From: a virus
Lineage: Duplodnaviria > Caudoviricetes
Strand: one strand, 5' to 3'
Virus record (IMG/VR): IMGVR_UViG_3300033121_002193
Coordinates: 32,001 to 96,000 of that record
Length of the DNA stretch: 64,000 nt
Part shown: in pieces, positions 1 to 64,000 of the stretch
Position numbering within the stretch: the first letter of the stretch is position 1
How the letters are laid out: every line of letters starts with the position of its first letter
Program-made: the position numbers and the translations under genes
Notes under the pieces: model-generated
What the model saw: the letters and a program-made list of their open reading frames with translations, nothing else
Databases searched by the model: none
What the model was told of the DNA's origin: nothing

Positions 1-713
1 CCAGATTCACCAGAACCAGGCCCTAACAATACTTTGTGCCAAAATATAAATTGATCATGAACACTGAAACGTTCTTTAGCTAAAACAGATAAAAAATTAT
101 TTTTTTCATTGTTAACAAATTTAAAAAAATTATCTGTAAATAATTGATTAGAAACAGTTCCTTGTTCGCCAAGATTTAAAAATGGACTATAGTATATTTG
201 AGAATTATACTGATCAAAACCTACCCCATTTAATCTGTATCTAATTTCTTTTATTCCAGCACTAACCTGAAAAACTTCTTGAATTGTATAAGCTTTGCCA
301 AAAAACTTTAATCCACTATCATAACTATTTGCACTTTTACCTGTTTGAATTCTGTCTATTAAATCATCTAATTTGGTATGATCGTTGACAATCCAAGCCA
401 TCATATAATCACCTGGACAAATTAATGATAAAAAATTTCTTCCACTTGTCAATATGGTAGATAAATTATGTGATATCCCTTGTTTTTTTGTGCTAATACT
501 CAATGATAATATTTCGCTTGTAATGATAATAGGTTCTGATCTTAATTCTAAATAATCATTTAAATTAATAATTTTATCTTTATTTTTTACAGCAGAAATA
601 TTGTCTATTTTTCTTTTTCTGTATGGAAAAATAGCAATTAAAGCTCTCGGGCTTTGGAAATGAACATCTCCAGAGTTTGCTTTTAATACAATGTTTTTGT
701 ATTTATTAGACAT
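1..713 (-). CDS. Partial tail/baseplate hub-like protein (runs off window start)
   Basis: ATG at 713 overlaps the tape measure stop (TAATG); open frame MSNKYKNIVLKANSGDVHFQSPRALIAIFPY... to the edge; follows the TMP. Confidence 0.55.
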   Translation of the reverse strand, partial: MSNKYKNIVLKANSGDVHFQSPRALIAIFPYRKRKIDNISAVKNKDKIINLNDYLELRSEPIIITSEILSLSISTKKQGISHNLSTILTSGRNFLSLICPGDYMMAWIVNDHTKLDDLIDRIQTGKSANSYDSGLKFFGKAYTIQEVFQVSAGIKEIRYRLNGVGFDQYNSQIYYSPFLNLGEQGTVSNQLFTDNFFKFVNNEKNNFLSVLAKERFSVHDQFIFWHKVLLGPGSGES

Positions 714-3103
714 TATTGTCCTTTAACTTGTCCAGAATTTGGAAATTTTAACTCTTCTGGTTGTGGGGAAAAGGAAGGAACAGCGCCCCTCATCCAATTA
801 TAGCCGCGTTCTGGCAAAGTAATTTCATTTGGTGCATTATAGCCTTCAGGATGTTGAGGGATAGGGCCGCCAAGTCTTCTTTCTAATGCGTTTGTATTAT
901 CAACAATAGCTCTTTCTAAACGACTCATTTGAACGACCAAAGGTGACCCTTCGTCAAATAATGATGGGGTGCCTTTTTTTGTGAAATCTGTGGCCGCTTC
1001 TTTTTGCTGTGCCATAGCTTCGCTAAATTGTTTTGCAAATTCTGGTCTGCCTCGCAAGGTTTCTCGTGCTCTTTCAACGCCAGCACCAAACAATACGTCA
1101 CCAAAAGGGGCGGTTCCTGCTGCTGTGTTTTCAATTTTTGCTTCTGTATTTAATCCAATTGCTTGACCGCCAAATTGATTTACAAATTTTTCAGCTTGCT
1201 GATATGTAACGCCACGAGAAGCCTGATAAGCTAAAATCAATTTGTCACGTAAATTTTCTGAATATGCACGAGACTCTGTTGATGCACCTGGCAGTAAACC
1301 TTGTTGATATTGTTTTAAACCTTCTGGCGATGAAATTTCTTCGGCTGCACTATAGCCTTCCATTTGCATTGCAGCGCCAAGGGTTTTGTGCAATCCAATT
1401 CCAGTTAATCCACGATTTACTTTTTCTATGTTTCCGCCAGCGCCTTTTGTTAATTCTCGCATCAATGATTTATTTGCTACAATTTCATCTACACTCCTTG
1501 CGGTTGTTAATCCCATAAGAGCTGCTGTAGATAAATTTTGAACATCTATGCCTGCTCCAGATAATGCTTCTTGTATGGCCAATGACTGAATCGCCATCCC
1601 CATAACGGTTCCGCCACCACCTTTCATTGAGCGAAATTCATTTGTGGCATTTTGAGCTTCTATAATATCTTGTCTGCCAATTTGAGAGGCATTTAATGAA
1701 CTCAATGATGTTCTTAGTTCTTTTAAAACATTATCTACATTGTCTATTCTTGCTGTGCCACCTTCTGCTAGGCTCTCTGCAGCAAATACCAAATCTTTAA
1801 CTAATGATTTTTCTATGCCAGTTTGAACTCCTCTTGTCATTGCTTGTTCAAACATTTTTAAAACACTTTGTTGATTAGATACAACACCGCCCATTCTTCT
1901 GGTTAACTCAGATGTCTCACCAGGTGAAGAAAGTCCGGCTCGCTCCATTAAAGCCATTGTTCCAATATTAGCTCGTTCTGCGCCGATAAGCCCAGAAGCA
2001 CTATTCATTTGCAACAAAGCTGAAGTTTCAGGAATAGAATATCCGTATTTCCAACCAGTAGAATAAGCCCCTGATAATTTTCTAGCTAACGCTCCGGGTT
2101 TTTCATAACCAGCAATAGCTTGTAAACCCGCTAATTTAGCAGGTGCAAGCCCTAATCTTTCATTTGCTAAATCAATTGAAAAAGCATATTTTGCTCTTAA
2201 ATTCTCTAAAGCCTCTGCCGTCAACTGTCCTTTTTCGGCAGTTAATGCAGATTTTCTTAAAGCAGGATCTATAATATCTTTATTTTCACCGATAGCTTTT
2301 GCAGCGCCCGCACCCGCACCAAAAAGACTGCCAAAAAAGCCTTTTATCGAACCTAAAACACCTCCAGTTGCAACATCAGTGACCCCGCCAATTACTCTAT
2401 TTACTGTAGACCCTGTTTGTGCTGTTTGAGACGCCTCTAATGCTCTTTTCAATCCACCTGTTGCCGCTAAAATTCCATAATCAAGATTTTTGCTAAAAAT
2501 CATGTTTGCAATTTTATTTGGCGCAGCCTGACCTTGTGCTTCATAGCCAATTCTTCTTAAATCAGCACCGGCTACATGACTTACAACTTCTTTTGCAACT
2601 GCACCTACTGCCTGAATCATTCCAGCTGTTTTTAAAGCATCTATAAAACCTGCTCTTTTTGGCATTGATTCTAAGATATCTTTTCTGTGCTGCGCATTTT
2701 CGCGAATATCTCCCATTAGATTTCGCGTAGTCTGTATTTGCTGTTCTTGTTTTCTTAATAAAAGTTCTTTTTCTTTGGCGTTTGTTGTTTTTAGAATTGC
2801 GTCAGCTAAAGCTTCTTGTTCAGATACAGCGTCTTTTAAAATTCTAGCTTGCTCTTTTAATGTATTGTTTATGTTCTTAAGTTGTTCTTGAGCTTCTTTT
2901 TTTGATAATTTATTGAAAAATTTACCTGCATCAGCATCGATATCTTTTAGTATGCTTTTTGTTTTTCTAAATTCATCATTCATTTTATGAAATGATGTTT
3001 TTTCTAATTTAGAAAAAGATTTTCCAATATCATTTAAAGAACGTTGAGCTTGATTAACGTCAAAATTTATTAAACCTTTTATTGTAATTTGTTTATCTGC
3101 CAT
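713..3103 (-). CDS. Tail tape measure protein
   Basis: 796 aa, Ala/Gly-rich helical with N-terminal coiled coil; downstream of tube and chaperone-sized genes. Confidence 0.75.
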   Translation of the reverse strand: MADKQITIKGLINFDVNQAQRSLNDIGKSFSKLEKTSFHKMNDEFRKTKSILKDIDADAGKFFNKLSKKEAQEQLKNINNTLKEQARILKDAVSEQEALADAILKTTNAKEKELLLRKQEQQIQTTRNLMGDIRENAQHRKDILESMPKRAGFIDALKTAGMIQAVGAVAKEVVSHVAGADLRRIGYEAQGQAAPNKIANMIFSKNLDYGILAATGGLKRALEASQTAQTGSTVNRVIGGVTDVATGGVLGSIKGFFGSLFGAGAGAAKAIGENKDIIDPALRKSALTAEKGQLTAEALENLRAKYAFSIDLANERLGLAPAKLAGLQAIAGYEKPGALARKLSGAYSTGWKYGYSIPETSALLQMNSASGLIGAERANIGTMALMERAGLSSPGETSELTRRMGGVVSNQQSVLKMFEQAMTRGVQTGIEKSLVKDLVFAAESLAEGGTARIDNVDNVLKELRTSLSSLNASQIGRQDIIEAQNATNEFRSMKGGGGTVMGMAIQSLAIQEALSGAGIDVQNLSTAALMGLTTARSVDEIVANKSLMRELTKGAGGNIEKVNRGLTGIGLHKTLGAAMQMEGYSAAEEISSPEGLKQYQQGLLPGASTESRAYSENLRDKLILAYQASRGVTYQQAEKFVNQFGGQAIGLNTEAKIENTAAGTAPFGDVLFGAGVERARETLRGRPEFAKQFSEAMAQQKEAATDFTKKGTPSLFDEGSPLVVQMSRLERAIVDNTNALERRLGGPIPQHPEGYNAPNEITLPERGYNWMRGAVPSFSPQPEELKFPNSGQVKGQ

Positions 3104-3110
3104 TAATCAC

Positions 3111-3512
3111 CTAAAAGCTCATATTGATATCAGGAGGTAATTCTTTTTGTTTATTTAGTGCTTCTTGTTCTTTTTTTAATTCATTAAACTCATTTTCTTT
3201 AATCCATTCCTGATCTTCTTCTTCCTTGGTTTTTGAATTTGTGTTTTCATTGTTTTTACTTTTTAAAAGATTATGTTTTGCTTTTAAAACATCATCATTT
3301 GATAAATTAGAGTAATAATTTTCATATAGATGTAACATTATATATGTTATATCTAATTTTTCAACATCAAGTAATGATACATGAAATAAAGAAGAAAATT
3401 GTCTTTGCATTGCTCTTATTTGACTATAAAAATCAGGATTTAATCTATTTTTTAGAGCAATTAAATTAATGGATTCTATGAGGTCTAATTCGGTCAAAAA
3501 ATTTTGTTTCAT
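3111..3512 (-). CDS. Probable tail assembly chaperone (second)
   Basis: 133 aa, directly upstream of the TMP; acidic C-terminus. Confidence 0.5.
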   Translation of the reverse strand: MKQNFLTELDLIESINLIALKNRLNPDFYSQIRAMQRQFSSLFHVSLLDVEKLDITYIMLHLYENYYSNLSNDDVLKAKHNLLKSKNNENTNSKTKEEEDQEWIKENEFNELKKEQEALNKQKELPPDINMSF

Positions 3513-3513
3513 A

Positions 3514-3909
3514 TTATTCTGAAACTATTGATTTTTTTGCTTTTTCGCCTTCTTGTTTAATTGAACTTAACCATTTTTGTGCTTCTTCTTGTATTTTTGC
3601 ATATAATTCAGAAGGTATATTTGCGTCAAAACACTGAGTTAAACTATCTGTTTCTGTGTACCATTGTGGGGCTTCGATTATATAAGCTTTTAATGTTGCT
3701 AAAATATTAGCAGCTCCCTCTACAGTAGGTTCAATAGACTCATCGTTTTTTGGATGATTTAACAATTCTCTTTTTTTGTTTTCTATATTAAACCAATCCA
3801 TTAAATTTAAAATGGGTTTAATGGTAAAAACCCCTTGATAATTGTTTTTTGTAATTGTGCCTTTAGATTCAAATGGGAATTTTAATTTTTCAAATGGATT
3901 TAAATTCAT
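3514..3909 (-). CDS. Probable tail assembly chaperone
   Basis: 131 aa, LATLKAYIIEAPQWY segment; position before the TMP as in SPO1/K-like phages. Confidence 0.55.
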   Translation of the reverse strand: MNLNPFEKLKFPFESKGTITKNNYQGVFTIKPILNLMDWFNIENKKRELLNHPKNDESIEPTVEGAANILATLKAYIIEAPQWYTETDSLTQCFDANIPSELYAKIQEEAQKWLSSIKQEGEKAKKSIVSE

Positions 3910-3963
3910 TAAAATATTATAGCAAAATATCAGCGTTTAATCAATTATTTTTTATAGTAAAAT

Positions 3964-4845
3964 TTACGTAAAGGTCAAAGTAGGTTGAAAAGTAAAATTA
4001 GCACAAAAAGAAACCCCGCTTACATCAACTGCAGAGCCACCAGAAACAGGTACAGACATCCATAAACCAAACATATCACCTTTAGATACAGGATAACCAG
4101 CAGGAGAATAAATATTAATACTATCAACATCACCAGGGAGAGCTACCACAACCGGAGCAATTGCAACTGGATTCGTTCGATTAATCTTTGTCGCTTTAAT
4201 AACCAAGCCATTAACTTCTGTTACTTTATACAATCCAACATTTTCACAATTAGGCCCTAAAAACGGGGTTCCGTTGATATTAAAATCAAGAAAATCGCCA
4301 ACAGATGGAGTATTTCTAAAAACAGTAGTAGCAGTAAAAACAATATCTTTACCACTTACAGTCATAGCATATTGTCCTCCATTTTGCAGCAATCCAACAT
4401 TTAAAGATAAAGGAATATCAACATATGTGTTATTTTCCATCCCGGTTAGTAAATGAATGCCAGAATTAATATAATTAGAAAAATTATTATAATAAGTAAA
4501 TGCCGTCAATCCATAGTCTTTGCTAGCTGTCGTAGCTGAAGTAAAAGAGCCGCCCACAACAAGTGAATCATAACAATATAAATCACCTTTTGTAATAAAT
4601 CCGTTACAAGGAACCTTGAAAATTGGCATGTGCTGATAATAAAGACCTACTGCTGGAGCAGGAAGCTTAAACATATGTGAAATATATTTATTCTTTATTC
4701 CATCAATTAAACCATCGCCAGCAATTAAATTACCTAATTTAATATCATCTTTTGTATTTCCAGTTAATTGCCCAAATGGTTTAAATGCTGGTTGTGAATT
4801 GCCAAAATCATTTAAAGTTTTTCTTTGTATTTCTAACATTGCCAT
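3964..4845 (-). CDS. Putative virion structural protein (beta-rich)
   Basis: 293 aa; RBS GGAG; CTTAATCT motif upstream; shares a PxVGD..NVGxYxV motif with the sheath inserts. Confidence 0.5.
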   Translation of the reverse strand: MAMLEIQRKTLNDFGNSQPAFKPFGQLTGNTKDDIKLGNLIAGDGLIDGIKNKYISHMFKLPAPAVGLYYQHMPIFKVPCNGFITKGDLYCYDSLVVGGSFTSATTASKDYGLTAFTYYNNFSNYINSGIHLLTGMENNTYVDIPLSLNVGLLQNGGQYAMTVSGKDIVFTATTVFRNTPSVGDFLDFNINGTPFLGPNCENVGLYKVTEVNGLVIKATKINRTNPVAIAPVVVALPGDVDSINIYSPAGYPVSKGDMFGLWMSVPVSGGSAVDVSGVSFCANFTFQPTLTFT

Positions 4846-4873
4846 TGTATAAATTCTCCTATTTTACTAAATT

Positions 4874-4881
4874 AGATTAAG
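4874..4881 (-). promoter_or_regulatory. Candidate late promoter motif CTTAATCT
   Basis: About 29 nt upstream of the 4845 start; same 8-mer precedes other structural genes. Confidence 0.55.
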
Positions 4882-4884
4882 TAA

Positions 4885-5343
4885 TTATTTTACTTCATTA
4901 TTTTTTTTAAAGTTCATATAATCAGCAATTTTTTGCCAAAAATCTAAACCAGTTATTAATGCCAAATTTTCTAAATTAGATTTTAATTCAGTAACAGCAA
5001 TTAATCCTGCAACCAATTTAACAACTGGAGCTCCTAAGCCAAAGACAGTTTCAACAACATAACTAAGAATAACTGCTAATTCATAAGCTAACATTTTATT
5101 CACAGTTCTTCTTAAACCAATTGAAGTTATTTTTTGTTTGTTTTTTATAACGGCCCATAAAGCTGTAATTAAATCTGAAATAACTAAAACAACAATCGCT
5201 GTCATAATTGCATGAATGGGTGACACAAAAACAATCAACCATCCCGCAAATTGACTAATAGCTAAAAATAAATCATCAAATTTAATATGTGCTATTATGT
5301 TTTTTAAAAAAAATAATATTTTTTCTTTATATAATTGTAACAC
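4885..5343 (-). CDS. Phage holin (holin 4-1 / toxin-secretion type)
   Basis: Several TM segments; DLITALW..ITSIGLRRTVNK..ELKSNLENL pattern; basic C-terminus. Confidence 0.75.
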   Translation of the reverse strand: MLQLYKEKILFFLKNIIAHIKFDDLFLAISQFAGWLIVFVSPIHAIMTAIVVLVISDLITALWAVIKNKQKITSIGLRRTVNKMLAYELAVILSYVVETVFGLGAPVVKLVAGLIAVTELKSNLENLALITGLDFWQKIADYMNFKKNNEVK

Positions 5344-6058
5344 TTGCTGTTCCAGTTGTGGGCGGAGTATTAGTATAAAACACGCTAATATCTTTATCTG
5401 TAACCATTTTTAATAAATTAGAGCCAAAGTCTAAAACCATTTCTTTGCCTGGAGCAAGATCCCATCCTTGACTATAATCATAAGCAAATCCAAGTTCAAC
5501 ATCTGTATAATTACACAAAATTAACATTGTTCTATCAGAATCAGTTGTTAAAATTAAATTAGAAGTAGCTGCGTTATTACTTGTAATAAAACTAAAATCA
5601 ACGGTATCCATTAATGGAGCAATTGGAGTTAATTTAGAAATTGCTGTTGTTGGAGATGTAGTTTTTCCTAATCCATCCACTAAATGAACCCTAAATGCAT
5701 TTACTGGACTTGTTTCGTATGCCGCCAATGGAATATGATCAGATTCAGGAATTTCTCGTCTTTCTGGAATAATACGAATAGATGCGCCATTTGCTAACAA
5801 AAACATAGAACAATCCTTTACTGATACATAATTTTTATCTGCTGTTGGTGCAATACCAGCAACAAACTGTGTATCAGATAGAACTTCTAAAATTTCTAAT
5901 TGAACACGTTCTGTACCAAGCAAATCAAATAACATAAATTTTTGTTTAACAAACAGCCCCTCTGTACTAGCAACTGTTAATACACCATTGCTGCCACCAT
6001 CAGCTGTTAAAACAATCAATAAATCTTCATAAATGTCTGCTTGTTTTCTTAACGCCAT
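5327..6058 (-). CDS. Putative virion structural protein
   Basis: 243 aa beta-rich ORF in the tail operon, RBS GAGG. Confidence 0.45.
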   Translation of the reverse strand: MALRKQADIYEDLLIVLTADGGSNGVLTVASTEGLFVKQKFMLFDLLGTERVQLEILEVLSDTQFVAGIAPTADKNYVSVKDCSMFLLANGASIRIIPERREIPESDHIPLAAYETSPVNAFRVHLVDGLGKTTSPTTAISKLTPIAPLMDTVDFSFITSNNAATSNLILTTDSDRTMLILCNYTDVELGFAYDYSQGWDLAPGKEMVLDFGSNLLKMVTDKDISVFYTNTPPTTGTASVTII

Positions 6059-6089
6059 TTTTTTTTACCTCTATAATTAAATATAATTA

Positions 6090-6578
6090 TTATTGAAATT
6101 TAGCTGGATCGCCCGGATCTTCAAATAAAACACCTTCTTCAATTGATTCGTCTTGAAGAGCAATACCCAAAAATGTTACAGTATATGTATTTGTAGCTTT
6201 TGCTCCTAGTTCACTGGATACACCTGTGTTTCGACATCGTGTAACGCGTCTAATTACTTTTTTTGTTTCTCTATCTTCAATATGTATGTCAAATTCAACA
6301 TTTTTAAATAATTCACCCAATGGAGTTGCAATAGATTTTCCATTTTCTTTATGGTAAACCCCTTTGCCAATTACAACAAATCCATTTAGAGTTACTGAAA
6401 CAGCTTCATAAGAAGTCAAAACAATTTCTTGAGCCTCAAACCTTCCCAGTGTATGAATTGCTTCAGCTCCATGACTAACATTAAAACTAACACTTGTGGC
6501 AACACCAACAAGTCTATTTGCCACATAGACTTTGGCGCGCGCTCCCTGCATTGTTTCTGCAATACCATTAATTGCCAT
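6090..6578 (-). CDS. Tail tube protein
   Basis: 162 aa directly after the sheath; GARAKVYV..VGVATSVSF..IHTLGRFEAQEI like K/SPO1-type tubes. Confidence 0.8.
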   Translation of the reverse strand: MAINGIAETMQGARAKVYVANRLVGVATSVSFNVSHGAEAIHTLGRFEAQEIVLTSYEAVSVTLNGFVVIGKGVYHKENGKSIATPLGELFKNVEFDIHIEDRETKKVIRRVTRCRNTGVSSELGAKATNTYTVTFLGIALQDESIEEGVLFEDPGDPAKFQ

Positions 6579-6597
6579 AAATTAAATCCTTTTAAAA

Positions 6598-9465
6598 TTA
6601 AGCTGTTTGAGTTACTTGCGATACGTTTAAAGTAATTGGAACAAACGCAATTGCATTTGTAATGTACACGTTAACATTTACTCGCATAACTGGACCTGAT
6701 ATTTGAACTGATGCCGCATCAAATCCGGCTGGAGCCCCATCGCTTGGTGAAATTAATTTGTTTTGCAAATATTGATCCATTTTGTATTTTAAAAATACTA
6801 AAGCATTTGCTGCAGAAATATCAGAAATTGCTTGACCAACAGCAAAATTATCAAAAGATTGTAATAAATCTAAAGCCATAAAATCTGCTGTGTACATTAC
6901 CTGTAAACTATTAAAGACAAAATTATTATCTTTGCCATAAGTAGTTTGATCACTTACCCAACGGAAACCACCGGTAGGTGGATTTTCTAATATTAATAAT
7001 CCTGACAAAATGGCGTCTTCTAATTGTCCATTGTTTCTCGGATTAAAATCATTAAACGGTGTAATTATTCCTGATATGTTTGCATACTTGTGCATTATTG
7101 ATTTATACAAACCAATTGCTTGCATAGAGGCTGCAACTGCAGCAGTGTACCAGGGTTGAAACTGCACGATATTACCAGAAATTCCGACAGCCTTTACGTC
7201 TTGAAATGTAAGCGCAACTCTTGCAGATGCCAAATTTTGAGCTTGTATTTTGCAATTTGCATATGTATTTCTATAAGACAAAACCGCAAGTCTGTTTTTT
7301 CTCATTTTAATTTGAGACATTGCCAAAACATGACTTTTTGTATATGCATTTATAGCGTCAATAGTATATGTAGAACTCACATCGGTCAAACCATCTACAA
7401 TATCTAATGATGCGTCTCTGCTAAACAAAGGAACTATGAAATTACAATCAATATCTGCCAATTTGTCAATTGTCGCAATAACCGCAGCACCAGAGGTTCC
7501 TGCTTTTGTTCCACCAGCAAAAAATGTTGGCATTAAACTGGATTCTGGCAAACCTGCAACAGCAATGCTTGTAAAAGACACGTTAGAAGAAAGAGCTAAT
7601 TTTGTTTTAAAATCGTACAAATCTCTTTTAATTCTACAAGGATATAAAGTTCCAGCTGTTGAAGTAGCACACGAATATACACCTTGATCTAAAATAGTGG
7701 GCGATAATTGCCCCACAGAAGCAGTTGCAACCGCAGCAGTATAACCCGTTTGTGAATTAATATATCCGACTAAATCTGATAAAGTTGGATAATTTGAGAA
7801 ATTTAAAGTCAAATTTGCGCCAGATCCGCCAGTTACAGAAGTCGATAAAGAAGTTCCAGTAACAGTAACTGTTGCGGTTGTTCCTACATAAGAAAGTTTA
7901 AGAGCAACATTGCCACCTATTGCCGTATATGATTCTTGTAAATTATCCGTAGAACGACTAATTAACAAATTAGCTTGATAATCTATTCCAGCCACGAAAT
8001 AAGGAATTGATGCTGTAGAAATCCATGTTGCAGCAGTAGTAGTTCCTAAATTATAAAATACTTGATTTACATTTCTTGTTCCGCCACCATCTGAAAGTTC
8101 AAAACCTAATTGAATTCCATCAATCCAAGGACGAGATACTCTTGCGTCATTATCAGGGGTTGCACTAAAAGTAGTCGCAGCTACGTTTACCGGTGAGCCA
8201 TTAGATAATCTAGCAGCAATACAATATGCGGAACTAGTAACATTGTTAACTGTACTGACTGTGTAATATCCAACATTAGCATTTCCTGCCCCCGAGATAG
8301 AAGACCCACTTGGTATATAAAAAATATCTCCAACCCTTGGAGCATTAGCTCCTTGCGCAAAAGCAGTAGCGCCTGTTAAATTTAATCGTAAATTTGCACC
8401 AGATGCAGTTACAGAAACGCCTGCACTTGCCAATGCAGCAAATGAATTTCTGTTTGTGCCCGATTTGTCAGTTATTGACATTGGGCTATACACTTGCATA
8501 TCATTTGTTACTGTTGCGCTAAATGGAGTTGCAACAACACTTACAGGGGCGGTCACGGTTGCATTTACGTGATCTGCTACCTTGGTTGCCGTAATAAACG
8601 CAGATAAAGTGGTATTAGAAACAGATGTAACAACATATGTTCCTAAATTTGCACTGCCAGCACCAGCGAAAGCCGAATCAGCAGTTGCTCCATATAATGT
8701 ATTTGCGGGTAACACTAATAAATCACCAGGAACAGGAGTCGTTGCAAATACACTTCCGGCTGCTAATGTAAATGTTGCAGAATTTCCAGCAGCAACCGTT
8801 GTTACATTTATTGTTGCCAAACCAGTAAAAGCACTTCTATTTACACCGCCAGTTGCTAATAAAGATCCACTTGTTAATGTAGAAACTAATGTATTAGGAG
8901 GTATGTTCGGATTTATTGTCAAAGAAGTATTTGCCCCACCTCTAATTCTATAATTTAAAATAGCAGAAGTGGCCGCACTTGGAACAGGAATATAACTAAA
9001 AGTTCCTGTTGTTGGAGCTATTGCATTGGTATAAACTGATGTTTCCCATTTTAAATTACTACCATTTGCGCCAGCTTTTAAAGCAGATAAAGTGCCATAA
9101 GTCGTAGATATTGTTGGAATTGCACTTGAAGCAATTGTGCTAGGATTTGTTTTATATAAATAAATCCTAGTTACACTTCCCGGAAGGTTTGGGTCGTTTG
9201 CGGGAGCAACTGCCGCTTTAAAGGCTTCAACCAATGGGCCTGATGTATATTTATTAATTACATCACCCATTTGAGAAGGGGTGTAATAATTCAAAGACAG
9301 GTCTTCGGTAGCCGCGCTAGTCGCCAAGCCTTCGTCTGCTTCTCCGATTAAAGCTAAAATACCAGCTACACCAATTCCAGAAGCAGGAGTTTGTACATTT
9401 AATCTAGTATAAGCGCCAGGGATAATTAATGTCCCAAAATCAGAAGAAGAATATGTAAGTGCCAT
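6598..9465 (-). CDS. Tail sheath protein (enlarged, with inserted domains)
   Basis: N-terminal IIPGAYTR..ALIGEADEG; C-terminal sheath core (FRWVSDQTTY..ITNAIAFVPITL). Confidence 0.9.
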   Translation of the reverse strand: MALTYSSSDFGTLIIPGAYTRLNVQTPASGIGVAGILALIGEADEGLATSAATEDLSLNYYTPSQMGDVINKYTSGPLVEAFKAAVAPANDPNLPGSVTRIYLYKTNPSTIASSAIPTISTTYGTLSALKAGANGSNLKWETSVYTNAIAPTTGTFSYIPVPSAATSAILNYRIRGGANTSLTINPNIPPNTLVSTLTSGSLLATGGVNRSAFTGLATINVTTVAAGNSATFTLAAGSVFATTPVPGDLLVLPANTLYGATADSAFAGAGSANLGTYVVTSVSNTTLSAFITATKVADHVNATVTAPVSVVATPFSATVTNDMQVYSPMSITDKSGTNRNSFAALASAGVSVTASGANLRLNLTGATAFAQGANAPRVGDIFYIPSGSSISGAGNANVGYYTVSTVNNVTSSAYCIAARLSNGSPVNVAATTFSATPDNDARVSRPWIDGIQLGFELSDGGGTRNVNQVFYNLGTTTAATWISTASIPYFVAGIDYQANLLISRSTDNLQESYTAIGGNVALKLSYVGTTATVTVTGTSLSTSVTGGSGANLTLNFSNYPTLSDLVGYINSQTGYTAAVATASVGQLSPTILDQGVYSCATSTAGTLYPCRIKRDLYDFKTKLALSSNVSFTSIAVAGLPESSLMPTFFAGGTKAGTSGAAVIATIDKLADIDCNFIVPLFSRDASLDIVDGLTDVSSTYTIDAINAYTKSHVLAMSQIKMRKNRLAVLSYRNTYANCKIQAQNLASARVALTFQDVKAVGISGNIVQFQPWYTAAVAASMQAIGLYKSIMHKYANISGIITPFNDFNPRNNGQLEDAILSGLLILENPPTGGFRWVSDQTTYGKDNNFVFNSLQVMYTADFMALDLLQSFDNFAVGQAISDISAANALVFLKYKMDQYLQNKLISPSDGAPAGFDAASVQISGPVMRVNVNVYITNAIAFVPITLNVSQVTQTA

Positions 9466-9492
9466 AAAAATATCCTATGAAAGTTTAATAAT

Positions 9493-9500
9493 AGATTAAG
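9493..9500 (-). promoter_or_regulatory. Candidate late promoter motif CTTAATCT
   Basis: About 28 nt upstream of the sheath start. Confidence 0.55.
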
Positions 9501-9734
9501 TTATATACCAAAATGTTTACAACAAAATTCCCATTTTTCTGGCGTGTCTAAAAAACCCATTGTCTGAATGTGTAATTTAACGGGTTCTTTCCATTCTTGT
9601 TTAATATTATGTGTTTTTGCATAATACATGAAAAAATCATCAAAATTATAAAACATAATGGCAGGTTGTGTGTTTTCAACATTTATTTGATTTTCTTCTG
9701 TAAAAACCAGGTCATCTTTTTTCTTAAAAGCCAT
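9501..9734 (-). CDS. Small protein upstream of sheath
   Basis: ATG at 9734 with AGAGG RBS; same position as the ~70 aa pre-sheath gene of K-like phages. Confidence 0.6.
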   Translation of the reverse strand: MAFKKKDDLVFTEENQINVENTQPAIMFYNFDDFFMYYAKTHNIKQEWKEPVKLHIQTMGFLDTPEKWEFCCKHFGI

Positions 9735-9757
9735 ATTCAAAATTCCTCTTGTGAAAT

Positions 9758-9765
9758 AGATTAAG
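9758..9765 (-). promoter_or_regulatory. Candidate late promoter motif CTTAATCT
   Basis: About 24 nt upstream of the 9734 start. Confidence 0.5.
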
Positions 9766-10699
9766 TTTTTAATAATTTTGCATAAACCGTTTTAGTAGGA
9801 TCATTTATTTTTACTAAATTAATATCTGTAATAACGCCTTCATATAATTGTGAAAAATCTTGAACCCAACGAGATTGAACTAAAGAATCCATATAAATAG
9901 TTTTTGAATAAATGATGTTTTTTCCATGGGCTTCATCATTTTCCATATTAACCCCAGTAGAAGAAACTGATGATAAACTAAAAGTATTTTGTTCTAATAA
10001 AGATCTGTATCTTAAAATTATATATAATAAAATATCATGTAACCAAATGATTGCGGCAGTTTCGCCATTTACTCTGCAAGTTATTTCATATTTTTGTTCA
10101 AAATGAGCTATATGTCTATTTATTTTTAATTTATTAAATTGTGGTCTAACATAACTTTCTGTAAAATCATCACGTACATTTTTTTGTATTCTAAATTCTT
10201 TTTCCGATAAAATTTCCTCAATTGGATATACTGTATTACTTTTTTTGCTAACTAATCCTTGTCCCTTGAAAATAAAAGGATATTCTATTAAAGTATTAGG
10301 CAAAGTAACTATTCCACTAGATAAATCATAACTTACGTTTATTGGTCCAAGTATATAGATTGGTTGCTCTATTAAATCCTGTTCTGTAATATATTCTTCA
10401 TGTGGCATATCGCAATCACCAAGACTAGCCATTGGTTTTGATTCTACAGAAGACGGGTTTGAAATAATAATAGAAGGATATCTTGCTTGATCAAATGACC
10501 ATTCAAAACCAACATCTATGTAATTTTGCAAAAACCAGTTTTTAGCTCGTTCAATTTCTTTTTTTCCATAGTTTAAATTAACTAAATCTAACTGATCGTA
10601 TTCAAAAACGAAATCAATAAAAAATGGATGTTTTCTTAAATCAGCAATTCCTTGTTTAATAACATTTAATAGTAAAATATCACTTTGCGCAATAGACAT
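9761..10699 (-). CDS. Probable tail terminator/neck protein
   Basis: 312 aa; YPSIII..ESKPMASLGD pattern; synteny with the K-like neck module. Confidence 0.5.
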   Translation of the reverse strand: MSIAQSDILLLNVIKQGIADLRKHPFFIDFVFEYDQLDLVNLNYGKKEIERAKNWFLQNYIDVGFEWSFDQARYPSIIISNPSSVESKPMASLGDCDMPHEEYITEQDLIEQPIYILGPINVSYDLSSGIVTLPNTLIEYPFIFKGQGLVSKKSNTVYPIEEILSEKEFRIQKNVRDDFTESYVRPQFNKLKINRHIAHFEQKYEITCRVNGETAAIIWLHDILLYIILRYRSLLEQNTFSLSSVSSTGVNMENDEAHGKNIIYSKTIYMDSLVQSRWVQDFSQLYEGVITDINLVKINDPTKTVYAKLLKT

Positions 10700-10700
10700 A

Positions 10701-11477
10701 TTATTCTAATAGATTAATTCTTATTAATTGCTCTGTTATGATTTTTAAATAATTTTCCAAAATCCATGAAAATACTTCATCTAAAATTTTAACACCTTTA
10801 AGTTCTGGAATATCCCAGCCTTTTGAGTTCTTGTTTAGTGTTCTAAAAGTCATAATTGTTTTTTGAACGCTTTTCCCTTTAGGGGTTTTTGTTTCATGTT
10901 GATAAATGGTCAAATTATTTAAAATGCTTTTTCCTGTTTGTTTGCTTTTGAATTGTGATGGCACATCGGTAATGATGGCAGCAGGTATTATTTTTTTAAC
11001 TGTACTAATAACAGGCACCCCTTGCGTATTTGTAATTGGATTTTTTAAACTTATTTTTTCTTTTTTTAAGGTGTTTTTTATTTCATTATAAATCACTTGT
11101 TGTTTTGAACTCATTAAACTTGGAATATTTTGATTGTGTTTAAATGGAATAACAACAGAATTTCTATTCTTTAAATGTGTTTTTTTTAAGTTATGTGCGG
11201 GTACGCCTTCTTCAATCCAAGTTGCTTTATCTCTTAAAACAATAATATATACTGGATTTTTTTTACTTTTTGGCTTTTCTAAGATTAAATTTTCAAGATA
11301 TAAATTCCTAGTAGTTCTTAATTTATTTTGTGCTAATCTAACTGCTTCGCTATAAGCTTGAACCGCAACAACATCTAAGGCGTTTAAAAAAATATTTTCT
11401 ATTCCTGAAATTTTAGAAAGCTGCTGTCTAAATTGATCAAAGTTTATATCAAGTTTAAAGCCGCTGTCATTTGCCAT
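10701..11477 (-). CDS. Probable neck/tail completion protein
   Basis: 258 aa basic; VVIPFKH and IMTFRTLNKNSKGW motifs; neck-module synteny. Confidence 0.55.
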   Translation of the reverse strand: MANDSGFKLDINFDQFRQQLSKISGIENIFLNALDVVAVQAYSEAVRLAQNKLRTTRNLYLENLILEKPKSKKNPVYIIVLRDKATWIEEGVPAHNLKKTHLKNRNSVVIPFKHNQNIPSLMSSKQQVIYNEIKNTLKKEKISLKNPITNTQGVPVISTVKKIIPAAIITDVPSQFKSKQTGKSILNNLTIYQHETKTPKGKSVQKTIMTFRTLNKNSKGWDIPELKGVKILDEVFSWILENYLKIITEQLIRINLLE

Positions 11478-11481
11478 AAAA

Positions 11482-11790
11482 CTATTCAGCTGAGGTTTGT
11501 GTTTGAATTTCTTCTTTTAATTCTTGATCTTTTTCAACTTCTTTATCTGTTTTTAAAACACCATTTTCTAATAAAATTTGTGCTAAATTAATCATGCAGG
11601 AAGCTAATTCTAATAATGATTCATACGCATTAGGATTTGTTACTTGTATCATTTCAAATGCCGGCAAATGATTTTTAAAATTATTTAATACAGTTTCAAT
11701 ATCAGAAACTTTATTTTTAAAATCATAAACATTCAATCTTTTTATAGAATTGTCCATTGTATTTGCTGATGCTTCTATATTATCTTTCAT
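11482..11790 (-). CDS. Hypothetical protein
   Basis: 102 aa ORF, tightly packed in operon. Confidence 0.55.
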   Translation of the reverse strand: MKDNIEASANTMDNSIKRLNVYDFKNKVSDIETVLNNFKNHLPAFEMIQVTNPNAYESLLELASCMINLAQILLENGVLKTDKEVEKDQELKEEIQTQTSAE

Positions 11791-11792
11791 GT

Positions 11793-12503
11793 TTATTTAA
11801 TTTCCCCCTTTTTATTCCACAAAGCTTTCAATAACAAAGAAATATTTTCTTTGCTCCATTTATCGCTAAATAACACTTTTATATTTTCATTATTATCTTT
11901 GTAAATATGTAAACTGTTTTTTCCTAAAATTTTAAAACATATACACAGACGTTTGTGTTCTGGATTTAAAATAATAGATTCTTGACAATCTGGACAAGTA
12001 TATTTATCTTCTGTTTTATTTAATTTTATTTCTATTTTTTTTTCTGGGAAAAAGTTATTGTTTACAAGAAGATTAACTGTTTTTTGTAAGGATTTATTTA
12101 AATTTGTATCTAAATTAAATACACTTTCATTAAAAGTTGACTCTAACGATAAACACGTGGCTAGTACATTTGGCATGTCTTTATTATCAATAAAAGCAAT
12201 TGTTTGTTCGTTTTTAAACAATCTCCCACAAAACAAATCTTTTTCTTTTTTAATAATCTCTAATTGATATTCCATTGATGGAATCTTTAAAATAATCGGC
12301 ACATTTGAATTTTTTAAGTTTTTCAAACTTTTCGAGAGCCAATAAGAAATTCCACGCGGAACAATTTGCATTTGTTCTAAATATTCTTCTGTATTTTCTT
12401 TATTAACGTTAGGCAAGGATAAAACAGCCTTTTTTAAAATGCAATATCCTTTATTGCCTACCAATTCTTCTATTTTTTCATTATATGTTTTTTTGTTTAG
12501 CAT
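11793..12503 (-). CDS. Hypothetical protein with CxxC..CxC zinc-ribbon-like motif
   Basis: 236 aa; CPDC...LCIC. Confidence 0.55.
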   Translation of the reverse strand: MLNKKTYNEKIEELVGNKGYCILKKAVLSLPNVNKENTEEYLEQMQIVPRGISYWLSKSLKNLKNSNVPIILKIPSMEYQLEIIKKEKDLFCGRLFKNEQTIAFIDNKDMPNVLATCLSLESTFNESVFNLDTNLNKSLQKTVNLLVNNNFFPEKKIEIKLNKTEDKYTCPDCQESIILNPEHKRLCICFKILGKNSLHIYKDNNENIKVLFSDKWSKENISLLLKALWNKKGEIK

Positions 12504-12541
12504 TTATCATGCTCCGATCATTACAATATAAGTATAAGTTT

Positions 12542-13375
12542 CTATTTAATAGACAAATTCATTCCTGAACTAGGAGACAACCCCTCTCTGGATGAATCAT
12601 CTTCTGCCCTATTTAATTCATTTAAATAGTAAATTTCTCTTTGTAAAATTAATAGTTGAGGGTATCTAACTTGTATTTTTTCAGAAGATTGAGGAATAAC
12701 CGTATTACACAATCTTATTTCGTGTAATACAACGCTAACATACCAAGATGGTCGATAGTAATATCTTATTTGATAAACTCCGCCATCTCCAGTAGATTGA
12801 ATATATTGTGGTCTATTTTGACCAATCCATTGTAAGTTGCCGCCAGAAATAACAAAATCACTTCCCTCAAAATATTCCTTTCCATTCATATCAATAACAT
12901 ATTCTATTTTTACAATTGGAAACATTGCTCTATCAATTCCAGTAGGCGAACAAATCATTTTTTCAAATCTAGGAACTACTACGGTTTCATCTACCAAATC
13001 AATTCTATCGTTTACACAGAAAAACAATTGACAATCGCTTTCTTTATATTGTCTAGGTACGTGTAAAGTAGTTATAGAAGAATCAATTATACCTTCTACA
13101 TTGAAATATTTTTTAGTGCTATTATTATCAAATACACCTAAAAAACATTTTCCACCTCTATAATAAAAACCATTACTACAAGTATGATTTAAATGAGATG
13201 AACGTGGGCTGCCTCGATCGGTATCGCCCCCTGCGCACGGAACCGCTTTCCAATGTTTAAAATCAACTCCATGCGCTTCTATCAAATTATCAAAAGCAAA
13301 AGGATCAAAATACAATTGATCTTGTGCAAATTGCAATGGATTTTCTATATAATTCCCTCTAGTTGCCATCATCAA
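12542..13375 (-). CDS. Probable head closure/stopper protein
   Basis: 277 aa; FDNLIEAHGV..WKAVPC..CSNGFYY resembles the K-like neck protein; synteny. Confidence 0.6.
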   Translation of the reverse strand: MMMATRGNYIENPLQFAQDQLYFDPFAFDNLIEAHGVDFKHWKAVPCAGGDTDRGSPRSSHLNHTCSNGFYYRGGKCFLGVFDNNSTKKYFNVEGIIDSSITTLHVPRQYKESDCQLFFCVNDRIDLVDETVVVPRFEKMICSPTGIDRAMFPIVKIEYVIDMNGKEYFEGSDFVISGGNLQWIGQNRPQYIQSTGDGGVYQIRYYYRPSWYVSVVLHEIRLCNTVIPQSSEKIQVRYPQLLILQREIYYLNELNRAEDDSSREGLSPSSGMNLSIK

Positions 13376-13577
13376 TCCATTTTATGTTGTTATATTTTTT
13401 ATCTGCCATATATTTAGCGATTTCTTTATGAGATCCAGCGCCTAATATTTCTGTTTTGTTTTTATTAGAAAAAAACAAAACATTAAATCCGCCAAAAGTT
13501 ACAACTAAATCTATAGGCAAATTATTCATATACCCAATTGTCTTTTTTAATTTAATATGTTTTTGAGTTATTTTCAT
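13359..13577 (-). CDS. Hypothetical protein
   Basis: 72 aa ORF in operon. Confidence 0.45.
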   Translation of the reverse strand: MKITQKHIKLKKTIGYMNNLPIDLVVTFGGFNVLFFSNKNKTEILGAGSHKEIAKYMADKKYNNIKWIDDGN

Positions 13578-13582
13578 AATTT

Positions 13583-14416
13583 TTAAAAAGTAGACATCAT
13601 AATTGAATTATAATACATCATTCTAATATTTTTAATTAATTCGTCTCTTTTTTCCTTTAAGTCATTAATTCTAAGTGCATATATATTAGGTCCTGGACTG
13701 CCAATTGATTGACTCATTCCATCTAAGCCTAAACTTGAACTTGTTGTTCTTACAAGTGGGCCTAATCTGGATAATAAATCTATAGCGGCTTCCGTGGCGA
13801 TTAAATCATTAATAATTCCTGGCATTTTATCTTCAGGAAATCCGGCTGTATATTTTATAGAGAAAAATGCGGGAATAAATCTAGGATACACATTTGCCAA
13901 TAACCAATTACCAAACGGGCTAGCTACGCCATTTGCACTAAAAAAAGAATTTGTATAAACATTAGTAACATATCCCAACGTAATTAAACCTGTTTGAAAA
14001 TTTCCTGTCTCTATTAATGTAGGTGGAAAAACAAAAATATTAGTACCGGTAGCATCCGCAATCGCAAGCTCTTCTACTGATAAAATCGGACGATAGGGCA
14101 TTTCTAAATAACAATAGGCTTGATACAAATTTTTATCATATTCTTTCCTAACTTTTCTTTGAACAGGAAATATATTTATTTTTATTTCTGTTTCTATGCG
14201 ATTCATGGCATAGTCTAAAGTTCTTTTTAGGTCTTCATTGTTCAAAACTTCGCCTGTAATAGGACTTTTTAAACTAATTCCAAACAAATAATCTTTTTTG
14301 AAAATTTCAGGAGTAATAAGAGGTTGATACCTGTTAACATTTGCGCCTGCATCAATTGCATATAAAGGATATACACAGCCCATAGATGGACGACTATTTG
14401 TATAATCTGCACTCAT
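13583..14416 (-). CDS. Probable head-tail adaptor/neck protein
   Basis: 277 aa; YLFGISL..PITGE and IKYTAGF..SLGLDGMSQS motifs of K/SPO1-like adaptors. Confidence 0.7.
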   Translation of the reverse strand: MSADYTNSRPSMGCVYPLYAIDAGANVNRYQPLITPEIFKKDYLFGISLKSPITGEVLNNEDLKRTLDYAMNRIETEIKINIFPVQRKVRKEYDKNLYQAYCYLEMPYRPILSVEELAIADATGTNIFVFPPTLIETGNFQTGLITLGYVTNVYTNSFFSANGVASPFGNWLLANVYPRFIPAFFSIKYTAGFPEDKMPGIINDLIATEAAIDLLSRLGPLVRTTSSSLGLDGMSQSIGSPGPNIYALRINDLKEKRDELIKNIRMMYYNSIMMSTF

Positions 14417-14417
14417 A

Positions 14418-14822
14418 TTAACACAAACTCGGGTTTAAAGATTGTACGGTAATAGCCCTAGAAATAACACCAGTTTTTACAATTCCGTTTTCTGTTAATG
14501 AAAACATTAAATTTCCTTGTGATATTTTATCTGTAGACAAAATATTGAATTGCCAAATACTTGCATCTAAAGGAAATGGTTGAGTAGCGTTTCTTGTGAT
14601 TACATTTGTGCTATTAATACTTGAAATTGTAATCGTCACTGTAGAACCTACGGCAGGCATATATCTTAATCCTTGCCCATTGGTTAAATCAGAGGCTTGT
14701 TCGTCGTCAGTTAATTGAAAATAAACAGATGTACTGCTGCCTTCTCTTAATAAAACAGCAGTAGCTACCTGCCAACTGTTGACATTTTGTACGTTTTTTA
14801 ACATTCTGCCACTAAGAAACAT
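14418..14822 (-). CDS. Putative virion structural protein (Ig-like)
   Basis: 134 aa beta-rich; first gene of the neck/tail operon; late motif upstream. Confidence 0.5.
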   Translation of the reverse strand: MFLSGRMLKNVQNVNSWQVATAVLLREGSSTSVYFQLTDDEQASDLTNGQGLRYMPAVGSTVTITISSINSTNVITRNATQPFPLDASIWQFNILSTDKISQGNLMFSLTENGIVKTGVISRAITVQSLNPSLC

Positions 14823-14846
14823 ATTATCCTTTTGTATTATTTAATA

Positions 14847-14854
14847 AGATTAAG
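14847..14854 (-). promoter_or_regulatory. Candidate late promoter motif CTTAATCT
   Basis: About 25 nt upstream of the 14822 start. Confidence 0.55.
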
Positions 14855-14879
14855 TAAATTAGATTTTAAAAAAGTAATT

Positions 14880-15577
14880 ATGAAAAAAACAAAATGTACG
14901 TTTGTTGTTATAGATGGAATAAAATTGGAAAAGATACTCAAATAAATCAATTGAAAAATTATTTTTCCTCAAAAAACAAAACATATCTTTCTATTGATTG
15001 TATTGGATGGTCTCAACATAAAGATTTTATTCATTTGAAAGTTTTAAGAGAATTAATTTTTAATGCAAAAGAATTATCATCAAAATTAGAAGAAAAAACT
15101 TTTGCACTGGCTTCTTTTTTGAATTTACAAATAGTACAAAAATTAAAGGAAACTAATGAGTATGAATATATACTACAAAATAGAGGTCCTTTAAGCCATA
15201 TTGCTTATGGCTTAACGAAAAATCATTCTCGTAAACAATTAAATACTTATTACAAACAAGTAAATGAAATTTTGAACAATTTTAAGGCAAACTATATTAA
15301 TATTTGCTTGTTACCAAGAAATTTTGAATTATTTATAAAACAAAGAATTGATTTGGCAAAAAATAAACATAAAGAAATAAGTGCAAGACATGAAAAGCTA
15401 GAAAACATTGATTTTCAAAAAAAAGTATACTACAATATGTTAAATGAATTTAAATTAGCAAAAATGAATAAATCTTATTTTTTGCAAAAAGATAGCTGTA
15501 AAATGTTATTAATTGAAGAAAATTCTTCAATTGAAGACGTGAAAAAACAAATAATAAGCATAATAGAAAAGGAATAG
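14880..15577 (+). pseudogene. tmk: Thymidylate kinase, frameshifted in the P-loop
   Basis: ATG at 14880 reads MKKTKCTFVVIDGI; another frame continues KIGKDTQINQL..QNRGPLSHIAYG..HEKLENIDFQKKV. Confidence 0.65.
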
Positions 15578-15579
15578 AA

Positions 15580-16125
15580 ATGGATTTTTATATGGTAAAA
15601 CGATTTTTTTATAATTTACTGAACAGATTTAAAGGCACAAATTATAATGAATATAAATGTAAAAATTGCGAATATGATATTTTAAGTTTGAAACAAGAAG
15701 TTTCTTTTGTTAAACTAAACACAGAAGCTAAAGCACCGTTTAAAAAACACGAGGGCGATGCAGGATACGATTTATTTGCCAATTTACCAGAAAAACAAAG
15801 TATTACAATCGAACCAAATGACCAAGCAAAAATACCAACGGGAATTGCGGTATCTTTGAATAAATGTACAGTAGGAATAATTAACGATCGTTCTAGTATG
15901 GCATTTAAAAAACAAATTGTGACTGGTGGAGTTATTGATGAGCCGTACACGGGTGAAATTTCTGTTTTATTGTTTAATTTATCAAAAGAACCATATAAAA
16001 TAAATCATGGTGATAAAATAGCACAAATGGTCATTTTTCCAATTGTGCAAGCAACTTTTATTGAAAAAGAATCTCTGCAAGAAACTGAGCGTGGCAACAA
16101 TGGCTTTGGAAGCACTGGAACCTAG
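15580..16125 (+). CDS. dut: dUTPase (trimeric)
   Basis: DAGYDL, RSS, GVIDEPYTGEI, GDKIAQ and RGNNGFGSTG motifs. Confidence 0.95.
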   Translation: MDFYMVKRFFYNLLNRFKGTNYNEYKCKNCEYDILSLKQEVSFVKLNTEAKAPFKKHEGDAGYDLFANLPEKQSITIEPNDQAKIPTGIAVSLNKCTVGIINDRSSMAFKKQIVTGGVIDEPYTGEISVLLFNLSKEPYKINHGDKIAQMVIFPIVQATFIEKESLQETERGNNGFGSTGT

Positions 16126-16642
16126 ATATATTTTTTTATATATAAGTTCTCCAGAACCTGAAATTAGCGCAGAAATATTTGATAATAAAGACACAATAAA
16201 CAAAGTAATTGTAGCTTGTGTGATTTTTTTGAATAATGCCATTATACTCAATGGCGGTTTTCGATTTAACAAATATATAGCTGTTAAACACGAAAATAGC
16301 AAAGGTTCTTTATGGGTAAGACAGACTAGAAATAATTATAGATGGACATGTACATATTTAAAAATTTTACTAAAAAAATTCATTGAAATTACAAACAAAC
16401 CACATCATTACAATCATGCTTATGAATGGTTTTTAAAATATACACATTTGATTCCTGTTGGTAAATTAACTGATTTTGTAAATGACACCAACTATACTAA
16501 ATTAGAATCAACAGAGGCAAACAAAACATACATATTGAAAAAATGGTTTTGCGAGAATGTTAACCTAATTCTTGAAAGTAATCAGCTTACAGACACAGAT
16601 ATGCAAAAAATAGATTTTCTATACAAAAACATTTCTTTGTAA
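16043..16642 (+). CDS. Pyrimidine-dimer glycosylase (DenV)-like phage protein, divergent; true start likely near 16125
   Basis: IFLYISSPEPEISA..KHENSKGSLWVRQTRNNYRW..KPH resembles the HxNHPxxxWxRxxxxNYxW family. Confidence 0.45.
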   Translation: MCKQLLLKKNLCKKLSVATMALEALEPRYIFLYISSPEPEISAEIFDNKDTINKVIVACVIFLNNAIILNGGFRFNKYIAVKHENSKGSLWVRQTRNNYRWTCTYLKILLKKFIEITNKPHHYNHAYEWFLKYTHLIPVGKLTDFVNDTNYTKLESTEANKTYILKKWFCENVNLILESNQLTDTDMQKIDFLYKNISL

Positions 16643-16714
16643 TGTGAAAAGAAAACAATTGATATTGCAAAAAAACATGATACACTATTAACAACAAACA
16701 AGGAAACCACAAAA

Positions 16715-16954
16715 ATGAAATTCCTAATAAAAATAACTTTTAATATAATAATAAACCAAGAATATCAATACGTAGAACATTTTTGTTCTTCTTACGAAGA
16801 CATAGATGATAAATTAAACTTGTTTGATGGTAATAAAGATATTTTGTGTGTCTTCAATAAATCAGCTGTTTTAAAATACGAAGTCGAAACAATAGAAGAA
16901 GAACCACAAACAATAATAAAATCAACAAAAAGAAAATCAAAACTTTCCACTTAA
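16715..16954 (+). CDS. Hypothetical protein
   Basis: 79 aa, RBS AAGGA upstream. Confidence 0.55.
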   Translation: MKFLIKITFNIIINQEYQYVEHFCSSYEDIDDKLNLFDGNKDILCVFNKSAVLKYEVETIEEEPQTIIKSTKRKSKLST

Positions 16955-16967
16955 TAAAAGAAAATAT

Positions 16968-17603
16968 ATGAATATTGTTTTTAAAGCGATAATCAATCAC
17001 AAATATTGTGATTTGCCAATGACTCATACAGACTTGGAAATAAAAGGAATTTATCAGCAATCTAATGAAGATATTCTTGGGCTCAATTACAAAGAAAAAA
17101 TAAGCCTTATAGAAAAAGAGAGTTATTTTGAAATTGGTTATTTCTTAAGCAAATTAATAGAAGGCGTTCCAGAATTTGTTGAATTATTGTTTTTGCCAAA
17201 AAATCAAATATTGCAAATTTCAAAAGTCTTTCATGAAATTATGCATTTCAATCATGTGTTTTTAACCAAACGTTCTATAGAAAAATTTTTAACTAGAGCG
17301 TTGAGCTATTCTACTGATTATATCATAACAAAAGACAATTTGTGTTTATTTCAATCAATAAGAATGCTTAAAATATGCAAAAATTTATTAGAAAAAAACA
17401 CAAATGATTTTTTAATTAATAATCAATTTGATTTCAATCGTCCTCATATTACAGATATTATTATTCAAGAAGTTAATTTGTTATATAAACAATTAAATTT
17501 GTCAGATTTTCCAGATGAAGTTGATAAAAACTTTACGCATACTCTTCTTTTATCTATTAGAAACGAATATGGTAATTTTTTAGAAGATAAAACAAATGAA
17601 TAA
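16968..17603 (+). CDS. Pol-beta superfamily nucleotidyltransferase-like protein with degenerate active site
   Basis: KGIYQQSNEDILGL..YFEIGYFL..PEFVELLF matches phage NTases; GS and DxD replaced by NH and DLE. Confidence 0.55.
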   Translation: MNIVFKAIINHKYCDLPMTHTDLEIKGIYQQSNEDILGLNYKEKISLIEKESYFEIGYFLSKLIEGVPEFVELLFLPKNQILQISKVFHEIMHFNHVFLTKRSIEKFLTRALSYSTDYIITKDNLCLFQSIRMLKICKNLLEKNTNDFLINNQFDFNRPHITDIIIQEVNLLYKQLNLSDFPDEVDKNFTHTLLLSIRNEYGNFLEDKTNE

Positions 17604-17655
17604 AACAAGAAATAAATTAACTTTATCCGATGCATTAAATGAACAATTTAATTTA
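17596..17655 (+). pseudogene. 5' part of a gene interrupted by the IS1595 element
   Basis: MNKTRNKLTLSDALNEQFNL joins in frame to IQGLIVG.. at 23655 once the IS and one TSD are removed. Confidence 0.8.
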
Positions 17656-17704
17656 GGCACCTATATACTTGTTTAACCCAAAATAATTTGATATAAAAAC
17701 CGTT

Positions 17705-18622
17705 ATGGAATTCACGAATCTCATAGAAGTGACTGAATACTTTTCAGACAAGCAGAAATGCATTGAGTATTTGACTCACATGAGATGGGCCAATGGTGTG
17801 CAATGTGTTTTTTGTGCCAATGAAAAAGTTTACGAATTAAAAGGTGAAAACAAGCGATACAAATGTGCCAAGTGCAGGAAGCAGTTTTCAGCCATTAAAG
17901 GCACCATTTTTGAAAACAGCCCAATTTCTCTGCAAAAATGGTTTTTGGCGGTTTACATTCTCACGTCTTATAAAAAAGGCATCAGCTCTGTTCAATTAGC
18001 CAGTGATTTAGGTGTGACTCAAAAAACCGCCTGGTTCATGGCTCAAAGAATCAGGTATGCCTTAAAAGTAAAATCCTTTGATTCACAATTAGAAGGCCCT
18101 GTCCAATGTGACGAAACGTTTATAGGCGGCAAAAATAAGAACAGGCATGCTGATAAAAAGGTACCTGAATCACAGGGTAGAAGCCTCAAAGACAAAACGC
18201 CTGTTTTTGGTGTTTTACAAACAGGTGGCCAATTGCATACGTCTGTCGTGCCAGATACCAAAGCTTCCACGTTAAAACCCATCATTAAAGAGCTGGTTAG
18301 AAACGGTTCTATTATTGTCACTGATGAGTGGACTGCTTACCAAAACCTGTCAAAAGATTACGATCACGTTGTCATTAATCACAAAAAACGTGAATATGTT
18401 AAAGGTGTACATCACATCAACGGCATAGAAGGGTTTTGGAGCGTCTTTAAAAGGGGTATTTACGGAATTTATCACCAAGTAAGCCCTAAACATTTGCACC
18501 GTTATTGTGATGAATTTGCGTTTAGGTACAACACCAAAAATTTGAACAACACCTGCAAATTTGATCTGTCATTAAAACGGACAGACTGCAGGTTGACCTA
18601 TAAGAACTTAATCTCTAAGTGA
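17705..18622 (+). CDS. IS1595-family transposase
   Basis: Zn ribbon CVFC..CAKC; QKTAWFM HTH; DETFIGG, TDEW, NGIEGFW and EFAFRYN motifs. Confidence 0.95.
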   Translation: MEFTNLIEVTEYFSDKQKCIEYLTHMRWANGVQCVFCANEKVYELKGENKRYKCAKCRKQFSAIKGTIFENSPISLQKWFLAVYILTSYKKGISSVQLASDLGVTQKTAWFMAQRIRYALKVKSFDSQLEGPVQCDETFIGGKNKNRHADKKVPESQGRSLKDKTPVFGVLQTGGQLHTSVVPDTKASTLKPIIKELVRNGSIIVTDEWTAYQNLSKDYDHVVINHKKREYVKGVHHINGIEGFWSVFKRGIYGIYHQVSPKHLHRYCDEFAFRYNTKNLNNTCKFDLSLKRTDCRLTYKNLISK

Positions 18623-18674
18623 GATGAATATTTATTTTTAAAATATTTTTTAGGAAAAATTTAAACTAGCCAGT

Positions 18675-20672
18675 ATGTCACAAGTGAAAGATAATTCCCC
18701 ACTCAATTTAAATTTGGCGTCTCATGATGTTCTTGCTGAGCGTATTGAGAAACTAAAAGCGTTAATGCCCGAAGTTTTTACCGAGGGCAAGATTGATTTC
18801 GATCAGCTCAAACGATTCTTGGGTGAATGGGTTGAGCCCGGCAAAGAACGCTTTGGCCTGCAATGGCCTGGTAAAGCTGATTGTATAAAGATCATCCAGC
18901 AAACCAGCGTTGCCACACTGAAACCCTGTCGAGAAGAATCCGTCAACTTTGATGAAACAGAAAACGTATTTATTGAAGGTGAAAATCTTGAAGTTTTAAA
19001 ACTTTTACAGAAGGCCTACTTTGGCAAGATCAAAATGATATACATTGATCCGCCTTACAATACAGGCAAAGAATTCATCTATCCCGACAAATATTCTGAA
19101 ACGCTCGAGTCCTACCTTGCTTATACTGGCCAAGTTGATGATGAAGGGAAAAATTTTTCAACTGATAAAGACGCACAGGGACGTTTTCATACACGTTGGC
19201 TAAACATGATGTATCCACGTCTGCTTCTTGCGCGAAATTTACTCAGAGAAGATGGAGTGATTTTTATCTCTATCGATGACAATGAATTCAGTAATCTTGA
19301 AAATTTATGTAATGAAATCTTTGGTGAAGAAAATCACTTAACAACACTTCATATAAAGGTCAGGTATGAGGGTAAAACATTGGTAGAAGATATGGATTTT
19401 CAAAAGCTTGTTGAGCAAGTTTTAGTCTACGCAAAATCAAAGGCGCAGGTTAAATTGAACAAGCCGAGAAGTTCATACTCTTTTGATAAATTCAGATACA
19501 AAATCATTGAAAAAGGAGTTCCTAAAACAATTAACCTTGGCGGAAAAAAAGTAGAGATATTTTCTAGCAGCCAATTTGAAATTATAGATGCTGGCCCTTC
19601 TAAAGAAAATCTCAAAGAAATATGGGCTTCAGGAAAGATTTTGGATGGGAATTCATCTGGCAGGTTTTTCCGGGATTATCTATCCGGAAGAAGTGAAACC
19701 GACGGCTTAGGTGTACTTTATAAAGTACACGAGATAGGCAGTGATAATCTGTCGTATAGGTACTTTACAGGACCGAAGAGAGAGAGTGCTACAAAGGGAA
19801 GATATTATCAAGGTGTTCCATCGGATGTATTAATTGAAGAGCGGACTGAGCGGGCAATGCCAATAACAACGTTTTATGACTTCGCTGACAACTTTGGAAA
19901 TTGTAGACATGAGGGAAATATAGATTTTCGTGACGGGAAAAAACCCGTCGAATTTTTAAAAACTCTTATCAATTTGATCCATCATGATTCTGATGAGATA
20001 CTGTTGGACTTTTTCGCTGGTTCGGGATCGTTCGCGCATGCAGTATTAGATTTTGCCCAGGAACACGATCTTCGACTCAAGACTATTTCTATACAATTAC
20101 CGGAACCTCTTAAAGAAGAAGGTGAAAGTTCTAAAATTGGCTTTAAGACCATAGCAGATATAGGTAAAGAGCGTTTCCGTAGGGTTATCGGCAAATTGGC
20201 GAACAGCCTTGATGGGCAATTACGATTCTCGAAAAATAAATTTGATCTTGGTTTTAAAGTTTTCAAGCTTGATCGATCCAATTTCAAAATTTGGGAGCAT
20301 CATTCGGAAAAAGCCGACAACTTTGTTGAGCAACTCTCCCTATATGTAGATCATATTGATCCCCAAAGTACCCCTGAAGCTCTCCTTTACGAATTACTCC
20401 TTAAATCGGGCTTTCCACTGACTGCGACGGTTAACCAAATCACCTTGGCGGGCAAACAGGTTTTCTCAATTGATAGTGGCAAGATGTTGCTGTGTTTTGA
20501 GGATCCGATCAAAGAAGAAACCCTTTTAGAGATGCTAAAGCATCAGCCTGCAATAATGGTTGCACTTGATAAGGCCTTTCATGGCAACGATCAGTTAAAA
20601 ACTAACATTAAGTTACAAGCTGAAGCCATAGGTGAATCTGAACACGGCCGAGTGTTATTTAAGACGGTATAA
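18675..20672 (+). CDS. mod: Type III R-M methyltransferase Mod
   Basis: IYIDPPYNTG and LDFFAGSGS motifs; GENLEVLKLL. Confidence 0.93.
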   Translation: MSQVKDNSPLNLNLASHDVLAERIEKLKALMPEVFTEGKIDFDQLKRFLGEWVEPGKERFGLQWPGKADCIKIIQQTSVATLKPCREESVNFDETENVFIEGENLEVLKLLQKAYFGKIKMIYIDPPYNTGKEFIYPDKYSETLESYLAYTGQVDDEGKNFSTDKDAQGRFHTRWLNMMYPRLLLARNLLREDGVIFISIDDNEFSNLENLCNEIFGEENHLTTLHIKVRYEGKTLVEDMDFQKLVEQVLVYAKSKAQVKLNKPRSSYSFDKFRYKIIEKGVPKTINLGGKKVEIFSSSQFEIIDAGPSKENLKEIWASGKILDGNSSGRFFRDYLSGRSETDGLGVLYKVHEIGSDNLSYRYFTGPKRESATKGRYYQGVPSDVLIEERTERAMPITTFYDFADNFGNCRHEGNIDFRDGKKPVEFLKTLINLIHHDSDEILLDFFAGSGSFAHAVLDFAQEHDLRLKTISIQLPEPLKEEGESSKIGFKTIADIGKERFRRVIGKLANSLDGQLRFSKNKFDLGFKVFKLDRSNFKIWEHHSEKADNFVEQLSLYVDHIDPQSTPEALLYELLLKSGFPLTATVNQITLAGKQVFSIDSGKMLLCFEDPIKEETLLEMLKHQPAIMVALDKAFHGNDQLKTNIKLQAEAIGESEHGRVLFKTV

Positions 20673-20682
20673 GGAATTTAGA

Positions 20683-23412
20683 ATGAAAATTAAATTTGAT
20701 GCCTCCCAACAATACCAGCTCGACGCTATTCAATCAGTTGTAAATTTGTTTAATGGCCAACCTATGGCCGGGCAGGAATTTAGAATCAACTCCGTGTTCG
20801 GTTCGTTAAGCATGCCGCACTCCGCACTTGGCTTTGGTAACCGCCTGATTTTGTCAGATGCTAAGCTATTGGAAAATCTTCATGCCGTGCAAGCAAAAAA
20901 TGGTCTTAACCTCTCAGAAAAACTTTTAGGAGAGAGTGTCGAATACGACGCCCAAAATCTCGAATATCGGCTTACCAGCAACGCCAGAGAGAATGGCTGG
21001 TGTGTTCCACATTTTTCCGTTGAAATGGAAACGGGCACAGGCAAGACTTATGTTTATTTACGTAGTATTTTTGAGTTGCATAAAAATTATGGTTTTACCA
21101 AGTTCATTATCGTTGTGCCGACTGTGGCGATTCGTGAAGGCGTTAAAGCCAGTATTGACCTCACAGCTGAACATTTCAAAACGCTTTACGACAACACTCC
21201 ACTCAATCATTGGATTTATGATTCCAAATATGCTTCACGCTTACGTGATTATGCTGCTAGCAATCAAATTCAAATTCTAATCATTAATATCGATGCTTTT
21301 AATAAAAAGGATATCGCAGTCATCCATAACGAACGCGATCAGACATCGGGCAGGAAACCTATTGAGTTTATTCAAGCATGTAATCCTATCGTTATTATTG
21401 ACGAGCCCCAAAATATGGAGTCCGAGATCGCTAGACGAGCGATTACCAGTCTCAATCCGCTTTGTACACTACGCTATTCTGCAACTCACCTTAATCCGTA
21501 CAATGTTGTTTATCGGCTTGGACCTGTAAAAGCCTACGATTTAGGCTTGGTGAAGCGGATCGAAGTTAATTCTATCCTAGAAGAATCCAATTTCAGCAAA
21601 CCTTTTATTCATGTGCAGAGCATACAAAATACCAGCAAGAACAAGATTGTTGCCAAGTTGATTGTTGACGTTGAAGAAAAATTAGGACCACAGCGCAAAA
21701 CCATCAAGGTTGAAAAGCGTGGCGATGACCTTCATCAACTGACAAAGCGTGAGGCTTATAAAGGTTATTTCGTTGAAGAAATTCGTACTGACTATAAAAT
21801 CATTTCCTTCTCCAACGGTGTGACTCTCACAGAAGGACAAATTCACGGCGAACGAATTGATGATCGCTTGCGTATCCAAATTAAGGAAACGGTTAAGGAA
21901 CATTTTGAAAAAGAACTTTATATTTCTAAGCTATCCGAAAGCCAACGACTCAAAGTGCTATCGTTATTTTTTATCGATCGTGTATCAAATTATCGTTTAG
22001 ATAATGGAGGTAAAGGCAAAATCGCCCTTTGGTTTGAAGAAGCTTACGAAGAACTCCGCCATCATGACCGCTATAAATTCTTAGATTTGCCCTCAGTCGA
22101 CAAGGTTCATGACGGATATTTCGCTCAGGATAAAAAAGGCAATTATAAGGATTCGAGGGAAACCACTGAAAATCAGGAAGATCGCGATACTTATGTTGTT
22201 ATCATGAAGGATAAGATGCGTTTGTTGTCCTTTGCTGAGCCATTAAAATTCATCTTTAGTCATAGCGCGCTGCGCGAAGGTTGGGACAATCCTAATGTCT
22301 TTCAGATTTGCACGCTAAATGAAACACGTTCTGAGTTTAAAAAGCGTCAGGAAATTGGCCGTGGCCTCCGTCTTCCTGTGCGAGTGAATGGAGAGCGCTG
22401 TTTTGATAACGTTATTAATCGCCTTACTGTTATTGCCAACGAAAGTTACGATGATTTTGCACGTAACCTGCAAACTGAAATCGAAAAAGAAACGGGTGAG
22501 AAATTTGAAGGACGCATTAGAAATGTGCGGAGTCGCCGACGCGTCCAACTTAAAAAAGGGTGGCGTTTGGATCAGAACTTTGTTGAAATCTGGAATCGTA
22601 TTAAGCACAAAACACGTTATGCAGTTAGGTACTCAACTGAAGAACTTATCGAAAAGAGCGCTAAAGAACTATCCAAGAGCAAACCTATCTCTACTCCTAA
22701 ATTTACCATTCGCAAAAGCGAAATTATTACTACAAAGTCAGGTTTAGAGACTGAACTGCGCTCAGCTCGTGAAGAATTTATTGAATATTTTCACACTCAA
22801 GTTCCTGATTTAATTGGTTACCTTCAATCAAAGACAGAATTGACTCGTGGGACTTTAGCTAAAATCATTATTGAATCAGGACGTATTTCGGAAATTCACA
22901 AAAATCCTCAAAAATTCTTAGAACAAGCCTTAGAAGCCATCCAGCGAACATTGCGCAAGCTTATGGTTGACGGCATTAAGTATGAAAAAATTGATGGTGA
23001 TGAGTATGCAATGATGTTGTTTGAAGAACATTATGAACACAAGGAAATTTATAGTTATCTGGATCGTTTGATAGCTGTTGATCATTCAATTGTTAATTAT
23101 CTTGAATACGAATCAGAAATAGAGAAAAATTTTGCTGAGGCGTTAGATAAGCGTTCTGATATTAAATTGTTTTTCAAATTGCCTAGATGGTTTTTCGTTA
23201 AAACGCCCCTAGGAAATTACAATCCAGATTGGGCCATTGTGAAAGAAGAACAGGGTAAGTTTTTTAAATTATACCTCGTACGTGAAACAAAAGGAAAAAC
23301 AAGCAAGTCTGAATTACGCTCAAGTGAAGAGATGAAAATTGATTGTGGTTCTGCACACTTCAAAGAATTGAATGTCGATTTTGGCTGGATAGAAAATGCA
23401 GAGCAAATTTAG
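20683..23412 (+). CDS. res: Type III R-M restriction endonuclease Res
   Basis: EMETGTGKT, IIDEPQ, REGWDNPN, QEIGRGLR, YNPDWA..ETKG; ATG at 20683 with AAGGA RBS. Confidence 0.93.
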   Translation: MKIKFDASQQYQLDAIQSVVNLFNGQPMAGQEFRINSVFGSLSMPHSALGFGNRLILSDAKLLENLHAVQAKNGLNLSEKLLGESVEYDAQNLEYRLTSNARENGWCVPHFSVEMETGTGKTYVYLRSIFELHKNYGFTKFIIVVPTVAIREGVKASIDLTAEHFKTLYDNTPLNHWIYDSKYASRLRDYAASNQIQILIINIDAFNKKDIAVIHNERDQTSGRKPIEFIQACNPIVIIDEPQNMESEIARRAITSLNPLCTLRYSATHLNPYNVVYRLGPVKAYDLGLVKRIEVNSILEESNFSKPFIHVQSIQNTSKNKIVAKLIVDVEEKLGPQRKTIKVEKRGDDLHQLTKREAYKGYFVEEIRTDYKIISFSNGVTLTEGQIHGERIDDRLRIQIKETVKEHFEKELYISKLSESQRLKVLSLFFIDRVSNYRLDNGGKGKIALWFEEAYEELRHHDRYKFLDLPSVDKVHDGYFAQDKKGNYKDSRETTENQEDRDTYVVIMKDKMRLLSFAEPLKFIFSHSALREGWDNPNVFQICTLNETRSEFKKRQEIGRGLRLPVRVNGERCFDNVINRLTVIANESYDDFARNLQTEIEKETGEKFEGRIRNVRSRRRVQLKKGWRLDQNFVEIWNRIKHKTRYAVRYSTEELIEKSAKELSKSKPISTPKFTIRKSEIITTKSGLETELRSAREEFIEYFHTQVPDLIGYLQSKTELTRGTLAKIIIESGRISEIHKNPQKFLEQALEAIQRTLRKLMVDGIKYEKIDGDEYAMMLFEEHYEHKEIYSYLDRLIAVDHSIVNYLEYESEIEKNFAEALDKRSDIKLFFKLPRWFFVKTPLGNYNPDWAIVKEEQGKFFKLYLVRETKGKTSKSELRSSEEMKIDCGSAHFKELNVDFGWIENAEQI

Positions 23413-23419
23413 AAAACCC

Positions 23420-23557
23420 ATGAAAACCCAAACCAAACACCCATCTAAAAAATCCAGCAAATTGTCTGCTTTTGAAGCAGCCATGATTAAAATTGCTCAG
23501 ACTCCTAAAAAAGACGTTGAAAAAGCCATTGCTCAAGATAAGAAAAAGAAAAACTGA
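23420..23557 (+). CDS. Small basic IS passenger protein (45 aa)
   Basis: MKTQTKHPSKKSSKLSAFEAAMIKIAQTPKKDVEKAIAQDKKKKN, inside the IS near its right end. Confidence 0.45.
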   Translation: MKTQTKHPSKKSSKLSAFEAAMIKIAQTPKKDVEKAIAQDKKKKN

Positions 23558-23654
23558 AGGACTTGAGATCTGGGAATTTTTGGTTTGATTTGAATTTGTT
23601 TTGAATAGTCTGTTTGATAATTGGGTTAAACAGGTATGTAGGTGCCTTAATTTA

Positions 23655-23942
23655 ATTCAAGGATTAATAGTCGGAATAAATCCGCAAGAGACTATATGGA
23701 TTTGCACTTGTTGTAATCAAATTCATAAACCTATTGATGTATGTGCTTTAGCTCCTCGTGGATTATATAACTTGTACAAAAAAGAAAAAAGAGAAATTTG
23801 GGAGAATTTTTCAAATGCTTACAGTACATCAAATAATAATGAATTATGGTGTCTTTCTTGTGCTCCTAAGAACAAAAAAATAAAAGTAAAATCTATTGTT
23901 TTGAGTTTTTTATTTGTTTTTTTTCAAAAAAATATTGATTAG
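23655..23942 (+). pseudogene. 3' part of IS-interrupted Cys-rich (zinc-finger-like) gene
   Basis: WICTCC...WCLSC; in frame with 17596-17655. Confidence 0.75.
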
Positions 23943-24001
23943 TATTTCAATAATTGCTAACTATTTTCTTAACAATAAAGCTGAATAAATGGAGATGAAA
24001 A

Positions 24002-24280
24002 ATGTTTAAAGATAATGAAGATAAGAATAAAATTTTCAGTATAAACGAACTAAAAGATAATTTATATAAAGAACTAAATTGTAATAAAGATAACTTACAA
24101 ATAAGTTTTTCGTTTCCAAAAACACAAGAAACAAAAATTACTTTTAAAGGCTTGATTTCAGAGTTGAAGAAAGTACAAAATCATTTTTTTTTAAAAAAAA
24201 CATATCAAACCATGGAAATTAATTTTACAAAAGGAAAAAACTCAAAAGAAAATTTTCTTATTGTTAAGAAAAAAGCATAG
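24002..24280 (+). CDS. Hypothetical protein
   Basis: 92 aa, GGAG RBS. Confidence 0.55.
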   Translation: MFKDNEDKNKIFSINELKDNLYKELNCNKDNLQISFSFPKTQETKITFKGLISELKKVQNHFFLKKTYQTMEINFTKGKNSKENFLIVKKKA

Positions 24281-24289
24281 CGAAAAAAA

Positions 24290-24649
24290 ATGAAAAGCGA
24301 AAACATAAAAATCAAAAAAGGAATTTTTACAAAAAAAGACCTTGTAAAATGGTTGGTGCAAGATAATGTTCATTTAAATTTGCACGAAATAAAAACTTTT
24401 GCAACATCTTTTATAGATGCTTTAGAATATGGAATTTTAAGCGGCAAGAGAGTTTATTTGCCTAAAATTGGTATTTTTTCTTTGCAAAATTATGTTAGTA
24501 GAAAAAAATTGCCAATGGAACTTAATTCCGATAAAATAGAAACAGAACAGTCTATAAAAATAAAATTTGAACCGTCTTCGTATTTAAAAGCAAAAGCGAG
24601 AAAAAACAAAAAACGACATTTAGATCAAAAAAGGAATTTCAATGTTTGA
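24290..24649 (+). CDS. HU/IHF-family DNA-binding protein
   Basis: TKKDLV..GKRVYLPKIGIFSL..IKFEPSSYLK pattern. Confidence 0.75.
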   Translation: MKSENIKIKKGIFTKKDLVKWLVQDNVHLNLHEIKTFATSFIDALEYGILSGKRVYLPKIGIFSLQNYVSRKKLPMELNSDKIETEQSIKIKFEPSSYLKAKARKNKKRHLDQKRNFNV

Positions 24650-25148
24650 TTTACAAATAAAAATTTTAGAACAAGTATTTGATTCAAGTAATAAATGGAC
24701 GATTCCGTTTATTTTACCAGAACTCAATCAAAAAACTGGATTGGATAAATACAATATTCAAGCAGAAATGTGTACAAACTTAGATGAAACTTTTTACGAG
24801 TTTTTAATTAAACTTAATACACATCCGCTTCCAACACATCCAGAAATTCAATTTGACCATTGTTTAAAACAAGAGTTGTTAAATAAATATCAAATTGATG
24901 TTTTTGCTCAAAACTATATTGATTTTAATCTATTTTTAGTTGATGATATAAAAAGAGGAGATACTTTATATAAAAACAAATTTGAAAGACCGCATGCTTT
25001 TTTTATAAGTGCTTTGAAAAGAATTGAGTTTTATTACAATAAAGGATTTCAAGATTATAGACTTTTATTCTTTTTTAAAAAACCAATAATCAATATTAAA
25101 AATGATAATTCTATACTATCGCAAACAGATCAATATTCTTTATTTTAA
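24642..25148 (+). CDS. Hypothetical protein
   Basis: 168 aa ORF overlapping the previous stop. Confidence 0.55.
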   Translation: MFDLQIKILEQVFDSSNKWTIPFILPELNQKTGLDKYNIQAEMCTNLDETFYEFLIKLNTHPLPTHPEIQFDHCLKQELLNKYQIDVFAQNYIDFNLFLVDDIKRGDTLYKNKFERPHAFFISALKRIEFYYNKGFQDYRLLFFFKKPIINIKNDNSILSQTDQYSLF

Positions 25149-25208
25149 AGTAAATAAAGAATACGTTATAACGCTGAATTTTTTTTTGATAAAATATTAG
25201 GAGATAAT

Positions 25209-26762
25209 ATGATTAAAATACTATGTTTGTTTGTTTCTTTTTTTCCGTTTTGTATATTTGCCAATGAAGTAAATTTTCAAAAATTAAATTTGAATTCAAT
25301 TGATTACAACCAACCACTAATTATTAAAAAAGAAGACAGAATAGCAAAAGAAAGACATGATAGTTACGTTGGTTTTGGTTTTTGTAACAAAACAACTAGA
25401 TTTACAAGTGTTGCTGATTTACAAAACATAACAGATGCAATAACAGTCATGTTTGCACCACTTTTTAGTTCTGTAAATATCAACGGAAATATATTTACTC
25501 CAGTTGAAACAAAAAGTATTATAACTCAAGAATTAGATTTAAAAAAATGGCAAGATTTAAGCTCCATTGGAGACTTTAATTCATATCTTAGTTCTGATTT
25601 TTCGTTTTCTAAATTGCCATATAATGGAACAAAAATATTATCTAGATTTATTGGCTATTGGAATGTTAAAATTCCAATCGAAGGTACAATTGGGTTAAAT
25701 TCAGATGATGGCGCTTTAATTATTTTAGGGAATCAACCTTTTATATATTCTGCTGGTTTAAATCCAGGGAAAAGGCTAACAAGAAAATATAAATTCGAAT
25801 CTAGTGGTTTATATCCTGTTTATGTTTTTTATTATCAAAATTTAAACTCTTCCTATTTAGAAGTAAGCGACTTACTCGGTGAACCAACAAATAATAATTT
25901 CATGTTTGGAGAAACAGATATTCCATTAAACTTATTAGAAAATACAACTGTAATAAACGAAGATGGCAGCTATGCAAAAATGGAAATATTTGGAAATGAA
26001 AATATTTACACAACTATTATAGACCAACCACCATATACTTGTGAAATGTGTAATTATGACAGCGACTGTACTGTTGGAAATAAATGTTTATATGGTTTGT
26101 GTCAAAATATAAAACAAGTATGTGTTACTACAGATTTTTGTGGTAATAATTGTCAAGCTTGTCCAGTCGGAAGTAATGTGTGTGTAGACGGAAAATGTAT
26201 AGAATGTAATCAAGACTCAAACTGTTTTTTAAATCAGATATGTAAAAACAATAAGTGCATTCCAAAACCACCTGAATGCACTCAAGATATTGATTGTAAA
26301 TATACCTGGACGACAACTGAATATATTTGTAATAAAACATTGCTTAAATGCGAACTAAAAAAACCTGAATGCTCAATAAATACAGATTGTAAAGATAATC
26401 AAATTTGTAATTTGCAAAACAAATGCCAAGATAAAGTAGAAAATCCAATTTACAACTGCGATAAAGATGAAAATTGTATGTTAATACAATATTGCGATTT
26501 AACTTCAAAAATTTGTAAAAAATTGCCTCAAAACGGGTGTCGAATTCAATTACAATGCTTACAAAATTATACTTGCGATACTGCTGCACATTTATGTATT
26601 GAGAATAAAGATAATAAAACAGATGATTCAACAGAACAAAAGCCGAAAGCAATAGAAAACAAAGGTTGTAATCAATCGTCTTTAAATGGAAGTATAAATA
26701 TTCTCCTTGTTGCTTTTATTATATTCTATAAAAAAATAAAACATTTAACTATATTTACTTGA
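25209..26762 (+). CDS. TraA-like surface protein (signal peptide, PA14-like domain, Cys-rich repeats, MYXO-CTERM-like tail)
   Basis: SRFIGYWNV..NSDDGA..FESSGLYPVYVFYYQN..LEVS; CEMC..FCGNNCQAC..CIECNQDSNC repeats; KGC + hydrophobic + basic C-terminus. Confidence 0.7.
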   Translation: MIKILCLFVSFFPFCIFANEVNFQKLNLNSIDYNQPLIIKKEDRIAKERHDSYVGFGFCNKTTRFTSVADLQNITDAITVMFAPLFSSVNINGNIFTPVETKSIITQELDLKKWQDLSSIGDFNSYLSSDFSFSKLPYNGTKILSRFIGYWNVKIPIEGTIGLNSDDGALIILGNQPFIYSAGLNPGKRLTRKYKFESSGLYPVYVFYYQNLNSSYLEVSDLLGEPTNNNFMFGETDIPLNLLENTTVINEDGSYAKMEIFGNENIYTTIIDQPPYTCEMCNYDSDCTVGNKCLYGLCQNIKQVCVTTDFCGNNCQACPVGSNVCVDGKCIECNQDSNCFLNQICKNNKCIPKPPECTQDIDCKYTWTTTEYICNKTLLKCELKKPECSINTDCKDNQICNLQNKCQDKVENPIYNCDKDENCMLIQYCDLTSKICKKLPQNGCRIQLQCLQNYTCDTAAHLCIENKDNKTDDSTEQKPKAIENKGCNQSSLNGSINILLVAFIIFYKKIKHLTIFT

Positions 26763-26800
26763 CATAAAAATCATTTGTAGTATTCTTTGAATATAAGTTG
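26759..26800 (+). promoter_or_regulatory. Divergent copy of the early sigma70-type promoter cassette
   Basis: TTGACATAAAAATCATTTGTAGTATTCTTTGAATATAAGTTG, near-identical to the 41.5-46 kb repeats; upstream of the DUF2829 gene. Confidence 0.75.
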
Positions 26801-26861
26801 ATAGTTGAATAATCTAAACATCATTAAACAATACAAACAATAAATCAAAAGAGGCAAAGGT

Positions 26862-27116
26862 ATGAATTTTGGCGAAATATTAGAAAGTTTAAAAAAAGGG
26901 AACAGTGCGGCACGAATGGGTTGGAATGGAAAAGGTATTTTTATTGCAATACAACAACCCGATGAAAACAGCAAAATGACCGCTCCTTATATTTATATAG
27001 ATACAACAGGTCTTAAAACAGATAATATTTATTCGCCAAAAAAACTAGTTCCATGGTTTGCTAGCCAAACAGATATATTAGCAGAAGACTGGTTTGTTGT
27101 AAAAGAAGAAGATTGA
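26862..27116 (+). CDS. DUF2829 / Tad2-like anti-defence sponge protein
   Basis: MNFGEILESLKKG..ARMGWNGKG..PWFASQTDILAEDW signature. Confidence 0.85.
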   Translation: MNFGEILESLKKGNSAARMGWNGKGIFIAIQQPDENSKMTAPYIYIDTTGLKTDNIYSPKKLVPWFASQTDILAEDWFVVKEED

Positions 27117-27184
27117 TTTAGATTACAAAGAATATGATTATTGCCGGCCATTTATAACTTCTCAAAAAGACTACGATTGTCTTG

Positions 27185-27223
27185 TCAAACATGGACAGCT
27201 TTATTAAAGCTGTCCATGTTTGA
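27185..27223. terminator. Perfect 18-bp hairpin between convergent genes
   Basis: TCAAACATGGACAGCTTT-ATT-AAAGCTGTCCATGTTTGA. Confidence 0.65.
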
Positions 27224-27295
27224 TTCAAGTCTGCTGATTTGTACCTAAACAATTATGTCTCATTTTAAGGTGAAACTGCGACATAATACTTAAAT

Positions 27296-27724
27296 TCAAT
27301 TAAAACAAAGCAATAGTCTGTAATCACAGTAACCATTGATTAGATAAAAATTACCTTTTAATATGTATGTTTTAAAAAAAGTGTGAGTTTTTTGTTTTTT
27401 CGTATATTCTTTTTTACAATTTTTGCAAAATTTAGCAGTTTTTCTTGTTAATTCTTTGTATTTTTTTGAAGCTATTTTCAATTCTTGTATTGAATAAGTA
27501 GTTAATCCATAACAACTTATTATATCATGATCTATTAAATCAACATTTTCTACATTTTTCCATTTATCTGGGGTTTTAAATGGATCAATAGTTCCTCTTA
27601 TGCCAGATAAAAAACTAAAAAGCTTATAATCCCTTCCTTCATAAGTTTGATCGGTTTTTATTGTTTCCCATGAATCTTTTGAAGTTTTCTTATATTGCTC
27701 TATGATATGAATATCTACGCCCAT
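27296..27724 (-). CDS. Conserved phage hypothetical (MGxDIH..RxYxLF type)
   Basis: MGVDIH..GRDYKLFSFLSGIR; probable distant paralog of 56210. Confidence 0.6.
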   Translation of the reverse strand: MGVDIHIIEQYKKTSKDSWETIKTDQTYEGRDYKLFSFLSGIRGTIDPFKTPDKWKNVENVDLIDHDIISCYGLTTYSIQELKIASKKYKELTRKTAKFCKNCKKEYTKKQKTHTFFKTYILKGNFYLINGYCDYRLLLCFN

Positions 27725-27781
27725 AAAGATAGATTAACATAAAATGAAGAAAAAAAAAACAAATTAAATCACACGGTTTAA

Positions 27782-27982
27782 TTAAAACAAAATTGTTTTT
27801 TGTTCTGTTATTTTTCCTTTTTTATATACAAATTGATTAATTGACTTGCCATTTTCATAAAATGATTTGTACATACCTTGTCTTAAATCATTTTCTTCTA
27901 CAAAGTATCTTTCTTTTACTTTTGTCTTTTCTTCATTGTAGTACGTTTCAACTTGAGTTAAGTTAGTATTATTGTTTGTCAT
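27782..27982 (-). CDS. Short MORN-variant (YwqK-like) repeat protein
   Basis: NLTQVETYY..KERY..RQGMYKSFYENG. Confidence 0.7.
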   Translation of the reverse strand: MTNNNTNLTQVETYYNEEKTKVKERYFVEENDLRQGMYKSFYENGKSINQFVYKKGKITEQKTILF

Positions 27983-27986
27983 TTTT

Positions 27987-28208
27987 TTATATGTGAATAT
28001 TTAAATCAAATTTATATTTATAGTTTACTTTAATTTCATCATTAGGATAAAATGTAATCGTAAAATTATCAAAATTGAAAACAATGGCACTAAATTTATC
28101 TCCAATATTATACTTTGCCAATGGTTTTTTTAAAACACAATTACAAAATTGAATTTCCATAAAGTCGGTTTCGTCATAGTCTTCATAATCAAACAATGTT
28201 GAATACAT
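27987..28208 (-). CDS. Hypothetical protein
   Basis: 73 aa, GAGAG RBS. Confidence 0.55.
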   Translation of the reverse strand: MYSTLFDYEDYDETDFMEIQFCNCVLKKPLAKYNIGDKFSAIVFNFDNFTITFYPNDEIKVNYKYKFDLNIHI

Positions 28209-28290
28209 TTTATTTCTCTCTTTTTATTTTTAGGCTGGTTAATTAATGTTTAAAGTTACAATATTAAAGCTTCACCCATTCTTTGAATGT

Positions 28291-28350
28291 TCATTTAATT
28301 TTTGATTTTTCGTAGTACGTTTCAATTTTAGTTAAGGTTGTATTTGTCAT
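28291..28350 (-). pseudogene. Relic of a MORN-family gene start
   Basis: MTNTTLTKIETYYEKSKIK* preceded by AACGCTGAAATAAAAAAAAGAGAA, a variant of the cassette leader. Confidence 0.5.
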
Positions 28351-28487
28351 TTCTCTTTTTTTTATTTCAGCGTTATTTATTTTATTAACTGCAAATTTTT
28401 GCAATCATAATTCACTATTGTTTATTCATTTATGATTGTATCATATCTATAGGATGAAATAAAGATTATTCTTGTGCAGGTAGTGGG

Positions 28488-29381
28488 TCAGTTTGAAATA
28501 ATTAATTTCTTTTTGTAATTTCCTCGTTTTTTAGGTTCTTTTCTGTTTTCCCATTCCTCAACAATGTTTGCAACGTCTTCAACAGACCAAAGCTTGTCTG
28601 TAACTCCAGCCGCCATAGCAGGAGTAATACGCAAAGTTTGATGAATTCTTACAAAGTTATAATGCATAAAATAAAGCGCCATTGAATAAGCGTGATTTTC
28701 TGCTTTTTTAGAAAATGCGTTGGTAAGACGAGTGTGCCGACGATTAGCCATACGTATATTTAAATTCTGACGTTCAATGTAGCTTGTAGATACGCCTTTT
28801 TCATCAGGGTTACCTGCAATAGAACGTTTGGTGCAGCCAGTACATTCAGCTGGACTGTACTTGCCCTTCATTGATTCAGTTGTATTGCCATACATTTTAA
28901 CTAACATTGCGTAATCAATATCAGCGCCAAAAGCGCCCTCAACTGCTTCAAGATAAGCTTTCAGTCCATCGCTGGTTAATTGAATACGAGAAGCCATACG
29001 ACCAGCTAAATCTTGCATAAATTCATTTGCATACTCAGCATCACGTCCACCTACTAACCAAGATGGAATCAATTTTGTTTCTGCATCCATGGCAATCCAT
29101 GTCCATATATCACCTGCGCCTTCTGGGGCTGCTTTAGCTTCAGCGACATTCTTTTGCTTGGCATAACAGAAAGCCCAGATCTCATCGACTTGAATGCGTT
29201 TACAATGCAGATTACGAAGTTTTTTATCTTGGTACTCTGTAACGGCTTGCCCTGCATCTACCATGAACTTAATGACAGTGTTCTTGCTGCAACCAGTTAA
29301 CCTAACAATGGAACGAATTGAATTGCCTTCGGCCATGAGAGCTAAGATTTGAACACGTTTGTCAGTAGCAAGCTTATTCAT
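28488..29381 (-). CDS. IS1-family transposase
   Basis: N-terminal HTH; QVDEIW, LTSDG, STSYIERQNL, RLTNAFSKK and TPAMAAG motifs. Confidence 0.9.
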   Translation of the reverse strand: MNKLATDKRVQILALMAEGNSIRSIVRLTGCSKNTVIKFMVDAGQAVTEYQDKKLRNLHCKRIQVDEIWAFCYAKQKNVAEAKAAPEGAGDIWTWIAMDAETKLIPSWLVGGRDAEYANEFMQDLAGRMASRIQLTSDGLKAYLEAVEGAFGADIDYAMLVKMYGNTTESMKGKYSPAECTGCTKRSIAGNPDEKGVSTSYIERQNLNIRMANRRHTRLTNAFSKKAENHAYSMALYFMHYNFVRIHQTLRITPAMAAGVTDKLWSVEDVANIVEEWENRKEPKKRGNYKKKLIISN

Positions 29382-29402
29382 ATTTATTCAATATGACTTT
29401 TT

Positions 29403-29420
29403 ATGCTTAACGTCAAGCAT
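29403..29420. promoter_or_regulatory. Imperfect palindrome upstream of the IS1 transposase
   Basis: ATGCTTAACGTCAAGCAT; related palindrome at 47466. Confidence 0.45.
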
Positions 29421-29426
29421 TAAGAG

Positions 29427-30848
29427 CTATTCATTGGTATTGAGTTGCTCCTGAATCCATTTAGTAGCTGTTTCTTCATCCTGTTCAATTGCTATTTCAA
29501 CAGCTCGTTTGGCTACATTGAGTAATCGCTTACTTTTAACTTTAAGAGCAAAGCTTTCTTCTATTAATACGGAAATTTGACGTTGTTTGTCATAGTCAAT
29601 CAACGGAATAATTAAATCTTTGAGTGTTTCTTGATTCAATCGCTGTTGAACGGAACCTCTGGCCAATCTGTCAATCATTTCGAAGAAAAATTTGCTATTA
29701 AATAGCAGGGTATAAACACTCGGGATATAGTAATCGGGGAGGTAAAAGCACAAAACATTGTCTGAATAAATCGCCCCATTTAGTTCGTCTCTTATTTCAC
29801 CAAAAACTCCTAAAGAACCTACTCGCGCAGTTATTATCCCCCCTTTTTTTGCCATACGAACGAAATTTTTCTTTTTGACGTAATAGTTATCGTCAAACTC
29901 TATTTGGCCACATTTAATGTTGGTACTTCTTATATAAAACGTTAGTCCCTCAATTTCATTTTTTCTGAAGTATTCCGGCGAATACTCTCCGGTATCAATA
30001 TGAATGATAAGATTAGCCAAAGAATCCCATCGATTGTGATGTTTAATGTGGCTCTCAATATCATGATATTTTTTCTGGTAATACTCTGCATCTAATCTGC
30101 CTGTAAGCATGAAAGAATCTTTAAAACTTTTAATGTTTACAGGAGATGTGCTGGGTTCAAAATCATTTAAACCAATCGTTTCGAGCAAAAGGGTTTCAGC
30201 AGAATTATATAATGCTTTGCTTTCAGTTAGCTTATCTTGCGCTTTGTAAAAAGATTTTTCTATTTCTTTTTGAAAACCTTCGGAATATGTAGGAATAATC
30301 ACAGTTTTTAAATCGTCAAGATTTAAACCCTTTTGAATTGCTCCTCTTTCTTTTCTTATTAATAATTCACGACCATATTTACAATTAAGAAAAGTTAATA
30401 TGTAAACTGGATTGATTTTAGAAATTCTTATAACCGTACTTTTACAACTAAAAATAGCAGGTAAATCTTTAGTTTGAACAATACAAGCATTTCCAAGTGT
30501 CCCAACTACTGAAACTAAAATATCTTTTTCTTTAAGAGCATATTTTTTTAATCTTTCATAATCGTCAAATGGAACAAATCTATTCTCACCGTCTTTTAAT
30601 ATAAAAGGCTTTACATCTTGGCCTCTTACGTATCGATATTCTCCATTTTCGACATAATTTTCAGTGTCAAAAGCTGAACCAAAAGGACCAATTAAGAAGT
30701 TGGCAACACTATTAAGTGCCGTATAGTTATTCTTGCAAACTTGTTTCTCGAAAGACAGTAGATGCTTCCTATAATACTCACTATCTATCCTTCCACTATA
30801 TTCTAAATCTGATTTTAAAATTTCTATTATCTCAAGCCCTTCTAACAA
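29427..30848 (-). CDS. hsdS: HsdS-like specificity subunit (two TRDs), probably translated as a -1 fusion to the upstream RM gene
   Basis: RIDSEYY / RLDAEYY repeats, GAIQKGLN, GSVQQRLN; called TTG start lies inside a hairpin with no RBS. Confidence 0.85.
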   Translation of the reverse strand: MLEGLEIIEILKSDLEYSGRIDSEYYRKHLLSFEKQVCKNNYTALNSVANFLIGPFGSAFDTENYVENGEYRYVRGQDVKPFILKDGENRFVPFDDYERLKKYALKEKDILVSVVGTLGNACIVQTKDLPAIFSCKSTVIRISKINPVYILTFLNCKYGRELLIRKERGAIQKGLNLDDLKTVIIPTYSEGFQKEIEKSFYKAQDKLTESKALYNSAETLLLETIGLNDFEPSTSPVNIKSFKDSFMLTGRLDAEYYQKKYHDIESHIKHHNRWDSLANLIIHIDTGEYSPEYFRKNEIEGLTFYIRSTNIKCGQIEFDDNYYVKKKNFVRMAKKGGIITARVGSLGVFGEIRDELNGAIYSDNVLCFYLPDYYIPSVYTLLFNSKFFFEMIDRLARGSVQQRLNQETLKDLIIPLIDYDKQRQISVLIEESFALKVKSKRLLNVAKRAVEIAIEQDEETATKWIQEQLNTNE

Positions 30849-30890
30849 AGCTTTATATTTAGCTTCGTTAGAAGGGCTTAGACGAAAAAA
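30834..30890 (-). promoter_or_regulatory. Putative -1 programmed ribosomal frameshift signal
   Basis: Slippery T TTT TTC (30890-30884), 4-nt spacer, 19-bp stem with 8-nt loop; the -1 frame is open into hsdS. Confidence 0.75.
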
Positions 30891-32980
30891 CTGAATTTTT
30901 CCTTTTTAGCAAATTCGGCAAAAGCTTCGGCAATACCGTCCTTTGTTAGTCCATCGTGATTAAAAAGATCGTGCTTAACTATTAAATGCCCGTGGGTATC
31001 TAACAGGTATTCGTCCAAAATTTGTGGCGTTGCTTCGTAATGGTCAAATGGTACGGCAACTAACGTAACATTATTTTCTTTTTCGGTCGATTTTGAAAAA
31101 TCATTTTTACGGACAAATATTTTTTCACCGCTGTTGTCCTTACTTGACTCTTGCATGGTGGCAAAAAAAATAGGATAATCATCTACCTTTGGGCAAAGCT
31201 TATCGTCCCACTTTTGCACGAACAATACACTTGTTTTAGTTCCGGTATGGGGCTTAAAAACATTTCCGTGCAAGCCCACCACTGCTAATATGCGGCATCG
31301 TTCTGCAATGAAATCACGTATTTGTTTGTCGCCGCTGTTGTTGAAACGACCTTGAGGCAAAACAAGAGCCATGCGCCCACCAGGTTTTAAGAAACTTAAA
31401 TTGCGTTCAATAAATAAGATATCACGGCCCAAAGCACTTTGATATTTTCCGCTTATTTTTTTACCAAGTTCATACTTTGCTATCATGCGCGGTTCTTTGA
31501 TATCACCAGCAAAAGGCGGATTAGCCATTACAACATCAAAGCCAAAATCTCGATTATCATCTTTTGTTAAACGTAATTTACGTAGCTTTTTCCAACCCTC
31601 ACCATAAATATCTAACCAATTTTCGTCTTTTGTTTTTTCATCCCATCGTTCATAATCAAGAGTGTTCAAATGCAATACATTAGTTTGTCCATCACCAGCT
31701 ATCAAATTTAAAGTACGACCAACACGAACTGCTTTTTCATCAAAATCGATAGCAAAAACTTTGCTATTCACATAATCTTCGCAGCGAGCAGATTTTTTTT
31801 CTGTAGTATAAAGATGGTTTTGGCTGGTTCCTTCAATTTGTTGCCATACATGAAAAATTGCGTGCATAGGAAAACCACAACTTCCAGCGGCAGGATCAAT
31901 CAATGTTTCATTTTCTTTAGGATTAAGCATTTTGACGCACATGTCGATAACATAGCGTGGTGTAAAATATTGTCCTTTTTCACCTTTACTGGATTTGTTG
32001 ATTAGATATTCAAAAGCTTCATCAACTACATCGAGATTAGAATTAAAAAGCTTAACTCCTTCAAGGGCAGCTATGCAAACAGCCAAATGGCTAGCTGTTA
32101 ATTGAATTTTTGTGTCATCGTTAAAAACGCCATCCCATTTTTTTCTGGCCTTATCGAATAGATCTTGAATTTTGGCTTTAAGTTCCGTTTCTGTATCGCC
32201 ATAGTTTTTAAAAACTAAATAACGTTTTCTATCGCGACCGCCTTCCAATTCATCATAGAGTTTAGTGAAAATAAGTTTAAACATTTCTTCAAAAACATCT
32301 ACGCCCGCATTGGCTAAAACCTCATCTTCCATTTCTAAAATTAAATCTCGAAGTGATTTTTTCTCATTAACAAGCTTATCTTTTTTGATGAGATCTTCAA
32401 TCGTCCAGCGTTCACTTAGGATGTCAGAGAGTTTTTCATGAGCTGAAGGAATTGTCGGGATGTCTTCAAAATAATTGGGATCTTTACGATGATAAAATGA
32501 AATACTATCGCCATTGCTCCATACGCCTATTGGCGCTCCAGTTGCATTACAATAGGATTTTAATTGTTCTTTGCCATCTTTTAGTTTTGGCTTTTTTAGT
32601 TCTACTAAAATATATGGGGAGGTAGGCTTCATTGCATCGAAAATACAAATATCAGCACGTTTTTTTTCAACGCCAAAAGTTACACCATATTCAAGCTCTA
32701 AACGGCTAATTGGATAACCAAAATCTTCAGTTAATACCATGACATACAATTGACGTATGGCTTCCTCTGGAGTGAGCTTCATTTCTTTGCGGCGTACAAG
32801 ACAATTAATATAAGGTGTAATTTTTCCCTTGATATCTTTTGTAATAATACGACTTTCAAATTCTTGTATTTTGGCGGCTTTAAATTGTGTTAACTTATAT
32901 GCCGAGTCTTTGAATAATTCACTAATATTGTACATATGTTTTATTTTTATAACGGATTGTTTCGAGATTTTAAAAATCAA
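30878..32980 (-). CDS. Fused nuclease (HsdR_N-like) + N6-adenine methyltransferase (type IIB/IIG-like RM subunit)
   Basis: PEEAIRQ..RADI..LVELKK nuclease; GQYFTPR, DPAAGSCGF, ANPPF; likely start at ATG 32935. Confidence 0.88.
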   Translation of the reverse strand: MIFKISKQSVIKIKHMYNISELFKDSAYKLTQFKAAKIQEFESRIITKDIKGKITPYINCLVRRKEMKLTPEEAIRQLYVMVLTEDFGYPISRLELEYGVTFGVEKKRADICIFDAMKPTSPYILVELKKPKLKDGKEQLKSYCNATGAPIGVWSNGDSISFYHRKDPNYFEDIPTIPSAHEKLSDILSERWTIEDLIKKDKLVNEKKSLRDLILEMEDEVLANAGVDVFEEMFKLIFTKLYDELEGGRDRKRYLVFKNYGDTETELKAKIQDLFDKARKKWDGVFNDDTKIQLTASHLAVCIAALEGVKLFNSNLDVVDEAFEYLINKSSKGEKGQYFTPRYVIDMCVKMLNPKENETLIDPAAGSCGFPMHAIFHVWQQIEGTSQNHLYTTEKKSARCEDYVNSKVFAIDFDEKAVRVGRTLNLIAGDGQTNVLHLNTLDYERWDEKTKDENWLDIYGEGWKKLRKLRLTKDDNRDFGFDVVMANPPFAGDIKEPRMIAKYELGKKISGKYQSALGRDILFIERNLSFLKPGGRMALVLPQGRFNNSGDKQIRDFIAERCRILAVVGLHGNVFKPHTGTKTSVLFVQKWDDKLCPKVDDYPIFFATMQESSKDNSGEKIFVRKNDFSKSTEKENNVTLVAVPFDHYEATPQILDEYLLDTHGHLIVKHDLFNHDGLTKDGIAEAFAEFAKKEKFSFFV

Positions 32981-32986
32981 AATACT

Positions 32987-33211
32987 TTAATTCTTATTCC
33001 AACGAGTTTGCGCAGCTTTTTGGGCAATTTCTTTGCGTTTTTGAGGCGTAAGTGATGCTGCTCGTTTTGCTCCACCTTTTTTACCTAAAGCTATTGCGTT
33101 TAAATCTTTGCCATCATCTTCCTTGTCTATTATTTGTCCAGTCGCAATATCCCCTATTAGTTTTGCTAATTGAACAGGATCGCGTGGACGTTTTTTTATT
33201 TTTTCGGCCAT
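32987..33211 (-). CDS. Small basic IS1-associated protein (KGG-type motif)
   Basis: KRPRDPVQLAKLIGDIATG..ALGKKGGAKRAASLTPQKRKEIAQKAAQTRW. Confidence 0.75.
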   Translation of the reverse strand: MAEKIKKRPRDPVQLAKLIGDIATGQIIDKEDDGKDLNAIALGKKGGAKRAASLTPQKRKEIAQKAAQTRWNKN

Positions 33212-33270
33212 ATCAATAGTATAACATTACTATTTATTGATTCCTATGTTGCCATTTTCAAACTGACCCA

Positions 33271-33417
33271 CTACCCTTGTGCACATAATTTAATACACTT
33301 CATTGGATTCAGTGAAGTCTTACACATCATAATACACTCATGCACAGAACCTCCATCTGCTTTTACAGAACCAGTAAACATCAAAGCTAAAAAAGTCATT
33401 AAAAATAATTTTTTCAT
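33271..33417 (-). CDS. Small secreted Cys-rich peptide (48 aa, CX3C-X8-CX3C)
   Basis: MKKLFLMTFLALMFTGSVKA-DGGSVHECIMMCKTSLNPMKCIKLCAQG*; AAGG RBS; below the ORF-track size cutoff. Confidence 0.65.
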   Translation of the reverse strand: MKKLFLMTFLALMFTGSVKADGGSVHECIMMCKTSLNPMKCIKLCAQG

Positions 33418-33484
33418 TGTATTTTACCTTTCATTAAAAACTTTAACACAAATAAATTCAAAATAAAAGATTAATGTTTGTTTT

Positions 33485-34395
33485 TCACAAAATAAATATT
33501 AAAAAATCATTCGCAAGAATGAGAAAAAAAGATTCAGTTATATCAAACTGCTTTACTTGTGGATGACAAATATCCGAGTAAGAATTGGAACAATAAATTG
33601 TCGTATATTTATCAGCAATCATGTCTATGCCACGACTAAACACTCCATGAGAAACATATAAATCCAAACATTCAATTGAAAATCTTTGCAACGCATTAGC
33701 GACACATAAAAAAAGTACTGCCTCCATCACAAATATCGTCTATCGCTAAAACAGTTTTGTATTGTAATTCATTGCCACTATAATCTATTTTAAAAGAAAA
33801 AATCTTACCTTCTTCATCTCTCTTTTTTTTTGCTACTATAACCTCGCCAACGTTTTTATTTTTCAAAACATCTTTATATCGCTCAAAAGCCCCTTTGTCA
33901 GGAAAAACCACACAAATTTTTTTGTTATAACTATCAATAATCTTATTAATAAACGGAATAGCAGAAATTTTACAAACAAAGCCAAAATTATAATACAACT
34001 TATTTTCTATATTGTGTGGATCAAATACTTGTAATATTCCTTTTTTTAAAAATAAGCTTTTTGCTACCTTTAAAAATCATGTTTAAATAAACTTCTAAAT
34101 CAAAACTTCTATCAGCACAAAACCGTCTATCACTTCTAGCGCCAAACAAATAAGGCATAACAACATTATAGCTTAAATTTAATTCATCTAAAATATTAAA
34201 TACTTGTAATAAAGAAATAAATTCGTCGTTACTTTTAATATAACAATAAACAACTATACCTTTAATTTTATTTTCTGAAATTATTCTGTCAATCAAATGA
34301 ACACAAGAACTAGTTTGCCCATCTGCAAATTTAATTATACTAACAGGCAATTCAATAATTTTGTTATTATTATACTCAAAAGCAATTTTTATCAT
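33485..34395 (-). pseudogene. Ribose-phosphate pyrophosphokinase-like (Adps-like) gene in three frames
   Basis: KFADG, PYLFGARSDRRF, FDPH, FPDKGA..RY, IDDICDGGSTF, LYVSHGVFS; both breaks fall in 7-nt homopolymers. Confidence 0.8.
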
Positions 34396-34459
34396 TATTT
34401 ATCCCGAATAAAATTAACTGCATTTGCAAATTAAAAAAAAACAAATCATATTTTTGTAA

Positions 34460-34678
34460 TTACTCTTGCATTATTTCTATTCCATTTTTATAAGTACATT
34501 TAATTAGTAATTTGCCATTTTCATCAAACCATTCAAATAAACCTTGCTTTAAACCATCTTTATAAGTACATTTAATATTAGATTGTCCATTTTCATGAAA
34601 CAACTCATATAGACCATCATATACATCATGTTTAAATGTGCATTTAATAAAAGGCTTATCATTTTCGTAAAACTTTTC
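34460..34678 (-). pseudogene. 3' half of a MORN-variant gene split by IS1595
   Basis: EKFYENDKPFIKCTFKHDVYDGLYELFHENG..QE* continues the 38840 gene. Confidence 0.75.
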
Positions 34679-34706
34679 CAGTATTATGTAGCAGCTACAC
34701 CTAAAA

Positions 34707-34907
34707 TTAAGGCTGCCTAACCTGATTTTTTAAAAGCTTCACTTCATCCTGCAGCTTATTGATTCTATCGTTTAGTCCTACGAGTTGGTCAGACAATTCC
34801 AAAATGGGTGGCACACCAATTGTTTCTGAAAGTCTTGCTACTATCATTTGTTCTTCCATCGTCAAAAGCGTTTTAAGTTTTTCCAAGATTATCTCTATTT
34901 TAGTCAT
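34707..34907 (-). CDS. Hypothetical coiled-coil protein (IS cargo)
   Basis: 66 aa, GGAG RBS. Confidence 0.5.
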   Translation of the reverse strand: MTKIEIILEKLKTLLTMEEQMIVARLSETIGVPPILELSDQLVGLNDRINKLQDEVKLLKNQVRQP

Positions 34908-35025
34908 ACATAACTCCAGCTGATGTTTTCATCTAAGAGACCTAATTGCCTCAATTTGCTGCCCACAACCCATAAAACACATCATTTAAAGATGTAATCA
35001 AGAAAATTAATTTACGGTAGCAGTT

Positions 35026-35298
35026 TTGGCTATGAAGGAGGTTTACCTAAAGTATATCGGCGCCAATGTATTGAAATTCAGAGCTGAAAAAGGTTTAACG
35101 CAGGAACAGTTGGCTGAAGCCATTGATATTGAACCAAATTATTTGCAGAAGATTGAACACGCTCGGGTCACTTTGAGCTTAGATGTGCTTTTTAAACTGG
35201 CAGAGTTTTTCAAGGTAACGCCTCAGACGTTTTTTCAAGAAGTGCCTTTAACGAAAGTTAAGGTGGGTAGGCCGAAAAAAGCAGCTAAAAAACATTGA
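35026..35298 (+). CDS. XRE-family HTH regulator
   Basis: RAEKGLTQEQLAEAIDIEPNYLQKIEH. Confidence 0.9.
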   Translation: MAMKEVYLKYIGANVLKFRAEKGLTQEQLAEAIDIEPNYLQKIEHARVTLSLDVLFKLAEFFKVTPQTFFQEVPLTKVKVGRPKKAAKKH

Positions 35299-35355
35299 TA
35301 TATTCATTAAAACAAATGACTTGATTGTTTTTAAATAAAAAAATATCCGTCAAAT

Positions 35356-35655
35356 ATGAACAATAATATACATGATATACAAAAAGAGGCCTTAAAAGCG
35401 TTTAAAGACATAAAAGCACATGAGCAGGCAGATATTTTTAAAAGTACACCTGGCTCAACAACATTCGAAGACATACATAATTTAACAAAAAGTGTGGGTC
35501 CCTTAACTCAAAAAATGTTTGAAGATAAAATTGAAGCTCTTCAGGCTGATATCAATTCTATTAAGTCTGATCTAAAAGAAATTAAAGATTTTATCCTTAA
35601 GTCCCCGGTGGCCGGGTCAAAACCGGCCAGTGAAACCCGCGTAGGTGGTGGGTAA
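35356..35655 (+). CDS. Hypothetical protein (IS cargo)
   Basis: 99 aa ORF. Confidence 0.45.
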   Translation: MNNNIHDIQKEALKAFKDIKAHEQADIFKSTPGSTTFEDIHNLTKSVGPLTQKMFEDKIEALQADINSIKSDLKEIKDFILKSPVAGSKPASETRVGGG

Positions 35656-35700
35656 AAAAGCAGGACGTTAAATCACTCCTTCGCAAAAGAAGGACAAAGG

Positions 35701-35886
35701 ATGAATGTCTTGAAAGCGCAACAAATCAATGACCTGCAAGTCTTATTAAAGGCAGGGCTCAGCTACCGAGCGATAGGGCGCCAGCTCGGTATCTGGCGAG
35801 AAACGGTCAGTAAATACGATCAATCTCTAGGCATCAGTGGGTCATCAAAAGCGGCCAGTGGTGAGGGGGGTGGCCGCCGGGGTTAA
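35701..35886 (+). pseudogene. N-terminal fragment of an IS21-family IstA transposase
   Basis: MNVLK..LLKAGLSYRAIGRQLGIWRETVSKY HTH; GC-rich; truncated. Confidence 0.55.
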
Positions 35887-35907
35887 GTTGTCCAATTCTT
35901 AAAAATA

Positions 35908-36132
35908 CTAGGTCACAATATTTTCAATGACAGTGCTGGGCTGATACAGTCCTTTTCCTATCAATTGAGCCTCGTCATGTAAAAAATCATATATCAAACG
36001 ACTCTGTTGAGCTGGTTCTGGAAAACCGTGTTTATTCAAAAAATTTTCAAGAGCAGACAATAGTAAAGGATTGAAAACAAAAATTTCATTGTAGTAAACT
36101 TTAGATTTTGAAGCACTGTTTCCATTGTTCAT
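35908..36132 (-). CDS. Hypothetical protein (IS cargo)
   Basis: 74 aa, GAGG RBS, directly after the transposase. Confidence 0.45.
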   Translation of the reverse strand: MNNGNSASKSKVYYNEIFVFNPLLLSALENFLNKHGFPEPAQQSRLIYDFLHDEAQLIGKGLYQPSTVIENIVT

Positions 36133-36135
36133 GTT

Positions 36136-37197
36136 CTATTCCTCTTTGTATAAAAAAATTAAATTAGCATTATAAAAAAAATGTTTACATAAATAAGTAT
36201 AAGTCTTCCTCTTCAAATGCCTTTGCAAATAGCCACAAAAATTAGCGCTTGGTTTTTTATGCAAAGCCCTTAAAGCAATGTCGTTGACCATGCCGCCGTT
36301 ATCAACACGGCAATAATCTTCACGGTAAGCCATTTCAGTGGCGTACATTTTCAAATATTTGCCGGCAATGTGGTGGTACACGCCAATTTCTGCACGGCGT
36401 AGTCGTGAAAAATAGCTTTCAGCGTGATTGATGCAGGCACCATTCAAAGGGTTGAGATATTGGACTTTGTGGTTGACCCTTTTGACCTGGTAGTTTTTCA
36501 CCAGTTGATCGTAAGCCGTATGCTCATCCGTATAAATCACAGATTTTCTGTCCACGTTTTTCTTGATGAATTTTCGTACAAATTTGGGATTTTCTTTTTT
36601 GGTGACGCTGACACGTGTTTCAACTGCCCCACTTTCTTCATCATGTGATTTTAAGACCATCACACATTGGCGTTTGCCGTTCTGATTTTCAGCCAAACGC
36701 CGATCAATTCGATCTTGCTTGTTATTCTCTGGCTTTATATAACCACCAAAATAAGCTCCATCTACTTCAACTTCACCAGTGATGGAATTTTCAAATTCAC
36801 GTTTCATGGCTTCACGCATTTTATGCATGAGCACATAGGCTGTTTTATATTGGACCTGTAAGTCACGTGACAGATGAAGGGCACTGATGCCTTTGGCACC
36901 ATTTGAGAAGAAAACAATGGCTGCCAAATAGTCTTGCAAAGACAGCTTATGATGGGCAAATAACGTATTGCTGGTCAAGGTGAACGTTTTTTTGCAGGCT
37001 GCACAACGCCAGGATTTGCGTGTCTGGATAAACCAGAACTTATCTTTGCTTGTGCAATGAGGGCAAACTGGGTTTCCGTCGTTTTCAGAAAAACGGATTT
37101 TTTTGAATGTTTCAAACACTTCCCCATCTGTCATTTTATACACTTGCTTCACTGACAGTGTTTTGGCTTGGGGTGATAGTAAAAAGTGTTGAGACAT
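36136..37197 (-). CDS. IS1595-family transposase
   Basis: CPHC..CAAC; GEVEVDGAYFGG, YTDE, NHAESYFSRLRR, EMAYRED. Confidence 0.93.
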   Translation of the reverse strand: MSQHFLLSPQAKTLSVKQVYKMTDGEVFETFKKIRFSENDGNPVCPHCTSKDKFWFIQTRKSWRCAACKKTFTLTSNTLFAHHKLSLQDYLAAIVFFSNGAKGISALHLSRDLQVQYKTAYVLMHKMREAMKREFENSITGEVEVDGAYFGGYIKPENNKQDRIDRRLAENQNGKRQCVMVLKSHDEESGAVETRVSVTKKENPKFVRKFIKKNVDRKSVIYTDEHTAYDQLVKNYQVKRVNHKVQYLNPLNGACINHAESYFSRLRRAEIGVYHHIAGKYLKMYATEMAYREDYCRVDNGGMVNDIALRALHKKPSANFCGYLQRHLKRKTYTYLCKHFFYNANLIFLYKEE

Positions 37198-37253
37198 GTT
37201 TTTAACTTGTTTATTTTATTAATGAAGCTATAATGTCATTTATGAAATATCAG

Positions 37254-37313
37254 ATAAGCCTTAAAATTTCAATAATGACATAAAAGTTTTATTATTGAAA
37301 TTTTAAGGCTTAT
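37254..37313. repeat. Perfect 23-bp inverted repeat between the divergent transposase and DUF6471 genes
   Basis: ATAAGCCTTAAAATTTCAATAAT-14 nt-ATTATTGAAATTTTAAGGCTTAT. Confidence 0.8.
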
Positions 37314-37326
37314 TGGGAGGTATAAA

Positions 37327-37545
37327 ATGACAGAACAAGAGTGGAAAACTCAGGCTAAAAACTGGTTGAAGTCACAGCTGACTCTCAAAGGGATGAGCTA
37401 TGAAGAACTGGCCAATAAGCTACAGGCTATGGGGATAGAAGAGAATTACAATAGTATAAATACAAAGATAAATAGGGGGACTTTTAACTTTGTGTTTGTG
37501 CTACAATGTTTGAAGGCTTTGGATGTGAAAGAAGTGAGGGTGTGA
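37327..37545 (+). CDS. DUF6471-like HTH protein
   Basis: LKSQL..GMSYEELANKL..GIEE..INTKINRGTF..LQCLKAL. Confidence 0.75.
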   Translation: MTEQEWKTQAKNWLKSQLTLKGMSYEELANKLQAMGIEENYNSINTKINRGTFNFVFVLQCLKALDVKEVRV

Positions 37546-37627
37546 AAAGTTTTTAGCCATATAGACTTAATCTTGTTTAATACTGTAAACAATTTGCTGA
37601 AAAAGTGCTGAAGGGAAGGAGGGAAAA

Positions 37628-38083
37628 ATGTTAAAAGCTCAAGATATAGCTGATTATTTTTTATTTAAAAATAAAATTGTAAGTGAAGATGATGAAGGAT
37701 TATCTAATTTAAAGCTCCAAAAGTTGTTATATTATGCACAGGGCTTTCATATTGCTATGTATAAGAAACCTTTGTTTCAAGAAGCTATTGAAGCTTGGAT
37801 TCATGGCCCCGTTGTTCCTGAAGTTTATCATACCTATAAACATTATGGTTCTGTTCCAATACAGTTTAATCAAGACATTGATTTAGAAAAATACGACAAG
37901 GATACCCAAGACTTAATAAGTGAAGTTAATAGGATACAGGGACAATTTGCGGCATGGAAATTAAGAAATATGACTCACGAAGAGCCGCCTTGGAAGAATA
38001 CCCAGCTTGGTAAAATTATTGAGCATAAATTATTAGAATCTTACTTCGAAACTTTACTCGTCGATGAAGAAAATACGAAATAA
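37628..38083 (+). CDS. Panacea (DUF4065/SocA-like) antitoxin
   Basis: SNLKLQKLLYYAQG, EAWIHGPVVPEVY, LRNMTHEEPPW. Confidence 0.9.
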   Translation: MLKAQDIADYFLFKNKIVSEDDEGLSNLKLQKLLYYAQGFHIAMYKKPLFQEAIEAWIHGPVVPEVYHTYKHYGSVPIQFNQDIDLEKYDKDTQDLISEVNRIQGQFAAWKLRNMTHEEPPWKNTQLGKIIEHKLLESYFETLLVDEENTK

Positions 38084-38480
38084 TCGAAATCAATTCGAAA
38101 AATCAAAAAGTATTAAACTCGACGAAAATCTAAACGTCAAACGAGAAGATGAGCATCCGATTTTTTGTTTTAAGTATTTACATAAAGATTATTCATTAGA
38201 ACAATGTGAAAATCACGAGAAAATAGCCTTAATAGAAAAGTTATGCAAATTAAGTCAATTAACTTGGAATCAAATACATAATAGTCATCGTCATGGATTG
38301 GGATGCGAAAAAATTTCCAGAGATGCCATCAGATGTGGCATTCCCCCTCATATAACTAGCGATGTAACATCATTTATTGCTTTTCGGTTTTGCAGTCATG
38401 CGCCGATGGTTGGATATAAAAACCAAAGAATATTTCATATCATATGGCTAGATAGAGATTTTACCCTCTATAAACATTAA
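38064..38480 (+). CDS. Putative toxin partner (RelE-like)
   Basis: Overlaps the antitoxin; HGLGCEKI..AFRF..MVGYK..IFHIIWLDRDFTLYKH. Confidence 0.6.
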   Translation: MKKIRNNRNQFEKSKSIKLDENLNVKREDEHPIFCFKYLHKDYSLEQCENHEKIALIEKLCKLSQLTWNQIHNSHRHGLGCEKISRDAIRCGIPPHITSDVTSFIAFRFCSHAPMVGYKNQRIFHIIWLDRDFTLYKH

Positions 38481-38495
38481 TTTTAGGTGCAGCTG

Positions 38496-38840
38496 CTACA
38501 TAATACCGGTTTTTTCAAATAAACCATCTCGTTTATCATTTTTAAAGGTACATCTTCCTTTTAGCTTACCATTTTCATCAAACGACTCAAATAAACCATC
38601 TCGTTTATCATTTTTAAAGGTACATCTTCCTTTTAGCTTACCATTTTCATCAAACCATTCAAATAGACCATCACATACACCATTTTTGTATGTGCCTTTA
38701 ATATAAGGTTTACCATCTTTATAAAACGCTTCATATAGACTTTGCCTTAAAAAATTTTCATCTATATAATATCGTTCTAGTACAATTGTCTTTGTATCAT
38801 CGTAGTACGTTTCAATTTTAGTTAAGTTAGCGTTTATCAT
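38496..38840 (-). pseudogene. 5' half of a MORN-variant gene truncated by IS1595
   Basis: MINANLTKIETYY..repeats..DGLFEK, then reads into the TIR. Confidence 0.75.
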
Positions 38841-38901
38841 AACTAACATTATACGTAACAAAAGAAAATAATCAAGTAATGCTTTTTTTTAATATCAAAA
38901 C

Positions 38902-39000
38902 ATTTACGAGATTTATCACCAAATAAGCTCTAAACATTTGCACCGTTATTGTGATGAATTTGCGTTTAGGTATAATACCAAAAATTTAAACAATACGTGT
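38902..39000 (+). pseudogene. Fragment of the 17705 IS1595 transposase 3' region
   Basis: Near-identical to about 18458-18555 (TAAACATTTGCACCGTTATTGTGATGAATTTGCGTTTAGGTA). Confidence 0.8.
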
Positions 39001-39104
39001 AACTATTTCTATTTTTAGAAGCAAGAACTAGAAAACCTTTCAATAATAATTGGATTTAATTTTCAAGTAATCATATAAAGCGTTTAATTTCATAACAAAT
39101 TTTT

Positions 39105-39131
39105 CGGTATTGTATAACAGCTGCACCTAAA
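39105..39131 (+). mobile_element. Orphan IS1595-type terminal repeat
   Basis: CGGTATTGTATAACAGCTGCACCTAAA, a variant of the 34679/38508 TIR; inverted match at 53077-53100. Confidence 0.65.
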
Positions 39132-39290
39132 GTTTAAGCTGGTTTTTGCTTATCGCCAATCTTTATCATCCCATAACACATAAGTTATTATTTTTAATAA
39201 TATTAGAAATTCAGTAAAACGCTACCTATAAAAATTTTAAGTTAATGTTAGTTGTCATTTTGCTCACTAAATTATATGTTAAACAATATT

Positions 39291-39794
39291 ATGGCAGATA
39301 ATATAACAAACACCCTTAATCCAGAAACGGAAGCTCAAAAACTTTTAGAAGAATATTGGCCTGAAGGGGAATTCCCTATCAATCCTGCTGATATTGCTAA
39401 TAAGATGGGAATAAGAGTGTTAATTACTACTTTTGATGACTCAAAAATTTCTGGCGCGGTTATGAAAGAAGAAGATGGCCAACCTGAAATTTTAGTAAAC
39501 AAAAAAGATCCTCCAACAATAATAAGATTTAGCATTGCCCATGAATTAGGGCATATTATTCATAACGAACAAAATAAACAATTTGTTTACCTAGATTATA
39601 GAAATCAATTGGCTAGTAATGGTACGGATCCACATGAAATATTTGCCAATCAATTTGCTTCTTGTTTGCTCATGCCTAAAAAAGATGTTGGAGCCGCTTT
39701 TAATTTCCTAAAATTATCTGAGCTTGCACAACATTTTGATGTTTCTGAACAAGCTATAAAATTTAGACTTTTAAATTTAAATATCATGAACTAG
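39291..39794 (+). CDS. ImmA/IrrE-family Zn metallopeptidase
   Basis: FPINPADIA..RFSIAHELGH..EIFANQFASCLLMP..FDVS..AIKFRL. Confidence 0.9.
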   Translation: MADNITNTLNPETEAQKLLEEYWPEGEFPINPADIANKMGIRVLITTFDDSKISGAVMKEEDGQPEILVNKKDPPTIIRFSIAHELGHIIHNEQNKQFVYLDYRNQLASNGTDPHEIFANQFASCLLMPKKDVGAAFNFLKLSELAQHFDVSEQAIKFRLLNLNIMN

Positions 39795-39843
39795 AAGTGT
39801 TCGCTCAGCTTATGATATCAAAAATCACTAACCAAATTCCCTC

Positions 39844-39967
39844 AAACGAACACTTTTCCCCTATAGAAATAATTGCTTTTATCAGTCTTTTTATACAAAT
39901 TTTAACTAAGTACTTGATTTTATTCACTTTGTATAAAAACGAACACTTTTCCCCTATAGAAATAATT
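39844..39967 (+). repeat. 31-bp direct repeat, two copies
   Basis: AAACGAACACTTTTCCCCTATAGAAATAATT at 39844 and 39937. Confidence 0.85.
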
Positions 39968-39969
39968 AA

Positions 39970-40900
39970 AACTAACAAATTCTACAAATAAACTCTCAAT
40001 AATAACCAATTTCACAAAATAAAACTACACAAACAACACAATTCATAAACAACCATGCTGCGCTATTCATACAACTTTTACATTAAGTACATTAAACATT
40101 CACAAACAACATAAATCAACAGCTTACTATCAACAATATACAATTGCTGTAATTAGCATTTCAATGTAATAAATCTATATATGATTTAAAGTGCGTATAA
40201 GGCGATTACAGACAAGTTGTTAATATGCCATAGTGGGATATGTAAAATTAAAATAGAGCGCTAGAAATATATGTTTTGTATATGTGATGATTAGATATAG
40301 GCAGGGGCAGGGGCCCCGCATTTCCCGCAAAAAAACCCCCTGGGTAGGTTACCCCCTATGCTGGCGCGACGTTTAAAGCTTTAATTTTTTGGCGTTACGG
40401 TGGGCAAGCCGGTTGTAACGAACGCTAATAGGGCTAGAATCAACGAACGCAGCGTTACCAATCATACTATACGCATTATCTATACAAACACATATAAAAC
40501 GATTGTGACGCTTTTATATTAGTGACGCTTTTAATTTATCTATTAAGCAACTGGTATAATTGCAACATTATTATTCTTGCAATAGCAATATTCGGTATAC
40601 GTAGCAAACGTAAGAATAAGCGCAACACATTGCACACAATAACATTATCTCATTTGCTTATCTTGTATTACTATGTATAATCGCTTTCATGGCTATATTG
40701 GGCAAATGTGTACGTTTAACAATATTTACTATTGATAGGTTTTATTTCAAATTATTATTATTTATATGTCTTCTATTAAAAATAAGGTGTGCACGAATGT
40801 TTTTTCAATAGGGGATTTTCTTTTTTGGATATTTAAGACAGATGAAGAAAGATGGGAAAATTATGATGAGAAAAATTGATTTTTTGAATAAATTTTTGTA
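39970..40900. other. Long non-coding region with a GC-rich patch (possible origin or genome terminus)
   Basis: No ORF of 60 aa or more; A/C-skewed stretch, then GGCAGGGGCAGGGGCCCCGC..CCCCCTGGG near 40300-40370. Confidence 0.35.
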
Positions 40901-40909
40901 GAATAAATT

Positions 40910-41107
40910 ATGCCTTATTCTTGTAAACGAAAAATATTAATATTGTTATTAGAGCAAATTGAAATTTATTCTGAATATTTGAAAGAACAATTAAAAAATT
41001 CTGAAGAATATGAACAACCAATTGAAATTTGTCAGCAATTGTTTTCTGAAATGAATAATTGTTTTAAAGATTTTAATCTTTTAATTAAATCAGATGAATT
41101 AAAATAA
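40910..41107 (+). CDS. Hypothetical protein
   Basis: 65 aa helical ORF. Confidence 0.4.
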   Translation: MPYSCKRKILILLLEQIEIYSEYLKEQLKNSEEYEQPIEICQQLFSEMNNCFKDFNLLIKSDELK

Positions 41108-41258
41108 AAAAATGATAATATGTATAAGTTAAGGTGATGTTGGATTTTGGGGCGAAAACGAAACATTACATTTAAGGAGATGCAAGATTGAATGGGTTGG
41201 GAAAGAAGGTATATTTCTATCCGGTTTTAAATATATTTCAGAAAAAAAATATAATTAT

Positions 41259-41537
41259 GTGGAATGGTATTTGAAATATTTGTATAGCACTAACTTAACT
41301 CAACAAAATACATTAACACAAGTTGAAACATGCGATGATGAAGAAAAGACAATTGTACTAGAACGTTATTATATAGATGAAAATGGTTTAAAACAAGGTT
41401 TGTTTGAACGGTTTTATAAAGACGGTCAAGTAAAAGAAAAATGCACCTACAAAAATGATCAGTTAATAACCAAAAGTGAAATTTTAATACAAGCACTAAT
41501 TTTATTTTTCTTAAAAATAATTCATTCACTTACTTGA
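41259..41537 (+). CDS. Short MORN-variant protein (start uncertain, possibly degenerate)
   Basis: LTQQNTLTQVET..LERYYIDENGLKQGLFERFYKDG. Confidence 0.6.
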   Translation: MEWYLKYLYSTNLTQQNTLTQVETCDDEEKTIVLERYYIDENGLKQGLFERFYKDGQVKEKCTYKNDQLITKSEILIQALILFFLKIIHSLT

Positions 41538-41631
41538 CACAAAAATTATTCGTGGTATTATTTGAATATAAGTTGATGGATGAATGATTCAAACATTAAC
41601 GAACAACGCTGAAAAAAAAAGAGAGATAAAA
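41516..41631 (+). promoter_or_regulatory. Early promoter-leader cassette, copy 1
   Basis: TTGACA(41534)-17 nt-TATTAT plus leader GTTGATGGATGAATGATTCAAACATTAACGAACAACGCTGAn-GAGAG. Confidence 0.85.
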
Positions 41632-41883
41632 ATGAATACTAATAAAGACAAAATTGAATTAATAAATGAACAAATTATATTAGCAAAACAAATTATGATT
41701 AAAAATAATCTTGAAAAAGATTGGGAAGCTGTTGTGACTTCTTTTAAATTGAATAAAAAATCTAAAGAATTATTTGGGTTTAATTTTTGTAAAATTAATA
41801 CATACCAATTACATGAAACAATAAAAGATTCTTATTTTTATGCCGCAGAGCGAAAAGTTGAAGCTATCGTTAAAAATATATAG
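41632..41883 (+). CDS. Hypothetical early protein
   Basis: ATG directly after the cassette RBS; 83 aa. Confidence 0.65.
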   Translation: MNTNKDKIELINEQIILAKQIMIKNNLEKDWEAVVTSFKLNKKSKELFGFNFCKINTYQLHETIKDSYFYAAERKVEAIVKNI

Positions 41884-41968
41884 TTTAAATAGAGCAAGTG
41901 CTTTATACACACAAGGTCAATTACTCAAATATTAATAACCACCTCAAAACAAAAAGGAAAGATACAAA

Positions 41969-43042
41969 ATGTCAAATAATAACACACACTTAACTCAACA
42001 AAATACATTAACACAAATTGAAACATTTTACGATGAAGCAAAGACAAAAATACAAGAACGATATTATTTAGATGAAAATGGTTTAAAGCAAGGTATGTAC
42101 GAATCATTTTACGAAAACGGGGTACTAAAAGTTAAATGCTTTTATAAAAATGGCAAATTAGATGGCCCATACGAGGAATTCTGCTACAACAGTCAACCAG
42201 CAACTAAATGTACCTACAAAGACGATAAACGAGATGGTTTATACAAGTCGTTTTACGAAAACGGGGTACTAAAAGTTAAATGCTTTTATAAAAATGGCAA
42301 ATTAGATGGTTTATATGAAGAGTTTTACGAAAATGGAAAGCTAAGAGAAAGATGTAATTATAAAAATGATAAACTAAATGGTTTATATGAAGAGTTTTAT
42401 GAAAATGGTCAATTAGAAATAAGATACACTTGCAAAGATGGTATATACGATGGTTTATATGAAGAGTTTTACGAAAATGGCAAGCTAAGAGAAAGATGTA
42501 ATTATAAAAATGGTTTAAGACAAGGTATGTACGAATCATTTTACGAAAATAGTCAGCTAGAAAAGAAAGGCACCTACAAAAATGGCAAATTAGATGGTTT
42601 ATATGAATGGTTTTACGAAAATGGCAAGCTAAAAGAAAGATGCACCTATAAAAATGATAAACTAAATGGTTTATTTGAAGAGTTTTATGAAAATGGTCAG
42701 TTAAGTGAAAGATGTAATTATAAAAATGATAAACTAAATGGTTTATTTGAAGAGTTTTATGAAAATGGCAAGCTAAGAGAAAGATACACCTATAAAAATG
42801 ATAAACTAAATGGTTTATTTGAAGAGTTTTACGAAAATGGCAAGCTAAGAGAAAAATACACCTACAAAGATGATAAAAAAAAGGGTTTATATGAATCATT
42901 TCACATAAATGGGCAATTAAAAGCAAAATTTACCTATAAAGATGGGAAATTAGAAGGGGCGATCGAACAGTTTCTTGAAGATGGTAAAAAAATAGCAGAA
43001 TATGCATACAAAGATGGCGACATACATATAAAAATAGAATAG
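41969..43042 (+). CDS. MORN-variant (YwqK-like) repeat protein, about 14 repeats of 22 aa
   Basis: Tandem GLYEEFYENGKLRERCNYKNDKLN repeats. Confidence 0.9.
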   Translation: MSNNNTHLTQQNTLTQIETFYDEAKTKIQERYYLDENGLKQGMYESFYENGVLKVKCFYKNGKLDGPYEEFCYNSQPATKCTYKDDKRDGLYKSFYENGVLKVKCFYKNGKLDGLYEEFYENGKLRERCNYKNDKLNGLYEEFYENGQLEIRYTCKDGIYDGLYEEFYENGKLRERCNYKNGLRQGMYESFYENSQLEKKGTYKNGKLDGLYEWFYENGKLKERCTYKNDKLNGLFEEFYENGQLSERCNYKNDKLNGLFEEFYENGKLRERYTYKNDKLNGLFEEFYENGKLREKYTYKDDKKKGLYESFHINGQLKAKFTYKDGKLEGAIEQFLEDGKKIAEYAYKDGDIHIKIE

Positions 43043-43083
43043 AAATACCATAATTTTAAACACTAATTTCACTTTTTTTTGAA

Positions 43084-43197
43084 AATACTTCATTCGCTTA
43101 CTTGACACAAAAATCATTTGTGATATTATTTGAATATAAGTTGATGGATGAATGATTCAAACATTAACGAACAACGCTGAAAAAAAGAGAGATTAAA
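43084..43197 (+). promoter_or_regulatory. Early promoter-leader cassette, copy 2
   Basis: TTGACA at 43102, TATTAT, same leader core. Confidence 0.85.
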
Positions 43198-43644
43198 ATG
43201 ACAAATTTAAATACATACACAATCAAAAACACAAACAATCAAGTTATTTTTTCTGGTCAATTCAATTCATTCAAAGAATGTATAGAAACTGCCGTAGAAA
43301 GAAAAATTAATCTAGAAAGTGCTTATTTAGAAAGTGCTTATTTAGAAGGTGCTAATCTAGAAGGTGCCAATTTAGAAGGTGCTAATTTAAGTTATGCTAA
43401 TTTATACAAATGCAATTTAGAAAGTGCTAATTTAAAAGGTGCTAATTTAGAAAATTCTAATTTAGAACATGCTAATTTAGAAAATGCTGATTTATACAAA
43501 TGCAATTTAGAAAGCGCTAATTTACAAGATGCTGTTTTAGAAAATGCTTATTTACAAAATGCTAATTTAGAAGGTGCTGAGTTATACAAATGCAATTTAG
43601 AACATGCTAATTTAGAACATGCTAATTTAATGTTGCCAATTTAA
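43198..43644 (+). CDS. Pentapeptide repeat protein
   Basis: ANLEG/ANLES repeats; last few codons appear frameshifted. Confidence 0.9.
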   Translation: MTNLNTYTIKNTNNQVIFSGQFNSFKECIETAVERKINLESAYLESAYLEGANLEGANLEGANLSYANLYKCNLESANLKGANLENSNLEHANLENADLYKCNLESANLQDAVLENAYLQNANLEGAELYKCNLEHANLEHANLMLPI

Positions 43645-43712
43645 AAGGTGCAAAGCTAGCAAATGTAAAATTTTAATACAAAAAACAACTAACTAGAGAC
43701 AATTAGAATGAG

Positions 43713-43970
43713 ATGATTAAAATGACAAACACGAACAATAACACAAACTTAACCAAAATTGAAAAATGTGTTGATTATGCAAAAACAACTGTTAAATTTA
43801 AATACTATATAGATAAAAATGGCTTAAAACAAGGCTTATATGAATTGTTTTGCGAAGATGGTCAGCTAGACGAACGATGTACTTATAAAAATGACGATTT
43901 ACACGGCATATTAGAATTGTTTGACAATCAAGGAAAATTTGAATTTAGCTGTAACTACTATACCAAATAA
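43713..43970 (+). CDS. Short MORN-variant protein
   Basis: NLTKIEK..YYIDKNGLKQGLYELFCEDG. Confidence 0.75.
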   Translation: MIKMTNTNNNTNLTKIEKCVDYAKTTVKFKYYIDKNGLKQGLYELFCEDGQLDERCTYKNDDLHGILELFDNQGKFEFSCNYYTK

Positions 43971-43981
43971 ACCATAAACAA

Positions 43982-44476
43982 ATGAAAACTACAATATTAA
44001 CATTTCTAATATTAATAAGCGTAATAAATATTTTACATGCACAAACTTCAATTAATGCTTTTATTTTGAATTGTAACGATGGGGACACTTGTAAAATGAA
44101 AGTCAATAATCAAATTATCAAAATTAGATTAGTTGGCATTGATGCCCCAGAGTTAAAACACGGGAAAAAAACAGCACAACCTTATGCGCAAAAAAGCAAA
44201 AACGAATTGAACAACTTAATTAAAGATAAAAATGTATTGGTTAAATTATACAAAAAAGATATATATAAAAGATATTTAGGCGAAATATTTTATAAAAATA
44301 TTAACGTAAATCTAAAAATGCTAGAAATAGGCGCTGCCGAAGTTTACAGGGGTAAAAACGAAAAATCAATTGATTTAAATACATATATCGAAAAAGAAAA
44401 CGTAGCCAAGCAAAATCATATTGGCATATGGAATAACAAAAACTATGAAAGCCCCTTTATTTTTAGAAAAAAATAA
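43982..44476 (+). CDS. Thermonuclease (SNase-like) with signal peptide
   Basis: DGDT, IRLVGIDAPE, DIYKRYLG, GIW. Confidence 0.92.
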   Translation: MKTTILTFLILISVINILHAQTSINAFILNCNDGDTCKMKVNNQIIKIRLVGIDAPELKHGKKTAQPYAQKSKNELNNLIKDKNVLVKLYKKDIYKRYLGEIFYKNINVNLKMLEIGAAEVYRGKNEKSIDLNTYIEKENVAKQNHIGIWNNKNYESPFIFRKK

Positions 44477-44478
44477 AA

Positions 44479-44596
44479 AAATCTTCATTCACTTGCTTGA
44501 CATAAAAATCATTTGTGGTATTATTTAAATATAAGTTGATGGATGAATGATTCAAACATTAACGAACAACGCTGAAAAAAAAGAGAAATATTACAC
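44479..44596 (+). promoter_or_regulatory. Early promoter-leader cassette, copy 3
   Basis: TTGACA at 44497, TATTAT, same leader core. Confidence 0.85.
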
Positions 44597-45076
44597 ATGA
44601 AAACATACGAAATCTTAAACACAAACAATGAAGTTATTTTTTCTGGTCAATTTAATTCATTTAAAGAATGTGTTGCAGCCGCTACCCAAAATGGTATTGA
44701 TTCACCTGGCAAATATTACAAAACTTTTTATGACAATGGCCAATTAAAATCAAAATTTATCTACTTAGATAATACTGTAGATGGTTTATATGAATCTTTT
44801 TATAACAATGGTCAGTTAAGTTTAAAATGCACATACAAAGATGGTAGACTAGACGGATTATATGAAAGTTTTTGGGAAAATGGTAACATTGAAATAAAAT
44901 GTACATACAAAAACGGCAAAAAAAATGGTTTTTATGAAAGATTTCACGAAAATGGACAATTAGCAATAAGATGCACATTTGTAGATAACAGAAAAGAAGG
45001 GATGTGTGAAGCGTTTCATGAAGATGGAAAAGTAAGTATAAAAGGATCATACAAAAATAACATATATATATTTTAA
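44597..45076 (+). CDS. Chimeric protein: pentapeptide-type N-terminal cap + MORN-variant repeats
   Basis: MKTYEILNTNNEVIFSGQFNSFKECV followed by FYDNG/FYNNG/FWENG repeats. Confidence 0.85.
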   Translation: MKTYEILNTNNEVIFSGQFNSFKECVAAATQNGIDSPGKYYKTFYDNGQLKSKFIYLDNTVDGLYESFYNNGQLSLKCTYKDGRLDGLYESFWENGNIEIKCTYKNGKKNGFYERFHENGQLAIRCTFVDNRKEGMCEAFHEDGKVSIKGSYKNNIYIF

Positions 45077-45130
45077 TATAAAAATCAAACCAACATAAAC
45101 TAGAGATAATTTAAAACGGGAGATACTAAT

Positions 45131-45352
45131 ATGACAAATTTAACAGTAACACAAAGATTAACTTTAGAAATAACTTCACTTGTAAAAACATTTGATAATT
45201 ACACAGTAGAAACCGAACAAGATTTAATTAAAAAAGAAGTTTGTAGAAGGATCGCTGTTTCATCTGCTAAAATTGCACACTATGCAAACAACGGCAAAAT
45301 TGCACATGCAGAGATTGAAGAATTAAAAAATATAGCGGATGTTTTTTCTTAA
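45131..45352 (+). CDS. Hypothetical protein
   Basis: 73 aa, GGGAG RBS. Confidence 0.6.
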   Translation: MTNLTVTQRLTLEITSLVKTFDNYTVETEQDLIKKEVCRRIAVSSAKIAHYANNGKIAHAEIEELKNIADVFS

Positions 45353-45353
45353 A

Positions 45354-45469
45354 AATAATTCATTCACTTACTTGACATAAAAATCATTTGTGGTATTATT
45401 TAAATATAAGTTGATGGATGAATGATTCAAACATTAACGAACAACGCTGAAAAAAAGAGAGAGATAAAA
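45354..45469 (+). promoter_or_regulatory. Early promoter-leader cassette, copy 4
   Basis: TTGACA at 45372, TATTAT, same leader core. Confidence 0.85.
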
Positions 45470-45910
45470 ATGAAAACATACGAAATCTTAAACACAAACA
45501 ATCAAGTTATTTTTTCTGGTCAATTCAATTCATTCAAAGAATGTGTTGAAACTGCTGTAGAAAGAAAAATTTCTTTAAAAAATGCTAATTTAGAAGGTGC
45601 TAATTTAAGATATGCTAATTTACAAGATACCAATTTAGAAAATGCTAATTTAAGATATGCTAATTTAAGATATGCTAATTTAGAACGTGCTAATTTACAA
45701 GATGCCAATTTAGAAGGTGCTAATTTAGCACGTGCCAATTTAGAAAATGCTAATTTAGAACGTGCTAATTTAAGATATGCTAATTTAGAACGTGCTAATT
45801 TAGAACGTGCTAATTTAGAACGTGCTAATTTAAGATATGCTAATTTAGAACGTGCTAATTTAGAACGTGCTAATTTAGAACGTGCTAATTTATTAAATAT
45901 AAATTTTTAA
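45470..45910 (+). CDS. Pentapeptide repeat protein
   Basis: ANLER/ANLRY repeats; ATG at 45470 after the RBS. Confidence 0.9.
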   Translation: MKTYEILNTNNQVIFSGQFNSFKECVETAVERKISLKNANLEGANLRYANLQDTNLENANLRYANLRYANLERANLQDANLEGANLARANLENANLERANLRYANLERANLERANLERANLRYANLERANLERANLERANLLNINF

Positions 45911-45939
45911 TAAAAAAACTAATTTCACTTTTTTTTGAA

Positions 45940-46054
45940 AATAATTCATTCACTTACTTGACACAAAAATCATTTGTGATATTATTTAAATATAAGTTGA
46001 TGGATGAATGATTCAAACATTAACGAACAACGCTGAAAAAAAGAAAGATAAAAA
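45940..46054 (+). promoter_or_regulatory. Early promoter-leader cassette, copy 5
   Basis: TTGACA at 45958, TATTAT, same leader core. Confidence 0.85.
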
Positions 46055-46439
46055 ATGACAAATACAAACAATAGTACAAACTTAAAATTAATTGAAACAT
46101 TTTACGACAAAGCAAAGACAATTATAAAAGAACGATATTACATAGATGAAAATGGCTTTAGACAAGGTATGTACGAAGAGTTTTACGAAAATGGAAAACT
46201 TAAAACTAAATGCACATTTAAAGATGATAAAATGGAATCTCTATCTGATCATTTTTATAAAAATGATCAGATAGAGATTCATGCTCTATTCGAATTATTT
46301 AAAGAGTATAGCAGATATTGTAAAAAGATGCACCTATAAAGATGATAAATTAGATGGTTTGTATGAATCGTTTTGCGAAGATGGTCGGTCTTATATGAAA
46401 TTCACTTATGAAAATGGTCAGTTAATAACAAAAATTTAA
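46055..46439 (+). pseudogene. MORN-variant gene with a frameshift near 46325
   Basis: First frame ends at 46339; RCTYKDDKLDGLYESFCEDG..KI* continues in another frame. Confidence 0.7.
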
Positions 46440-46564
46440 ATATGGTATTTTAAAATAAATGTGGCACATGTGACTTTTTTTTTAACGTAAGAATTTAACC
46501 AAGTTTAAATCGTAATAGCTTGTATTATTAGCAACGGCCAGTCAGCAAAGAGGGTTTAAATGTC

Positions 46565-46735
46565 ATGTACCTATTAGACGAACAATACACACAGACGCCG
46601 TTTTATGGTGTCTTGCGAATGACTACTTATTTAAGGCGGCTTGGGTACGCGATTAACGAAAAGCACGTACAGCGCTTGCTTAGAGAAATGGGATTGTTTT
46701 CTATTTACACAAAGACTAATTTAAGTAAGCAAAAT
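46565..46735 (+). pseudogene. IS3-family transposase OrfB N-terminal fragment
   Basis: LDEQYTQTPFYGVLRMTTYLRRLGYAINEKHVQRLLREMGL..NLSK. Confidence 0.75.
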
Positions 46736-47221
46736 CAAATTAAAATGTCTTTTTCAAGACACAAACATTCTTATTATTGCACATATCCGCAACTATACCT
46801 GCTACATTTGTCTAGCATTAAATGTACATGGCCAGATATTGTAAAAACACTATGCTTCAAAAATCATTTTAAAAGCCATTTTACGCATTTTGTTTTGCAC
46901 ATCTATAGCTTGGCATTGCTTATGATGTTTTCATCTATTAAACTGGCAATAAAGCGCTTTATTTTATGTATATTTGCTGTTGTTTGTGTAAGATGTGATA
47001 AAATTTTATACAATATATATAAAAATACCATAAAACAAAAGATGACGCACAGAGAGATACCACAACAACAAAGTAAATAAAAAAATATAATAGTGTTTTT
47101 TACACAATATTACAATGGTGTTTTGTGTGTACAATTATCTTTTGCAAGAAACGAATATGTGGAACAAAAAAAGTCTTAATCTAAATTATTGATATTACTT
47201 TCTTATAAAAGATAATAAACT

Positions 47222-47437
47222 ATGAATATAAAAAAATATAATTCTATTTTTAAAAAAAACAAAAATACAAAGATAAATAAACTTTCTAAAAATAAAAAAC
47301 ACAAACCTAAAAATCAAGCGGCAGTTACTTTGGGAAAATTAGGCGGAAAAGTTGGCGGTCCAGCAAGAGATAAGTCGTTGCCAAAAGCGAGAAAAATAGA
47401 AATTGCAAAACTTGGCGCCAAGCATAGATGGAAATAG
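47222..47437 (+). CDS. Small basic KGG-motif protein, homolog of 32987-33211
   Basis: AAVTLGKLGGKVGGPARDKSLPKARKIEIAKLGAKHRW; CTTAATCT at 47175 upstream. Confidence 0.7.
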   Translation: MNIKKYNSIFKKNKNTKINKLSKNKKHKPKNQAAVTLGKLGGKVGGPARDKSLPKARKIEIAKLGAKHRWK

Positions 47438-47465
47438 ATAAAATATTTTGTAAAACAAAAAAAAT

Positions 47466-47481
47466 GCTTGAGCGCTCAAGC
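47466..47481. promoter_or_regulatory. Perfect 16-bp palindrome
   Basis: GCTTGAGCGCTCAAGC; resembles the 29403 palindrome. Confidence 0.55.
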
Positions 47482-47684
47482 TAAGTGTATATTTTTTTGA
47501 ATTCATTTTAATCATAAGCACAAACGTATTATTTATATGACTTGTATAAAGCATGTTCTTTGTCAAATATTTTTAACACGATAGAAAAAAAATAAAAATC
47601 AAGAGGCATCAAAAAAAAACAAAACATTAATAAATCAACTTGACTTATTTGTTTCATTCGATATGATTTTTTTGATATTAATAT

Positions 47685-47757
47685 TCCGACTTAGCTCAGC
47701 TGGTAGAGCAGGTGACTGTTAATCATCGGGTCGCAGGTTCGATTCCTGCAGTCGGAG
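47685..47757 (+). tRNA. tRNA-Asn (GTT), CCA not encoded
   Basis: Acceptor stem TCCGACT/AGTCGGA; D-arm AGCTCAGCTGGTAGAGC; anticodon loop CTGTTAA; T-loop GTTCGATTC. Confidence 0.95.
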
Positions 47758-47797
47758 TTTTTTGTTGTAATTGAGATATTTATAATGGAGAAAAAAA

Positions 47798-48184
47798 ATG
47801 GAACAAATTGATGATACCGAAATAAAATCAACAATAAAATTAAAAAAAGAAACACTTGAAATAGAATTAAAAGATTTATGTAAAAAAATAGATGCAATAC
47901 AAAAAGAATTAAACAAATATAATTCTCTTTTAAAAATATTAAATCAACAAGAACCAATTCAAGATTCAAGACAAGCGAAGCAAGTGAGAATAAAAATATT
48001 ATTAGATAATTTAAAAACAAACGAAACCATTACACGAAAAAAAATAGAGTCAATTTTATCAAACAATCAGTTATCTGTAAATTCATATGTATTAACCAAT
48101 TACATTCATCATTTAAAAAAGCACAATTTTTTTACGCAAACCAGCAGAGGACTATTTAAATACACAGGAAAAACAATTGAATAA
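47798..48184 (+). CDS. Hypothetical coiled-coil / possible winged-helix protein
   Basis: 128 aa, GGAG RBS; ends TSRGLFKY. Confidence 0.6.
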   Translation: MEQIDDTEIKSTIKLKKETLEIELKDLCKKIDAIQKELNKYNSLLKILNQQEPIQDSRQAKQVRIKILLDNLKTNETITRKKIESILSNNQLSVNSYVLTNYIHHLKKHNFFTQTSRGLFKYTGKTIE

Positions 48185-48243
48185 TTAACCGAATAATATT
48201 TAAATAAACTTAATCATATAGTTGTTAATAAAAAGGCGCATAT

Positions 48244-49047
48244 ATGATTAAAATACCAGAAGAAAACAAACATTTTTCTAAAAAATCTTTAGTACAAACA
48301 TTAAAGAATACACAACCAATCCCATTTCCTGTTCCAAAAAAAAACAATATTCCTAAGACTTTTATATTAGCAATAGGAGTAGACGGTTTTGATAAGGAAA
48401 ATCAATTATTTTTTGCAGCTAAAGACGCACAAGATTTTGCTGATAAAATCGCATTAAACAATTCAAGAAAACAAACTTTTAGTATTGTATTAAAAAACAA
48501 TTACGCGACTAATATAAGTATCATGTCTGCGTTTAAATGGATTGAACAAAGTGCAGAAGAACAAGATGATGTTCATATCTTATTTTCTGGACATGGCACT
48601 GTTGATTTTGCAACTTTAAGATATTATTTTTTGTCTTATTCTCCAAAACAAAAACTTACATCCGACAGTTTATTGTCTGATGTTTGGATATCCAGTCTAA
48701 TTGGAAATATCAAAGGAAACGTTAGATTTTTTCTAGATAGTTGCTTTAGTAATAATTTCAATGACTATTTAATTAATTATCACCCTAAAATAAAATCACA
48801 ACAATTATCTTCTTATTCTTCTTCTTTGTCTTGGAAAATGTCATACGAAAATATTCCGTTTAAAAATGGTTTTTTTACCAAATCTATTTTAAATGCGTTA
48901 GATAGAAATCAATATATTTTCAAATATACTAAACAAACAGAAAAGCAATTAGGCCTAAGGCTTGATTGGAATCTTTTTGAATTAAGCAAAGGACTTCAAG
49001 GCTCTGGATTTTTTTATTGTACACAGCAACAACAAAAAATAAAATAA
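48244..49047 (+). CDS. Caspase-like (peptidase C14) protein
   Basis: LAIGVD, FSGHG and FLDSC (His-Cys dyad), NGFFTKSIL. Confidence 0.85.
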   Translation: MIKIPEENKHFSKKSLVQTLKNTQPIPFPVPKKNNIPKTFILAIGVDGFDKENQLFFAAKDAQDFADKIALNNSRKQTFSIVLKNNYATNISIMSAFKWIEQSAEEQDDVHILFSGHGTVDFATLRYYFLSYSPKQKLTSDSLLSDVWISSLIGNIKGNVRFFLDSCFSNNFNDYLINYHPKIKSQQLSSYSSSLSWKMSYENIPFKNGFFTKSILNALDRNQYIFKYTKQTEKQLGLRLDWNLFELSKGLQGSGFFYCTQQQQKIK

Positions 49048-49123
49048 CATGTTTTATTTGCAATGCAATTTTATGTGTGATATACTTGTCTCATAAAACG
49101 CTGAAAAAAAAAGAGAGATAAAA

Positions 49124-49732
49124 ATGAATTTAAAAAATATAATTACATTATTAATATTACTAACAAGCATTAATTGTAATGGTATTTCAAAAATAAAATT
49201 AAAATACTATGATTCAAATTCTGAAAATGAACAGATGTTATTATTAGATAGCGCAAAGAAGTTTAATGCTCTTATCGGTTGTGAGGCAGTAACTTTAGAA
49301 CATGTAGAAAAAACAAAAGAAGCGATTATTGGCAACGGAATTTCTGAAATTCAAATATTAGAATCAAATGTCATGAATATTTTGGCTGAAAAATCAGCGG
49401 CAGCATATGGAATAGACAAAGCAGCTGCAGTTACTTTTTTTGAAGATGATGATGTGTTTATCTCTAGACATAAATTAACGGATTGTTATTATGAAGACTT
49501 TGGACAGTGTGTTTATCTTAAAATAGACATTGTGTTTTTTCATGAAATTGGGCATGTATTTGGATTAATGCATAGTGAAAATGAAAGCGATATTATGAAT
49601 AAAATACCGGCAAACAAACATTCTGCTAATGATTTTATTGATTTTATTAATCAGTTACAAACAAAAACAAATATTTGTGATAAAAAAATAAATACTAATA
49701 CGTTTTTAACAATACAGAGAGATAAACAATGA
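49124..49732 (+). CDS. Matrixin-like zinc metalloprotease, probable lipoprotein
   Basis: HEIGHVFGLMH..DIM Met-turn; signal peptide ending INC; preceded by the 3' part of the cassette leader (49097). Confidence 0.8.
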   Translation: MNLKNIITLLILLTSINCNGISKIKLKYYDSNSENEQMLLLDSAKKFNALIGCEAVTLEHVEKTKEAIIGNGISEIQILESNVMNILAEKSAAAYGIDKAAAVTFFEDDDVFISRHKLTDCYYEDFGQCVYLKIDIVFFHEIGHVFGLMHSENESDIMNKIPANKHSANDFIDFINQLQTKTNICDKKINTNTFLTIQRDKQ

Positions 49733-50169
49733 AAATAACAAATGATGAAAAAACTTTAATAACTAAAGAAGAACAAACATGGCCACCTGAATATTGTGAA
49801 GTATATCTTGTTGATGAAAACAATTATGGAACTATTTTTTTTCGTGAAGAAAAAACTATAATTATAAAAGAACACGATAAAGAACAAAAAATACCAATTG
49901 ATAATATCATCGGTCAATATTGGGTTCCGACTTGTGAAAAAAGAATCTCTGGGATATGGTATCTTACAAATGTTGATATTATCTTACCTAGAAAAAACCT
50001 TTGGTTATATAGAAAACATTATAATGAAAAATATCCAACAAAAAAACAGCTGGCTGTTTATGATGAATGTTTAGCTGCATGGCTTATTGGAAATTCAGAA
50101 TATAATCACGGTGAACTTCAAGATGACTTTGATTATTATCAAATAGTACAAGAACCAAATGATCCTTAA
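49729..50169 (+). CDS. Hypothetical protein
   Basis: 146 aa, ATGA overlap with the previous gene. Confidence 0.6.
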   Translation: MKITNDEKTLITKEEQTWPPEYCEVYLVDENNYGTIFFREEKTIIIKEHDKEQKIPIDNIIGQYWVPTCEKRISGIWYLTNVDIILPRKNLWLYRKHYNEKYPTKKQLAVYDECLAAWLIGNSEYNHGELQDDFDYYQIVQEPNDP

Positions 50170-50270
50170 TTAACAGCTGAATTAATTAAATCAAAGGAAA
50201 ATTATGCAATTAATATTAACAGAAACATTTTGGGATTTACATAGATTTAAACTAAAAGAACGCTATTACA

Positions 50271-50771
50271 TTGCTCGAGTTACAAAAGCTCATGTATTTT
50301 ATGCAAGAGACGGGAGAGCCTTTGAAGCTCCACTTTAAAAAAGCGCTATATGGACCATATGCTGAAAACCTAAGGCATGTGCTCAACTATATTGAAGGGC
50401 ATTTTGTCAGTGGTTATCTTGATGGCGGCGATGATCCGACCAAGCCTTTAGAACTCAAGCCCAACGCTGTTCAAGAAGCGGAGCTTTACCTCAAAAATCA
50501 CCCTGCAACCAATGAGCGGTTGGAACGGGTCACCCAGCTTATTCAAGGATTTGAGACGCCCTACGGAATGGAGCTATTGTCTACAGTTTATTGGATAGCC
50601 AAAGATAAAAATGTGTTGGATGCAGAACAGGTCGTTAATGAATTTCATAATTTGAACGAGCGTAAACGCATGTTTAGTAGCGAGCATATTATGGTTACCC
50701 TAAAAACACTTCGTATTAAGCATTGGATAAAATCGTTATCAATTAAATTCGGAAGGAGAAGAAATTCATAA
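50271..50771 (+). CDS. DarG C-terminal domain, shorter copy (may be a pseudogene)
   Basis: LLELQKLMYFMQETGEPLKL..YGPYAENLRHVL..GFETPYGMELLSTVYW; no macrodomain; no clear RBS. Confidence 0.7.
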   Translation: MLELQKLMYFMQETGEPLKLHFKKALYGPYAENLRHVLNYIEGHFVSGYLDGGDDPTKPLELKPNAVQEAELYLKNHPATNERLERVTQLIQGFETPYGMELLSTVYWIAKDKNVLDAEQVVNEFHNLNERKRMFSSEHIMVTLKTLRIKHWIKSLSIKFGRRRNS

Positions 50772-50773
50772 AA

Positions 50774-50974
50774 ATGAAAATTTTACTAGACATAAAACCT
50801 GCCAAAGACAATTACTGTGGAGATGGGAACGGTAATTTTTGTCCTTTTATGTTAAAAAGGAAATTTGGCACAATCCCATTCTGTTCCGTTTTCGATAAGG
50901 ATTTGCCAATAACAAATAGAAAAATAACCAGGCTAGAAGAATGCGTTTGTTCCACAGCGAGTGGATTGTTATAA
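50774..50974 (+). CDS. Small Cys-rich hypothetical protein
   Basis: 66 aa, AAGGAG upstream. Confidence 0.55.
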   Translation: MKILLDIKPAKDNYCGDGNGNFCPFMLKRKFGTIPFCSVFDKDLPITNRKITRLEECVCSTASGLL

Positions 50975-51103
50975 AGAAAGTTAATTTTATGCTATTAACA
51001 GAAATAAGAGACTACATTGCTTCAAATGCCGAGAATATTTTGTTCCACCCGTCAGATATGGTTGGGAATGAGATAAAATTTTAATAATAAGAAGGGACTA
51101 TAT

Positions 51104-51568
51104 ATGTATGTTGTTGAAGATTTAAATAAACTTGCGAGTTTGCTTGGTCGATTCAGGATTGACAGACTTACAGTATATCTAAATAAATATGATTTGTATG
51201 AAGCCCAGAAAAACATAGGCGATAAAATTGTATACCCTATTGTTGTATGGGGAAAAAATAATATTTTTACGACTGGAACTCTACACATCAAAGGAGTAGA
51301 AGAACAAGACAATGAATCAATCTCCGACGGAGTTAGCTTTGATCATTTCATCCCTCTACCAAGTCTATGCTTAAATCCATCCAATGAGCACCCCGATAGC
51401 GTAGAGTATAGGACAAAAACGACTATAAATGGAGTCCAATATTGTGCATCAACAATTTTGCCAACAGACTTCATCAAAAATGAGGGAGACATAAACGCCA
51501 TCCGCCAAGTGCATAAAGAAAAAATATTAAAATCAGTTTTAGAAAAATCAAAAGATGGCTATACATAG
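51104..51568 (+). CDS. Hypothetical protein
   Basis: 154 aa, GAAGGG RBS. Confidence 0.6.
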   Translation: MYVVEDLNKLASLLGRFRIDRLTVYLNKYDLYEAQKNIGDKIVYPIVVWGKNNIFTTGTLHIKGVEEQDNESISDGVSFDHFIPLPSLCLNPSNEHPDSVEYRTKTTINGVQYCASTILPTDFIKNEGDINAIRQVHKEKILKSVLEKSKDGYT

Positions 51569-51708
51569 TATGCAATTTTATCGGTATGGTTCTTGTTATG
51601 GTGTGAGTTTGGACATTATAAATTTATTAAGGCAATAGGAAGCAAGTGGGCGCCAATGCCAAAATTTCCAGCGAATGAACTAGATTTAAAATGAGCTAAG
51701 TTTTTTAG

Positions 51709-51930
51709 ATGGACGGAGATCCCATGATGAAAAATAAAGAACACCAAAGCTTATGGACGGTGATAAAAAAATCAGGCCTATTTTCTCAGAACCCAGTTAG
51801 AATGACATATGAAATATCATATGAACAATTAATGATATTATGTGAAATACTGAATGGGCCTGGGAATAGAAAAACACTGCGAAGAAAAATAATAAAGATG
51901 TTTAGGCCAATAAAATGCGAAAAACAATAG
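51709..51930 (+). CDS. Hypothetical protein
   Basis: 73 aa; GGAG before an internal ATG. Confidence 0.45.
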   Translation: MDGDPMMKNKEHQSLWTVIKKSGLFSQNPVRMTYEISYEQLMILCEILNGPGNRKTLRRKIIKMFRPIKCEKQ

Positions 51931-52037
51931 GTGTGAAATGTGTACGCCTGTACCATTAGCGCCGATTGATTAGGCAACATTATGATAGGGGATTAGATGA
52001 GAATGTTGAAAATTTTAACAACAAGAAGAGATTCCAT

Positions 52038-52658
52038 ATGTGTGTTGCTGAAGATTTAAATAAAGAGAATTTTGCCGAACGGCAGATCCCGGAGATGACC
52101 ATCGGCCACGCAGCACTAGTAATGCTAATGCGTCGTTATTTAAGCGCCTTGATGGATCCAACTATTACATTGCTCGAGTTACAAAAGCTCATGTATTTTA
52201 TGCAAGAGACGGGAGAGCCTTTGAAGCTCCACTTTAAAAAAGCGCTATATGGACCATATGCTGAAAACCTAAGGCATGTGCTCAACTATATTGAAGGGCA
52301 TTTTGTCAGTGGTTATCTTGATGGCGGCGATGATCCGACCAAGCCTTTAGAACTCAAGCCCAACGCTGTTCAAGAAGCGGAGCTTTACCTCAAAAATCAC
52401 CCTGCAACCAATGAGCGGTTGGAACGGGTCACCCAGCTTATTCAAGGATTTGAGACGCCCTACGGAATGGAGCTATTGTCTACAGTTTATTGGATAGCCA
52501 AAGATAAAAATGTGTTGGATGCAGAACAGGTCGTTAATGAATTTCATAATTTGAACGAGCGTAAACGTATGTTTAGTAGCGAGCATATTATGGTTACCCT
52601 AAAAACACTTCGTATTAAGCATTGGATAAAACCAGTATTATGTAGCAGCTACACCTAA
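52038..52658 (+). CDS. Stand-alone DarG C-terminal (DarT-binding) domain fused to a phage-type start
   Basis: MCVAEDLNK + PEMTIGHAALVMLMRRYLSALMDPTITLLELQKLMYF..; start region paralogous to 51104. Confidence 0.75.
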   Translation: MCVAEDLNKENFAERQIPEMTIGHAALVMLMRRYLSALMDPTITLLELQKLMYFMQETGEPLKLHFKKALYGPYAENLRHVLNYIEGHFVSGYLDGGDDPTKPLELKPNAVQEAELYLKNHPATNERLERVTQLIQGFETPYGMELLSTVYWIAKDKNVLDAEQVVNEFHNLNERKRMFSSEHIMVTLKTLRIKHWIKPVLCSSYT

Positions 52659-53100
52659 ATTTTACTTAGATTAATCTGATTAATTCCAATAATCATTTTC
52701 TTTATTTTTGCGTTAGTTTGATCGTCTTCTCCAAAAAAAGAAAATCCATTTTTTTGATACCAAGCTACGGAATCTATTTTGATATGAACAACAATTCCAA
52801 CACATCCGGATATAGTAGATTGTTCGTGAGCTTTATTGAAACTTAATTGAAGAAGTTTTTACCTACACCTTTTTTTTGATGATTGGTAATTACCGCAAAT
52901 CTAGCAATTAAAAATATTTAAAACTGACCCGCTATCCACTTTTCTTGTCATTGGAGGTACGCCCTGAATTCCGTGATTTATAGCATTTTATATTGTCTTT
53001 GCCATTAACGATTTTAAGACATTTTGCAAAGCTTTAAGATAGGTATCATTTAAAGTAAAGATTAGGTTATAATTTAAGGTGCAGTTGTTATACAATACCG
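52633..53100. mobile_element. Non-autonomous IS1595-type remnant (MITE-like) containing a degenerate IS1 end
   Basis: Left end matches the 34679 TIR; right end AGGTGCAGTTGTTATACAATACCG; TTTAAAACTGACCCGCTATC near 52917. Confidence 0.55.
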
Positions 53101-53240
53101 AAAAATCTTGTAGACATTTATGTATCATCTAACGAAAAGTGTGTTTAAACTTGTTTTTAATTATGTTGTTACAATAAAATACATGGCCCATATGTAAAAA
53201 AAACTACCACAAAAAATCAACTCATATAATGTTTCTTTTT

Positions 53241-53651
53241 TCATTTGTTTTTTCCTTTTTGTATTAATAATTTATTATCAGCTATAAAATCACAAGCTGA
53301 TAAAATTAAATATTGTCTACATATTTCATCTATTATGTTTTCTTTTTTATTTTTTATTTGCAAATAACACAAAAAATAACTATTGCAAGATAATAACATA
53401 AATTTTGTTTCCCATGTACACATTTTAATCCATGGTGTAAAAAAATTATTTTGTATTAAGTAATTATTAATATCTATTATAGTTTTGTCTGTTAAATTTT
53501 TACACTTAACATGATGCACAATAAAAGAAACAGCCATATCTAAAAACTGATCATGCATTTTTTGTAATTTTTTATCAGTTCGTAAAGACTTAATAAATAA
53601 TAAGCTATTTTCGAAATTATTCTTTTTCATTTTTATTTTTCCTATTGACAA
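53241..53651 (-). CDS. Hypothetical protein
   Basis: 136 aa ORF. Confidence 0.5.
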   Translation of the reverse strand: MSIGKIKMKKNNFENSLLFIKSLRTDKKLQKMHDQFLDMAVSFIVHHVKCKNLTDKTIIDINNYLIQNNFFTPWIKMCTWETKFMLLSCNSYFLCYLQIKNKKENIIDEICRQYLILSACDFIADNKLLIQKGKNK

Positions 53652-53690
53652 ATATTATTTTTTTAATAATTGTGATTTCTTTACTGGGTT

Positions 53691-53730
53691 AAAAGGGGCT
53701 CTTCACCCTCTCAAAGTGAGCCCCTTTTTT
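53691..53730. terminator. GC-rich hairpin with A/T tails
   Basis: AAAAGGGGCTC..GAGCCCCTTTTTT. Confidence 0.55.
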
Positions 53731-53830
53731 TATTTCTATCCGATAAAAAATATTTGTCAAAAATAATGCATAAAAAAACTTATAATATTTCTATTGTAAA
53801 ATCTATCTTTTTTATGTTAGAAACACAAAA

Positions 53831-54019
53831 ATGAAAAAAGAACTCTACGGAATTTTGTTGTTTTTTTTATTTTCTATTGTTATAACGATAGAACCATTTA
53901 ATACAATTTTTAAAAAACTATTAATTCTTTTGATTTATATTTTGTTGCGCTTAACAAAAAGAATGCTTCTTTTTTTAGAAAAAGCACTAAAATATTTAAC
54001 GAAAAATGATAATCAATAA
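53831..54019 (+). CDS. Small membrane protein
   Basis: 62 aa, hydrophobic. Confidence 0.4.
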   Translation: MKKELYGILLFFLFSIVITIEPFNTIFKKLLILLIYILLRLTKRMLLFLEKALKYLTKNDNQ

Positions 54020-54214
54020 TATTAAAATCATTTGACTTTTATTTTAATTATGATAAATAGATTTTAGATGAGTTAAAAAAACGATGAAAAAGTTTGAGAA
54101 AGGAGAATTGACGATGAAATACAAAAAGCTACATTTTTGATAAATTATTTTTTTCGCTGAAACACATAAAGTAAAAAAACAATAAACAAGATAAAATTTA
54201 ATGGAGATATTATT

Positions 54215-55480
54215 ATGACAATGATTGCTATTAACAGTTATGAACAACAAAATTACCCAATGCTTACTAGAAGTTTACGAAATGCAACTGTAGGGTTGTA
54301 TCGAAAAACTTCAAAAACAAAACAAATAACTCTTAAAAAGAACAACAAGGAATCCTTTAATCAACAAGAACAACTTGAAATTGAAGATTATGACATTACA
54401 TCTGTTCCTAATGATTTTAATGTTGCGACCATTTTTTCACAAATCGAAAAAGGAAGTTTAAAAATCCCCCCTTTTCAAAGAAATTATGTTTGGGACATTA
54501 AAAGAGCAAGCAAATTAATAGAATCTATTTTAAGAGGTTTGCCTATTCCTCAAATATTTTTATACGAAACAGAAAAAAAGGAATATTTAGTAATTGATGG
54601 ACAACAAAGATTGATGTCTATTTATTATTTTATGAAAATGATGTTTCCTGTAAAAGAAAAAAGAGCGGAATTAAGAAAACAATGTGATTCAGGCCATGTT
54701 TCTGAAAAACTTTTACAAAACGATACTTACTTTAAAACATTTAAGCTAAAATTGCCTGATAATGTATTAGGAAAACCAAACAAATTTAAAAATTTGACAT
54801 ATGAAACTTTAAGTGAAGTAGATAAAGAAACTTTTGAATTAAGTCCGATTCGTTGTGTTGTTATTAAACAAAACAAAATACATGCAGATGATTCGTGTGT
54901 ATTTGAAATATTTCATAGACTTAATTCTGGTGGGATAAATTTACATCCACAAGAAATAAGAATGAGTTTATACTATTCTCGGTTTTTTGAAACATTAAAC
55001 AACTTAAATAACCAACCTGAATGGAGACGTTTATTTTGCTTAGAAAACCCAGAATTTCACACAAAAGATATTGAAACAATTTTACGCGGTTTTGCTTTGC
55101 TAGAATGGGAAGATAAATACACCCCTTCATTGATTAAATTTTTAAACAATTATAGCAAAAAAAGCCAATCAAACACCGATGAAGAAAATAATTATATGAA
55201 ATGTTTGTTTTTATCTTTTTTGCAAGCAACAAAGAAATTGCCAAAAAACGCTTTTATACGCAATGATAAATTTAATTTAACTTTATTTGAATCTGTTTTT
55301 GTTGCAACTTGCACCAATGCATTTAAAACAAAAACAATTGTCACTAACAGTATTGATTATGACAAGATTATGGAACTGTCAACTGATTCTGTGTTTCTAG
55401 AGGCGGCACAAAAAAACACAACCTCTACTATAAATGTCAAAAAAAGAATTTTACGCGCAATCCAAATTTTAAATACCTAA
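54215..55480 (+). CDS. DUF262 (ParB/GmrS-like) protein
   Basis: PPFQRNYVW, LIESILRGLPIP, IDGQQRL, IFHRLNSGG. Confidence 0.9.
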   Translation: MTMIAINSYEQQNYPMLTRSLRNATVGLYRKTSKTKQITLKKNNKESFNQQEQLEIEDYDITSVPNDFNVATIFSQIEKGSLKIPPFQRNYVWDIKRASKLIESILRGLPIPQIFLYETEKKEYLVIDGQQRLMSIYYFMKMMFPVKEKRAELRKQCDSGHVSEKLLQNDTYFKTFKLKLPDNVLGKPNKFKNLTYETLSEVDKETFELSPIRCVVIKQNKIHADDSCVFEIFHRLNSGGINLHPQEIRMSLYYSRFFETLNNLNNQPEWRRLFCLENPEFHTKDIETILRGFALLEWEDKYTPSLIKFLNNYSKKSQSNTDEENNYMKCLFLSFLQATKKLPKNAFIRNDKFNLTLFESVFVATCTNAFKTKTIVTNSIDYDKIMELSTDSVFLEAAQKNTTSTINVKKRILRAIQILNT

Positions 55481-55615
55481 GGGGTTGACTTTGAATTTTT
55501 CGTTATATAACACTTTTAATAGCAGTTAATAATCTTTAACAAAGGAGGATGTATAAAAACGTGTAAACCCAGGCACATTTTAAAGAAAAAAAAACAATCA
55601 AACGATGAGGGTGAA

Positions 55616-55864
55616 ATGCAAAAGATAGAATACAATGCGCTTCTTAGACATTATGATGATGAAGTAAATATAAAAATTAACAATTTTAATAATTTTTTAA
55701 AAGGACTGATAAAACTCAATTATCCGATTACAGGAATGTCTAACACATTGATGAAGCAATGCATTGATTTAGAAGAACGTTTGCTTTCAATGGCAAGCTT
55801 AGAACTAAATGAATCTGCAGACACAGATGAAACCAATAACAACGATAAAAATAAAAGAGATTAA
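55616..55864 (+). CDS. Hypothetical protein
   Basis: 82 aa, GAGG RBS. Confidence 0.5.
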   Translation: MQKIEYNALLRHYDDEVNIKINNFNNFLKGLIKLNYPITGMSNTLMKQCIDLEERLLSMASLELNESADTDETNNNDKNKRD

Positions 55865-55921
55865 AGCTTTATAGATAGTTTATTATTGACTTGTAATAAA
55901 CTATCTAATAAATAGTTAATA

Positions 55922-56167
55922 ATGCCAGTATTTCAACTTGATTACTTTGTTGGAAAAAATAAAATTCAGCAAATAGTAAAGTATTATCACGGCATGCAAC
56001 ATCCGTACAGGATTTTTACTTACATTAATCGATTTAATGCTGGATTTGCAAAACAAAAAGAAACATTAGAAGAATGTATTTGGATTACCTTCAGCACGAT
56101 TAATGATGCTCACACCGATTTATTTTGGGAAAAACCAAATTTCATGAAAATGCTAAAAATGCCATAA
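55922..56167 (+). CDS. Hypothetical protein
   Basis: 81 aa ORF. Confidence 0.5.
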   Translation: MPVFQLDYFVGKNKIQQIVKYYHGMQHPYRIFTYINRFNAGFAKQKETLEECIWITFSTINDAHTDLFWEKPNFMKMLKMP

Positions 56168-56209
56168 AAATATTTAGCCTTATTTTAATATTTATGCTAT
56201 ATAACACTC

Positions 56210-56677
56210 ATGGCTTTTCAAATGTATTTTTTTGTTGAAAAATGCGTAAATGAAAAATGGATTTCTTGCGATTTATGGGAACAAGATTTTTACTATAAAA
56301 ATTGTTTTTTTGTTCCTGATAAATATTGTTTTATTAAACATAAAACCACAGAACTTGCTTCTATATTAACAGGATACAAAAATTTAATTGAACCAATTAA
56401 ATACTCTTATGACATTCCAAAAAATGTTTGTTTTCCTGTAAAATTACTCATAGATTATGAGAAAAATTACGGTGGCGGATTCACTAAATGCCACAATTCT
56501 TACAATATTGATGAATTAGTTGAATTTTTTGAAAACAAAAAACATACTCAAAAAACAAAAAAATTCATTGATAGTCACTTGAAAGAGTTTACAAAAATAA
56601 CTCTTAAGAAATTAAAACAAATTAAGAACAAAAAAGAAGTTTCAAATGTGCGTATCATTGTTTGGTTAGAAAATTAA
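56210..56677 (+). CDS. Conserved phage hypothetical, probable paralog of 27296
   Basis: FFVEK..KW..HNSYNIDEL..VRIIVWLEN. Confidence 0.55.
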   Translation: MAFQMYFFVEKCVNEKWISCDLWEQDFYYKNCFFVPDKYCFIKHKTTELASILTGYKNLIEPIKYSYDIPKNVCFPVKLLIDYEKNYGGGFTKCHNSYNIDELVEFFENKKHTQKTKKFIDSHLKEFTKITLKKLKQIKNKKEVSNVRIIVWLEN

Positions 56678-56982
56678 GGTTTTTTACAAAAACTATCCAA
56701 GATTTGATTAGTTTTTTTGTCGACTATTTTACCATTTTTTTGCAATTCAGATGTAACTTTACAAAATTCATCTTTTGGTTTTCTATATAACCCTGTGTTT
56801 TCATCTAAACATAGTTCATTTTTTGTTTGATAAGAATCATTTGAAAACAAATTTATTTGTCTTTCTAAGTTTAATTGCGCTTCAGTTTGATTGGTATTAA
56901 TAAAATCAGTTGTTATATTTTTAAAATTCTCCATCCAAGAAACACACGTTTTATTTCCATTGATTGAATTTCCACACGACAT
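56674..56982 (-). CDS. Hypothetical protein
   Basis: 102 aa, AAAGGA RBS. Confidence 0.5.
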   Translation of the reverse strand: MSCGNSINGNKTCVSWMENFKNITTDFINTNQTEAQLNLERQINLFSNDSYQTKNELCLDENTGLYRKPKDEFCKVTSELQKNGKIVDKKTNQILDSFCKKP

Positions 56983-56994
56983 AATATCATCCTT

Positions 56995-57351
56995 TCATAA
57001 ATAAAAATAAATTTGTTTTTTAAACCCATCTATCTCGTTACAAAAAAAATCATAATCTATAATCAATTCTTCTTTGTTTTCTTTTTGTATTTTAAAACAA
57101 CTATCTAATTCATTATTTGAATTATAAAAAAACTCAATGATTTTCCCATTGAAAAAATTTAACATGATTTTTTCTTGATTGTCAAAAAGAAAACAATAAT
57201 CGTTTTGACTTGCAAAAGTTTCATTATTTAATTCTGTTTTTATAGAGATATTGTATTGTTGGTTTAATTTAATGTCTCCAAATTCAAAACTTTCCAACAT
57301 CCCAATAATGGAAGTTCTTTTTACAATTTTTTTATTATCAATATTTGACAT
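56995..57351 (-). CDS. Hypothetical protein
   Basis: 118 aa, AAGGAG RBS. Confidence 0.6.
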   Translation of the reverse strand: MSNIDNKKIVKRTSIIGMLESFEFGDIKLNQQYNISIKTELNNETFASQNDYCFLFDNQEKIMLNFFNGKIIEFFYNSNNELDSCFKIQKENKEELIIDYDFFCNEIDGFKKQIYFYL

Positions 57352-57409
57352 ATACTCCTTTTTAAATTATTAAGTTATTAGCTGAAATAAAATTGGAGAA
57401 AAAAAAATA

Positions 57410-57829
57410 ATGTTTGAAATAACCTTTAAAAATTCATCTTTTGAAGTTTTTTCATTTAAACAGTTGTTTATAAATAAACACGAAACAGTTGGATATTTAA
57501 TTGTTCCTACATATTTCAGTGGAAAAATTGTCAGTTTTAAATATTTTTCAACATTAAGTAGTCTTTTTAAACTACATGGAATAAGTGTAATTGATATTGA
57601 TTTTTTTAACCAAATCATAACTAATAATAATCAAAACATAAATTTTGGGAAAATTCAATATTGGTTTCCAACTATTTTTTGGGAAAATTTAAAAAAAGCA
57701 ACAAATTCAACACTTACAGATCAATTCGAATATCTAATAAATTTAGAAAAAGAAGAAAATTATCAAAAACAACGTCTAATTATCTTGTTAACAGAATTGA
57801 ATAATGATATCTTGTCAATGTATTTATGA
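57410..57829 (+). CDS. Hypothetical protein
   Basis: 139 aa, GGAG RBS. Confidence 0.55.
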   Translation: MFEITFKNSSFEVFSFKQLFINKHETVGYLIVPTYFSGKIVSFKYFSTLSSLFKLHGISVIDIDFFNQIITNNNQNINFGKIQYWFPTIFWENLKKATNSTLTDQFEYLINLEKEENYQKQRLIILLTELNNDILSMYL

Positions 57830-58401
57830 ATTTACATCCTTCCCCAGAAGAAATAACTGAAATAATTCATCAAGAAATTATAAAAAAACAAAAAAAAATA
57901 GATTTCAACAACTTTATGTTGATTTTCAAAGAAAAAAACTTTGATTTTTTCCCTTATTTTTCTTCAATAAAAGCATATGTGAAAAAATTAAATCTATCAA
58001 AGAATCAAATTTTTCAATTTATGGCAAAAATGGAAATTGCAGAACAAATGTTATTAGAAGGGGCAACTGAATATGAAATAAAAAATCAAACAAATATTCC
58101 AGATGAATTATTAGCTATAATTTTTCACAAATACTATAATCAAATACCTTTTGATATTATACAAGTAAAATTAACTCACTTTAGATTAATGCAGTTAATA
58201 ATCAACATGGAATCTTTTTATAAACAAATATTGGAAAAATATACCCCTGATGATAAAAAAAATTTCATAGATACATTTTATCACACCATTGTAGACATGA
58301 TTCATTTAAACGAACCATTTTATAGAAATTCACAATTAGTAGCTAATTTGTTAAAGGAAAAAAATGAAAATATCGTCAAAAAAATCAATAAATTTCAATG
58401 A
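57826..58401 (+). CDS. Hypothetical protein
   Basis: 191 aa, ATGA overlap. Confidence 0.55.
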   Translation: MNLHPSPEEITEIIHQEIIKKQKKIDFNNFMLIFKEKNFDFFPYFSSIKAYVKKLNLSKNQIFQFMAKMEIAEQMLLEGATEYEIKNQTNIPDELLAIIFHKYYNQIPFDIIQVKLTHFRLMQLIINMESFYKQILEKYTPDDKKNFIDTFYHTIVDMIHLNEPFYRNSQLVANLLKEKNENIVKKINKFQ

Positions 58402-59335
58402 TGTTAATTTGTTATCAATCAAACCTACTATCATAAAATCAAGAGATGAAATTGCATTTAATAATAATCGAATAATTGCAGCTCCAATGTCTGCGATTAT
58501 GGGGCATTCCTTTGTAAAAAAAGCTGCACAACTTGGAATTAGTTTGCCAATTCATCGTTTTTGTACAGTAGAAGAACAACAAGAATTATTACAAATTGCA
58601 ATTGAAAACAAAGCACTATTTAAAACAAAATCATTGCTGTGGCTTTGTGTTGGTTTACATGACTATAAACGCAGAATAGAAAAAAATATAGATGTATTAA
58701 AAGAAAATAATGTTGGCATTTTATTAGATGTTGCAAATGGATTTCATTTAGAAGTTAAAGATTGCATGCAAGAATTAAAAAAATACGAATGCAATAATAT
58801 TTTTACTGGAAATATTCATACATTGAGCGGTTGGAAATTTTTAGAAGATGTTGGTTCTGATTTTATTCGTGCTGGAATTGGAAACGGAGCGGCTTGTTCC
58901 ACTACTAACAATACAGGTATTGGACGAGGACAAATAACAATCGTTGATGAAATTTACAACGATGGGGTTTTTAGAAGTGCGGAATTAGTTAGCGATGGTG
59001 GAATAAAAGAACCTGGAGATGCCGCCAAGGCATTTGCTGCAGGTGCAGACTACGTAATGATAGGATCTATGTTTTCATACGCCAATGAAGCTGCATGCAA
59101 TGATACCGGTCATGGAATATTTTACGGTGGAGCTAGTAAAACTGCAAAAAATTTAATGCATCAAAAAACAAAAAACATAGAAGGAAAAGAACTTTCAATA
59201 GATCAAACAAAATTAAAATCTTTAGAAGAGATTGTCCAAGAATTATCTGATGGAATAAAAAGCAGTATTTCTTATTGTGGCTTTAGTTGTATTGAAAGTT
59301 TTATTGGACAAGGAGTGTTTGAAATAAAACTTTAA
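58364..59335 (+). CDS. guaC: GMP reductase / IMPDH-family protein
   Basis: AAPM, IHRF, LDVANG, GIGNGAACST (catalytic Cys), SDGGI, GADYVMIG, FYGGAS; no CBS domain. Confidence 0.8.
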   Translation: MKISSKKSINFNDVNLLSIKPTIIKSRDEIAFNNNRIIAAPMSAIMGHSFVKKAAQLGISLPIHRFCTVEEQQELLQIAIENKALFKTKSLLWLCVGLHDYKRRIEKNIDVLKENNVGILLDVANGFHLEVKDCMQELKKYECNNIFTGNIHTLSGWKFLEDVGSDFIRAGIGNGAACSTTNNTGIGRGQITIVDEIYNDGVFRSAELVSDGGIKEPGDAAKAFAAGADYVMIGSMFSYANEAACNDTGHGIFYGGASKTAKNLMHQKTKNIEGKELSIDQTKLKSLEEIVQELSDGIKSSISYCGFSCIESFIGQGVFEIKL

Positions 59336-59337
59336 AC

Positions 59338-60783
59338 TTAGCCAGTAACCCCATCACCCAAAACACTTGTACGTGGCAAATTTGCAGTAATACAACCGAA
59401 AGAATAATAAATCTTACGAATTGACGTGTCGATAGTAGCTGCATTCAAGGCTTCAAAAGGCACCAACATATGTTTTTCAATCCATTGTTCATCGAGTAAA
59501 AATGCAGTCGAAGAACCAGGAACTTTATTATTCAAATCTACAAACACTGTAGTTGCTAATCCAGAATTTGCAACTCGGCCAATAAATTTCATATTAGCTT
59601 TATTTGTTGCGCCAATTGTGCCAACAGAACGATAAACATTAAACCAACGAGCAGCATTACCAGCTGCAGGGGTAATTGTAATATTTACTAAATCACCAGC
59701 TGCAACAATGGTTACACTAGAAATTGCAGAACCAACCGTGCTTTCGCCCGCTTCGTTTTGTGCAGTAACATAGTAAGAATAAACTTGACCTGCACCAAAA
59801 GTAGTACCGTCAGCAGCACGAGCAACTGCAATTGTTGGATTACTTGGAGCCAAAGAACTTGTTTTTACAGGCGGACTGTTTTTACCACGTAAAAATACAG
59901 AACTTTGAATCATTACGTTTGTGTTTGTCACCCATTGCGTATTTATTTGAGCACCCTGTGCTTGTTGTGGCGTGCCCGCTAAAATAATTCGTTCTTTTGC
60001 TTGCGATTGTTTATTGTATGCAACTCTTTCATCTACGCCCAAATATAGTTTATTGGCTTCGCCATAATTATTAATACTTCTTTTTTGCATATCTTCAATA
60101 TTCGATTGAGACAAAACGCCACCAACAGGAACAATATTAGAATTTCCTGCACCGTATTCTGTCATCATCAAATCTTGTGTAGATAAATCCGTATCACTTT
60201 GACGAATTTGAACGTCAAGGCCTCTCATGCTTGGCATTGTTGCAGGAATTGCGGCCGGATTACCATCAAATAAACCACCGTTTGAAAAGTCTGCTTGACC
60301 ACGAAACATATCAAATTCAATATCGCCAGCAATCTTTTTTGCACAAGATTCTGCATTTCGTGCTTCATTATCCATTCCATCAAACGATTCTACTTTAGTT
60401 AAAGCAACGCTAGTGCGGCTATTTGTCGTATAAAACTTAATAGGCATAAACGCACGATGAAAATCTGGCGTATTATCTTGTCCTGCACTTACTTCTAATG
60501 TAGCAGAACTACCTAAAGTGCCATAGCTTAGTTGACGATTATATTCAACCGTCATTGATTTTGCTTTTTTTTCTGTTAATTGTTTTGTTAAAAACAAATG
60601 TTTGTCTTGATAAGTCGCCGTATACATAACTGGTGACAAATCTTCGATTTGAAGTGCCGCACCTTGTGTAAATCCGCCAGGATTACCTACACGATAACCT
60701 GCCTCTAGACCTTTTTCTAAGCGGCTATTATTAAGTGCTTCCATGATATACGTAAGTTTTTCTTTGATTGAATCCATTGACAT
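59338..60783 (-). CDS. Major capsid protein (K/SPO1-like)
   Basis: KGLEAGY..GAALQIEDL; IEFDMFRG; C-terminal insertion YYVTAQNEAGES..FNVYRS..FVDLN. Confidence 0.88.
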   Translation of the reverse strand: MSMDSIKEKLTYIMEALNNSRLEKGLEAGYRVGNPGGFTQGAALQIEDLSPVMYTATYQDKHLFLTKQLTEKKAKSMTVEYNRQLSYGTLGSSATLEVSAGQDNTPDFHRAFMPIKFYTTNSRTSVALTKVESFDGMDNEARNAESCAKKIAGDIEFDMFRGQADFSNGGLFDGNPAAIPATMPSMRGLDVQIRQSDTDLSTQDLMMTEYGAGNSNIVPVGGVLSQSNIEDMQKRSINNYGEANKLYLGVDERVAYNKQSQAKERIILAGTPQQAQGAQINTQWVTNTNVMIQSSVFLRGKNSPPVKTSSLAPSNPTIAVARAADGTTFGAGQVYSYYVTAQNEAGESTVGSAISSVTIVAAGDLVNITITPAAGNAARWFNVYRSVGTIGATNKANMKFIGRVANSGLATTVFVDLNNKVPGSSTAFLLDEQWIEKHMLVPFEALNAATIDTSIRKIYYSFGCITANLPRTSVLGDGVTG

Positions 60784-60811
60784 ATTTTTAGTCTCCCTAT
60801 GATTATATAAA

Positions 60812-61564
60812 CTATTTAATATTTAAAAATGCTTTAAGCTCGTCATCAAGCTTTAGATTTAAAGAATATTTGGTGATTTTAAGTCGATCTTCGTTTGATA
60901 AGCTTGGATCTTTTGCTTTTTCATTTAACTTTTTAATCAACTCATCGCGTTTCCAAGTTTTTTCTACAACATGTTCGCTTTTTGCTAAAAAGTTATTACC
61001 AGTCATTGCTTGACTTTGTGCTTTTGAAGAAATCTTTTCTAGACTTTTGGTCAAAGTAGATACTTGAGATTTTAAAGATTCTACTTCTTTCTTTAACAAT
61101 CCTTCTTTAGATGAACTTTTTTGTTCTTTTTTTTGCAATTGTTCTTTAGACTTTTTAACCAAAGTCAATGCATTTTGAACATTTTTGTTCATAATTTCTT
61201 CTACAAACATTTCTTCTTTTTCTTTTTCAGCTTTCATTTTAACTGCAAAAGCTTGATTAACAGCAATTAAATGGGCCATTAAATCATCTTCATCCAAACC
61301 CATATATTCTGCTACTAACTCACCGATACTTTGATGATGAAGCTCTTCTTCTAATTCTTCTTCTATGTGTTCTTCTTCTTTTTCTTCTACATCTGGCATT
61401 TTATCTTCTGCCTTTGGTTCTTCAGCTTTTACATCTTCTTTCTTCATTTCTTCTTCTTTTACTTCTTCTTTCATTTTAGCTTCTGATTTTTGCAAATTAT
61501 CGTATTCTTTTTGAACTTCTAAAATCAGCTGTTCAAAATCTTTAATTTCTAATTTGTTTGACAT
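60812..61564 (-). CDS. Probable capsid scaffolding protein
   Basis: Glu/Lys-rich coiled coil with repeated LxKS motifs, directly upstream of the MCP. Confidence 0.65.
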   Translation of the reverse strand: MSNKLEIKDFEQLILEVQKEYDNLQKSEAKMKEEVKEEEMKKEDVKAEEPKAEDKMPDVEEKEEEHIEEELEEELHHQSIGELVAEYMGLDEDDLMAHLIAVNQAFAVKMKAEKEKEEMFVEEIMNKNVQNALTLVKKSKEQLQKKEQKSSSKEGLLKKEVESLKSQVSTLTKSLEKISSKAQSQAMTGNNFLAKSEHVVEKTWKRDELIKKLNEKAKDPSLSNEDRLKITKYSLNLKLDDELKAFLNIK

Positions 61565-61586
61565 ACATTATTCCTTTCTTTAAATA

Positions 61587-62048
61587 TTATTGTGCAGTAA
61601 GTTTATTATAAATATCTGGATCAAGTGTAAGTTTTAGATTTGCTGCAGTAAAATCAGACACAGCAGGAACCGCACCGTTTGCACTTAAATAATATTTAAA
61701 AATACAACCAGTTTTTGCACATTCAGTATGCAAAATAGCAGAATTTGTTGCATTTAGATAAACCGCGTTTGCTACTGCGCCAGTTTCAACAACCATTTCA
61801 ACATCATGTGGTGCAAAATCTTCTTGAACTTGTCCAATTGAATTAACAAAAATCAAGCTTTCTGGCTTAATCCTAAGAACAACATTTTGTTCCGATGTGG
61901 CTGGTGTGCTGTCTTGATTAATCGTCAAAACAGGACACCCATTAACATCTACACTATCAATAAAAACATAAGTACTTGGAAGTTTAAACACCAAGTTGCG
62001 TTTTAAATCACGCATTTTTGCAAAAGCAGTTGCTGTACTATTTGCCAT
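61587..62048 (-). CDS. Putative head structural protein
   Basis: 153 aa, strong RBS, late motif upstream. Confidence 0.5.
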   Translation of the reverse strand: MANSTATAFAKMRDLKRNLVFKLPSTYVFIDSVDVNGCPVLTINQDSTPATSEQNVVLRIKPESLIFVNSIGQVQEDFAPHDVEMVVETGAVANAVYLNATNSAILHTECAKTGCIFKYYLSANGAVPAVSDFTAANLKLTLDPDIYNKLTAQ

Positions 62049-62087
62049 TTTTCAGTCTCCTTAAAAAAAGTTTAAAATACTAACTTT

Positions 62088-62095
62088 AGATTAAG
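62088..62095 (-). promoter_or_regulatory. Candidate late promoter motif CTTAATCT
   Basis: About 40 nt upstream of the 62048 start. Confidence 0.5.
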
Positions 62096-62125
62096 TTTTT
62101 GAAAAAAATGGTTTTTTTTAGAAAT

Positions 62126-62629
62126 TCACGAATTAAATGCAGAGATGATTTTTCTTACATGCCAATGAGAAGACAAATTTATTTTTAATTTTCGCTTTGC
62201 TTTATTTGGGCCATTTAACCAAGCGTAACCAATATAGGCAGGTTCTATTGTACCTAATTCTTTTACTATAAAATCATAATAAGTATAAGCTATTTGCTTT
62301 GATACTTGTGGATATTTTTTTAAATAGTCATTTAATTTGCAATTGTTATAATTAAGTAAAAATCGATAATTTGCATATTTTTCATCTCTGTTTATTATAT
62401 ATTTAATTGTTTGTGGCATTAATCCATATTTGCCTATAGCAAACTGATTATTTGGTAAAATTAAATGATTTATATTTTTACCATCATTAGACTCTACTAT
62501 TGATATTGCGCGCATTGTTTTGTTTTTAATGTTTTCTAGATACAATTTTGCAAAATCTTCTGTATTATCTATGTTAATGTTATTAGAATATAAATTAAGC
62601 AAAACAAAACACATCAAAAAAATAATCAT
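62126..62629 (-). CDS. Lysozyme-like / lytic transglycosylase with N-terminal hydrophobic segment
   Basis: AISIVES, AIGKYGLMP and YAWLNGP motifs. Confidence 0.65.
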   Translation of the reverse strand: MIIFLMCFVLLNLYSNNINIDNTEDFAKLYLENIKNKTMRAISIVESNDGKNINHLILPNNQFAIGKYGLMPQTIKYIINRDEKYANYRFLLNYNNCKLNDYLKKYPQVSKQIAYTYYDFIVKELGTIEPAYIGYAWLNGPNKAKRKLKINLSSHWHVRKIISAFNS

Positions 62630-62636
62630 GATTTTC

Positions 62637-63017
62637 TCACTTTATTTTTATTGTTCTTATTTGTGATACTTTATAATTTTTGTTTTTTGGTTTTTTTATT
62701 CCTGTTGAATACATTGTAGATTGAAGCTGTTGAGCAGAATTTATAGGATAATAACCTGCAGCTTCTTCTTTTTTAATATCATTAACTTTCTTTTTTTTAA
62801 AAATTGATTTTATAGTTTTTTTACACGCAGTATTTTTTTCAACAGGAGCATTTATCCCAGGAACAGCTTGTGCACTTTGTGCTTTTTGTTGAATTGGTTT
62901 GTTCATTGTTGGTTTTTTATTTGACAAAGAAGTTTTCTTTTCTGCCCACGTTTTAATAGCTTGTTGTTTTATTCTATCTGATAAAGGGATGTGTTTCATG
63001 TCAATCTCCATAATCAT
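62637..63017 (-). CDS. Basic hypothetical protein
   Basis: 126 aa, Lys-rich; likely start at MKHIPL. Confidence 0.5.
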   Translation of the reverse strand: MIMEIDMKHIPLSDRIKQQAIKTWAEKKTSLSNKKPTMNKPIQQKAQSAQAVPGINAPVEKNTACKKTIKSIFKKKKVNDIKKEEAAGYYPINSAQQLQSTMYSTGIKKPKNKNYKVSQIRTIKIK

Positions 63018-63747
63018 TAATTAAAAAATTATACGAAAACAACTTTGCTGCATTTAATTTGTTTTTCGATTTACTAAGAATTTGCTTTTTTTCATTTAAT
63101 TCTTGTTCAAAAACATCTAGTGAATTTTTAATATTGTTTATATTTTTTTCAACATTAAAAACATCTACAGTGCCATAACTACCTTTACATAAAATATTTT
63201 TAGAAACTTCGTTTGCCATTTTTTCATAAACTGCTTGTTCACTTTTTGTCAATTCTGGAATAATATCAGAGACACACGTATCATTACACGGGGACATGGT
63301 AAGTGCAACTCTTTTAGCGACAGCTCTTTTTATACTAGCATTATCTCTATCTAAAGTATCACCTTCTATAGAAAATCTAGCAGCAATAGGTAAATTTCTT
63401 TTTTTAAAATGATTTACAATTGAAGCGGCACTAATTGCTTCGGAATGTCCTTCATCATTAAATAATTCCGCAATTCCATAGACAAGAGGAACTTCACCAC
63501 TTTCTTTAAAACATTTTTTTTCGTGTTCACTTTCACAATCCTCATATTTAAAAATTTTCTTAGCATGTACAATTCTACCTAAGTAATTACTAAAGTTATT
63601 ATTATGATGCTCACTATTAAGATAAGATTCACCGCTATTTAAAGCAGAAATATCTAAACCTTTAATGTCTATTATTTCCCCGCTTTTATCTATGGTTTGA
63701 GAAGCAAATACACCACCAAGTCGTAAGCCTTTATTTAAATGTGTCAT
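63001..63747 (-). CDS. Prohead protease
   Basis: GVFASQTIDKSGEII..LNSEH..FSIEG..VALTMSPCN; K/SPO1-type. Confidence 0.85.
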   Translation of the reverse strand: MTHLNKGLRLGGVFASQTIDKSGEIIDIKGLDISALNSGESYLNSEHHNNNFSNYLGRIVHAKKIFKYEDCESEHEKKCFKESGEVPLVYGIAELFNDEGHSEAISAASIVNHFKKRNLPIAARFSIEGDTLDRDNASIKRAVAKRVALTMSPCNDTCVSDIIPELTKSEQAVYEKMANEVSKNILCKGSYGTVDVFNVEKNINNIKNSLDVFEQELNEKKQILSKSKNKLNAAKLFSYNFLINDYGD

Positions 63748-63765
63748 AAAATAATCCTGAAAAAA

Positions 63766-63773
63766 AGATTAAG
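63766..63773 (-). promoter_or_regulatory. Candidate late promoter motif CTTAATCT
   Basis: About 19 nt upstream of the protease start. Confidence 0.5.
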
Positions 63774-64000
63774 ATTATTTCCAAATATTGAATTTTAAAT
63801 ACTGTAAAATACACTCTAATTTGAAATTAATCAAAGAATCTTCAGTAATGTACTCTATTAGAGTTTTATTGTTAAAATACTGTCTTTTAATATGAAAATA
63901 ACTAGACATTATATCTCGTCTATTTCCATAGTAAAATTGCAAGTTATAATAAATTTTCAACAATTTCTCTACAATAGCTTGATTTTTTTCTGTATGTGGC

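Follow-up and report, generated by a model that had tools for sequence, protein, structure and literature searches.

The DNA analysed here, a window of 64 kb, is part of a 135,485-base IMG/VR record with an estimated completeness of 84%. An open reading frame on the plus strand of the window (25209–26762) encodes a protein of 517 amino acids, with exactly the coordinates given in the initial annotation of this DNA. The frame, hereafter the TraA-like gene, follows an HU-like gene and a conserved small ORF and precedes an anti-defence gene. The features of the locus are listed below in window positions.

24290–24649, plus strand: HU-like DNA-binding protein (Pfam Bac_DNA_binding, E = 2.7e-8).
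24642–25148, plus strand: conserved 168-aa protein, with no family match and no signal sequence on reading the translation.
25199–25203, plus strand: Shine-Dalgarno sequence AGGAG, 5 nt ahead of the ATG, read directly off the sequence.
25209–25265, plus strand: predicted Sec-type signal peptide, aa 1–19 (MIK, hydrophobic core, IFA/NE), coinciding with the hydropathy maximum at residues 1–19.
25266–26033, plus strand: TraA-family N-terminal head, aa 20–275, with a predicted PA14-type lectin fold and a DD pair at 166–167 (AF2, Foldseek and profiles).
26034–26603, plus strand: Cys-rich stalk, aa 276–465, with 30 Cys in about six units of C-x2-D-x2-C-x5-C-x4-6-C.
26604–26663, plus strand: low-complexity polar linker, aa 466–485 (AF2 pLDDT below 50 over 469–497).
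26664–26762, plus strand: tripartite C-terminal tail, aa 486–517 and the stop codon, consisting of G-C487-N-Q, a spacer, a membrane helix (497–512) and a Lys cluster.
26759–26786, plus strand: promoter-like TTGACA-16-TATTCT from a promoter scan, at the stop codon of the TraA-like gene and ahead of the Tad2-like gene.
26862–27116, plus strand: Tad2-like anti-defence (anti-Thoeris) gene (Pfam Tad2-like, E = 6.3e-22).
27185–27223: perfect 19-nt palindrome, an inverted repeat behind the Tad2-like gene.

The HU-like gene, the 168-aa ORF and the TraA-like gene are co-oriented and separated by short gaps, with no terminator-like site between them, and the TraA-like gene is probably transcribed by read-through from the HU-like gene. 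The sole promoter candidate directly 5´ of the TraA-like gene overlaps its start codon and was rejected; promoter-like sites are not commoner in this DNA than in shuffled sequences. The order of HU-like gene, 168–176-aa ORF and TraA-like gene is common to the contigs L002, L007 and L096, and in L093 a 176-aa ORF lies 5´ of the TraA-like gene at the contig edge. In L094 the TraA-like gene meets the tail module stop to stop, in convergent orientation and not co-oriented; in the five contexts other than L094 its neighbours are HU, dUTPase and sigma-type genes. Within the window, Mx1-like tail genes occupy positions 1–14822 and the head genes lie beyond 59 kb, which places the TraA-like gene in a non-structural region. 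Contigs from wastewater metatranscriptomes overlap parts of the gene with 0 mismatches (e.g. 25762–26145 and 26458–27171), for which DNA carry-over is a possible source, and the metatranscriptome depth over the gene is as low as across the rest of the 16 kb examined. A joint from 23650 to 27292 in the DNA runs, which would skip the whole module, was discounted: it rests on a 24-nt side only, and no flanking repeat accounts for it.

The assignment of this DNA to a phage is borne out by its structural genes. A PHROG major-head-protein match lies at 59338–60783. Compared with 50,697 phage records, this capsid protein is most similar to that of Myxococcus phage Mx1 (OR576727.2; 44.6% identity, E = 2e-104), the others being near 26%. 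Twenty-four ORFs have colinear counterparts in the first 91 kb of Mx1 at 24–49% identity, and these include the terminase, portal, prohead protease, capsid, tail sheath (6598–9465) and tube. This gene set, typical of Mx1-like myoviruses, identifies the carrier as an Mx1-type phage. A tyrosine integrase was not found in the phage. The same DNA is present in sequencing runs of 10 studies, which sampled wastewater, activated sludge, river water and seawater. The GC content of the TraA-like gene is 27.7%, compared with 31.0% in the window and 30.3% across the 135-kb record, in agreement with the earlier description of the gene as AT-rich like the phage backbone.

The protein contains all the parts that the initial annotation had read from its translation: a signal peptide, a PA14-like head, a Cys-rich stalk and a tail with Cys, helix and basic residues. 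An equivalent hydrophobic N-terminal leader is found in all eight phage copies and in the cellular relatives. A lipoprotein reading of Cys15 was rejected, since no lipobox is present and Cys15 is not conserved. The head comprises about 255 aa, and its motifs RFIGYWNV, NSDDG and GLYP..YYQN match conserved motifs of the cellular TraA family column for column. An AlphaFold2 model built on a 26-sequence alignment has a mean pLDDT of 82.7; most of the head exceeds 90 and is predicted to be a PA14 β-sandwich. The top 40 Foldseek matches of the head model are all PA14 domains of adhesins or glycosidases. They include the Ca-dependent lectin adhesins Epa6, Epa1, Epa9, Flo1, Flo5 and Cea1 and the PA14 domain of the RTX-adhesin MpIBP, with E-values from 3.7e-7 to 1e-4 and TMt values of at most 0.68. 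A profile search of PDB sequences likewise returned an RTX-adhesin PA14 domain (E = 1.1e-4), and the match to the Pfam PA14 sequence model (PF07691) is below its cut-off (12.4 bits versus 24; E = 0.14). The Asp pair 166–167 corresponds in the alignment to the DD of TraA-family proteins and is substituted in three of the eight phage copies, which indicates that Ca-dependent glycan binding is not a constant of the family.

The stalk is of a disulfide type; its 30 Cys residues are located within residues 278–463 at spacings of 3–11 residues, and the protein is Cys-free from residue 59 to 278. The model shows the stalk as short β-hairpins at pLDDT 80–93. An internal repeat is visible in the stalk at the DNA level (26252–26304 and 26345–26397), and the Cys-repeat region of the TraA model NF033759 (420–505) aligns to residues 277–363. 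The Myxo Cys-rich repeat model TIGR04201, searched at E up to 1, does not match the window protein and gives 21.8 bits against a 25-bit threshold for the homologue P0005. The linker that follows is poorly conserved, with an identity of only 5–20% among the phage copies other than P0001. PA14 domains are common in uncultured tailed phages and the fold alone is unremarkable; the full head-stalk-tail plan is unusual. Among the 172 ORFs scanned in the genome, the TraA-like ORF alone combines a leader, many Cys and a C-terminal helix.

AlphaFold2 leaves residues 469–497 disordered and forms a terminal helix at 497–512; the hydropathy of the tail peaks at residue 498, and the helix is followed by K-K-I-K-H. 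Cys487 is invariant in all 26 aligned phage and cellular sequences, as are 15 stalk Cys positions, and the eight diverged phage copies retain Cys487 together with 25 of the 30 stalk Cys positions. A Lys/Arg cluster stands behind the helix in every phage copy, which completes the tripartite design of the MYXO-CTERM type (Cys motif, helix, basic cluster). CTERM models of any kind, including TIGR03901, gave no match at E up to 10 to the C-terminal 49 aa from four phage copies, and an Rce1-like/CPBP protease was not found in the 135-kb phage record. Sorting of the protein to the surface would thus depend on the host.

No bacterial kin-recognition receptor is better understood than TraA, whose family has been regarded as a chromosomal trait of Myxococcota. 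The identification of the phage protein as TraA-like, made in the initial annotation, holds at the level of the family and does not extend to orthology. Against NF033759 (exchanger_TraA) the protein scores 23.5 bits (E = 1.8e-5), compared with a curated cut-off of 750 and 1149 bits for the control P0148; against the TraA N-terminal domain model TIGR04566 it scores 16.4 bits (E = 0.0057; cut-off 80). The HMM search that had been suggested as a check therefore yields weak, sub-threshold matches to the TraA, TIGR04566 and PA14 models and none to MYXO-CTERM. Five homologues have precomputed matches to PF27866 (Myxo_TraA_N): P0001 (weak), P0003, P0004, P0005 and P0006. An hhalign comparison of the phage family with nine cellular Myxo_TraA_N-type proteins gives a probability of 100% and E = 1.4e-52 over 372 columns that span head and stalk, and the first match in the ESM Atlas is a 229-member TraA cluster (100% Myxo_TraA_N, Myxococcota; 0.96, 203 shared features). 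This hhalign E-value, together with the invariance of Cys487 and 15 stalk Cys in 26 sequences, places the TraA-like architecture far beyond chance. The stalk motif SCNCCP, which has been called invariant in TraA (PMC12045341), is present in P0148 and P0135 and absent from all phage, short and fused sequences, and no CC dipeptide occurs anywhere in the window protein or any phage copy. On these sequence comparisons, the phage protein is a distant, shortened relative of TraA and not a TraA orthologue.

Searches of 5.8 and 1.8 billion proteins retrieved only seven close relatives (P0001–P0007). Behind them the score falls from 210 to 97 bits, where multi-PA14 giants are followed by cellular proteins. 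The cellular proteins with N-terminally placed matches are 380–500 aa long, are encoded on contigs of 65–74% GC and carry Arg-rich MYXO-CTERM-like tails; further cellular matches are proteins fused to a TraB-like barrel and OmpA. Among the 1.8 billion representatives there is no cellular gene close to the phage clade, and stalk plus tail alone, used as the query, retrieved only the phage relatives. A tblastn search of the TraA-like protein against the 50,697 phage records gave no match. Pattern matches derived from the family alignment in genome contigs and viral contigs were not confirmed.

A maximum-likelihood tree of 36 sequences contains three groups: canonical TraA (P0148 and two near relatives, on a long branch), a clade of short and fused cellular proteins (support 100/99), and the phage clade, which is monophyletic (97/94) and nested in neither cellular group. 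A phylogeny with TraA had also been suggested as a check, and in it the phage protein groups neither with canonical TraA nor with any clade of cellular proteins. The phage clade is nearer to the short and TraB-fused cellular TraA-like proteins than to TraA itself. The midpoint root serves for drawing only and three phage rows deviate in composition, so the tree shows separateness and a single origin and names no donor. The base composition of the gene, which equals that of the phage, and the monophyly of the phage clade indicate that the gene is an old resident of the phage.

All relatives with readable contigs are found on phage-like DNA at 29–37% GC; P0007, which is known only from contigs of <2 kb, is outside this comparison of GC and context. 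One relative, L002, has two diverged TraA-like copies in tandem. Relative to the 87%-identical copy in L096, dN/dS is 0.135 for the whole gene, 0.12 for the head, 0.135 for the stalk and 0.055 for linker plus tail, and the dN of the TraA-like gene exceeds that of the adjacent HU-like gene about threefold. The TraA-like gene is under purifying selection. Identity across the phage family is 30–40% in the head and 43–55% in the stalk, and close alleles show no excess change in the head. The gene is intact, constrained and from an Mx1-related phage.

No traB had been seen in the window, and this result extends to the whole 135-kb record (84% complete): neither the TraB model NF033763 nor OmpA (PF00691) finds a match in either. 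The neighbouring ORFs of this phage and its relatives were considered as hidden TraB-like partners and set aside, having no family matches.

A Myxococcota host, proposed at the outset, is suggested by the kinship with Mx1, the TraA family and the Cys tail; MYXO-CTERM has been reported only from Myxococcia, Polyangia and Bradymonadales. The proposal fits less well with base composition, which is 29–37% GC in the carrier lineage, 55–56% in the first 91 kb of Mx1 and 65–74% in the contigs with cellular relatives. A search for the host through the IS1595 transposase (17705–18622) in GTDB genomes yielded no host: the best matches are 56–57% identical, mostly from Bacteroidota, and spread across many phyla. 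Bacteroidota genes seldom rely on Shine-Dalgarno sequences. SD-type tetramers are located 5´ of 30% of the crudely called ORFs, versus 5% in the background (about sixfold enrichment), which argues weakly against a Bacteroidota host despite the nearest transposase matches in that phylum. The 'uncultured delta proteobacterium' G001 was rejected as a Myxococcota entry: it belongs to the wrong phylum, and the TraA N-domain is in neither G001 nor 120 genomes of the phylum.

We hold with moderate confidence that the TraA-like gene specifies, on behalf of the phage, an envelope adhesin of the TraA family; a role at the surface or in adhesion, as raised in the initial annotation, is the most economical reading. 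The cleavable-type leader, the 30 stalk Cys and the membrane helix at the C-terminus fit a protein in the envelope of the infected cell and speak against a part of the virion. During infection, the protein would be exported by Sec and its cysteines oxidised outside the cytoplasm, and the precursor would first be anchored in the inner membrane through the C-terminal helix. In a host with a myxosortase-type pathway it could then be lipidated at Cys487, cleaved and delivered to the surface by type II secretion, as TraA is, following the sorting route of such tails (PMC11980579; 10.1101/2023.06.07.544157). The head, displayed on a rigid stalk, may bind a ligand on neighbouring cells or surfaces, for which a glycan at the Ca-type DD site or a second copy of the same head is a candidate, and such binding would alter the adhesion of the infected cell to its neighbours. 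With no TraB encoded by the phage, adhesion or contact is the expected outcome in preference to full outer-membrane exchange, provided that the host does not contribute a compatible TraB. Against the adhesin stand the mismatch of the tail with the CTERM models and the missing CPBP protease, the substituted DD pair in three phage copies, and the 30% GC of the phage, which is far from that of the high-GC contigs of the cellular relatives. Close alleles also do not vary more in the head than elsewhere, as would be expected of a polymorphic recognition receptor.

The main rival, which we consider unlikely, is superinfection exclusion or receptor masking, in which an envelope protein binds the phage's own glycan receptor or an incoming tail tip. 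The protein could act on the surface or, if there is no sortase pathway, as an inner-membrane-anchored periplasmic protein, and would spare further virions or progeny on debris. A lectin-type head with a DD pair, a signal peptide with a membrane anchor and a position adjoining an anti-defence gene and an early-type promoter copy are all consistent with masking, and the lack of a detectable integrase fits a lytic phage that needs protection for one cycle only. Exclusion proteins are often small and located in the envelope, as are Llp of T5 and Imm and Sp of T4. Compared with these, a 517-aa head on a stalk, homologous to a cell-cell receptor, appears over-elaborate for masking, and no observation ties the head to the receptor of the phage.

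The whole-length homology to the TraA family invites a second alternative, which is distinctly unlikely: that the protein is a true TraA-like homotypic receptor, a phage allele that works with a host TraB-like outer-membrane protein so that cells of the same allele recognise one another, exchange outer membrane and form a kin group, as the initial annotation had proposed for infected cells. The nearest cellular clade includes TraB-fused proteins, the tandem pair in the related phage is diverged as specificity alleles would be, and across the phage family the head has diverged more than the stalk. Kin recognition and outer-membrane exchange require TraB as well as a partner cell with a matching allele. 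The 135-kb record contains neither TraB nor OmpA, and uninfected neighbours would lack the allele, which makes full exchange the less likely outcome. Against the homotypic receptor stand also the missing SCNCCP motif, a length about 200 aa below that of P0148 (732 aa), the lack of a cellular gene near the phage clade among 1.8 billion representatives, and the head dN/dS of 0.12, which shows no sign of diversifying selection.

A bolder form of this idea, which we regard as improbable, is a viral 'greenbeard'. Cells infected by phages of the same allele would identify one another, or a TraB-type partner of the host, and then fuse or share outer membrane, and a hitherto unrecognised AT-rich host lineage outside the high-GC myxobacteria would possess TraA/TraB-type contact systems.

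The protein could also be a decoy or dominant-negative form that engages host TraB or TraA, stops exchange and blocks the exchange-borne toxins of neighbours. In its favour, SitA toxins pass between kin by outer-membrane exchange (PMC5562445), and the protein is a truncated family member that has neither the distal stalk motif nor a partner. We consider a decoy very unlikely: the proposal is purely inferential, and the good conservation of the head suggests that it binds something in its own right. Least probable of all is a place in the virion, as a PA14-bearing tail protein for receptor binding or decoration: the frequency of PA14-domain proteins in uncultured tailed phages and the stop-to-stop contact with the tail module in L094 favour it, but a signal peptide, 30 stalk Cys that need an oxidising compartment and a membrane helix are foreign to virions assembled in the cytoplasm, the L094 gene is convergent with the tail genes and the five other contexts are HU, dUTPase and sigma-type genes, and the homology to cellular envelope proteins is full-length.

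With the envelope adhesin as the preferred reading, a conserved, constrained and TraB-less clade in large AT-rich phages of wastewater, rivers and the sea indicates that a virus can equip infected cells with a contact protein that it encodes itself. In the literature searched, judged by title or abstract, we found no paper describing a phage-encoded TraA homologue; transduction has been proposed as a route by which a traAB allele was swapped (PMC10047993). The gene offers an entry point to phage effects on the social and adhesive behaviour of the host, a natural minimal receptor (head, short stalk and tail) for structure-function work, and a possible marker toward the host. If the greenbeard proposal were true, contact systems of the TraA/TraB type would extend beyond the high-GC myxobacteria.

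Among sequenced phages, Mx1 is the closest to the carrier by its capsid and the 24 colinear ORFs. It differs in having no TraA-like gene and in the composition of its first 91 kb (55–56% GC versus 30% here).

TraA of M. xanthus (NF033759; PMC3325183, PMC12045341) has a Sec signal peptide, a PA14 head, a Cys-rich stalk and a C-terminal tail in the same order as the phage protein. The likeness includes the DD pair and the GLYP..YYQN core of the head, and the invariant Cys, membrane helix and basic cluster of the tail. In contrast, the phage protein has 517 aa rather than the 732 aa of canonical TraA (P0148), its tail is Lys-rich instead of Arg-rich and matches no CTERM model, and its gene, which has no adjacent traB and encodes no SCNCCP, resides in an AT-rich phage, a long branch apart.

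The nearest cellular relatives come from uncultured high-GC Myxococcota and are Myxo_TraA_N proteins that are short (about 390–500 aa) or fused to TraB; the short proteins P0012, P0026 and P0156 ('Polyangia bacterium') and the fused proteins P0029 and P0020 are examples. These relatives resemble the phage protein in profile comparisons (E = 5e-17 to 1e-12), and share a similar length, the head-stalk-tail plan and the absence of SCNCCP. However, they are encoded on contigs of 65–74% GC and have Arg-rich MYXO-CTERM-like tails, several are fused to a TraB-like barrel and OmpA, and their identity to the phage copies, which form a separate clade (97/94), is only 22–28%.

The best structural matches of the head are the PA14 lectin adhesins of fungi and bacteria (Flo5, Epa1/6/9, Cea1 and MpIBP), which have two adjacent Asp at the Ca/sugar site. 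Identity to these proteins is about 10–16%, their stalks are unrelated and their anchors differ in chemistry, and sugar binding by the phage head is only predicted. What the phage protein shares with these adhesins is the logic of a head on a stalk with a C-terminal anchor, as has been noted for TraA (PMC3325183).

The HU/168-aa/TraA-like module, which comprises an HU-like gene, a 168-aa ORF and the TraA-like gene, is flipped in the window phage (14894-26762) and L096, its closest relative, compared with the related AT-rich phage contigs L002, L007 and L093. The orientation was referenced to a conserved block consisting of tail genes, a thymidylate-kinase-like gene and dUTPase. These opposite orientations indicate that an inversion separates the sublineages. 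A transposase and restriction-modification block lies between the dUTPase block on one side and the module on the other (window 17705-23412, + strand):

17705-18622, +, IS1595-family transposase (DDE_Tnp_IS1595, E 3.6e-50)
18675-20672, +, Type III mod gene, following the transposase
20632-23412, +, Type III res gene, following mod

In L096, dUTPase directly adjoins HU without this block, making the block an insertion in the window phage.

The immediate downstream neighbour of the TraA-like gene is a Tad2-like gene, which is preceded by a promoter-like site and followed by a palindrome:

26759, TTGACA promoter-like site
26862-27116, +, Tad2-like (anti-Thoeris sponge) gene (Pfam E 6.3e-22)
27185-27223, perfect 19-nt palindrome

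A contig from one wastewater DNA run links window position 23650 to 27292 and would omit the HU/TraA-like/Tad2 module. Because the shorter side of this joint is only 24 nt and a search for a flanking repeat at the joint found none, it may represent another strain or an artefact.

The TraA-like gene occurs in further arrangements among the relatives:

L002 4965-7982, two tandem TraA-like genes (458 and 520 aa)
L008 872-3931, TraA-like region, TraB-like barrel and OmpA domain in a single ORF (P0029; high-GC, cellular)

The two L002 copies are clearly diverged (34% and 43% identical to the window protein), and the stalk of the 458-aa copy is truncated. The same single-ORF fusion is observed in P0020, P0037, P0046 and P0160, which are also high-GC cellular sequences. 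In the 36-sequence maximum-likelihood tree, the fused forms are dispersed among the short unfused ones.

Elsewhere, the DNA polymerase III alpha subunit of the related phage L094 (200-3955) contains an intein, as revealed by a Pfam Intein_splicing match flanked by two DNA_pol3_alpha matches. The genome of the window phage contains two other ORFs with a signal-peptide-like N-terminus, both lacking the Cys tail, and a tRNA gene:

Window 43982-44476, +, signal-peptide-like ORF
Genome C1 34-627, +, signal-peptide-like ORF with a lipobox-like ...IISC
Window 47684-47758, +, tRNA-Asn (GTT)

This is the sole tRNA gene in the 64,000-nt window. Myxococcus phage Mx1, the nearest sequenced phage, carries a large tRNA array.

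What the first reader, a model, noticed from the sequence alone, without database searches (positions are those of the whole stretch)
29427..32980. R-M system apparently assembled by a programmed -1 ribosomal frameshift (RM and RM-S from one mRNA)
Seen: the RM gene ends AGT TTT TTC GTC TAA, containing the slippery heptamer U UUU UUC. Four nt later is a 19-bp stem (AAGCCCTTCTAACGAAGCT-8 nt-AGCTTTGTTAGAAGGGCTT, one G-U pair). The -1 frame is open (..RLSPSNEAKYKALLEGLE) into the two-TRD specificity ORF, whose called TTG start has no RBS. Known: heptamer plus nearby hairpin is the standard -1 frameshift signal, and BcgI-like type IIB enzymes use two RM per S. Inference: frameshifting yields RM (~690 aa) and RM-S (~1170 aa), setting subunit stoichiometry.
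Basis: partly seen in the sequence, partly recalled or inferred. Interest (0 to 1): 0.85.

Follow-up and report, generated by a model that had tools for sequence, protein, structure and literature searches.

The report
Frameshift signal joining restriction-enzyme subunits
The end of a restriction-methylase gene carries a slippery sequence and an RNA hairpin, conserved in about 70 related loci from many bacterial phyla. The signal most likely makes some ribosomes slip back one base, so one message would yield both the enzyme alone and the enzyme fused to its DNA-recognition module; I found no published case of this in a restriction system.

Summary
RM ends AGT TTT TTC GTC TAA, with an in-phase T_TTT_TTC heptamer at 30890-30884. 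A 19-bp hairpin follows at 30879-30834 (z -7.3). The -1 frame is open into a two-TRD S gene, whose first canonical start (TTG) lies inside the hairpin's 3' arm.

Comparison with relatives supports the interpretation.
- Of 75 unfused loci including the window (RM 68-82% identical in the 80 loci fetched), 71 have S in the -1 frame.
- All 71 have an in-phase heptamer (T_TTT_TTT, T_TTT_TTC, G_GGA_AAG or G_GGA_AAA), an invariant 6-nt spacer and the hairpin.
- The hairpin is 91% paired and shows compensatory changes.
- Synonymous sites in the heptamer are fixed far beyond codon usage.
- The peptide SPFNEAKYKA, upstream of the TTG, shows coding periodicity.
- Natural in-frame RM-S fusions (10 loci) keep T_TTT_TTT, the spacer and a hairpin, and have a -1 stop immediately after the heptamer. 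There, slipping would release RM alone.

Either layout should therefore yield both RM and RM-S. This fits the (RM)2S make-up of BcgI and BsaXI, and the finding that an engineered EcoKI M-S fusion needs free M.

No protein evidence exists, so efficiency and purpose are inferred. No paper describing this was found. This scan has noted the same kind of signal before on other DNA, in other BcgI-like systems.

The parts
30878..32935 (-). RM gene (zero frame), 685 aa from ATG 32935 (the ORF is open from TTG 32980). N-terminal HsdR_N-type PD-(D/E)xK nuclease domain (RADICIFD...LVELKKPK) fused to a gamma-class N6-adenine methyltransferase (NPPF). Ends ..KKEKFSFFV*.
   Evidence: PF13588 2.9e-27; PF02384 4.9e-33; P0003, 685 aa, 100% identical; best solved relative RM.BsaXI 8w0p, 2.9e-22
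30884..30890 (-). Slippery heptamer T_TTT_TTC, in X_XXY_YYZ phase of the RM frame (AGT TTT TTC)
   Evidence: The homologous position in 71 loci carries T_TTT_TTT (41), T_TTT_TTC (4), G_GGA_AAG (25) or G_GGA_AAA (1), always in phase. Synonymous choices lie far from codon usage.
30880..30883 (-). Spacer between heptamer and stem: 4 nt to the first A-U pair here, 6 nt to the conserved GCCC stem start. It overlaps the RM stop TAA at 30880-30878.
   Evidence: 6 nt in 71 of 71 loci
30834..30879 (-). Stimulatory RNA hairpin: 19-bp stem with one G-U pair and an 8-nt loop. 5' arm 30879-30861, loop 30860-30853, 3' arm 30852-30834.
   Evidence: -38.2 kcal/mol, z -7.3; 17 conserved pairs, 91% of cells paired against 32-65% when slid; 45 cells with both sides changed, reached by 0 of 500 shuffles.
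29427..30884 (-). -1 frame read after the slip: linker RLSPSNEAKYKA, then the two-TRD specificity module (TRD1-CR1-TRD2-CR2), with the stop at 29429-29427. The TTG called as start (30848) is an internal Leu codon in this reading.
   Evidence: PF01420, two stretches; codon periodicity upstream of the TTG; natural fusions are colinear (SFF-ELSPSVAPFD..KY..).
30906..30908 (-). Last stop in the -1 frame upstream of the heptamer. It confines any frame change to 30905-30878.

Best explanation
The junction between the RM gene and the S gene is a programmed -1 ribosomal frameshift cassette of the dnaX/IS3 kind.

Proposed mechanism (inferred from the anatomy):
- Ribosomes translating RM reach AGT TTT TTC with tRNA-Phe in both the P and A sites.
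- The hairpin 4-6 nt downstream stalls them.
- A fraction slip back one base. Both tRNAs then re-pair with UUU, and translation continues as CGT CTA AGC..
- The result is a 1169-aa RM-S fusion whose linker is RLSPSNEAKYKA.
- The remaining ribosomes read GTC TAA and release the 685-aa RM.

What the data show:
- The signal, its phase, its spacing and its structure are conserved.
- The linker is translated in the -1 frame, although no start codon precedes it.
- Natural in-frame fusions keep the same cassette, with an immediate -1 stop.

What remains inferred:
- That the slip occurs at a useful rate.
- That free RM plus RM-S assemble into an (RM)2S-equivalent type IIB enzyme, so that frameshift efficiency sets the 2 RM : 1 S ratio.
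For: (1) Window anatomy: an in-phase heptamer, a hairpin with z -7.3, an open -1 frame, and no start before the hairpin's 3' arm.

(2) Of 75 unfused loci (74 from the 80 genome loci fetched, plus the window), 71 have S in the -1 frame and an in-phase heptamer. In 70 the heptamer lies 0 or 3 nt before the RM stop; L057 has it 21 nt before. The fetched loci come from Bacteroidota, Proteobacteria, Firmicutes, Verrucomicrobiota, Ignavibacteria and others, with RM 68-82% identical.

(3) The codon before the heptamer changes its amino acid (S/G/H or V/A/W/P/L) but always ends in T or G respectively. Elsewhere in the same genes NNT is 28% of codons, TTT 67% of Phe codons, NNG 14%, GGA 36% and AAG 21%.

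(4) G_GGA_AAG and U_UUU_UUY are among the most efficient -1 motifs measured in E. coli, and stimulatory structures start 5-8 nt downstream (PMC4066793). Here the spacer is 6 nt in 71 of 71 loci.

(5) Hairpin covariation includes synonymous-synonymous compensations such as CCT/GAA to CCC/GAG.

(6) In the S frame upstream of the TTG, entropy by codon position is 0.67/0.57/1.22. Downstream it is 0.63/0.46/1.14. Tyr in the loop is kept in 69 of 71 sequences with TAT/TAC variation.

(7) In L036 and L042 the -1 frame opens only at the heptamer itself.

(8) All 10 in-frame RM-S fusions with DNA in hand keep NGT TTT TTT, followed by GAN or AAN. This gives a -1 stop TGA or TAA at once, then a 6-nt spacer and a strong hairpin. 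23 of 23 fused proteins, counting the query, have D/E/N/K after (S/C)FF.

(9) A 64%-identical relative has the same cassette.

(10) T and G heptamer classes are interspersed on the RM tree.

(11) Contigs of three other runs show no indel at the T-run.
Against: - No trans-frame protein, ribosome-profiling or reporter data exist, so efficiency is unknown.
- Four of the 75 unfused loci have S in the +1 frame (L007 with T6; L047, L056 and L060 with AGT TTT TCG TAA). A -1 slip cannot serve these, and they remain unexplained.
- The TTG in the 3' arm is conserved, so some independent or coupled initiation of S cannot be excluded.
- The hairpin lies in coding sequence for a conserved peptide, so part of its conservation is protein-level.
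- BcgI and BsaXI themselves have separate S subunits, so a covalent RM-S is not required for this enzyme class.
- The window's T_TTT_TTC with a 4-nt gap to the first pair is slightly off the family norm.
Confidence: 0.84

Rival explanations
1. S is made as a separate subunit by translational coupling. Ribosomes finishing RM melt the hairpin and expose the TTG at 30848, where they start again. The hairpin would be a coupling and occlusion device, and the T-run would only encode the conserved SFF tail.
For: - The TTG TTG (Leu-Leu) in the 3' arm is conserved in most loci.
- EcoKI hsdM and hsdS are translationally coupled across a 1-nt overlap (PMC3510504).
- BcgI and BsaXI have free S subunits (PMC3592470, PMC11997821).
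Against: - The 10 codons upstream of the TTG show full coding periodicity in the S frame and a conserved peptide.
- The heptamer is conserved at synonymous and neighbouring wobble sites and is replaced by a second, unrelated slippery heptamer in the same phase.
- Natural fusions are colinear with the -1 product.
- A few loci lack the TTG there, with the first start 62-191 nt downstream (L018, L022, L025, L030).
Confidence: 0.07
2. The fusion arises by transcriptional slippage. RNA polymerase adds one U in the T-run, so a share of the mRNAs encode an in-frame RM-S.
For: - Most relatives have T7 or T8 runs.
- Homopolymer runs can cause RNA polymerase slippage (PMC5009743; PMC4066793 notes that UUUUUUU is avoided in genes, possibly for this reason).
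Against: - 26 of 71 loci use G_GGA_AAR, which has no homopolymer longer than 3.
- The window has only T6.
- The strict codon phase of the run, the fixed 6-nt spacer and the conserved downstream hairpin are hallmarks of ribosomal, not polymerase, slippage.
- Efficient bacterial transcriptional slippage usually needs runs of about 9 or more (general knowledge).
Confidence: 0.05
3. The frame break is damage or DNA-level phase variation: a once-fused RMS gene was broken by a 1-nt indel in the T-run, or switches on and off by replication slippage.
For: - In-frame RMS relatives exist.
- L007 differs from its class by one T.
- Homopolymer-based phase variation is common in type I and type III R-M genes (PMC3711429).
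Against: - The same break is kept in 71 loci from many phyla, with both ORFs intact (S frame 450-730 codons in most loci).
- Split and fused forms differ by one nt in the spacer, not in the T-run.
- The G_GGA_AAG class has no repeat tract.
- Contigs from three other runs show no length variant.
Confidence: 0.03

Closest known systems
E. coli dnaX tau/gamma -1 programmed frameshift
   Same: - A heptamer followed by a ~6-nt spacer and a stable hairpin.
- Two products sharing an N-terminal body, made in a set ratio from one mRNA.
- The fused relatives here copy the dnaX logic exactly: a -1 slip meets an immediate stop and releases the short form.
   Different: - The heptamer is U_UUU_UUY or G_GGA_AAG, not A_AAA_AAG.
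- An upstream SD-like element is inconsistent here (AAGGAG in 19 of 71 loci).
- In the window the frameshift product is the long form.
- The gene family is unrelated.
IS3/IS911 OrfA-OrfAB and phage lambda G/GT frameshifts
   Same: A -1 slip near the end of the upstream ORF fuses it to a downstream ORF that has no start of its own. The stimulator is a hairpin or pseudoknot. G_GGA_AAG and U_UUU_UUC are used in IS elements (PMC4066793).
   Different: These act in transposases and tail chaperones, not in a defence enzyme. Here the fusion joins a catalytic subunit to its DNA-recognition subunit.
BcgI and BsaXI (type IIB, RM + S, (RM)2S)
   Same: - An RM polypeptide with an N-terminal nuclease and a gamma-class N6A methyltransferase, plus a two-TRD S.
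- The best solved relative is RM.BsaXI.
- Two RM per S (PMC3592470, PMC11997821).
   Different: BcgI and BsaXI make S as a free polypeptide from its own start. Here S has no start of its own and would be tethered to one of the two RM chains. Sequence identity to BsaXI is low.
Single-chain RMS type IIB enzymes (TstI, AloI, CjeI class)
   Same: The -1 product has their R-M-TRD1-CR1-TRD2-CR2 order. Fused relatives of this family are such single chains on paper.
   Different: TstI is a homotetramer of one chain (PMC4027205). Here a second, S-less product is predicted in both split and fused layouts.
Engineered EcoKI M-S fusion (Roberts et al. 2012)
   Same: An M-S fusion made by removing the natural frame offset is functional, but its nuclease activity in vitro needs added free M (PMC3510504). 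The present cassette would supply this same two-product requirement.
   Different: The EcoKI fusion is artificial, in a type I system with a separate HsdR. Natural EcoKI uses translational coupling, not frameshifting.

Membership tests
-1 programmed ribosomal frameshift cassette (dnaX/IS3 type) | X_XXY_YYZ heptamer in the zero-frame phase, allowing both tRNAs to re-pair | tested here: met
   T_TTT_TTC at 30890-30884. An in-phase heptamer is present in 71 of 71 -1-frame loci.
-1 programmed ribosomal frameshift cassette (dnaX/IS3 type) | Stable RNA structure starting 5-8 nt downstream | tested here: met
   19-bp stem, z -7.3. The conserved stem starts 6 nt after the heptamer in 71 of 71 loci. 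91% of cells are paired, with compensatory changes. In the window the first A-U pair is at 4 nt.
-1 programmed ribosomal frameshift cassette (dnaX/IS3 type) | Downstream ORF in the -1 frame without its own initiation signal, translated upstream of any start | tested here: met
   the first start lies in the 3' arm; codon periodicity and the conserved peptide SPFNEAKYKA upstream of it.
-1 programmed ribosomal frameshift cassette (dnaX/IS3 type) | Signal conserved among homologues beyond what the protein requires | tested here: met
   (synonymous and neighbouring wobble sites fixed). (two heptamer types interspersed on the tree). (cassette kept in fused forms).
-1 programmed ribosomal frameshift cassette (dnaX/IS3 type) | Trans-frame protein detected, or efficiency measured | not testable with these tools
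   Only contigs of public runs were available. There are no proteomic or reporter data.
-1 programmed ribosomal frameshift cassette (dnaX/IS3 type) | Upstream SD-like stimulator (specific to dnaX and IS911, not obligatory) | tested here: inconclusive
   Within 18 nt upstream: AAGGAG in 19 loci, AGGA in 14, none in 38 of 71. The window has AAGGAA.
Type IIB R-M, BcgI/BsaXI-like (RM + S) | One polypeptide with a PD-(D/E)xK nuclease domain and a gamma-class N6A methyltransferase (NPPF) | tested here: met
   PF13588 and PF02384. RADICIFD..LVELKKPK and NPPF motifs. RM.BsaXI is the best PDB hit.
Type IIB R-M, BcgI/BsaXI-like (RM + S) | Specificity module with two TRDs and two conserved regions | tested here: met
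   PF01420 in two stretches. Repeated R(I/L)D(S/A)EYY and coiled regions in the sequence.
Type IIB R-M, BcgI/BsaXI-like (RM + S) | No HsdR-type motor subunit belonging to the system | tested here: met
   The flanking genes are not helicases. The only ResIII protein in the window (20632-23412, + strand) sits beside its own PF01555 (N6_N4_Mtase) methylase as a type III pair.
Type IIB R-M, BcgI/BsaXI-like (RM + S) | S produced as a free subunit | tested here: not met
   There is no start codon before the conserved, translated linker. A free S from the internal TTG cannot be excluded.
Type IIB R-M, BcgI/BsaXI-like (RM + S) | Cuts on both sides of a bipartite site; (RM)2S assembly | not testable with these tools
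   This needs biochemistry.
Single-chain RMS type IIB (TstI/AloI-like) | R, M and S in one uninterrupted ORF | tested here: not met
   The window has a -1 frame break, confirmed by contigs of other runs. It is met only in the fused relatives.

The most novel reading that the evidence does not exclude
The same frameshift cassette may work in two mirror-image gene layouts across a very widespread type IIB family. In split loci the slip would make RM-S. In fused loci the slip would meet an immediate stop and make RM. Every member would then produce RM and RM-S from one mRNA. Frameshift efficiency, perhaps near one half, would be the device that sets the two-RM-per-S stoichiometry. S would never exist as a free subunit, which could prevent orphan methylase or mis-assembled nuclease complexes after horizontal transfer. 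With the related signals this scan has noted in other BcgI-like families, recoding would be a general and so far undescribed layer of R-M assembly control.
Probability: 0.5. Interest if true: 0.88.

Novelty: new variant of a known kind. Interest (0 to 1): 0.8.

Why it matters
Programmed frameshifting in bacteria is known for a small number of genes, including dnaX, IS transposases, phage tail chaperones, copA and csoS2. A defence enzyme whose catalytic and DNA-recognition parts are joined by recoding would add a large gene family that moves between phyla. More than 8000 database homologues were found, and at least 579 stretches in species-representative genomes.

It would also explain several things:
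- why thousands of S genes in this family are annotated with doubtful TTG starts or as lacking a start;
- how type IIB enzymes might obtain two RM per S from one transcript;
- how the RM+S and single-chain RMS architectures are connected, being one nucleotide apart in the spacer.

Practically, anyone expressing these enzymes, for new specificities or 2b-RAD-type reagents, needs to know that S may only be made through the slip. Genome annotators should call a joined CDS here.

Tried and rejected
- Literature. Five full-text searches combined frameshifting, recoding or slippery with restriction-modification, type IIB or methylase, and I searched inside three recoding surveys and a 2025 preprint. 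None describes a frameshift in an R-M system. Only open-access papers are covered, and only the first 300,000 characters of the 2016 review are held.
- Reads. Only assembled contigs of public runs could be laid. They show the T6C sequence without indels but cannot reveal rare length variants, transcript ends or slipped mRNAs. The metatranscriptome contig across the junction does not prove transcription.
- Hungry-codon +1 idea. For the +1-frame exceptions (AGT TTT TCG TAA) I tested whether UCG is rare. It is not (7-8 of about 35 Ser codons), so the idea was dropped and the cases stay unexplained.
- SD-like upstream stimulator. It is present in fewer than half of the loci, so it is not claimed.
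- Phage collection. A protein search found only one close relative (64% identical, an unannotated faecal contig). The others were under 35% identical and were not pursued.
- I did not fold the proteins or run a complex prediction. RM-S binding is textbook for this class, and the trans-frame protein exceeds the size limits.
Full report
**1. What is in the window**

The two genes lie on the minus strand. The upstream ORF (30878-32980; probable ATG at 32935, giving 685 aa) has an HsdR_N-type nuclease domain (PF13588, 2.9e-27). It also has an N6-adenine methyltransferase domain (PF02384, 4.9e-33) with NPPF. Its best solved relative is RM.BsaXI, a type IIB enzyme.

The downstream ORF (29427-30848 as called from TTG) is a two-TRD specificity protein (PF01420). 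The neighbours are an IS1-like transposase gene downstream and small unannotated ORFs upstream. The only helicase-type restriction subunit in the window belongs to a separate type III pair about 8 kb away.

**2.

- RM ends AGT TTT TTC GTC TAA. The heptamer T_TTT_TTC (30890-30884) is in the X_XXY_YYZ phase.
- The stem AAGCCCTTCTAACGAAGCT / AGCTTTGTTAGAAGGGCTT (30879-30834) starts 4 nt later. It has 19 pairs with one G-U and an 8-nt loop.
- It folds at -38.2 kcal/mol, against -15.4 +/- 3.1 for shuffles (z -7.3).
- The S frame is the -1 frame of RM. It is open from a stop at 30908-30906 and reads ..FFRLSPSNEAKYKALLEGLE.
- The first canonical start in that frame is the TTG inside the 3' arm.
- Contigs of three other runs cross the junction without any difference: a 70x run of unrecorded kind (which may be this DNA's source), a metatranscriptome and a viral-fraction metagenome. 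T6C is therefore real and not a collapsed T7.

**3. Relatives: split loci**

RM belongs to a very large and unusually conserved family. More than 8000 database proteins matched. The best 120 are 73-89% identical, apart from the window's own protein, although they come from different phyla. Nearly all are about 685 aa and end ..LSFF..LSFF(L/V/R) or ..LSF(V/A)GK.

I fetched 80 loci from species-representative genomes and analysed every junction.

- Of the 80 loci, 74 were unfused and analysable. With the window that makes 75, of which 71 have S in the -1 frame.
- All 71 have an in-phase slippery heptamer. In 70 it lies 0 or 3 nt before the RM stop; L057 has it 21 nt before. The counts are T_TTT_TTT 41, T_TTT_TTC 4, G_GGA_AAG 25 and G_GGA_AAA 1.
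- The distance from the heptamer to the conserved stem start (GCCC) is 6 nt in 71 of 71.
- The residue before the heptamer varies (Ser, Gly or His; or Val, Ala, Trp, Pro or Leu). Its third base is always T or G respectively, as the heptamer requires.
- Elsewhere in these genes NNT is 28% of codons, TTT 67% of Phe codons, NNG 14%, GGA 36% of Gly codons and AAG 21% of Lys codons.
- Two unrelated slippery sequences in the same phase, at the same spacing from the same hairpin, cannot be explained by protein coding.
- Both are among the most efficient -1 motifs measured in E. coli, where stimulatory structures start 5-8 nt downstream (PMC4066793).
- On a tree of RM proteins the two heptamer classes are interspersed. 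This means repeated switching, or recombination of the 3' end.

**4. The hairpin**

The 71 junctions align without gaps downstream of the heptamer.

- The 17 conserved pairs are formed in 91% of cells, against 32-65% when the partner is slid by 1-3 columns.
- 45 cells carry changes on both sides, which 0 of 500 shuffles reach.
- Some compensations are synonymous on both sides: Pro CCT with Glu GAA becomes CCC with GAG. Another pairs a synonymous change with Glu to Asp (L036, L042).
- In Paenibacillus (L055) the peptide differs, but GCCCTTTCAA/TTGAAAGGGC is kept.

The structure is therefore selected as RNA, not only as a by-product of the peptide.

**5. The linker is translated**

In the S frame, the nine codons between the stem start and the TTG (columns 26-52 of the alignment) have entropies of 0.67/0.57/1.22 by codon position. 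The undisputed coding region after it has 0.63/0.46/1.14. The peptide (S)PF(N/D)EA(K/R)Y(K/R/N)A is conserved, and Tyr in the loop is kept in 69 of 71 sequences with TAT/TAC variation.

No ATG, GTG or TTG precedes it in that frame in most loci. In L036 and L042 the -1 frame opens only at the heptamer itself. Translation must therefore enter from the RM frame, within the few codons that contain the heptamer.

**6. Natural fusions tell the same story in mirror image**

A search with the junction of a fused homologue found further relatives with RM and S in one ORF. With the query they make 23 fused proteins. In all 23 the residue after (S/C)FF is D, E, N or K.

For 10 of them I have DNA: L004, L037, L041 and L081-L087.

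- Every one keeps NGT TTT TTT.
- The next codon is GAN or AAN, so a -1 slip meets TGA or TAA at once.
- A strong hairpin starts 6 nt after the heptamer.
- In six loci the hairpin is the same-position stem with new, mutually compensating arms: GCCCATC/GATGGGC, GCTCATC/GATGAGC, GCCTGTC/GATAGGC, and GCTCCTTCGAC paired with GTTGAAGGAGC or GTCGGAGGAGC.
- In the other four it is an inserted palindrome: in L004 and L041 this is translated as GFKNL(A/T)GL, and in L037 and L087 it is another sequence. Where I compared the old stem in L004, its arms no longer pair.
- Split and fused forms differ by one nucleotide in the spacer, not in the T-run.
- The fused polypeptides (SFF-ELSPSVAPFD..KY..) are colinear with the predicted -1 product of split loci (SFF-SLSPFNEAKY..).
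- A 64%-identical split relative has AGT TTT TTT CGA TAA plus the AGCCCATCC/GGATGGGCT stem.

In the fused layout the zero frame gives RM-S and the slip would give RM, as in dnaX. In the split layout it is the reverse.

**7. Mechanism and purpose**

Shown: the signal, its conservation, translation of the linker, and colinearity with the fusions.

Inferred: a substantial share of ribosomes slip, giving RM (685 aa) and RM-S (1169 aa), and the two assemble into an enzyme with two RM per S.

This inference fits three published results:
- BcgI is A2B (PMC3592470).
- BsaXI is (RM)2S (PMC11997821).
- An engineered EcoKI M-S fusion restricts in vivo but needs added free M for nuclease activity in vitro (PMC3510504).

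Single-chain TstI instead forms a homotetramer (PMC4027205), so other solutions exist.

**8. Rivals**

- Coupled re-initiation at the TTG cannot be excluded as a side route. It does not explain the heptamers or the translated linker.
- Transcriptional slippage cannot serve the G_GGA_AAG class or a T6 run.
- Damage or phase variation is contradicted by conservation in 71 loci, by the repeat-free G class, and by the contigs of other runs.

**9. Open points**

- Four loci have S in the +1 frame. L007 has one T fewer than its class and may be an error or a mutant.
- L047, L056 and L060 share AGT TTT TCG TAA and form one clade. The only re-pairing option there is a +1 slip on UUU_U. My test for a rare following codon was negative, so these remain unexplained.
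- An upstream SD-like element is not consistent across loci.

**10. Novelty**

The papers searched describe type IIB enzymes only as RM+S or as single-chain RMS (PMC11997821). The large recoding review and surveys list no R-M case.

This scan has recorded the same kind of signal before on other DNA. Most cases were A_AAA_AAG sites in prophage-borne BcgI-like systems, and one was a U_UUU_UUA site. The present protein family had been noted several times as an ordinary BcgI-like pair, without the frameshift. Those notes are not independent evidence.

- two alternative heptamers in one family;
- the invariant spacer and the covarying stem;
- the coding test of the linker;
- the mirror-image use of the cassette in natural fusions.

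Noticed in passing
L047, L056, L060 (RM stop region); L007: Three Bacteroidales loci form one clade with AGT TTT TCG TAA and S in the +1 frame. The hairpin is kept (CCCCT/AGGGG arms). The shift window is only about 11 nt and allows a +1 re-pairing on UUU_U. UCG is not rare there. L007 has T6 instead of T7, which also puts S in +1.
   Followed up: partly
L004, L041 and proteins P0124, P0146, P0151 (linker after SFF): Fused relatives from Methylococcales carry one or two in-frame copies of a ~30-nt palindrome (GACCTGCCAGG..CCTGGCAGGTC type, translated D-L-x-G-F-K-N-L-x-G-L) between the T-run and the PFNE motif. It looks like a small mobile palindromic repeat that has taken over the place of the hairpin. 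L037 has a longer, different palindromic insert.
   Followed up: partly
window 30878-32935 and loci L001-L080: The RM protein is 68-82% identical in the 80 genome loci fetched, across Bacteroidota, Beta-, Gamma- and Deltaproteobacteria, Firmicutes (Paenibacillus, Oceanobacillus), Verrucomicrobiota, Ignavibacteria and Zetaproteobacteria. The S TRDs differ. This implies very recent and frequent horizontal transfer with specificity swapping.
   Followed up: no
window 28488-29381 (-): A 297-aa ORF directly downstream of S has an N-terminal HTH and weak IS1/IS240 DDE hits, all below the Pfam cut-offs. It may be an IS transposase flanking the R-M cassette.
   Followed up: partly
window 18675-23412 (+): A separate type III-like R-M pair lies here: a PF01555 methylase (665 aa) overlapping a 926-aa ResIII helicase with a C-terminal RE_endonuc domain. 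The region looks like a defence island.
   Followed up: no
window 32935-32980 (-): The ORF list starts RM at TTG 32980 (700 aa). The database protein identical to it starts at the ATG 15 codons later (685 aa), and relatives align only from about residue 10-19.
   Followed up: partly
window 30733-31300: A contig from a wastewater metatranscriptome library covers the junction identically. It is compatible with expression but is not proof, since DNA carry-over is possible.
   Followed up: no

Follow-up and report, generated by a model that had tools for sequence, protein, structure and literature searches.

A repeat that occurs in five direct copies in the genome of a 135-kb Mx1-like myovirus (IMG/VR) appears, with a probability of about 0.6, to be a portable high-expression promoter joined to a complete 5′UTR, a module that would have been reused for five co-directional accessory operons. 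The array itself is genuine and varies on a habit already known from phages, and no evidence shows it to be a dedicated gene-shuffling machine. It lies mid-contig, at 73.5–78.4 kb of the genome, and is described here in positions of the window, the whole 64,000-nt stretch of DNA analysed. The five repeats of ~115 bp reported in an earlier note on this DNA were found by the repeat search and aligned; they form a five-member family of 163 nt with identities of 72–100% and spacings of 1568, 1395, 875 and 586, and the unit length ranges from 115 to 190 nt depending on the pair compared (~120 nt in round terms). The whole genome contains only five full copies and one diverged copy. Each unit consists, in order, of an A/T-rich upstream tract, the promoter, a 29-nt hairpin and an unpaired A-rich, purine-rich ribosome site:

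41505–41631, + strand: unit 1, with an A/T block upstream of the −35, −35 at 41534–41539, extended −10 at 41553–41561, hairpin at 41572–41600 and A-rich ribosome-site part at 41605–41631
43073–43197, + strand: unit 2, with −35 at 43102, −10 at 43124–43129 and hairpin at 43140–43168
44477–44596, + strand: unit 3 (repeat copy starting at 44468), with −35 at 44497, −10 at 44519–44524 and hairpin at 44535–44563; its homology with the other units begins only at about −20
45343–45469, + strand: unit 4, with −35 at 45372, −10 at 45394–45399 and hairpin at 45410–45438
45929–46054, + strand: unit 5, with −35 at 45958, −10 at 45980–45985 and hairpin at 45996–46024

The sequence agrees with the earlier description of the repeats as consensus host-type promoters followed by an invariant foldable leader that ends in a ribosome site. 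All five TTGACA positions given there were correct, while the spacer between TTGACA and TATTAT measures 16 nt instead of the 17 nt claimed. The promoter, composed of TTGACA, this spacer and the extended −10 TGnTATTAT, was present in all five units, each of which matched the consensus at 11/12 with a TG preceding the −10, and these were the top-scoring sites within the 16-kb region scanned. Genome-wide, 16 sites scoring ≥11/12 were observed against 11.35 expected, so that the array alone stands out; outside it, consensus-like sites do not exceed chance, and host-type promoters are therefore no general trait of the genome. Strict matches to the extended −10 numbered six in 135 kb, with five of them in the array. 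Three partial copies proposed earlier (at 26759, near 28351 on the minus strand and at 49097) all proved real, and two of them head genes:

26755–26821, + strand: diverged copy comprising the promoter and the leader's first third, 85–88% identity, without the hairpin
26862–27116, + strand: Tad2-like anti-Thoeris gene headed by the diverged copy
28291–28374, − strand: remnant with the 3′ leader part and a MORN gene head that breaks off after 19 codons
49097–49129, + strand: ribosome-site copy, 33 nt exact, behind a different promoter-like site
49124–49732, + strand: matrixin-like peptidase gene headed by the 33-nt ribosome-site copy

In the copy at 26755 and in the single copy of the relative G002, the −35 is conserved along with the greater part of the −10 hexamer and the bases transcribed first, while spacer and hairpin differ; the TG before the −10 was retained in the G002 copy and lost in the 26755 copy. 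This pattern of conservation fits a promoter. The host's own RNA polymerase, unmodified and carrying the primary sigma factor, would bind the A/T tract, the TTGACA, its 16-nt spacer and the extended −10. The cassettes would therefore be strongly transcribed with no need of phage factors, most likely as soon as infection begins. Two observations count against this: the nearest IS1595 transposases (56% identity) come from Bacteroidota, a group whose polymerase does not recognise the consensus, and a clear Shine-Dalgarno core was found in only about one third of the ORFs.

The leader is the most conserved part of the unit. Its core of 40 nt was exact in five of five units (chance expectation 0 in 100 shuffles), and only 1 of 48 leader sites was variable compared with 18 of 67 in the promoter part (Fisher p 2e-4), whereas the adjoining homologous coding heads carried 10–22 differences per 96 nt. 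As the earlier note had proposed, the leader can fold: the 29-nt hairpin formed in all five units at −9.4 kcal/mol with z about −4 (−3.4 to −4.4), and the ribosome site and start codon stayed unpaired in the predicted fold. The transcript is predicted to begin ~4 nt ahead of the hairpin, which would most likely protect the 5′ end against 5′-end-dependent decay, and the unstructured A-rich tract with its purine-rich Shine-Dalgarno-like site would give efficient initiation at the first gene. About four unpaired 5′ nucleotides are borderline for such protection. RppH requires at least 2–3 unpaired 5′ nucleotides. The 5′ stem-loop and polypurine mRNA stabilisers referenced in the review PMC3997798 include ompA and papA of E. 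coli, the aprE leader of B. subtilis and the phage SP82 polypurine tract in B. subtilis. Set against these stabilisers, the start in the array is only predicted and its conservation is stricter than a stabilising role requires. A plain stabilising hairpin should tolerate loop, linker and compensatory changes, yet all of 47 leader positions are fixed, loop and linker included, which points to sequence-specific recognition beyond what the stabilising model accounts for.

Such recognition is central to a second reading, compatible with the promoter reading, in which the leader is a cis-regulatory site through which a trans-acting factor switches all cassettes together, either as a DNA operator (the palindrome) or as an RNA operator at which a translational repressor or a nuclease acts. 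Similar cases are the Aca repressors at anti-CRISPR promoters and T4 RegA and RegB on early mRNAs. We regard this reading as possible, at a good deal less than even odds. It would account for a leader fixed even in loop and linker next to a promoter spacer and coding sequence that vary. At the DNA level the leader carries an imperfect 29-bp palindrome spanning about +8 to +36, with a perfect 11-bp palindrome at its centre, and the 11-bp palindrome was found only in the five units and at one further site, of chance level, whose central base differs. The 3′ leader block moreover stands at two more gene starts, and the 33-nt ribosome-site part is kept in strain G001 although its upstream sequence has diverged there. 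Both the palindrome and the hairpin, however, are lost from the two diverged homologues (the 26755 and G002 copies), and no candidate regulator was found: the 73-aa protein of cassette 3 has no helix-turn-helix, and no Xre-type gene adjoins the IrrE-like gene. The leader has no antisense partner in the genome, and Rfam 15 gave no match at gathering score over the window and none at E≤1 over 39700–47800. The leader may still be a regulatory RNA element. It is somewhat more doubtful that it serves as a regulon address tag, its exact sequence being read by one phage or host factor and also acting as a seam for new cargo; if so, counter-defence and solenoid 'binder' genes would be timed or shut off as one set.

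The genes behind the units bear on how the promoter and 5′UTR module may have spread. One to three genes follow each of the five repeats, as claimed, and the "binding proteins" attributed to the cassettes correspond to repeat (binder-type) proteins present in them:

41259–41482, + strand: MORN_2 remnant just upstream of unit 1, without a normal start
41632–43042, + strand: cassette 1, with an 83-aa unknown protein (41632–41883) and a 357-aa MORN_2 protein (41969–43042; domain search E 2.9e-62)
43198–44476, + strand: cassette 2, with a pentapeptide gene (43198–43644), a short MORN_2 gene (43713–43970) and an SNase-type nuclease (43982–44476)
44597–45352, + strand: cassette 3, with a chimeric MORN_2 gene (44597–45076) and a 73-aa protein (45131–45352)
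45470–45910, + strand: cassette 4, a pentapeptide-repeat protein of 146 aa
46055–46439, + strand: cassette 5, a MORN_2 gene in two frames (46055–46339 and 46281–46439)

Overall, the cargo comprises MORN_2 and pentapeptide solenoid proteins, one SNase-type nuclease and two small unknowns, and to judge from its genes and surroundings it probably fits accessory or counter-defence roles. The searches made with the 83-aa protein gave no match. The 73-aa protein is predicted to be a three-helix bundle; it had no PDB match, and its atlas matches of 0.80–0.82 were below the meaningful level. Panacea and IrrE-like genes also lie near the array.

The unit precedes three unrelated gene starts, namely the 83-aa gene (unit 1), head H1 (units 2, 3 and 4) and head H2 (unit 5), and where the genes differ, homology between units ends at the start codon. 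Pairs of units were 86–96% identical over 116–208 nt, excluding the alignment of units 2 and 4, which runs through their paralogous genes with 82% identity over 574 nt. If a single gene and the region upstream of it had recently been duplicated in tandem, leaving young copies of no special function, this would explain the paralogous MORN_2 and pentapeptide genes, and the array is bracketed by like ends, since the tail of the MORN_2 remnant (41439–41482) resembles that of cassette 5 (46398–46441). This explanation is already hard to hold and very improbable, because the leader is identical while adjoining paralogous coding sequence is 10–23% diverged or unrelated, and because homology stops at the start codon before non-homologous genes.

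Exchange among the copies has left its own traces. The chimeric gene of cassette 3 joins a 30-aa head common to the pentapeptide genes to a MORN_2 body, a four-gamete violation was found at +21/+30, and the units pair differently by promoter variant (3 with 4, 2 with 5) and by gene body (2 with 4, 3 with 5). Together these results indicate mosaicism that needs recombination. Under the preferred promoter and 5′UTR reading, duplication and recombination, whether homologous or illegitimate, would have placed copies of the module ahead of unrelated gene starts, selection on the leader together with exchange among the copies would keep it nearly invariant, and deletion, duplication and swapping of cassettes, including any real-time events, would be an expected by-product with no dedicated mechanism.

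The earlier note went further and proposed a modular shuffling system. In its strict form, modelled on the promoter-early stem-loop (PeSL) elements of T4-type phages, the repeats would be mainly recombination sites at which cassettes are excised as mini-circles and reordered or exchanged between genomes. PeSLs, in which a terminator stem-loop stands beside a promoter (PMC2839356), are found in the phages RB49/phi1, T4/PST and KVP40/nt-1, and their role is defined by indels bounded by the motifs and by mini-circles (PMC2839356, PMC4122927). They resemble the array in their repeated sigma-70-consensus promoters with an A/T-rich upstream tract, in lying beside small accessory genes where the genome of a large lytic phage is plastic, and in being sufficiently long for homologous recombination. 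Beyond this precedent, the shuffling reading draws on the near-identical direct repeats of 115–160 nt that flank accessory cassettes, on the mosaicism and promoter-versus-gene discordance, and on the presence, at a distance of 13 kb and on the opposite strand, of leader fragments with MORN heads. Next to the array, strain G001 differs from this genome by a block rearrangement in which window positions 50273–52056, flanked in this genome by 470-nt repeats that are 99.8% identical, are absent from G001. The case for cassette shuffling at the repeats is an indirect one only.

The anatomy disagrees with the claimed PeSL likeness, however. A PeSL stem-loop terminates upstream transcription, whereas the hairpin of the array lies inside the 5′UTR of a unit that includes the ribosome site. 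The 79 nt upstream of each promoter folded no better than shuffles (z −0.3 to −1.1; +0.6 for unit 2), no plus-strand terminator-like site was found within 41500–46500, and the only strong hairpin of the unit is downstream of the −10 and has no U-run. The phage belongs to an Mx1-like instead of a T4-type lineage: its major capsid protein is 44.6% identical to that of Myxococcus phage Mx1, 74% to that of G002 and ~26% to those of SPO1-like phages, with no T4-like phages among the capsid matches listed. A dedicated system is unmarked by any recombinase or end signatures, some breakpoints fall inside coding sequence and outside the unit (the cassette 3 chimera), and conservation peaks in the transcribed leader, which recombination alone would not need. 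No relative covering the array was found, G001 (95% identity) ending at window position 48884 and G002 near 47100, and no indel or swap at a unit was seen. We therefore consider strict PeSL-type shuffling unlikely.

A likeness to the SPO1 host-takeover module, also claimed earlier, stood as an analogy in layout and failed at the level of genes. That module holds small early genes in short operons (Stewart et al. 1998, cited in PMC6873191), and, as in the array, each short operon has the kind of promoter and ribosome sites seen in highly expressed genes; in the citing account the SPO1 promoters are not presented as a single invariant 120-nt unit that shares a leader. No homologues of SPO1 genes 37–60 were found, PHROGs and Pfam yielding only MORN_2, pentapeptide and SNase in the array, and there was no evidence of a terminal repeat at the array, which is mid-contig. 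The 13-bp SAS of Cluster K mycobacteriophages, for which a role in translation initiation has been suggested (Pope et al. 2011, PMC3203893), is likewise a conserved asymmetric ribosome-site block a few bases before the starts of non-structural genes of different families, and inverted repeats precede half of the cases (extended SAS). Its sequence differs, though, and the 13-bp consensus was not found 3–7 bp before the start codon, so the resemblance is functional only; the SAS is not tied to a promoter, which the array unit includes, and the inverted repeats of the extended SAS do not support an RNA hairpin, whereas the array stem folds well. Putative mobile promoters, a statistical class surveyed in bacterial chromosomes with no mechanism (Matus-Garcia, Nijveen & van Passel 2012; PMC3575422), also comprise near-identical upstream regions before non-homologous genes in one genome. 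Judged by sequence, the array is a case of promoter reuse of this kind, a similar upstream region standing ahead of non-homologous genes, with its copies clustered in one phage array rather than in bacterial chromosomes; whether selection or recent duplication is responsible was left open for mobile promoters (PMC3575422), and the same question applies to the array.

Arrays of reused promoters are one way in which large lytic phages wire new accessory and anti-defence genes into immediate expression, and they also make seams for gene gain and loss. What is new compared with PeSLs is the uncultured and unrelated lineage, only distantly related to Mx1, and a conserved part that is a complete 5′UTR instead of a terminator. 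Because the leader is exactly invariant, it offers a small and testable candidate element for stabilisation or regulation, and the unit may also find use as a compact part for expression. Likely early counter-defence cargo is marked out by the promoter family as well, and the Tad2-like gene under the diverged copy gives a starting point for the uncharacterised MORN_2, pentapeptide and small proteins. Among the cassette genes, the pentapeptide repeats of cassette 2 carry on in another frame past about 43625, the frame break of cassette 5 surrounds an insert (46235–46280) with a perfect 20-bp palindrome, and the SNase-type nuclease of cassette 2 has a hydrophobic N-terminus and is predicted to be secreted.

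A repeat search of the window detected a family of five direct repeats, 163 nt in length and 72–100% identical to the reference copy, and the alignment of the copies is nearly gap-free between a point some 30 nt upstream of the −35 hexamer and the ribosome site. All five copies share an identical 40-nt stretch of leader, which had no matches in 100 dinucleotide-preserving shuffles. The repeated feature is real and well delimited; a search of the complete 135-kb record gave the five array copies and one diverged copy at window 26755–26821, and no others. The TTGACA coordinates of the earlier note were all correct, the three partial copies it had claimed are real, and its anatomy of the unit was right apart from the spacer, which it gave as 17 nt; TTGACA and TATTAT lie 16 nt apart, with a TG ahead of TATTAT that makes this an extended −10.

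Units found by the repeat search with the genes they head, and partial copies (window coordinates)
41505, plus strand: unit 1, heading an 83-aa unknown protein and a 357-aa MORN_2 protein
43073, plus strand: unit 2, heading a pentapeptide-repeat protein, a short MORN_2 gene and an SNase-type nuclease
44468, plus strand: unit 3, heading a chimera of pentapeptide-type head and MORN_2 body, and a 73-aa protein
45343, plus strand: unit 4, heading a pentapeptide-repeat protein
45929, plus strand: unit 5, heading a broken MORN_2 gene
26755, plus strand: promoter and first third of the leader, 85–88% identical
28374–28291, minus strand: 3′ part of the leader, with the head of a MORN gene that breaks off after 19 codons
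49097: exact 33-nt match to the part of unit 1 with the ribosome site; the promoter-like site ahead of it is a different one

Parts of the unit, 5′ to 3′
5′ part: A/T-rich block, with an extra 15–25 nt further upstream common to units 1, 2 and 5
Promoter: TTGACA, 16-nt spacer, TGnTATTAT, predicted start about 7 nt downstream
Leader, after the start: about 4 unpaired nt, 29-nt hairpin, 12-nt linker
Hairpin: 7-bp outer stem with one G-U pair, 2x2 internal loop, 4-bp inner stem, 3-nt loop
3′ end: A run, GA-rich Shine-Dalgarno-like site, start codon 5–9 nt beyond

The five array sites have the best promoter-consensus scores in the 16 kb scanned and make up five of the six strict extended −10 matches genome-wide, the five copies counting as one independent observation of the consensus. 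Consensus sites scoring at least 11/12 numbered 16 genome-wide against 11.35 expected, so there is no general enrichment of such sites. Stronger evidence for a promoter comes from two diverged homologues, the 26755 copy and the single unit of G002 (a relative with 74% capsid identity). In both, the −35, the first transcribed bases and most of the −10 hexamer are conserved, and differences are seen in the hairpin region and the spacer's 5′ half; the TG before the −10 is kept in the G002 unit and lost in the 26755 copy. Such conservation is the pattern of a working promoter, whose activity and timing are inferred. The G002 unit (locus L016, 18133–18228, minus strand; G002 38133–38228) has no hairpin and shares the −35, the extended −10, the first transcribed bases and the 3′ leader block with the array units. 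It heads an ORF of about 46 aa in a 13-kb region that has almost no DNA similarity to its shorter counterpart at window 50165–54375.

Counted from the start of TTGACA, only one of 48 sites is variable between +38 and +85, compared with 18 of 67 between −29 and +37 (Fisher p 2e-4, five copies), five of the latter lying between 0 and +37. The homologous gene heads that directly follow the units differ at 10–22 of 96 positions, and over 574 nt the identity between the paralogous genes of units 2 and 4 is 82%. This shows the leader to be the most constrained piece of the unit. Homology between units starts somewhere from −13 to −56, according to which two are compared, and stops at the start codon wherever the genes are unrelated; three unrelated gene starts carry the unit upstream. 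Promoter variants pair units 3 with 4 and 2 with 5, whereas by gene body units 2 and 4 (pentapeptide) belong together, as do 3 and 5 (MORN). At +21/+30, all four allele combinations are present among the five units, and the gene of unit 3 is chimeric, with its breakpoint within the coding sequence. The gradient, the discordance, the four combinations and the chimera together need repeated exchange between copies. The 3′ leader block (AACGCTGAAA, A run, GA-rich site) also stands before three further gene starts, two of them in this genome and the third in G002, and it is kept in G001, a strain of 95% identity, while the sequence just upstream has diverged.

The leader can fold as the earlier note had suggested, with −9.4 kcal/mol in all five copies and z-scores, relative to shuffled sequence, of −3.4 to −4.4; the predicted folds leave the ribosome site unpaired. 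No U-run follows the hairpin on its 3′ side, hence it is no terminator. We favor, at a probability of roughly 0.6, a reused promoter/5′UTR expression module that is spread and kept uniform by recombination and selection. Host polymerase would initiate transcription with no phage factor needed, the message would be protected and loaded through the 5′ hairpin and purine-rich ribosome site, and recombination with selection would propagate the module and hold it uniform. Such protecting and loading roles have precedents in 5′ stem-loops and polypurine leaders (cited in PMC3997798). Nevertheless, the loop and linker are fully invariant, beyond what a stabilizer needs, so a factor reading the leader sequence-specifically, on DNA or RNA, is a live rival; we regard it as the less likely reading, and the searches made gave no candidate factor.

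Several other roles for the unit were tried and rejected. Ahead of each promoter, the 79-nt sequences are no more stably folded than shuffles (z +0.6 to −1.1), and a consensus scan found no plus-strand terminator inside the array, which dismisses a terminator upstream of each promoter. Units had no Rfam match even at E ≤ 1, so a riboswitch or other curated RNA was discarded, and an antisense partner of the leader was searched for and rejected. A small leader peptide was also set aside, as the short ATG frames in the leader lack a ribosome site and are not in a constant register with the gene from unit to unit.

The unit array is a variant of a known phage promoter-module arrangement. The PeSL (promoter-early stem-loop) of T4-type phages, to which the earlier note likened it, is defined by a terminator stem-loop, indels at motifs and mini-circles (PMC2839356, PMC4122927); the likeness holds for the promoter, the A/T tract and the genomic role, but the terminator stem-loop is a PeSL feature that the upstream folds and terminator scan do not find here. 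The likeness to the SPO1 host-takeover module (PMC6873191) goes no further than an analogy in how the genes are organized. For the conserved ribosome-site block, the closest parallel is in Cluster K mycobacteriophages, where the SAS/ESAS combines such a block with inverted repeats upstream and has no known function (PMC3203893). The unit also qualifies, operationally, as a reused or putative mobile promoter (PMC3575422).

The label of a shuffling system is not demonstrated for the array. Its support is indirect: direct repeats this long will recombine, and near the array a block rearrangement separates this genome from G001, which lacks window 50273–52056 and carries a 2.6-kb insertion with a 781-aa methyltransferase-type gene at an IS-end motif. 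However, no contig besides its own covers the array among all the collections and relatives searched, and a strict shuffling system appears improbable to us. Exact leader patterns had no matches in the viral, metagenome and genome collections, and a gapped pattern from the two blocks conserved in G002 had 44, all chance coding matches except G002 itself. Protein-guided searches (83-aa gene, nuclease, two gene-head alignments, 267-aa neighbor) gave no array-covering relative; their five MORN matches are unrelated viruses, and neither capsid gene nor unit was found in the two largest of these contigs. GenBank phages matched only via pentapeptide repeats, and G001, G002 and a further relative, G003, all found via the capsid gene, end short of the array or are without it. 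Repeats of G003 were rejected as control units, being tail-fiber coding repeats and duplicated gene pieces.

On either side of the block missing in G001 lie 470-nt repeats, 99.8% identical (window 50263–50732 and 52162–52631), which we take to be the 3′ part of a DarG-C-terminal-like gene. At the corresponding G001 locus (L019 2617–5730) there is one copy, together with a whole MORN-like gene that is truncated in this genome. A 27-nt motif with eight occurrences on both strands was rejected as part of the unit, as it is taken to be the end of IS1595-type elements; the IS1595 transposases closest in sequence are from Bacteroidota (56% identity).

Positions of the 27-nt motif
Window 38483 and 39130: pair surrounding a MORN_2 gene (38496–38861, minus strand) and a 101-nt transposase-gene remnant (38902–39002, 90% identical to 18458–18558)
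Window 34681–34704, minus strand
Window 52635–52658, minus strand
Window 53075–53098, plus strand
Whole record, outside the window: 4448, minus strand, and 6799, plus strand

The window spans bases 32001–96000 of its source record, which is 84% complete (IMG/VR). In the major capsid protein, the record shares 44.6% identity with Myxococcus phage Mx1 and about 26% with SPO1-like phages. A Shine-Dalgarno core precedes 32% of ORFs versus 5% in the background; neither this nor the transposase similarity yielded a host assignment. A Panacea-domain protein and an IrrE-like peptidase lie near the array, and a Tad2-like gene (PF11195, E 6e-22) is headed by the diverged promoter copy at 26755; these neighbors place the array in an accessory, probably counter-defense, region. 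The 73-aa protein is predicted to be a three-helix bundle (pLDDT 86); the model matched nothing in the PDB, and on this comparison a helix-turn-helix regulator was rejected; the 83-aa protein gave a poor model.

The pentapeptide gene of cassette 2 ends at 43644 while its repeats run on in another frame to about 43678 (window 43600–43680), the cause being either a frameshift or a sequencing error. An upstream block of about 14 nt, distinct from the unit, is common to the second genes of cassettes 2 and 3 (window 43690–43712 and 45098–45130), so internal genes too reuse a shared initiation region. Window 39800–40900 is about 1.1 kb without credible ORF or Rfam match and may represent an origin or an RNA of unknown type. 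It has a G+C-rich patch at 40290–40470 and, near 39846 and 39939, two exact copies of a direct repeat of about 29 nt, spaced by some 93 nt. The MORN_2 gene of cassette 5 is disrupted by an insert of about 110 nt (about 46234–46346), with a short duplicated MORN segment at its flanks and a perfect 20-bp palindrome (window 46235–46280) that occurs once in this genome and in none of G001–G003. An IS3-type transposase fragment (HTH_21 domain only, window 46565–47080) adjoins the right array end and is followed by a tRNA-Asn (GTT) gene at window 47684–47758.

Follow-up and report, generated by a model that had tools for sequence, protein, structure and literature searches.

The locus and its surroundings

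We analyzed a window of 64,000 nucleotides (the whole stretch of DNA under study), corresponding to bases 32001–96000 of a linear, 135,485-bp virus record in IMG/VR that is 84% complete according to CheckV. A major head protein at 59338–60783 marks the record as a phage; the major capsid protein shares 45% identity with that of Myxococcus phage Mx1, other matches being ~25%. The features of the locus are collected in Table 1, and coordinates refer to the window unless another contig is named. We denoted the main gene, which encodes a stand-alone C-terminal domain (CTD) of DarG, as copy B. Its protein is mildly acidic in net charge (pI 6.07), with a phage-derived cap at residues 1–9, DarG linker at residues ~10–19, and the folded domain at residues 20–194. 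The gene had been described as GC-richer than the backbone, and this is confirmed: its GC content is 0.42 versus 0.31 for the window, and its GC3 of 0.435 exceeds both the mean of 0.25 for 12 long backbone ORFs and the values of 0.13–0.18 for three genes just upstream (48244–50169). A promoter and terminator scan returned 10 promoter-like sites against a mean of 16.4 in shuffled sequence, none of them convincingly placed for copy B.

Table 1. Features of the CTD locus (positions in the window)
Feature	Position	Strand	Description
Start of the L003-type 86-aa gene	50204–50338	+	ATG 50204, ribosome-binding site AAAGGA
Copy A	50263–50745	+	5′-truncated CTD sequence, ~483 nt, 1 mismatch to 52162–52644
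Imported cassette	50970–52631	+	154-aa gene, 73-aa gene and CTD gene; 97% identical to L005 2461–4121 (blastn)
154-aa gene	51104–51568	+	Upstream in the cassette; partner in the pair of paralogous starts
73-aa gene	51709–51930	+	Directly upstream of copy B, 108-nt gap
Grafted start region	52009–52064	+	Purine-rich ribosome-binding site (AAGAAGAG), ATG and first 9 codons
Copy B (CTD gene)	52038–52658	+	ATG 52038, 206 aa, intact stand-alone DarG C-terminal (DarT-binding) domain

Several other genes of the window were recognizable. Downstream of copy B, at 54215–55480 (+), lies a gene for a GmrSD_N/DUF262 protein (Pfam, E = 2.5e-35), which is conserved in the related contig L003 and whose matches to the PADLOC models NsnA (E = 3e-54) and PD-T4-2_A (E = 3e-45) mark it as a defence-type gene. 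Upstream, at 48244–49732 (+), the gene for a 267-aa protein with a weak match to the PADLOC “caspase” model (E = 3e-8) stands before that for a matrixin-like Peptidase_M10 protein of 202 aa (E = 6e-7), and this caspase-like/metallopeptidase pair is conserved upstream of the CTD gene in contigs L003, L004, and L011. A single tRNA-Asn (GTT) is found in the accessory region at 47684–47758 (+), and an ImmA/IrrE-type Peptidase_M78 protein (E = 6.5e-23) is encoded at 39252–39794 (+). At 37628–38480 (+), a gene for a 151-aa SocA/Panacea protein (PF13274, E = 2.9e-20) shares 20 nt with a 138-aa ORF that belongs to no family, and adjoins an IS1595 transposase gene at 36136–37197 (−). The best named relative of the transposase is 59% identical and comes from a Chitinophagales MAG, with many alphaproteobacterial matches at ~50%. 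The two genes at 37628–38480 could be a PanA–toxin pair carried by the IS element, or the former could be a second orphan antitoxin.

Identity and fold of the encoded protein

The preliminary description read the ORF as the C-terminal half of DarG, and profile as well as structural comparisons bear this out. The NCBIfam DarG model NF048014 matches copy B over model positions 158–338 of 338 (E = 5.7e-51, 173.8 bits; 172.1 bits in the genome search), and the score stays under the curated whole-protein cut-off of 250 bits because half of the model is missing. The PADLOC DarG model is covered from 153 to 326 of 329 positions (E = 2.8e-52). Query residues 20–189 match PDB chain 7yk3_B, the Mycobacterium tuberculosis DarG chain of the DarT–DarG crystal complex (E = 5e-22), with an identity to the solved chain of 33–34%, and the nearest full-length DarGs, which consist of macrodomain and CTD and are encoded beside DarT, are 60–64% identical. 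Alignment with these full-length proteins places the beginning of the similarity in the interdomain linker (..IPEMTIG..) at residue ~10–12, from where it continues to the C-terminus. Pfam (searched to E = 10) and PHROGs v4 assigned no family to the protein; there was no match to Pfam Macro either, so the N-terminal glycohydrolase macrodomain of DarG is missing.

We built an AlphaFold2 model of copy B on a 61-sequence alignment (pLDDT 89.1, pTM 0.84), in which disorder is limited to residues 1–11 and 203–206. The model superimposes on 7yk3_D with Z = 22.8 and an rmsd of 1.8 Å over 174 residues (VIA-align), and Foldseek returned the DarG chain of 7YK3 with E = 4e-11 (TM 0.78/0.85). This chain is the sole strong match in the PDB, the next one being a generic winged helix at Z = 8.4. 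Copy B is a complete C-terminal, DarT-binding domain of DarG without the macrodomain, as the profile match over the whole CTD and the fold both indicate.

Search for DarT, macrodomain, and NADAR genes

The absence of darT and macrodomain genes, previously claimed for the window, extends to the whole 135,485-bp record. DarT was found there neither with Pfam PF14487 nor with our own profile of 53 DarT sequences (A4); macrodomains (PF01661), for which the control genomes gave matches, and NADAR were likewise not found in the record. The Pfam DarT search gave no match in the standard control genomes and was validated on two DarTG-carrying virus records (G001 and G002, E = 1e-61 to 1e-66). The darT gene that adjoins darG in DarTG2 is thus missing from the copy B locus, and copy B is, like the anti-DarT factors (Adf), phage-encoded and without a cognate toxin. 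As the record is incomplete, the remainder of the phage genome could still encode DarT or a macrodomain.

Grafted start and imported cassette

The start region of copy B had been taken to be paralogous to that of gene 51104, and the comparison agrees. Positions 52009–52064 are 86% identical over 56 nt (family D3) to 51075–51130, which comprise the ribosome-binding site and first 9 codons of gene 51104, and the two proteins begin with MCVAEDLNK (copy B) and MYVVEDLNK (gene 51104); DarG linker follows right after the cap. An equivalent pair of paralogous starts exists in contig L005, and the called gene product of a relative (P0001) begins at the ATG equivalent to 52038.

The 154-aa and 73-aa proteins of the cassette are 91% and 100% identical, respectively, to their L005 counterparts, and the 73-aa gene is found upstream of the CTD gene only in the L005/L007-type context. 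The 154-aa protein had no match in Pfam, NCBIfam, PHROGs, or PADLOC, and its rows in the ESM Atlas were at chance level; judged from its sequence, it is not a recognizable toxin. A stretch of ~65 nt at 50964–51027 matches L005 at ~2461–2525 and again at 4141–4205, which are the cassette boundaries, and has the look of a recurring junction sequence for cassette exchange.

A truncated second copy and the history of the locus

The preliminary description dealt with one gene, and we found two copies of the domain. Copy A is without the first ~41 domain residues, including the first helix of the model, and its translation could begin only at an internal TTG (50271; ORF 50271–50771, 166 aa), with a TAA shutting the frame just upstream. 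At 50263 it is directly preceded by the beginning of the 86-aa gene, which is in a different frame (+1), and the 44-aa product of this fusion stops within CTD DNA.

The window is collinear with L003 at ~91–92% identity (blastn) over 47041–50273 and 53144–57000. The former segment aligns with L003 1–3235, where the 86-aa gene starts at 3166, and L003 has one CTD gene, located after a 146-aa and an 86-aa gene. Between these flanks, 50263–50753 and 50970–52631 are 97–98% identical to L005 in permuted order. The 3′ tails fit this picture, that of copy A resembling the L005 gene (..KSLSIKF..) and that of copy B the L003 gene (..KPVLCSS..). The L003-type flanks, the L005-like segments, and the 3′ tails together indicate that an L003-type backbone recombined with an L005-type cassette via the CTD gene, an event that would have produced the out-of-frame fusion between the beginning of the 86-aa gene and the truncated duplicate. 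Copy A is probably a non-functional recombination scar, a by-product of the arrival of the cassette, and its expression from the TTG at 50271 is possible. We also considered a programmed frameshift from the ORF at 50204 into copy A and rejected it, since the junction is the breakpoint of the L003 backbone and the TAA shuts the CTD frame upstream.

Distribution of the domain in viruses and bacteria

Among 24 IMG/VR loci with the domain, 23 (contigs L017–L039) carry the full set of DarT, macrodomain, and CTD, and the only CTD-only locus (L016) comes from a relative of this phage. Given 23 viral or proviral contigs with the whole system, DarTG2 itself is often phage- or prophage-borne. A search of 50,697 cultured-phage records gave one CTD match, in Thermus phage phiMa, which has a complete darT–darG locus (L015, MH673674.1, 26343–28099); its darT, annotated as hypothetical, matches Pfam DarT with E = 2e-59 and is accompanied by a full-length darG. 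DarT lies directly upstream of DarG in 97 of the 105 comparison loci from IMG/VR and GTDB genomes, and the nearest full-length DarGs are likewise directly downstream of DarT (L008 and L009).

CTD-only genes also occur in bacteria (L087, L041, and L064). In an Alphaproteobacteria MAG (L087:2474–3073), the CTD-only ORF starts with MQAEF.., like the C-terminal KQAEFL motif of DarT, abuts hsdR of a type I restriction system, and groups near the phage clade in the tree; it looks as though the 3′ end of darT and the macrodomain had been lost by a deletion in place. In L041 (1723–3160), the CTD-only gene is preceded at a distance of 10 nt by a gene for a DUF3800-like, 287-aa protein, which itself comes after an MmeI-type enzyme, and in L064 (736–3058), it is located before hsdR, with ATPase-like 416-aa and 170-aa proteins encoded upstream. 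In both of these loci, the binding domain of DarG may have been re-used with other effectors.

Within the literature searchable up to November 2026, we found no report of a phage-encoded, macrodomain-less DarG CTD, and for other Adf names (AdfC/D/G) the literature yielded only unrelated acronyms.

Phage relatives and selective constraint

A homologue search covering 5.8 billion proteins returned three close macrodomain-less homologues of 203–207 aa (96, 85, and 88% identity), followed by thousands of full-length DarGs of ~345 aa; the L016 protein (91% identity) is a fourth macrodomain-less relative. The CTD gene without macrodomain is thus present in at least five related phage contigs, and in four different neighborhoods. 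It comes after the 146-aa and 86-aa genes and before the GmrSD-like gene in L003 and L004 (context 1). In L005–L007 (context 2), it follows the 154-aa and 73-aa genes, or 136-aa and 68-aa genes, and precedes 125-aa and 121-aa genes, with RecT further downstream. L011–L014 (context 3) have it after 86-aa, 316-aa, and 30-aa genes and before 71-aa and 156-aa genes, and the arrangement of the present window is the fourth context. The flanking genes are non-homologous between contexts, both upstream and downstream, and gave no match to a toxin or any other family. With four neighborhoods and non-homologous flanks, no partner toxin travels with the CTD gene, which has been moved between genome positions by recombination.

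Full-length DarGs surround the phage versions in a maximum-likelihood tree of CTDs, where all five group together as a single clade (support 0.998); this topology points to one capture followed by spread. The phage versions are all intact (203–207 aa) and all begin in the DarG linker, behind four different N-terminal caps. To measure constraint, we calculated pairwise dN/dS among the five phage versions over the folded core (residues 18–198) with a codon bootstrap. The values range from 0.19 to 0.61 with dS up to 0.22, and for nine of 10 pairs the bootstrap 95% interval stays under 1. The phage CTD is under purifying selection, which is not how a decaying fragment behaves, and the constraint is looser than in typical housekeeping proteins. 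Across 105 DarG CTDs, conservation reaches 90% or more in 68 alignment columns, 63 of which are kept in copy B. Departures from conservation include H49Q and H151Y, which are shared by all phage versions at sites 91–98% conserved in bacteria; W172L, which is found in this phage and L005 at a position where Trp is invariant in 105 bacterial and viral DarGs; and a cluster of changes at residues 79–101 of the L003 version. Judged by these replacements, the surface of the phage CTD may have been retargeted or partly relaxed.

Proposed function and known counterparts

DarT2 ADP-ribosylates thymine in ssDNA and thereby blocks phage replication, and the macrodomain of DarG2 reverses the mark. The CTD of DarG2 binds DarT directly and blocks its DNA-binding/active site by imitating ssDNA (Jankevicius 2016, PMC5179494; Deep et al. 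2023, as cited in 10.1101/2023.12.14.571748). The preliminary description proposed that the phage uses the toxin-binding half as a stand-alone inhibitor. What stands of this proposal is a whole CTD cut at the linker, the 7YK3 fold, the lack of a partner, and purifying selection; its picture of a single gene does not stand, given the second copy. On the basis of sequence and predicted fold, we favor the reading, with a probability of about 0.6, that copy B is an orphan anti-DarT2 factor that acts without enzymatic activity: the DarT2-binding domain of DarG2, freed from its macrodomain and provided with a phage gene start. We hold it at slightly better than even odds that the stand-alone DarG2 domain would add a new class to the anti-DarT factors: it would soak up DarT2 stoichiometrically, like a sponge, and be the non-enzymatic counterpart of AdfM, shuffled in cassettes behind interchangeable gene starts. 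As the DarG clade around the phage CTDs is 53–64% identical across phyla, the sponge might serve for many DarT2s.

During infection, the phage CTD would bind host DarT2 in the ssDNA-binding/active-site groove, as the M. tuberculosis DarG CTD does, and would re-sequester DarT2 freed from the host’s own DarG. Sequestered in this way, DarT2 would leave the thymines of phage DNA free of ADP-ribose, and replication would continue. We only infer the binding to host DarT2, its sufficiency without an enzyme, and the timing of expression. A catalytically dead, full-length DarG of Thermus aquaticus (K80A, CTD intact) inhibited DarT in vitro, and its rescue of Escherichia coli was limited to minor growth (PMC5179494). 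By analogy with this poor rescue, binding by the CTD alone may be too weak unless the phage makes much of the protein.

Phage T4 Dmd replaces the host antitoxin by directly binding RnlA or LsoA. Dmd is non-homologous to host antitoxins, whereas copy B derives from the antitoxin itself. The known phage counters to DarTG are the small binders AdfA and AdfB, the NADAR enzyme AdfN (PMC11825919), and the macrodomain enzyme AdfM (PMC13309987, PMC13716836). The DarG2 CTD in 7YK3 is the same domain over its whole length and has the same fold; the phage protein differs from DarG2 in having neither a macrodomain nor an adjoining darT, in its 9-residue phage cap, and in the replacement of H49, H151, and W172. 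AdfM (PhiKZ gp104, T4 Tk.4) is likewise a phage-encoded piece of DarG2 without DarT and acts against DarTG2 (PMC13309987, PMC13716836), but it is the other half of DarG2, an enzyme that strips ADP-ribose from DNA, whereas copy B could only bind the toxin. AdfN (T4 30.3) is comparable in concept and route, being an orphan bacterial antitoxin taken by phages (PMC11825919), but it has a NADAR fold, is enzymatic, and is directed at the guanine-modifying DarT1 of DarTG1. Of AdfB (ICP1 Gp145) and AdfA (T-even 61.2), the former binds DarT directly and non-enzymatically as an “antitoxin mimic” (10.1101/2023.12.14.571748), as is proposed for copy B. With 77 aa and <15% similarity to either half of DarG, Gp145 is a mimic, in contrast to copy B as a true homologue of the antitoxin.

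The CTD of DarG has been reported to be a remote homologue of the Panacea/DUF4065 antitoxin domain (PMC13621843), which is hyperpromiscuous, pairs with dozens of unrelated toxins, and also occurs in phages (PMC8832971). The motif L-x-L-Q-K-L-x-Y-x-x-Q is common to the CTD and to Panacea proteins (PanA, SocA), but PanA has an adjacent toxin and copy B has none: in place of the two-gene toxin operon of Panacea, we found neighbors that vary across the four contexts and match no toxin family. Pfam PF13274 (Panacea/SocA) gave no match to copy B at E values up to 10, and in the genome search it matched only another gene (37715–37996). When we aligned the CTD profile with the phage’s own Panacea protein by hhalign, 18 residues containing the LQKLxY motif were aligned with a probability of 1.9%. 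As the comparison gave this 18-residue motif only, the link to Panacea rests on the literature.

Alternative interpretations

The relationship to promiscuous Panacea domains (PMC13621843, PMC8832971) leads to the reading that the domain has been retargeted by a similar swapping of partners and is now a type II antitoxin or inhibitor of a toxin other than DarT2, this toxin being either phage-encoded (in toxin–antitoxin function or superinfection exclusion) or a host defence effector. Such a change would accord with the bacterial CTD-only genes beside non-DarT genes (L041 and L064), with the lineage-specific replacements H49Q, H151Y, and W172L at conserved sites, and with the presence of a bona fide Panacea protein in the same phage (37628–38083). 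However, the identity of 60–64% to DarT-linked DarGs and the retention of 93% of conserved positions do not suggest a new partner, no gene is conserved beside the CTD gene in the four contexts, the neighbors are without toxin-like matches, and the Pfam Panacea model is silent on copy B even at E = 10. We consider retargeting credible but unlikely. It is quite unlikely, too, that the protein acts outside toxin neutralization, as an inhibitor of another host ssDNA-binding protein or as a regulator, roles that an acidic mimic of ssDNA with one winged-helix half could take. Its N-terminal half does resemble winged-helix domains (ORC/Cdc6, MarR, Z = 5–8), and ssDNA mimicry is the mode published for the CTD (10.1101/2023.12.14.571748). 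Yet Z values at this level are common for unrelated folds, a pI of 6.07 is only mildly acidic, nothing points to another target, and the pattern of conservation mirrors that of DarT-linked DarGs.

We regard as very improbable the remaining reading, in which copy B has no function and is what remains of a captured DarTG locus, hitch-hiking in an accessory region prone to recombination. In its favor, copy A is clearly a remnant of this kind and the region is a mosaic, the GC3 of copy B has not drifted to the backbone value, some dN/dS values are high (0.61 for L003 versus L011, with an interval that includes 1), and L087 exemplifies a bacterial CTD-only relic of in-place deletion. Decay is nevertheless difficult to reconcile with five diverged versions (dS up to 0.22) that are all intact, with dN/dS significantly below 1 in nine of 10 pairs, with an exact domain boundary and a functional-looking start of its own in each version, or with a gene that has repeatedly moved to new positions while staying whole.

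Implications

Read as an anti-DarT2 factor, copy B is best filed with the orphan, antitoxin-derived anti-DarT factors, among which it would supply the missing combination of a true homologue and the binding half only. Should the phage CTD neutralize DarT2, each half of a two-mode antitoxin can by itself serve as a counter-defence. The phage would also constitute a natural experiment on whether sequestration of the toxin alone protects replicating DNA, after the weak in vivo rescue by catalytically dead DarG, and its protein could serve as a compact inhibitor in DarT2-based tools. The locus further shows how genes move in these phages, with cassettes recombining at shared gene starts and within a gene and leaving a truncated duplicate behind.
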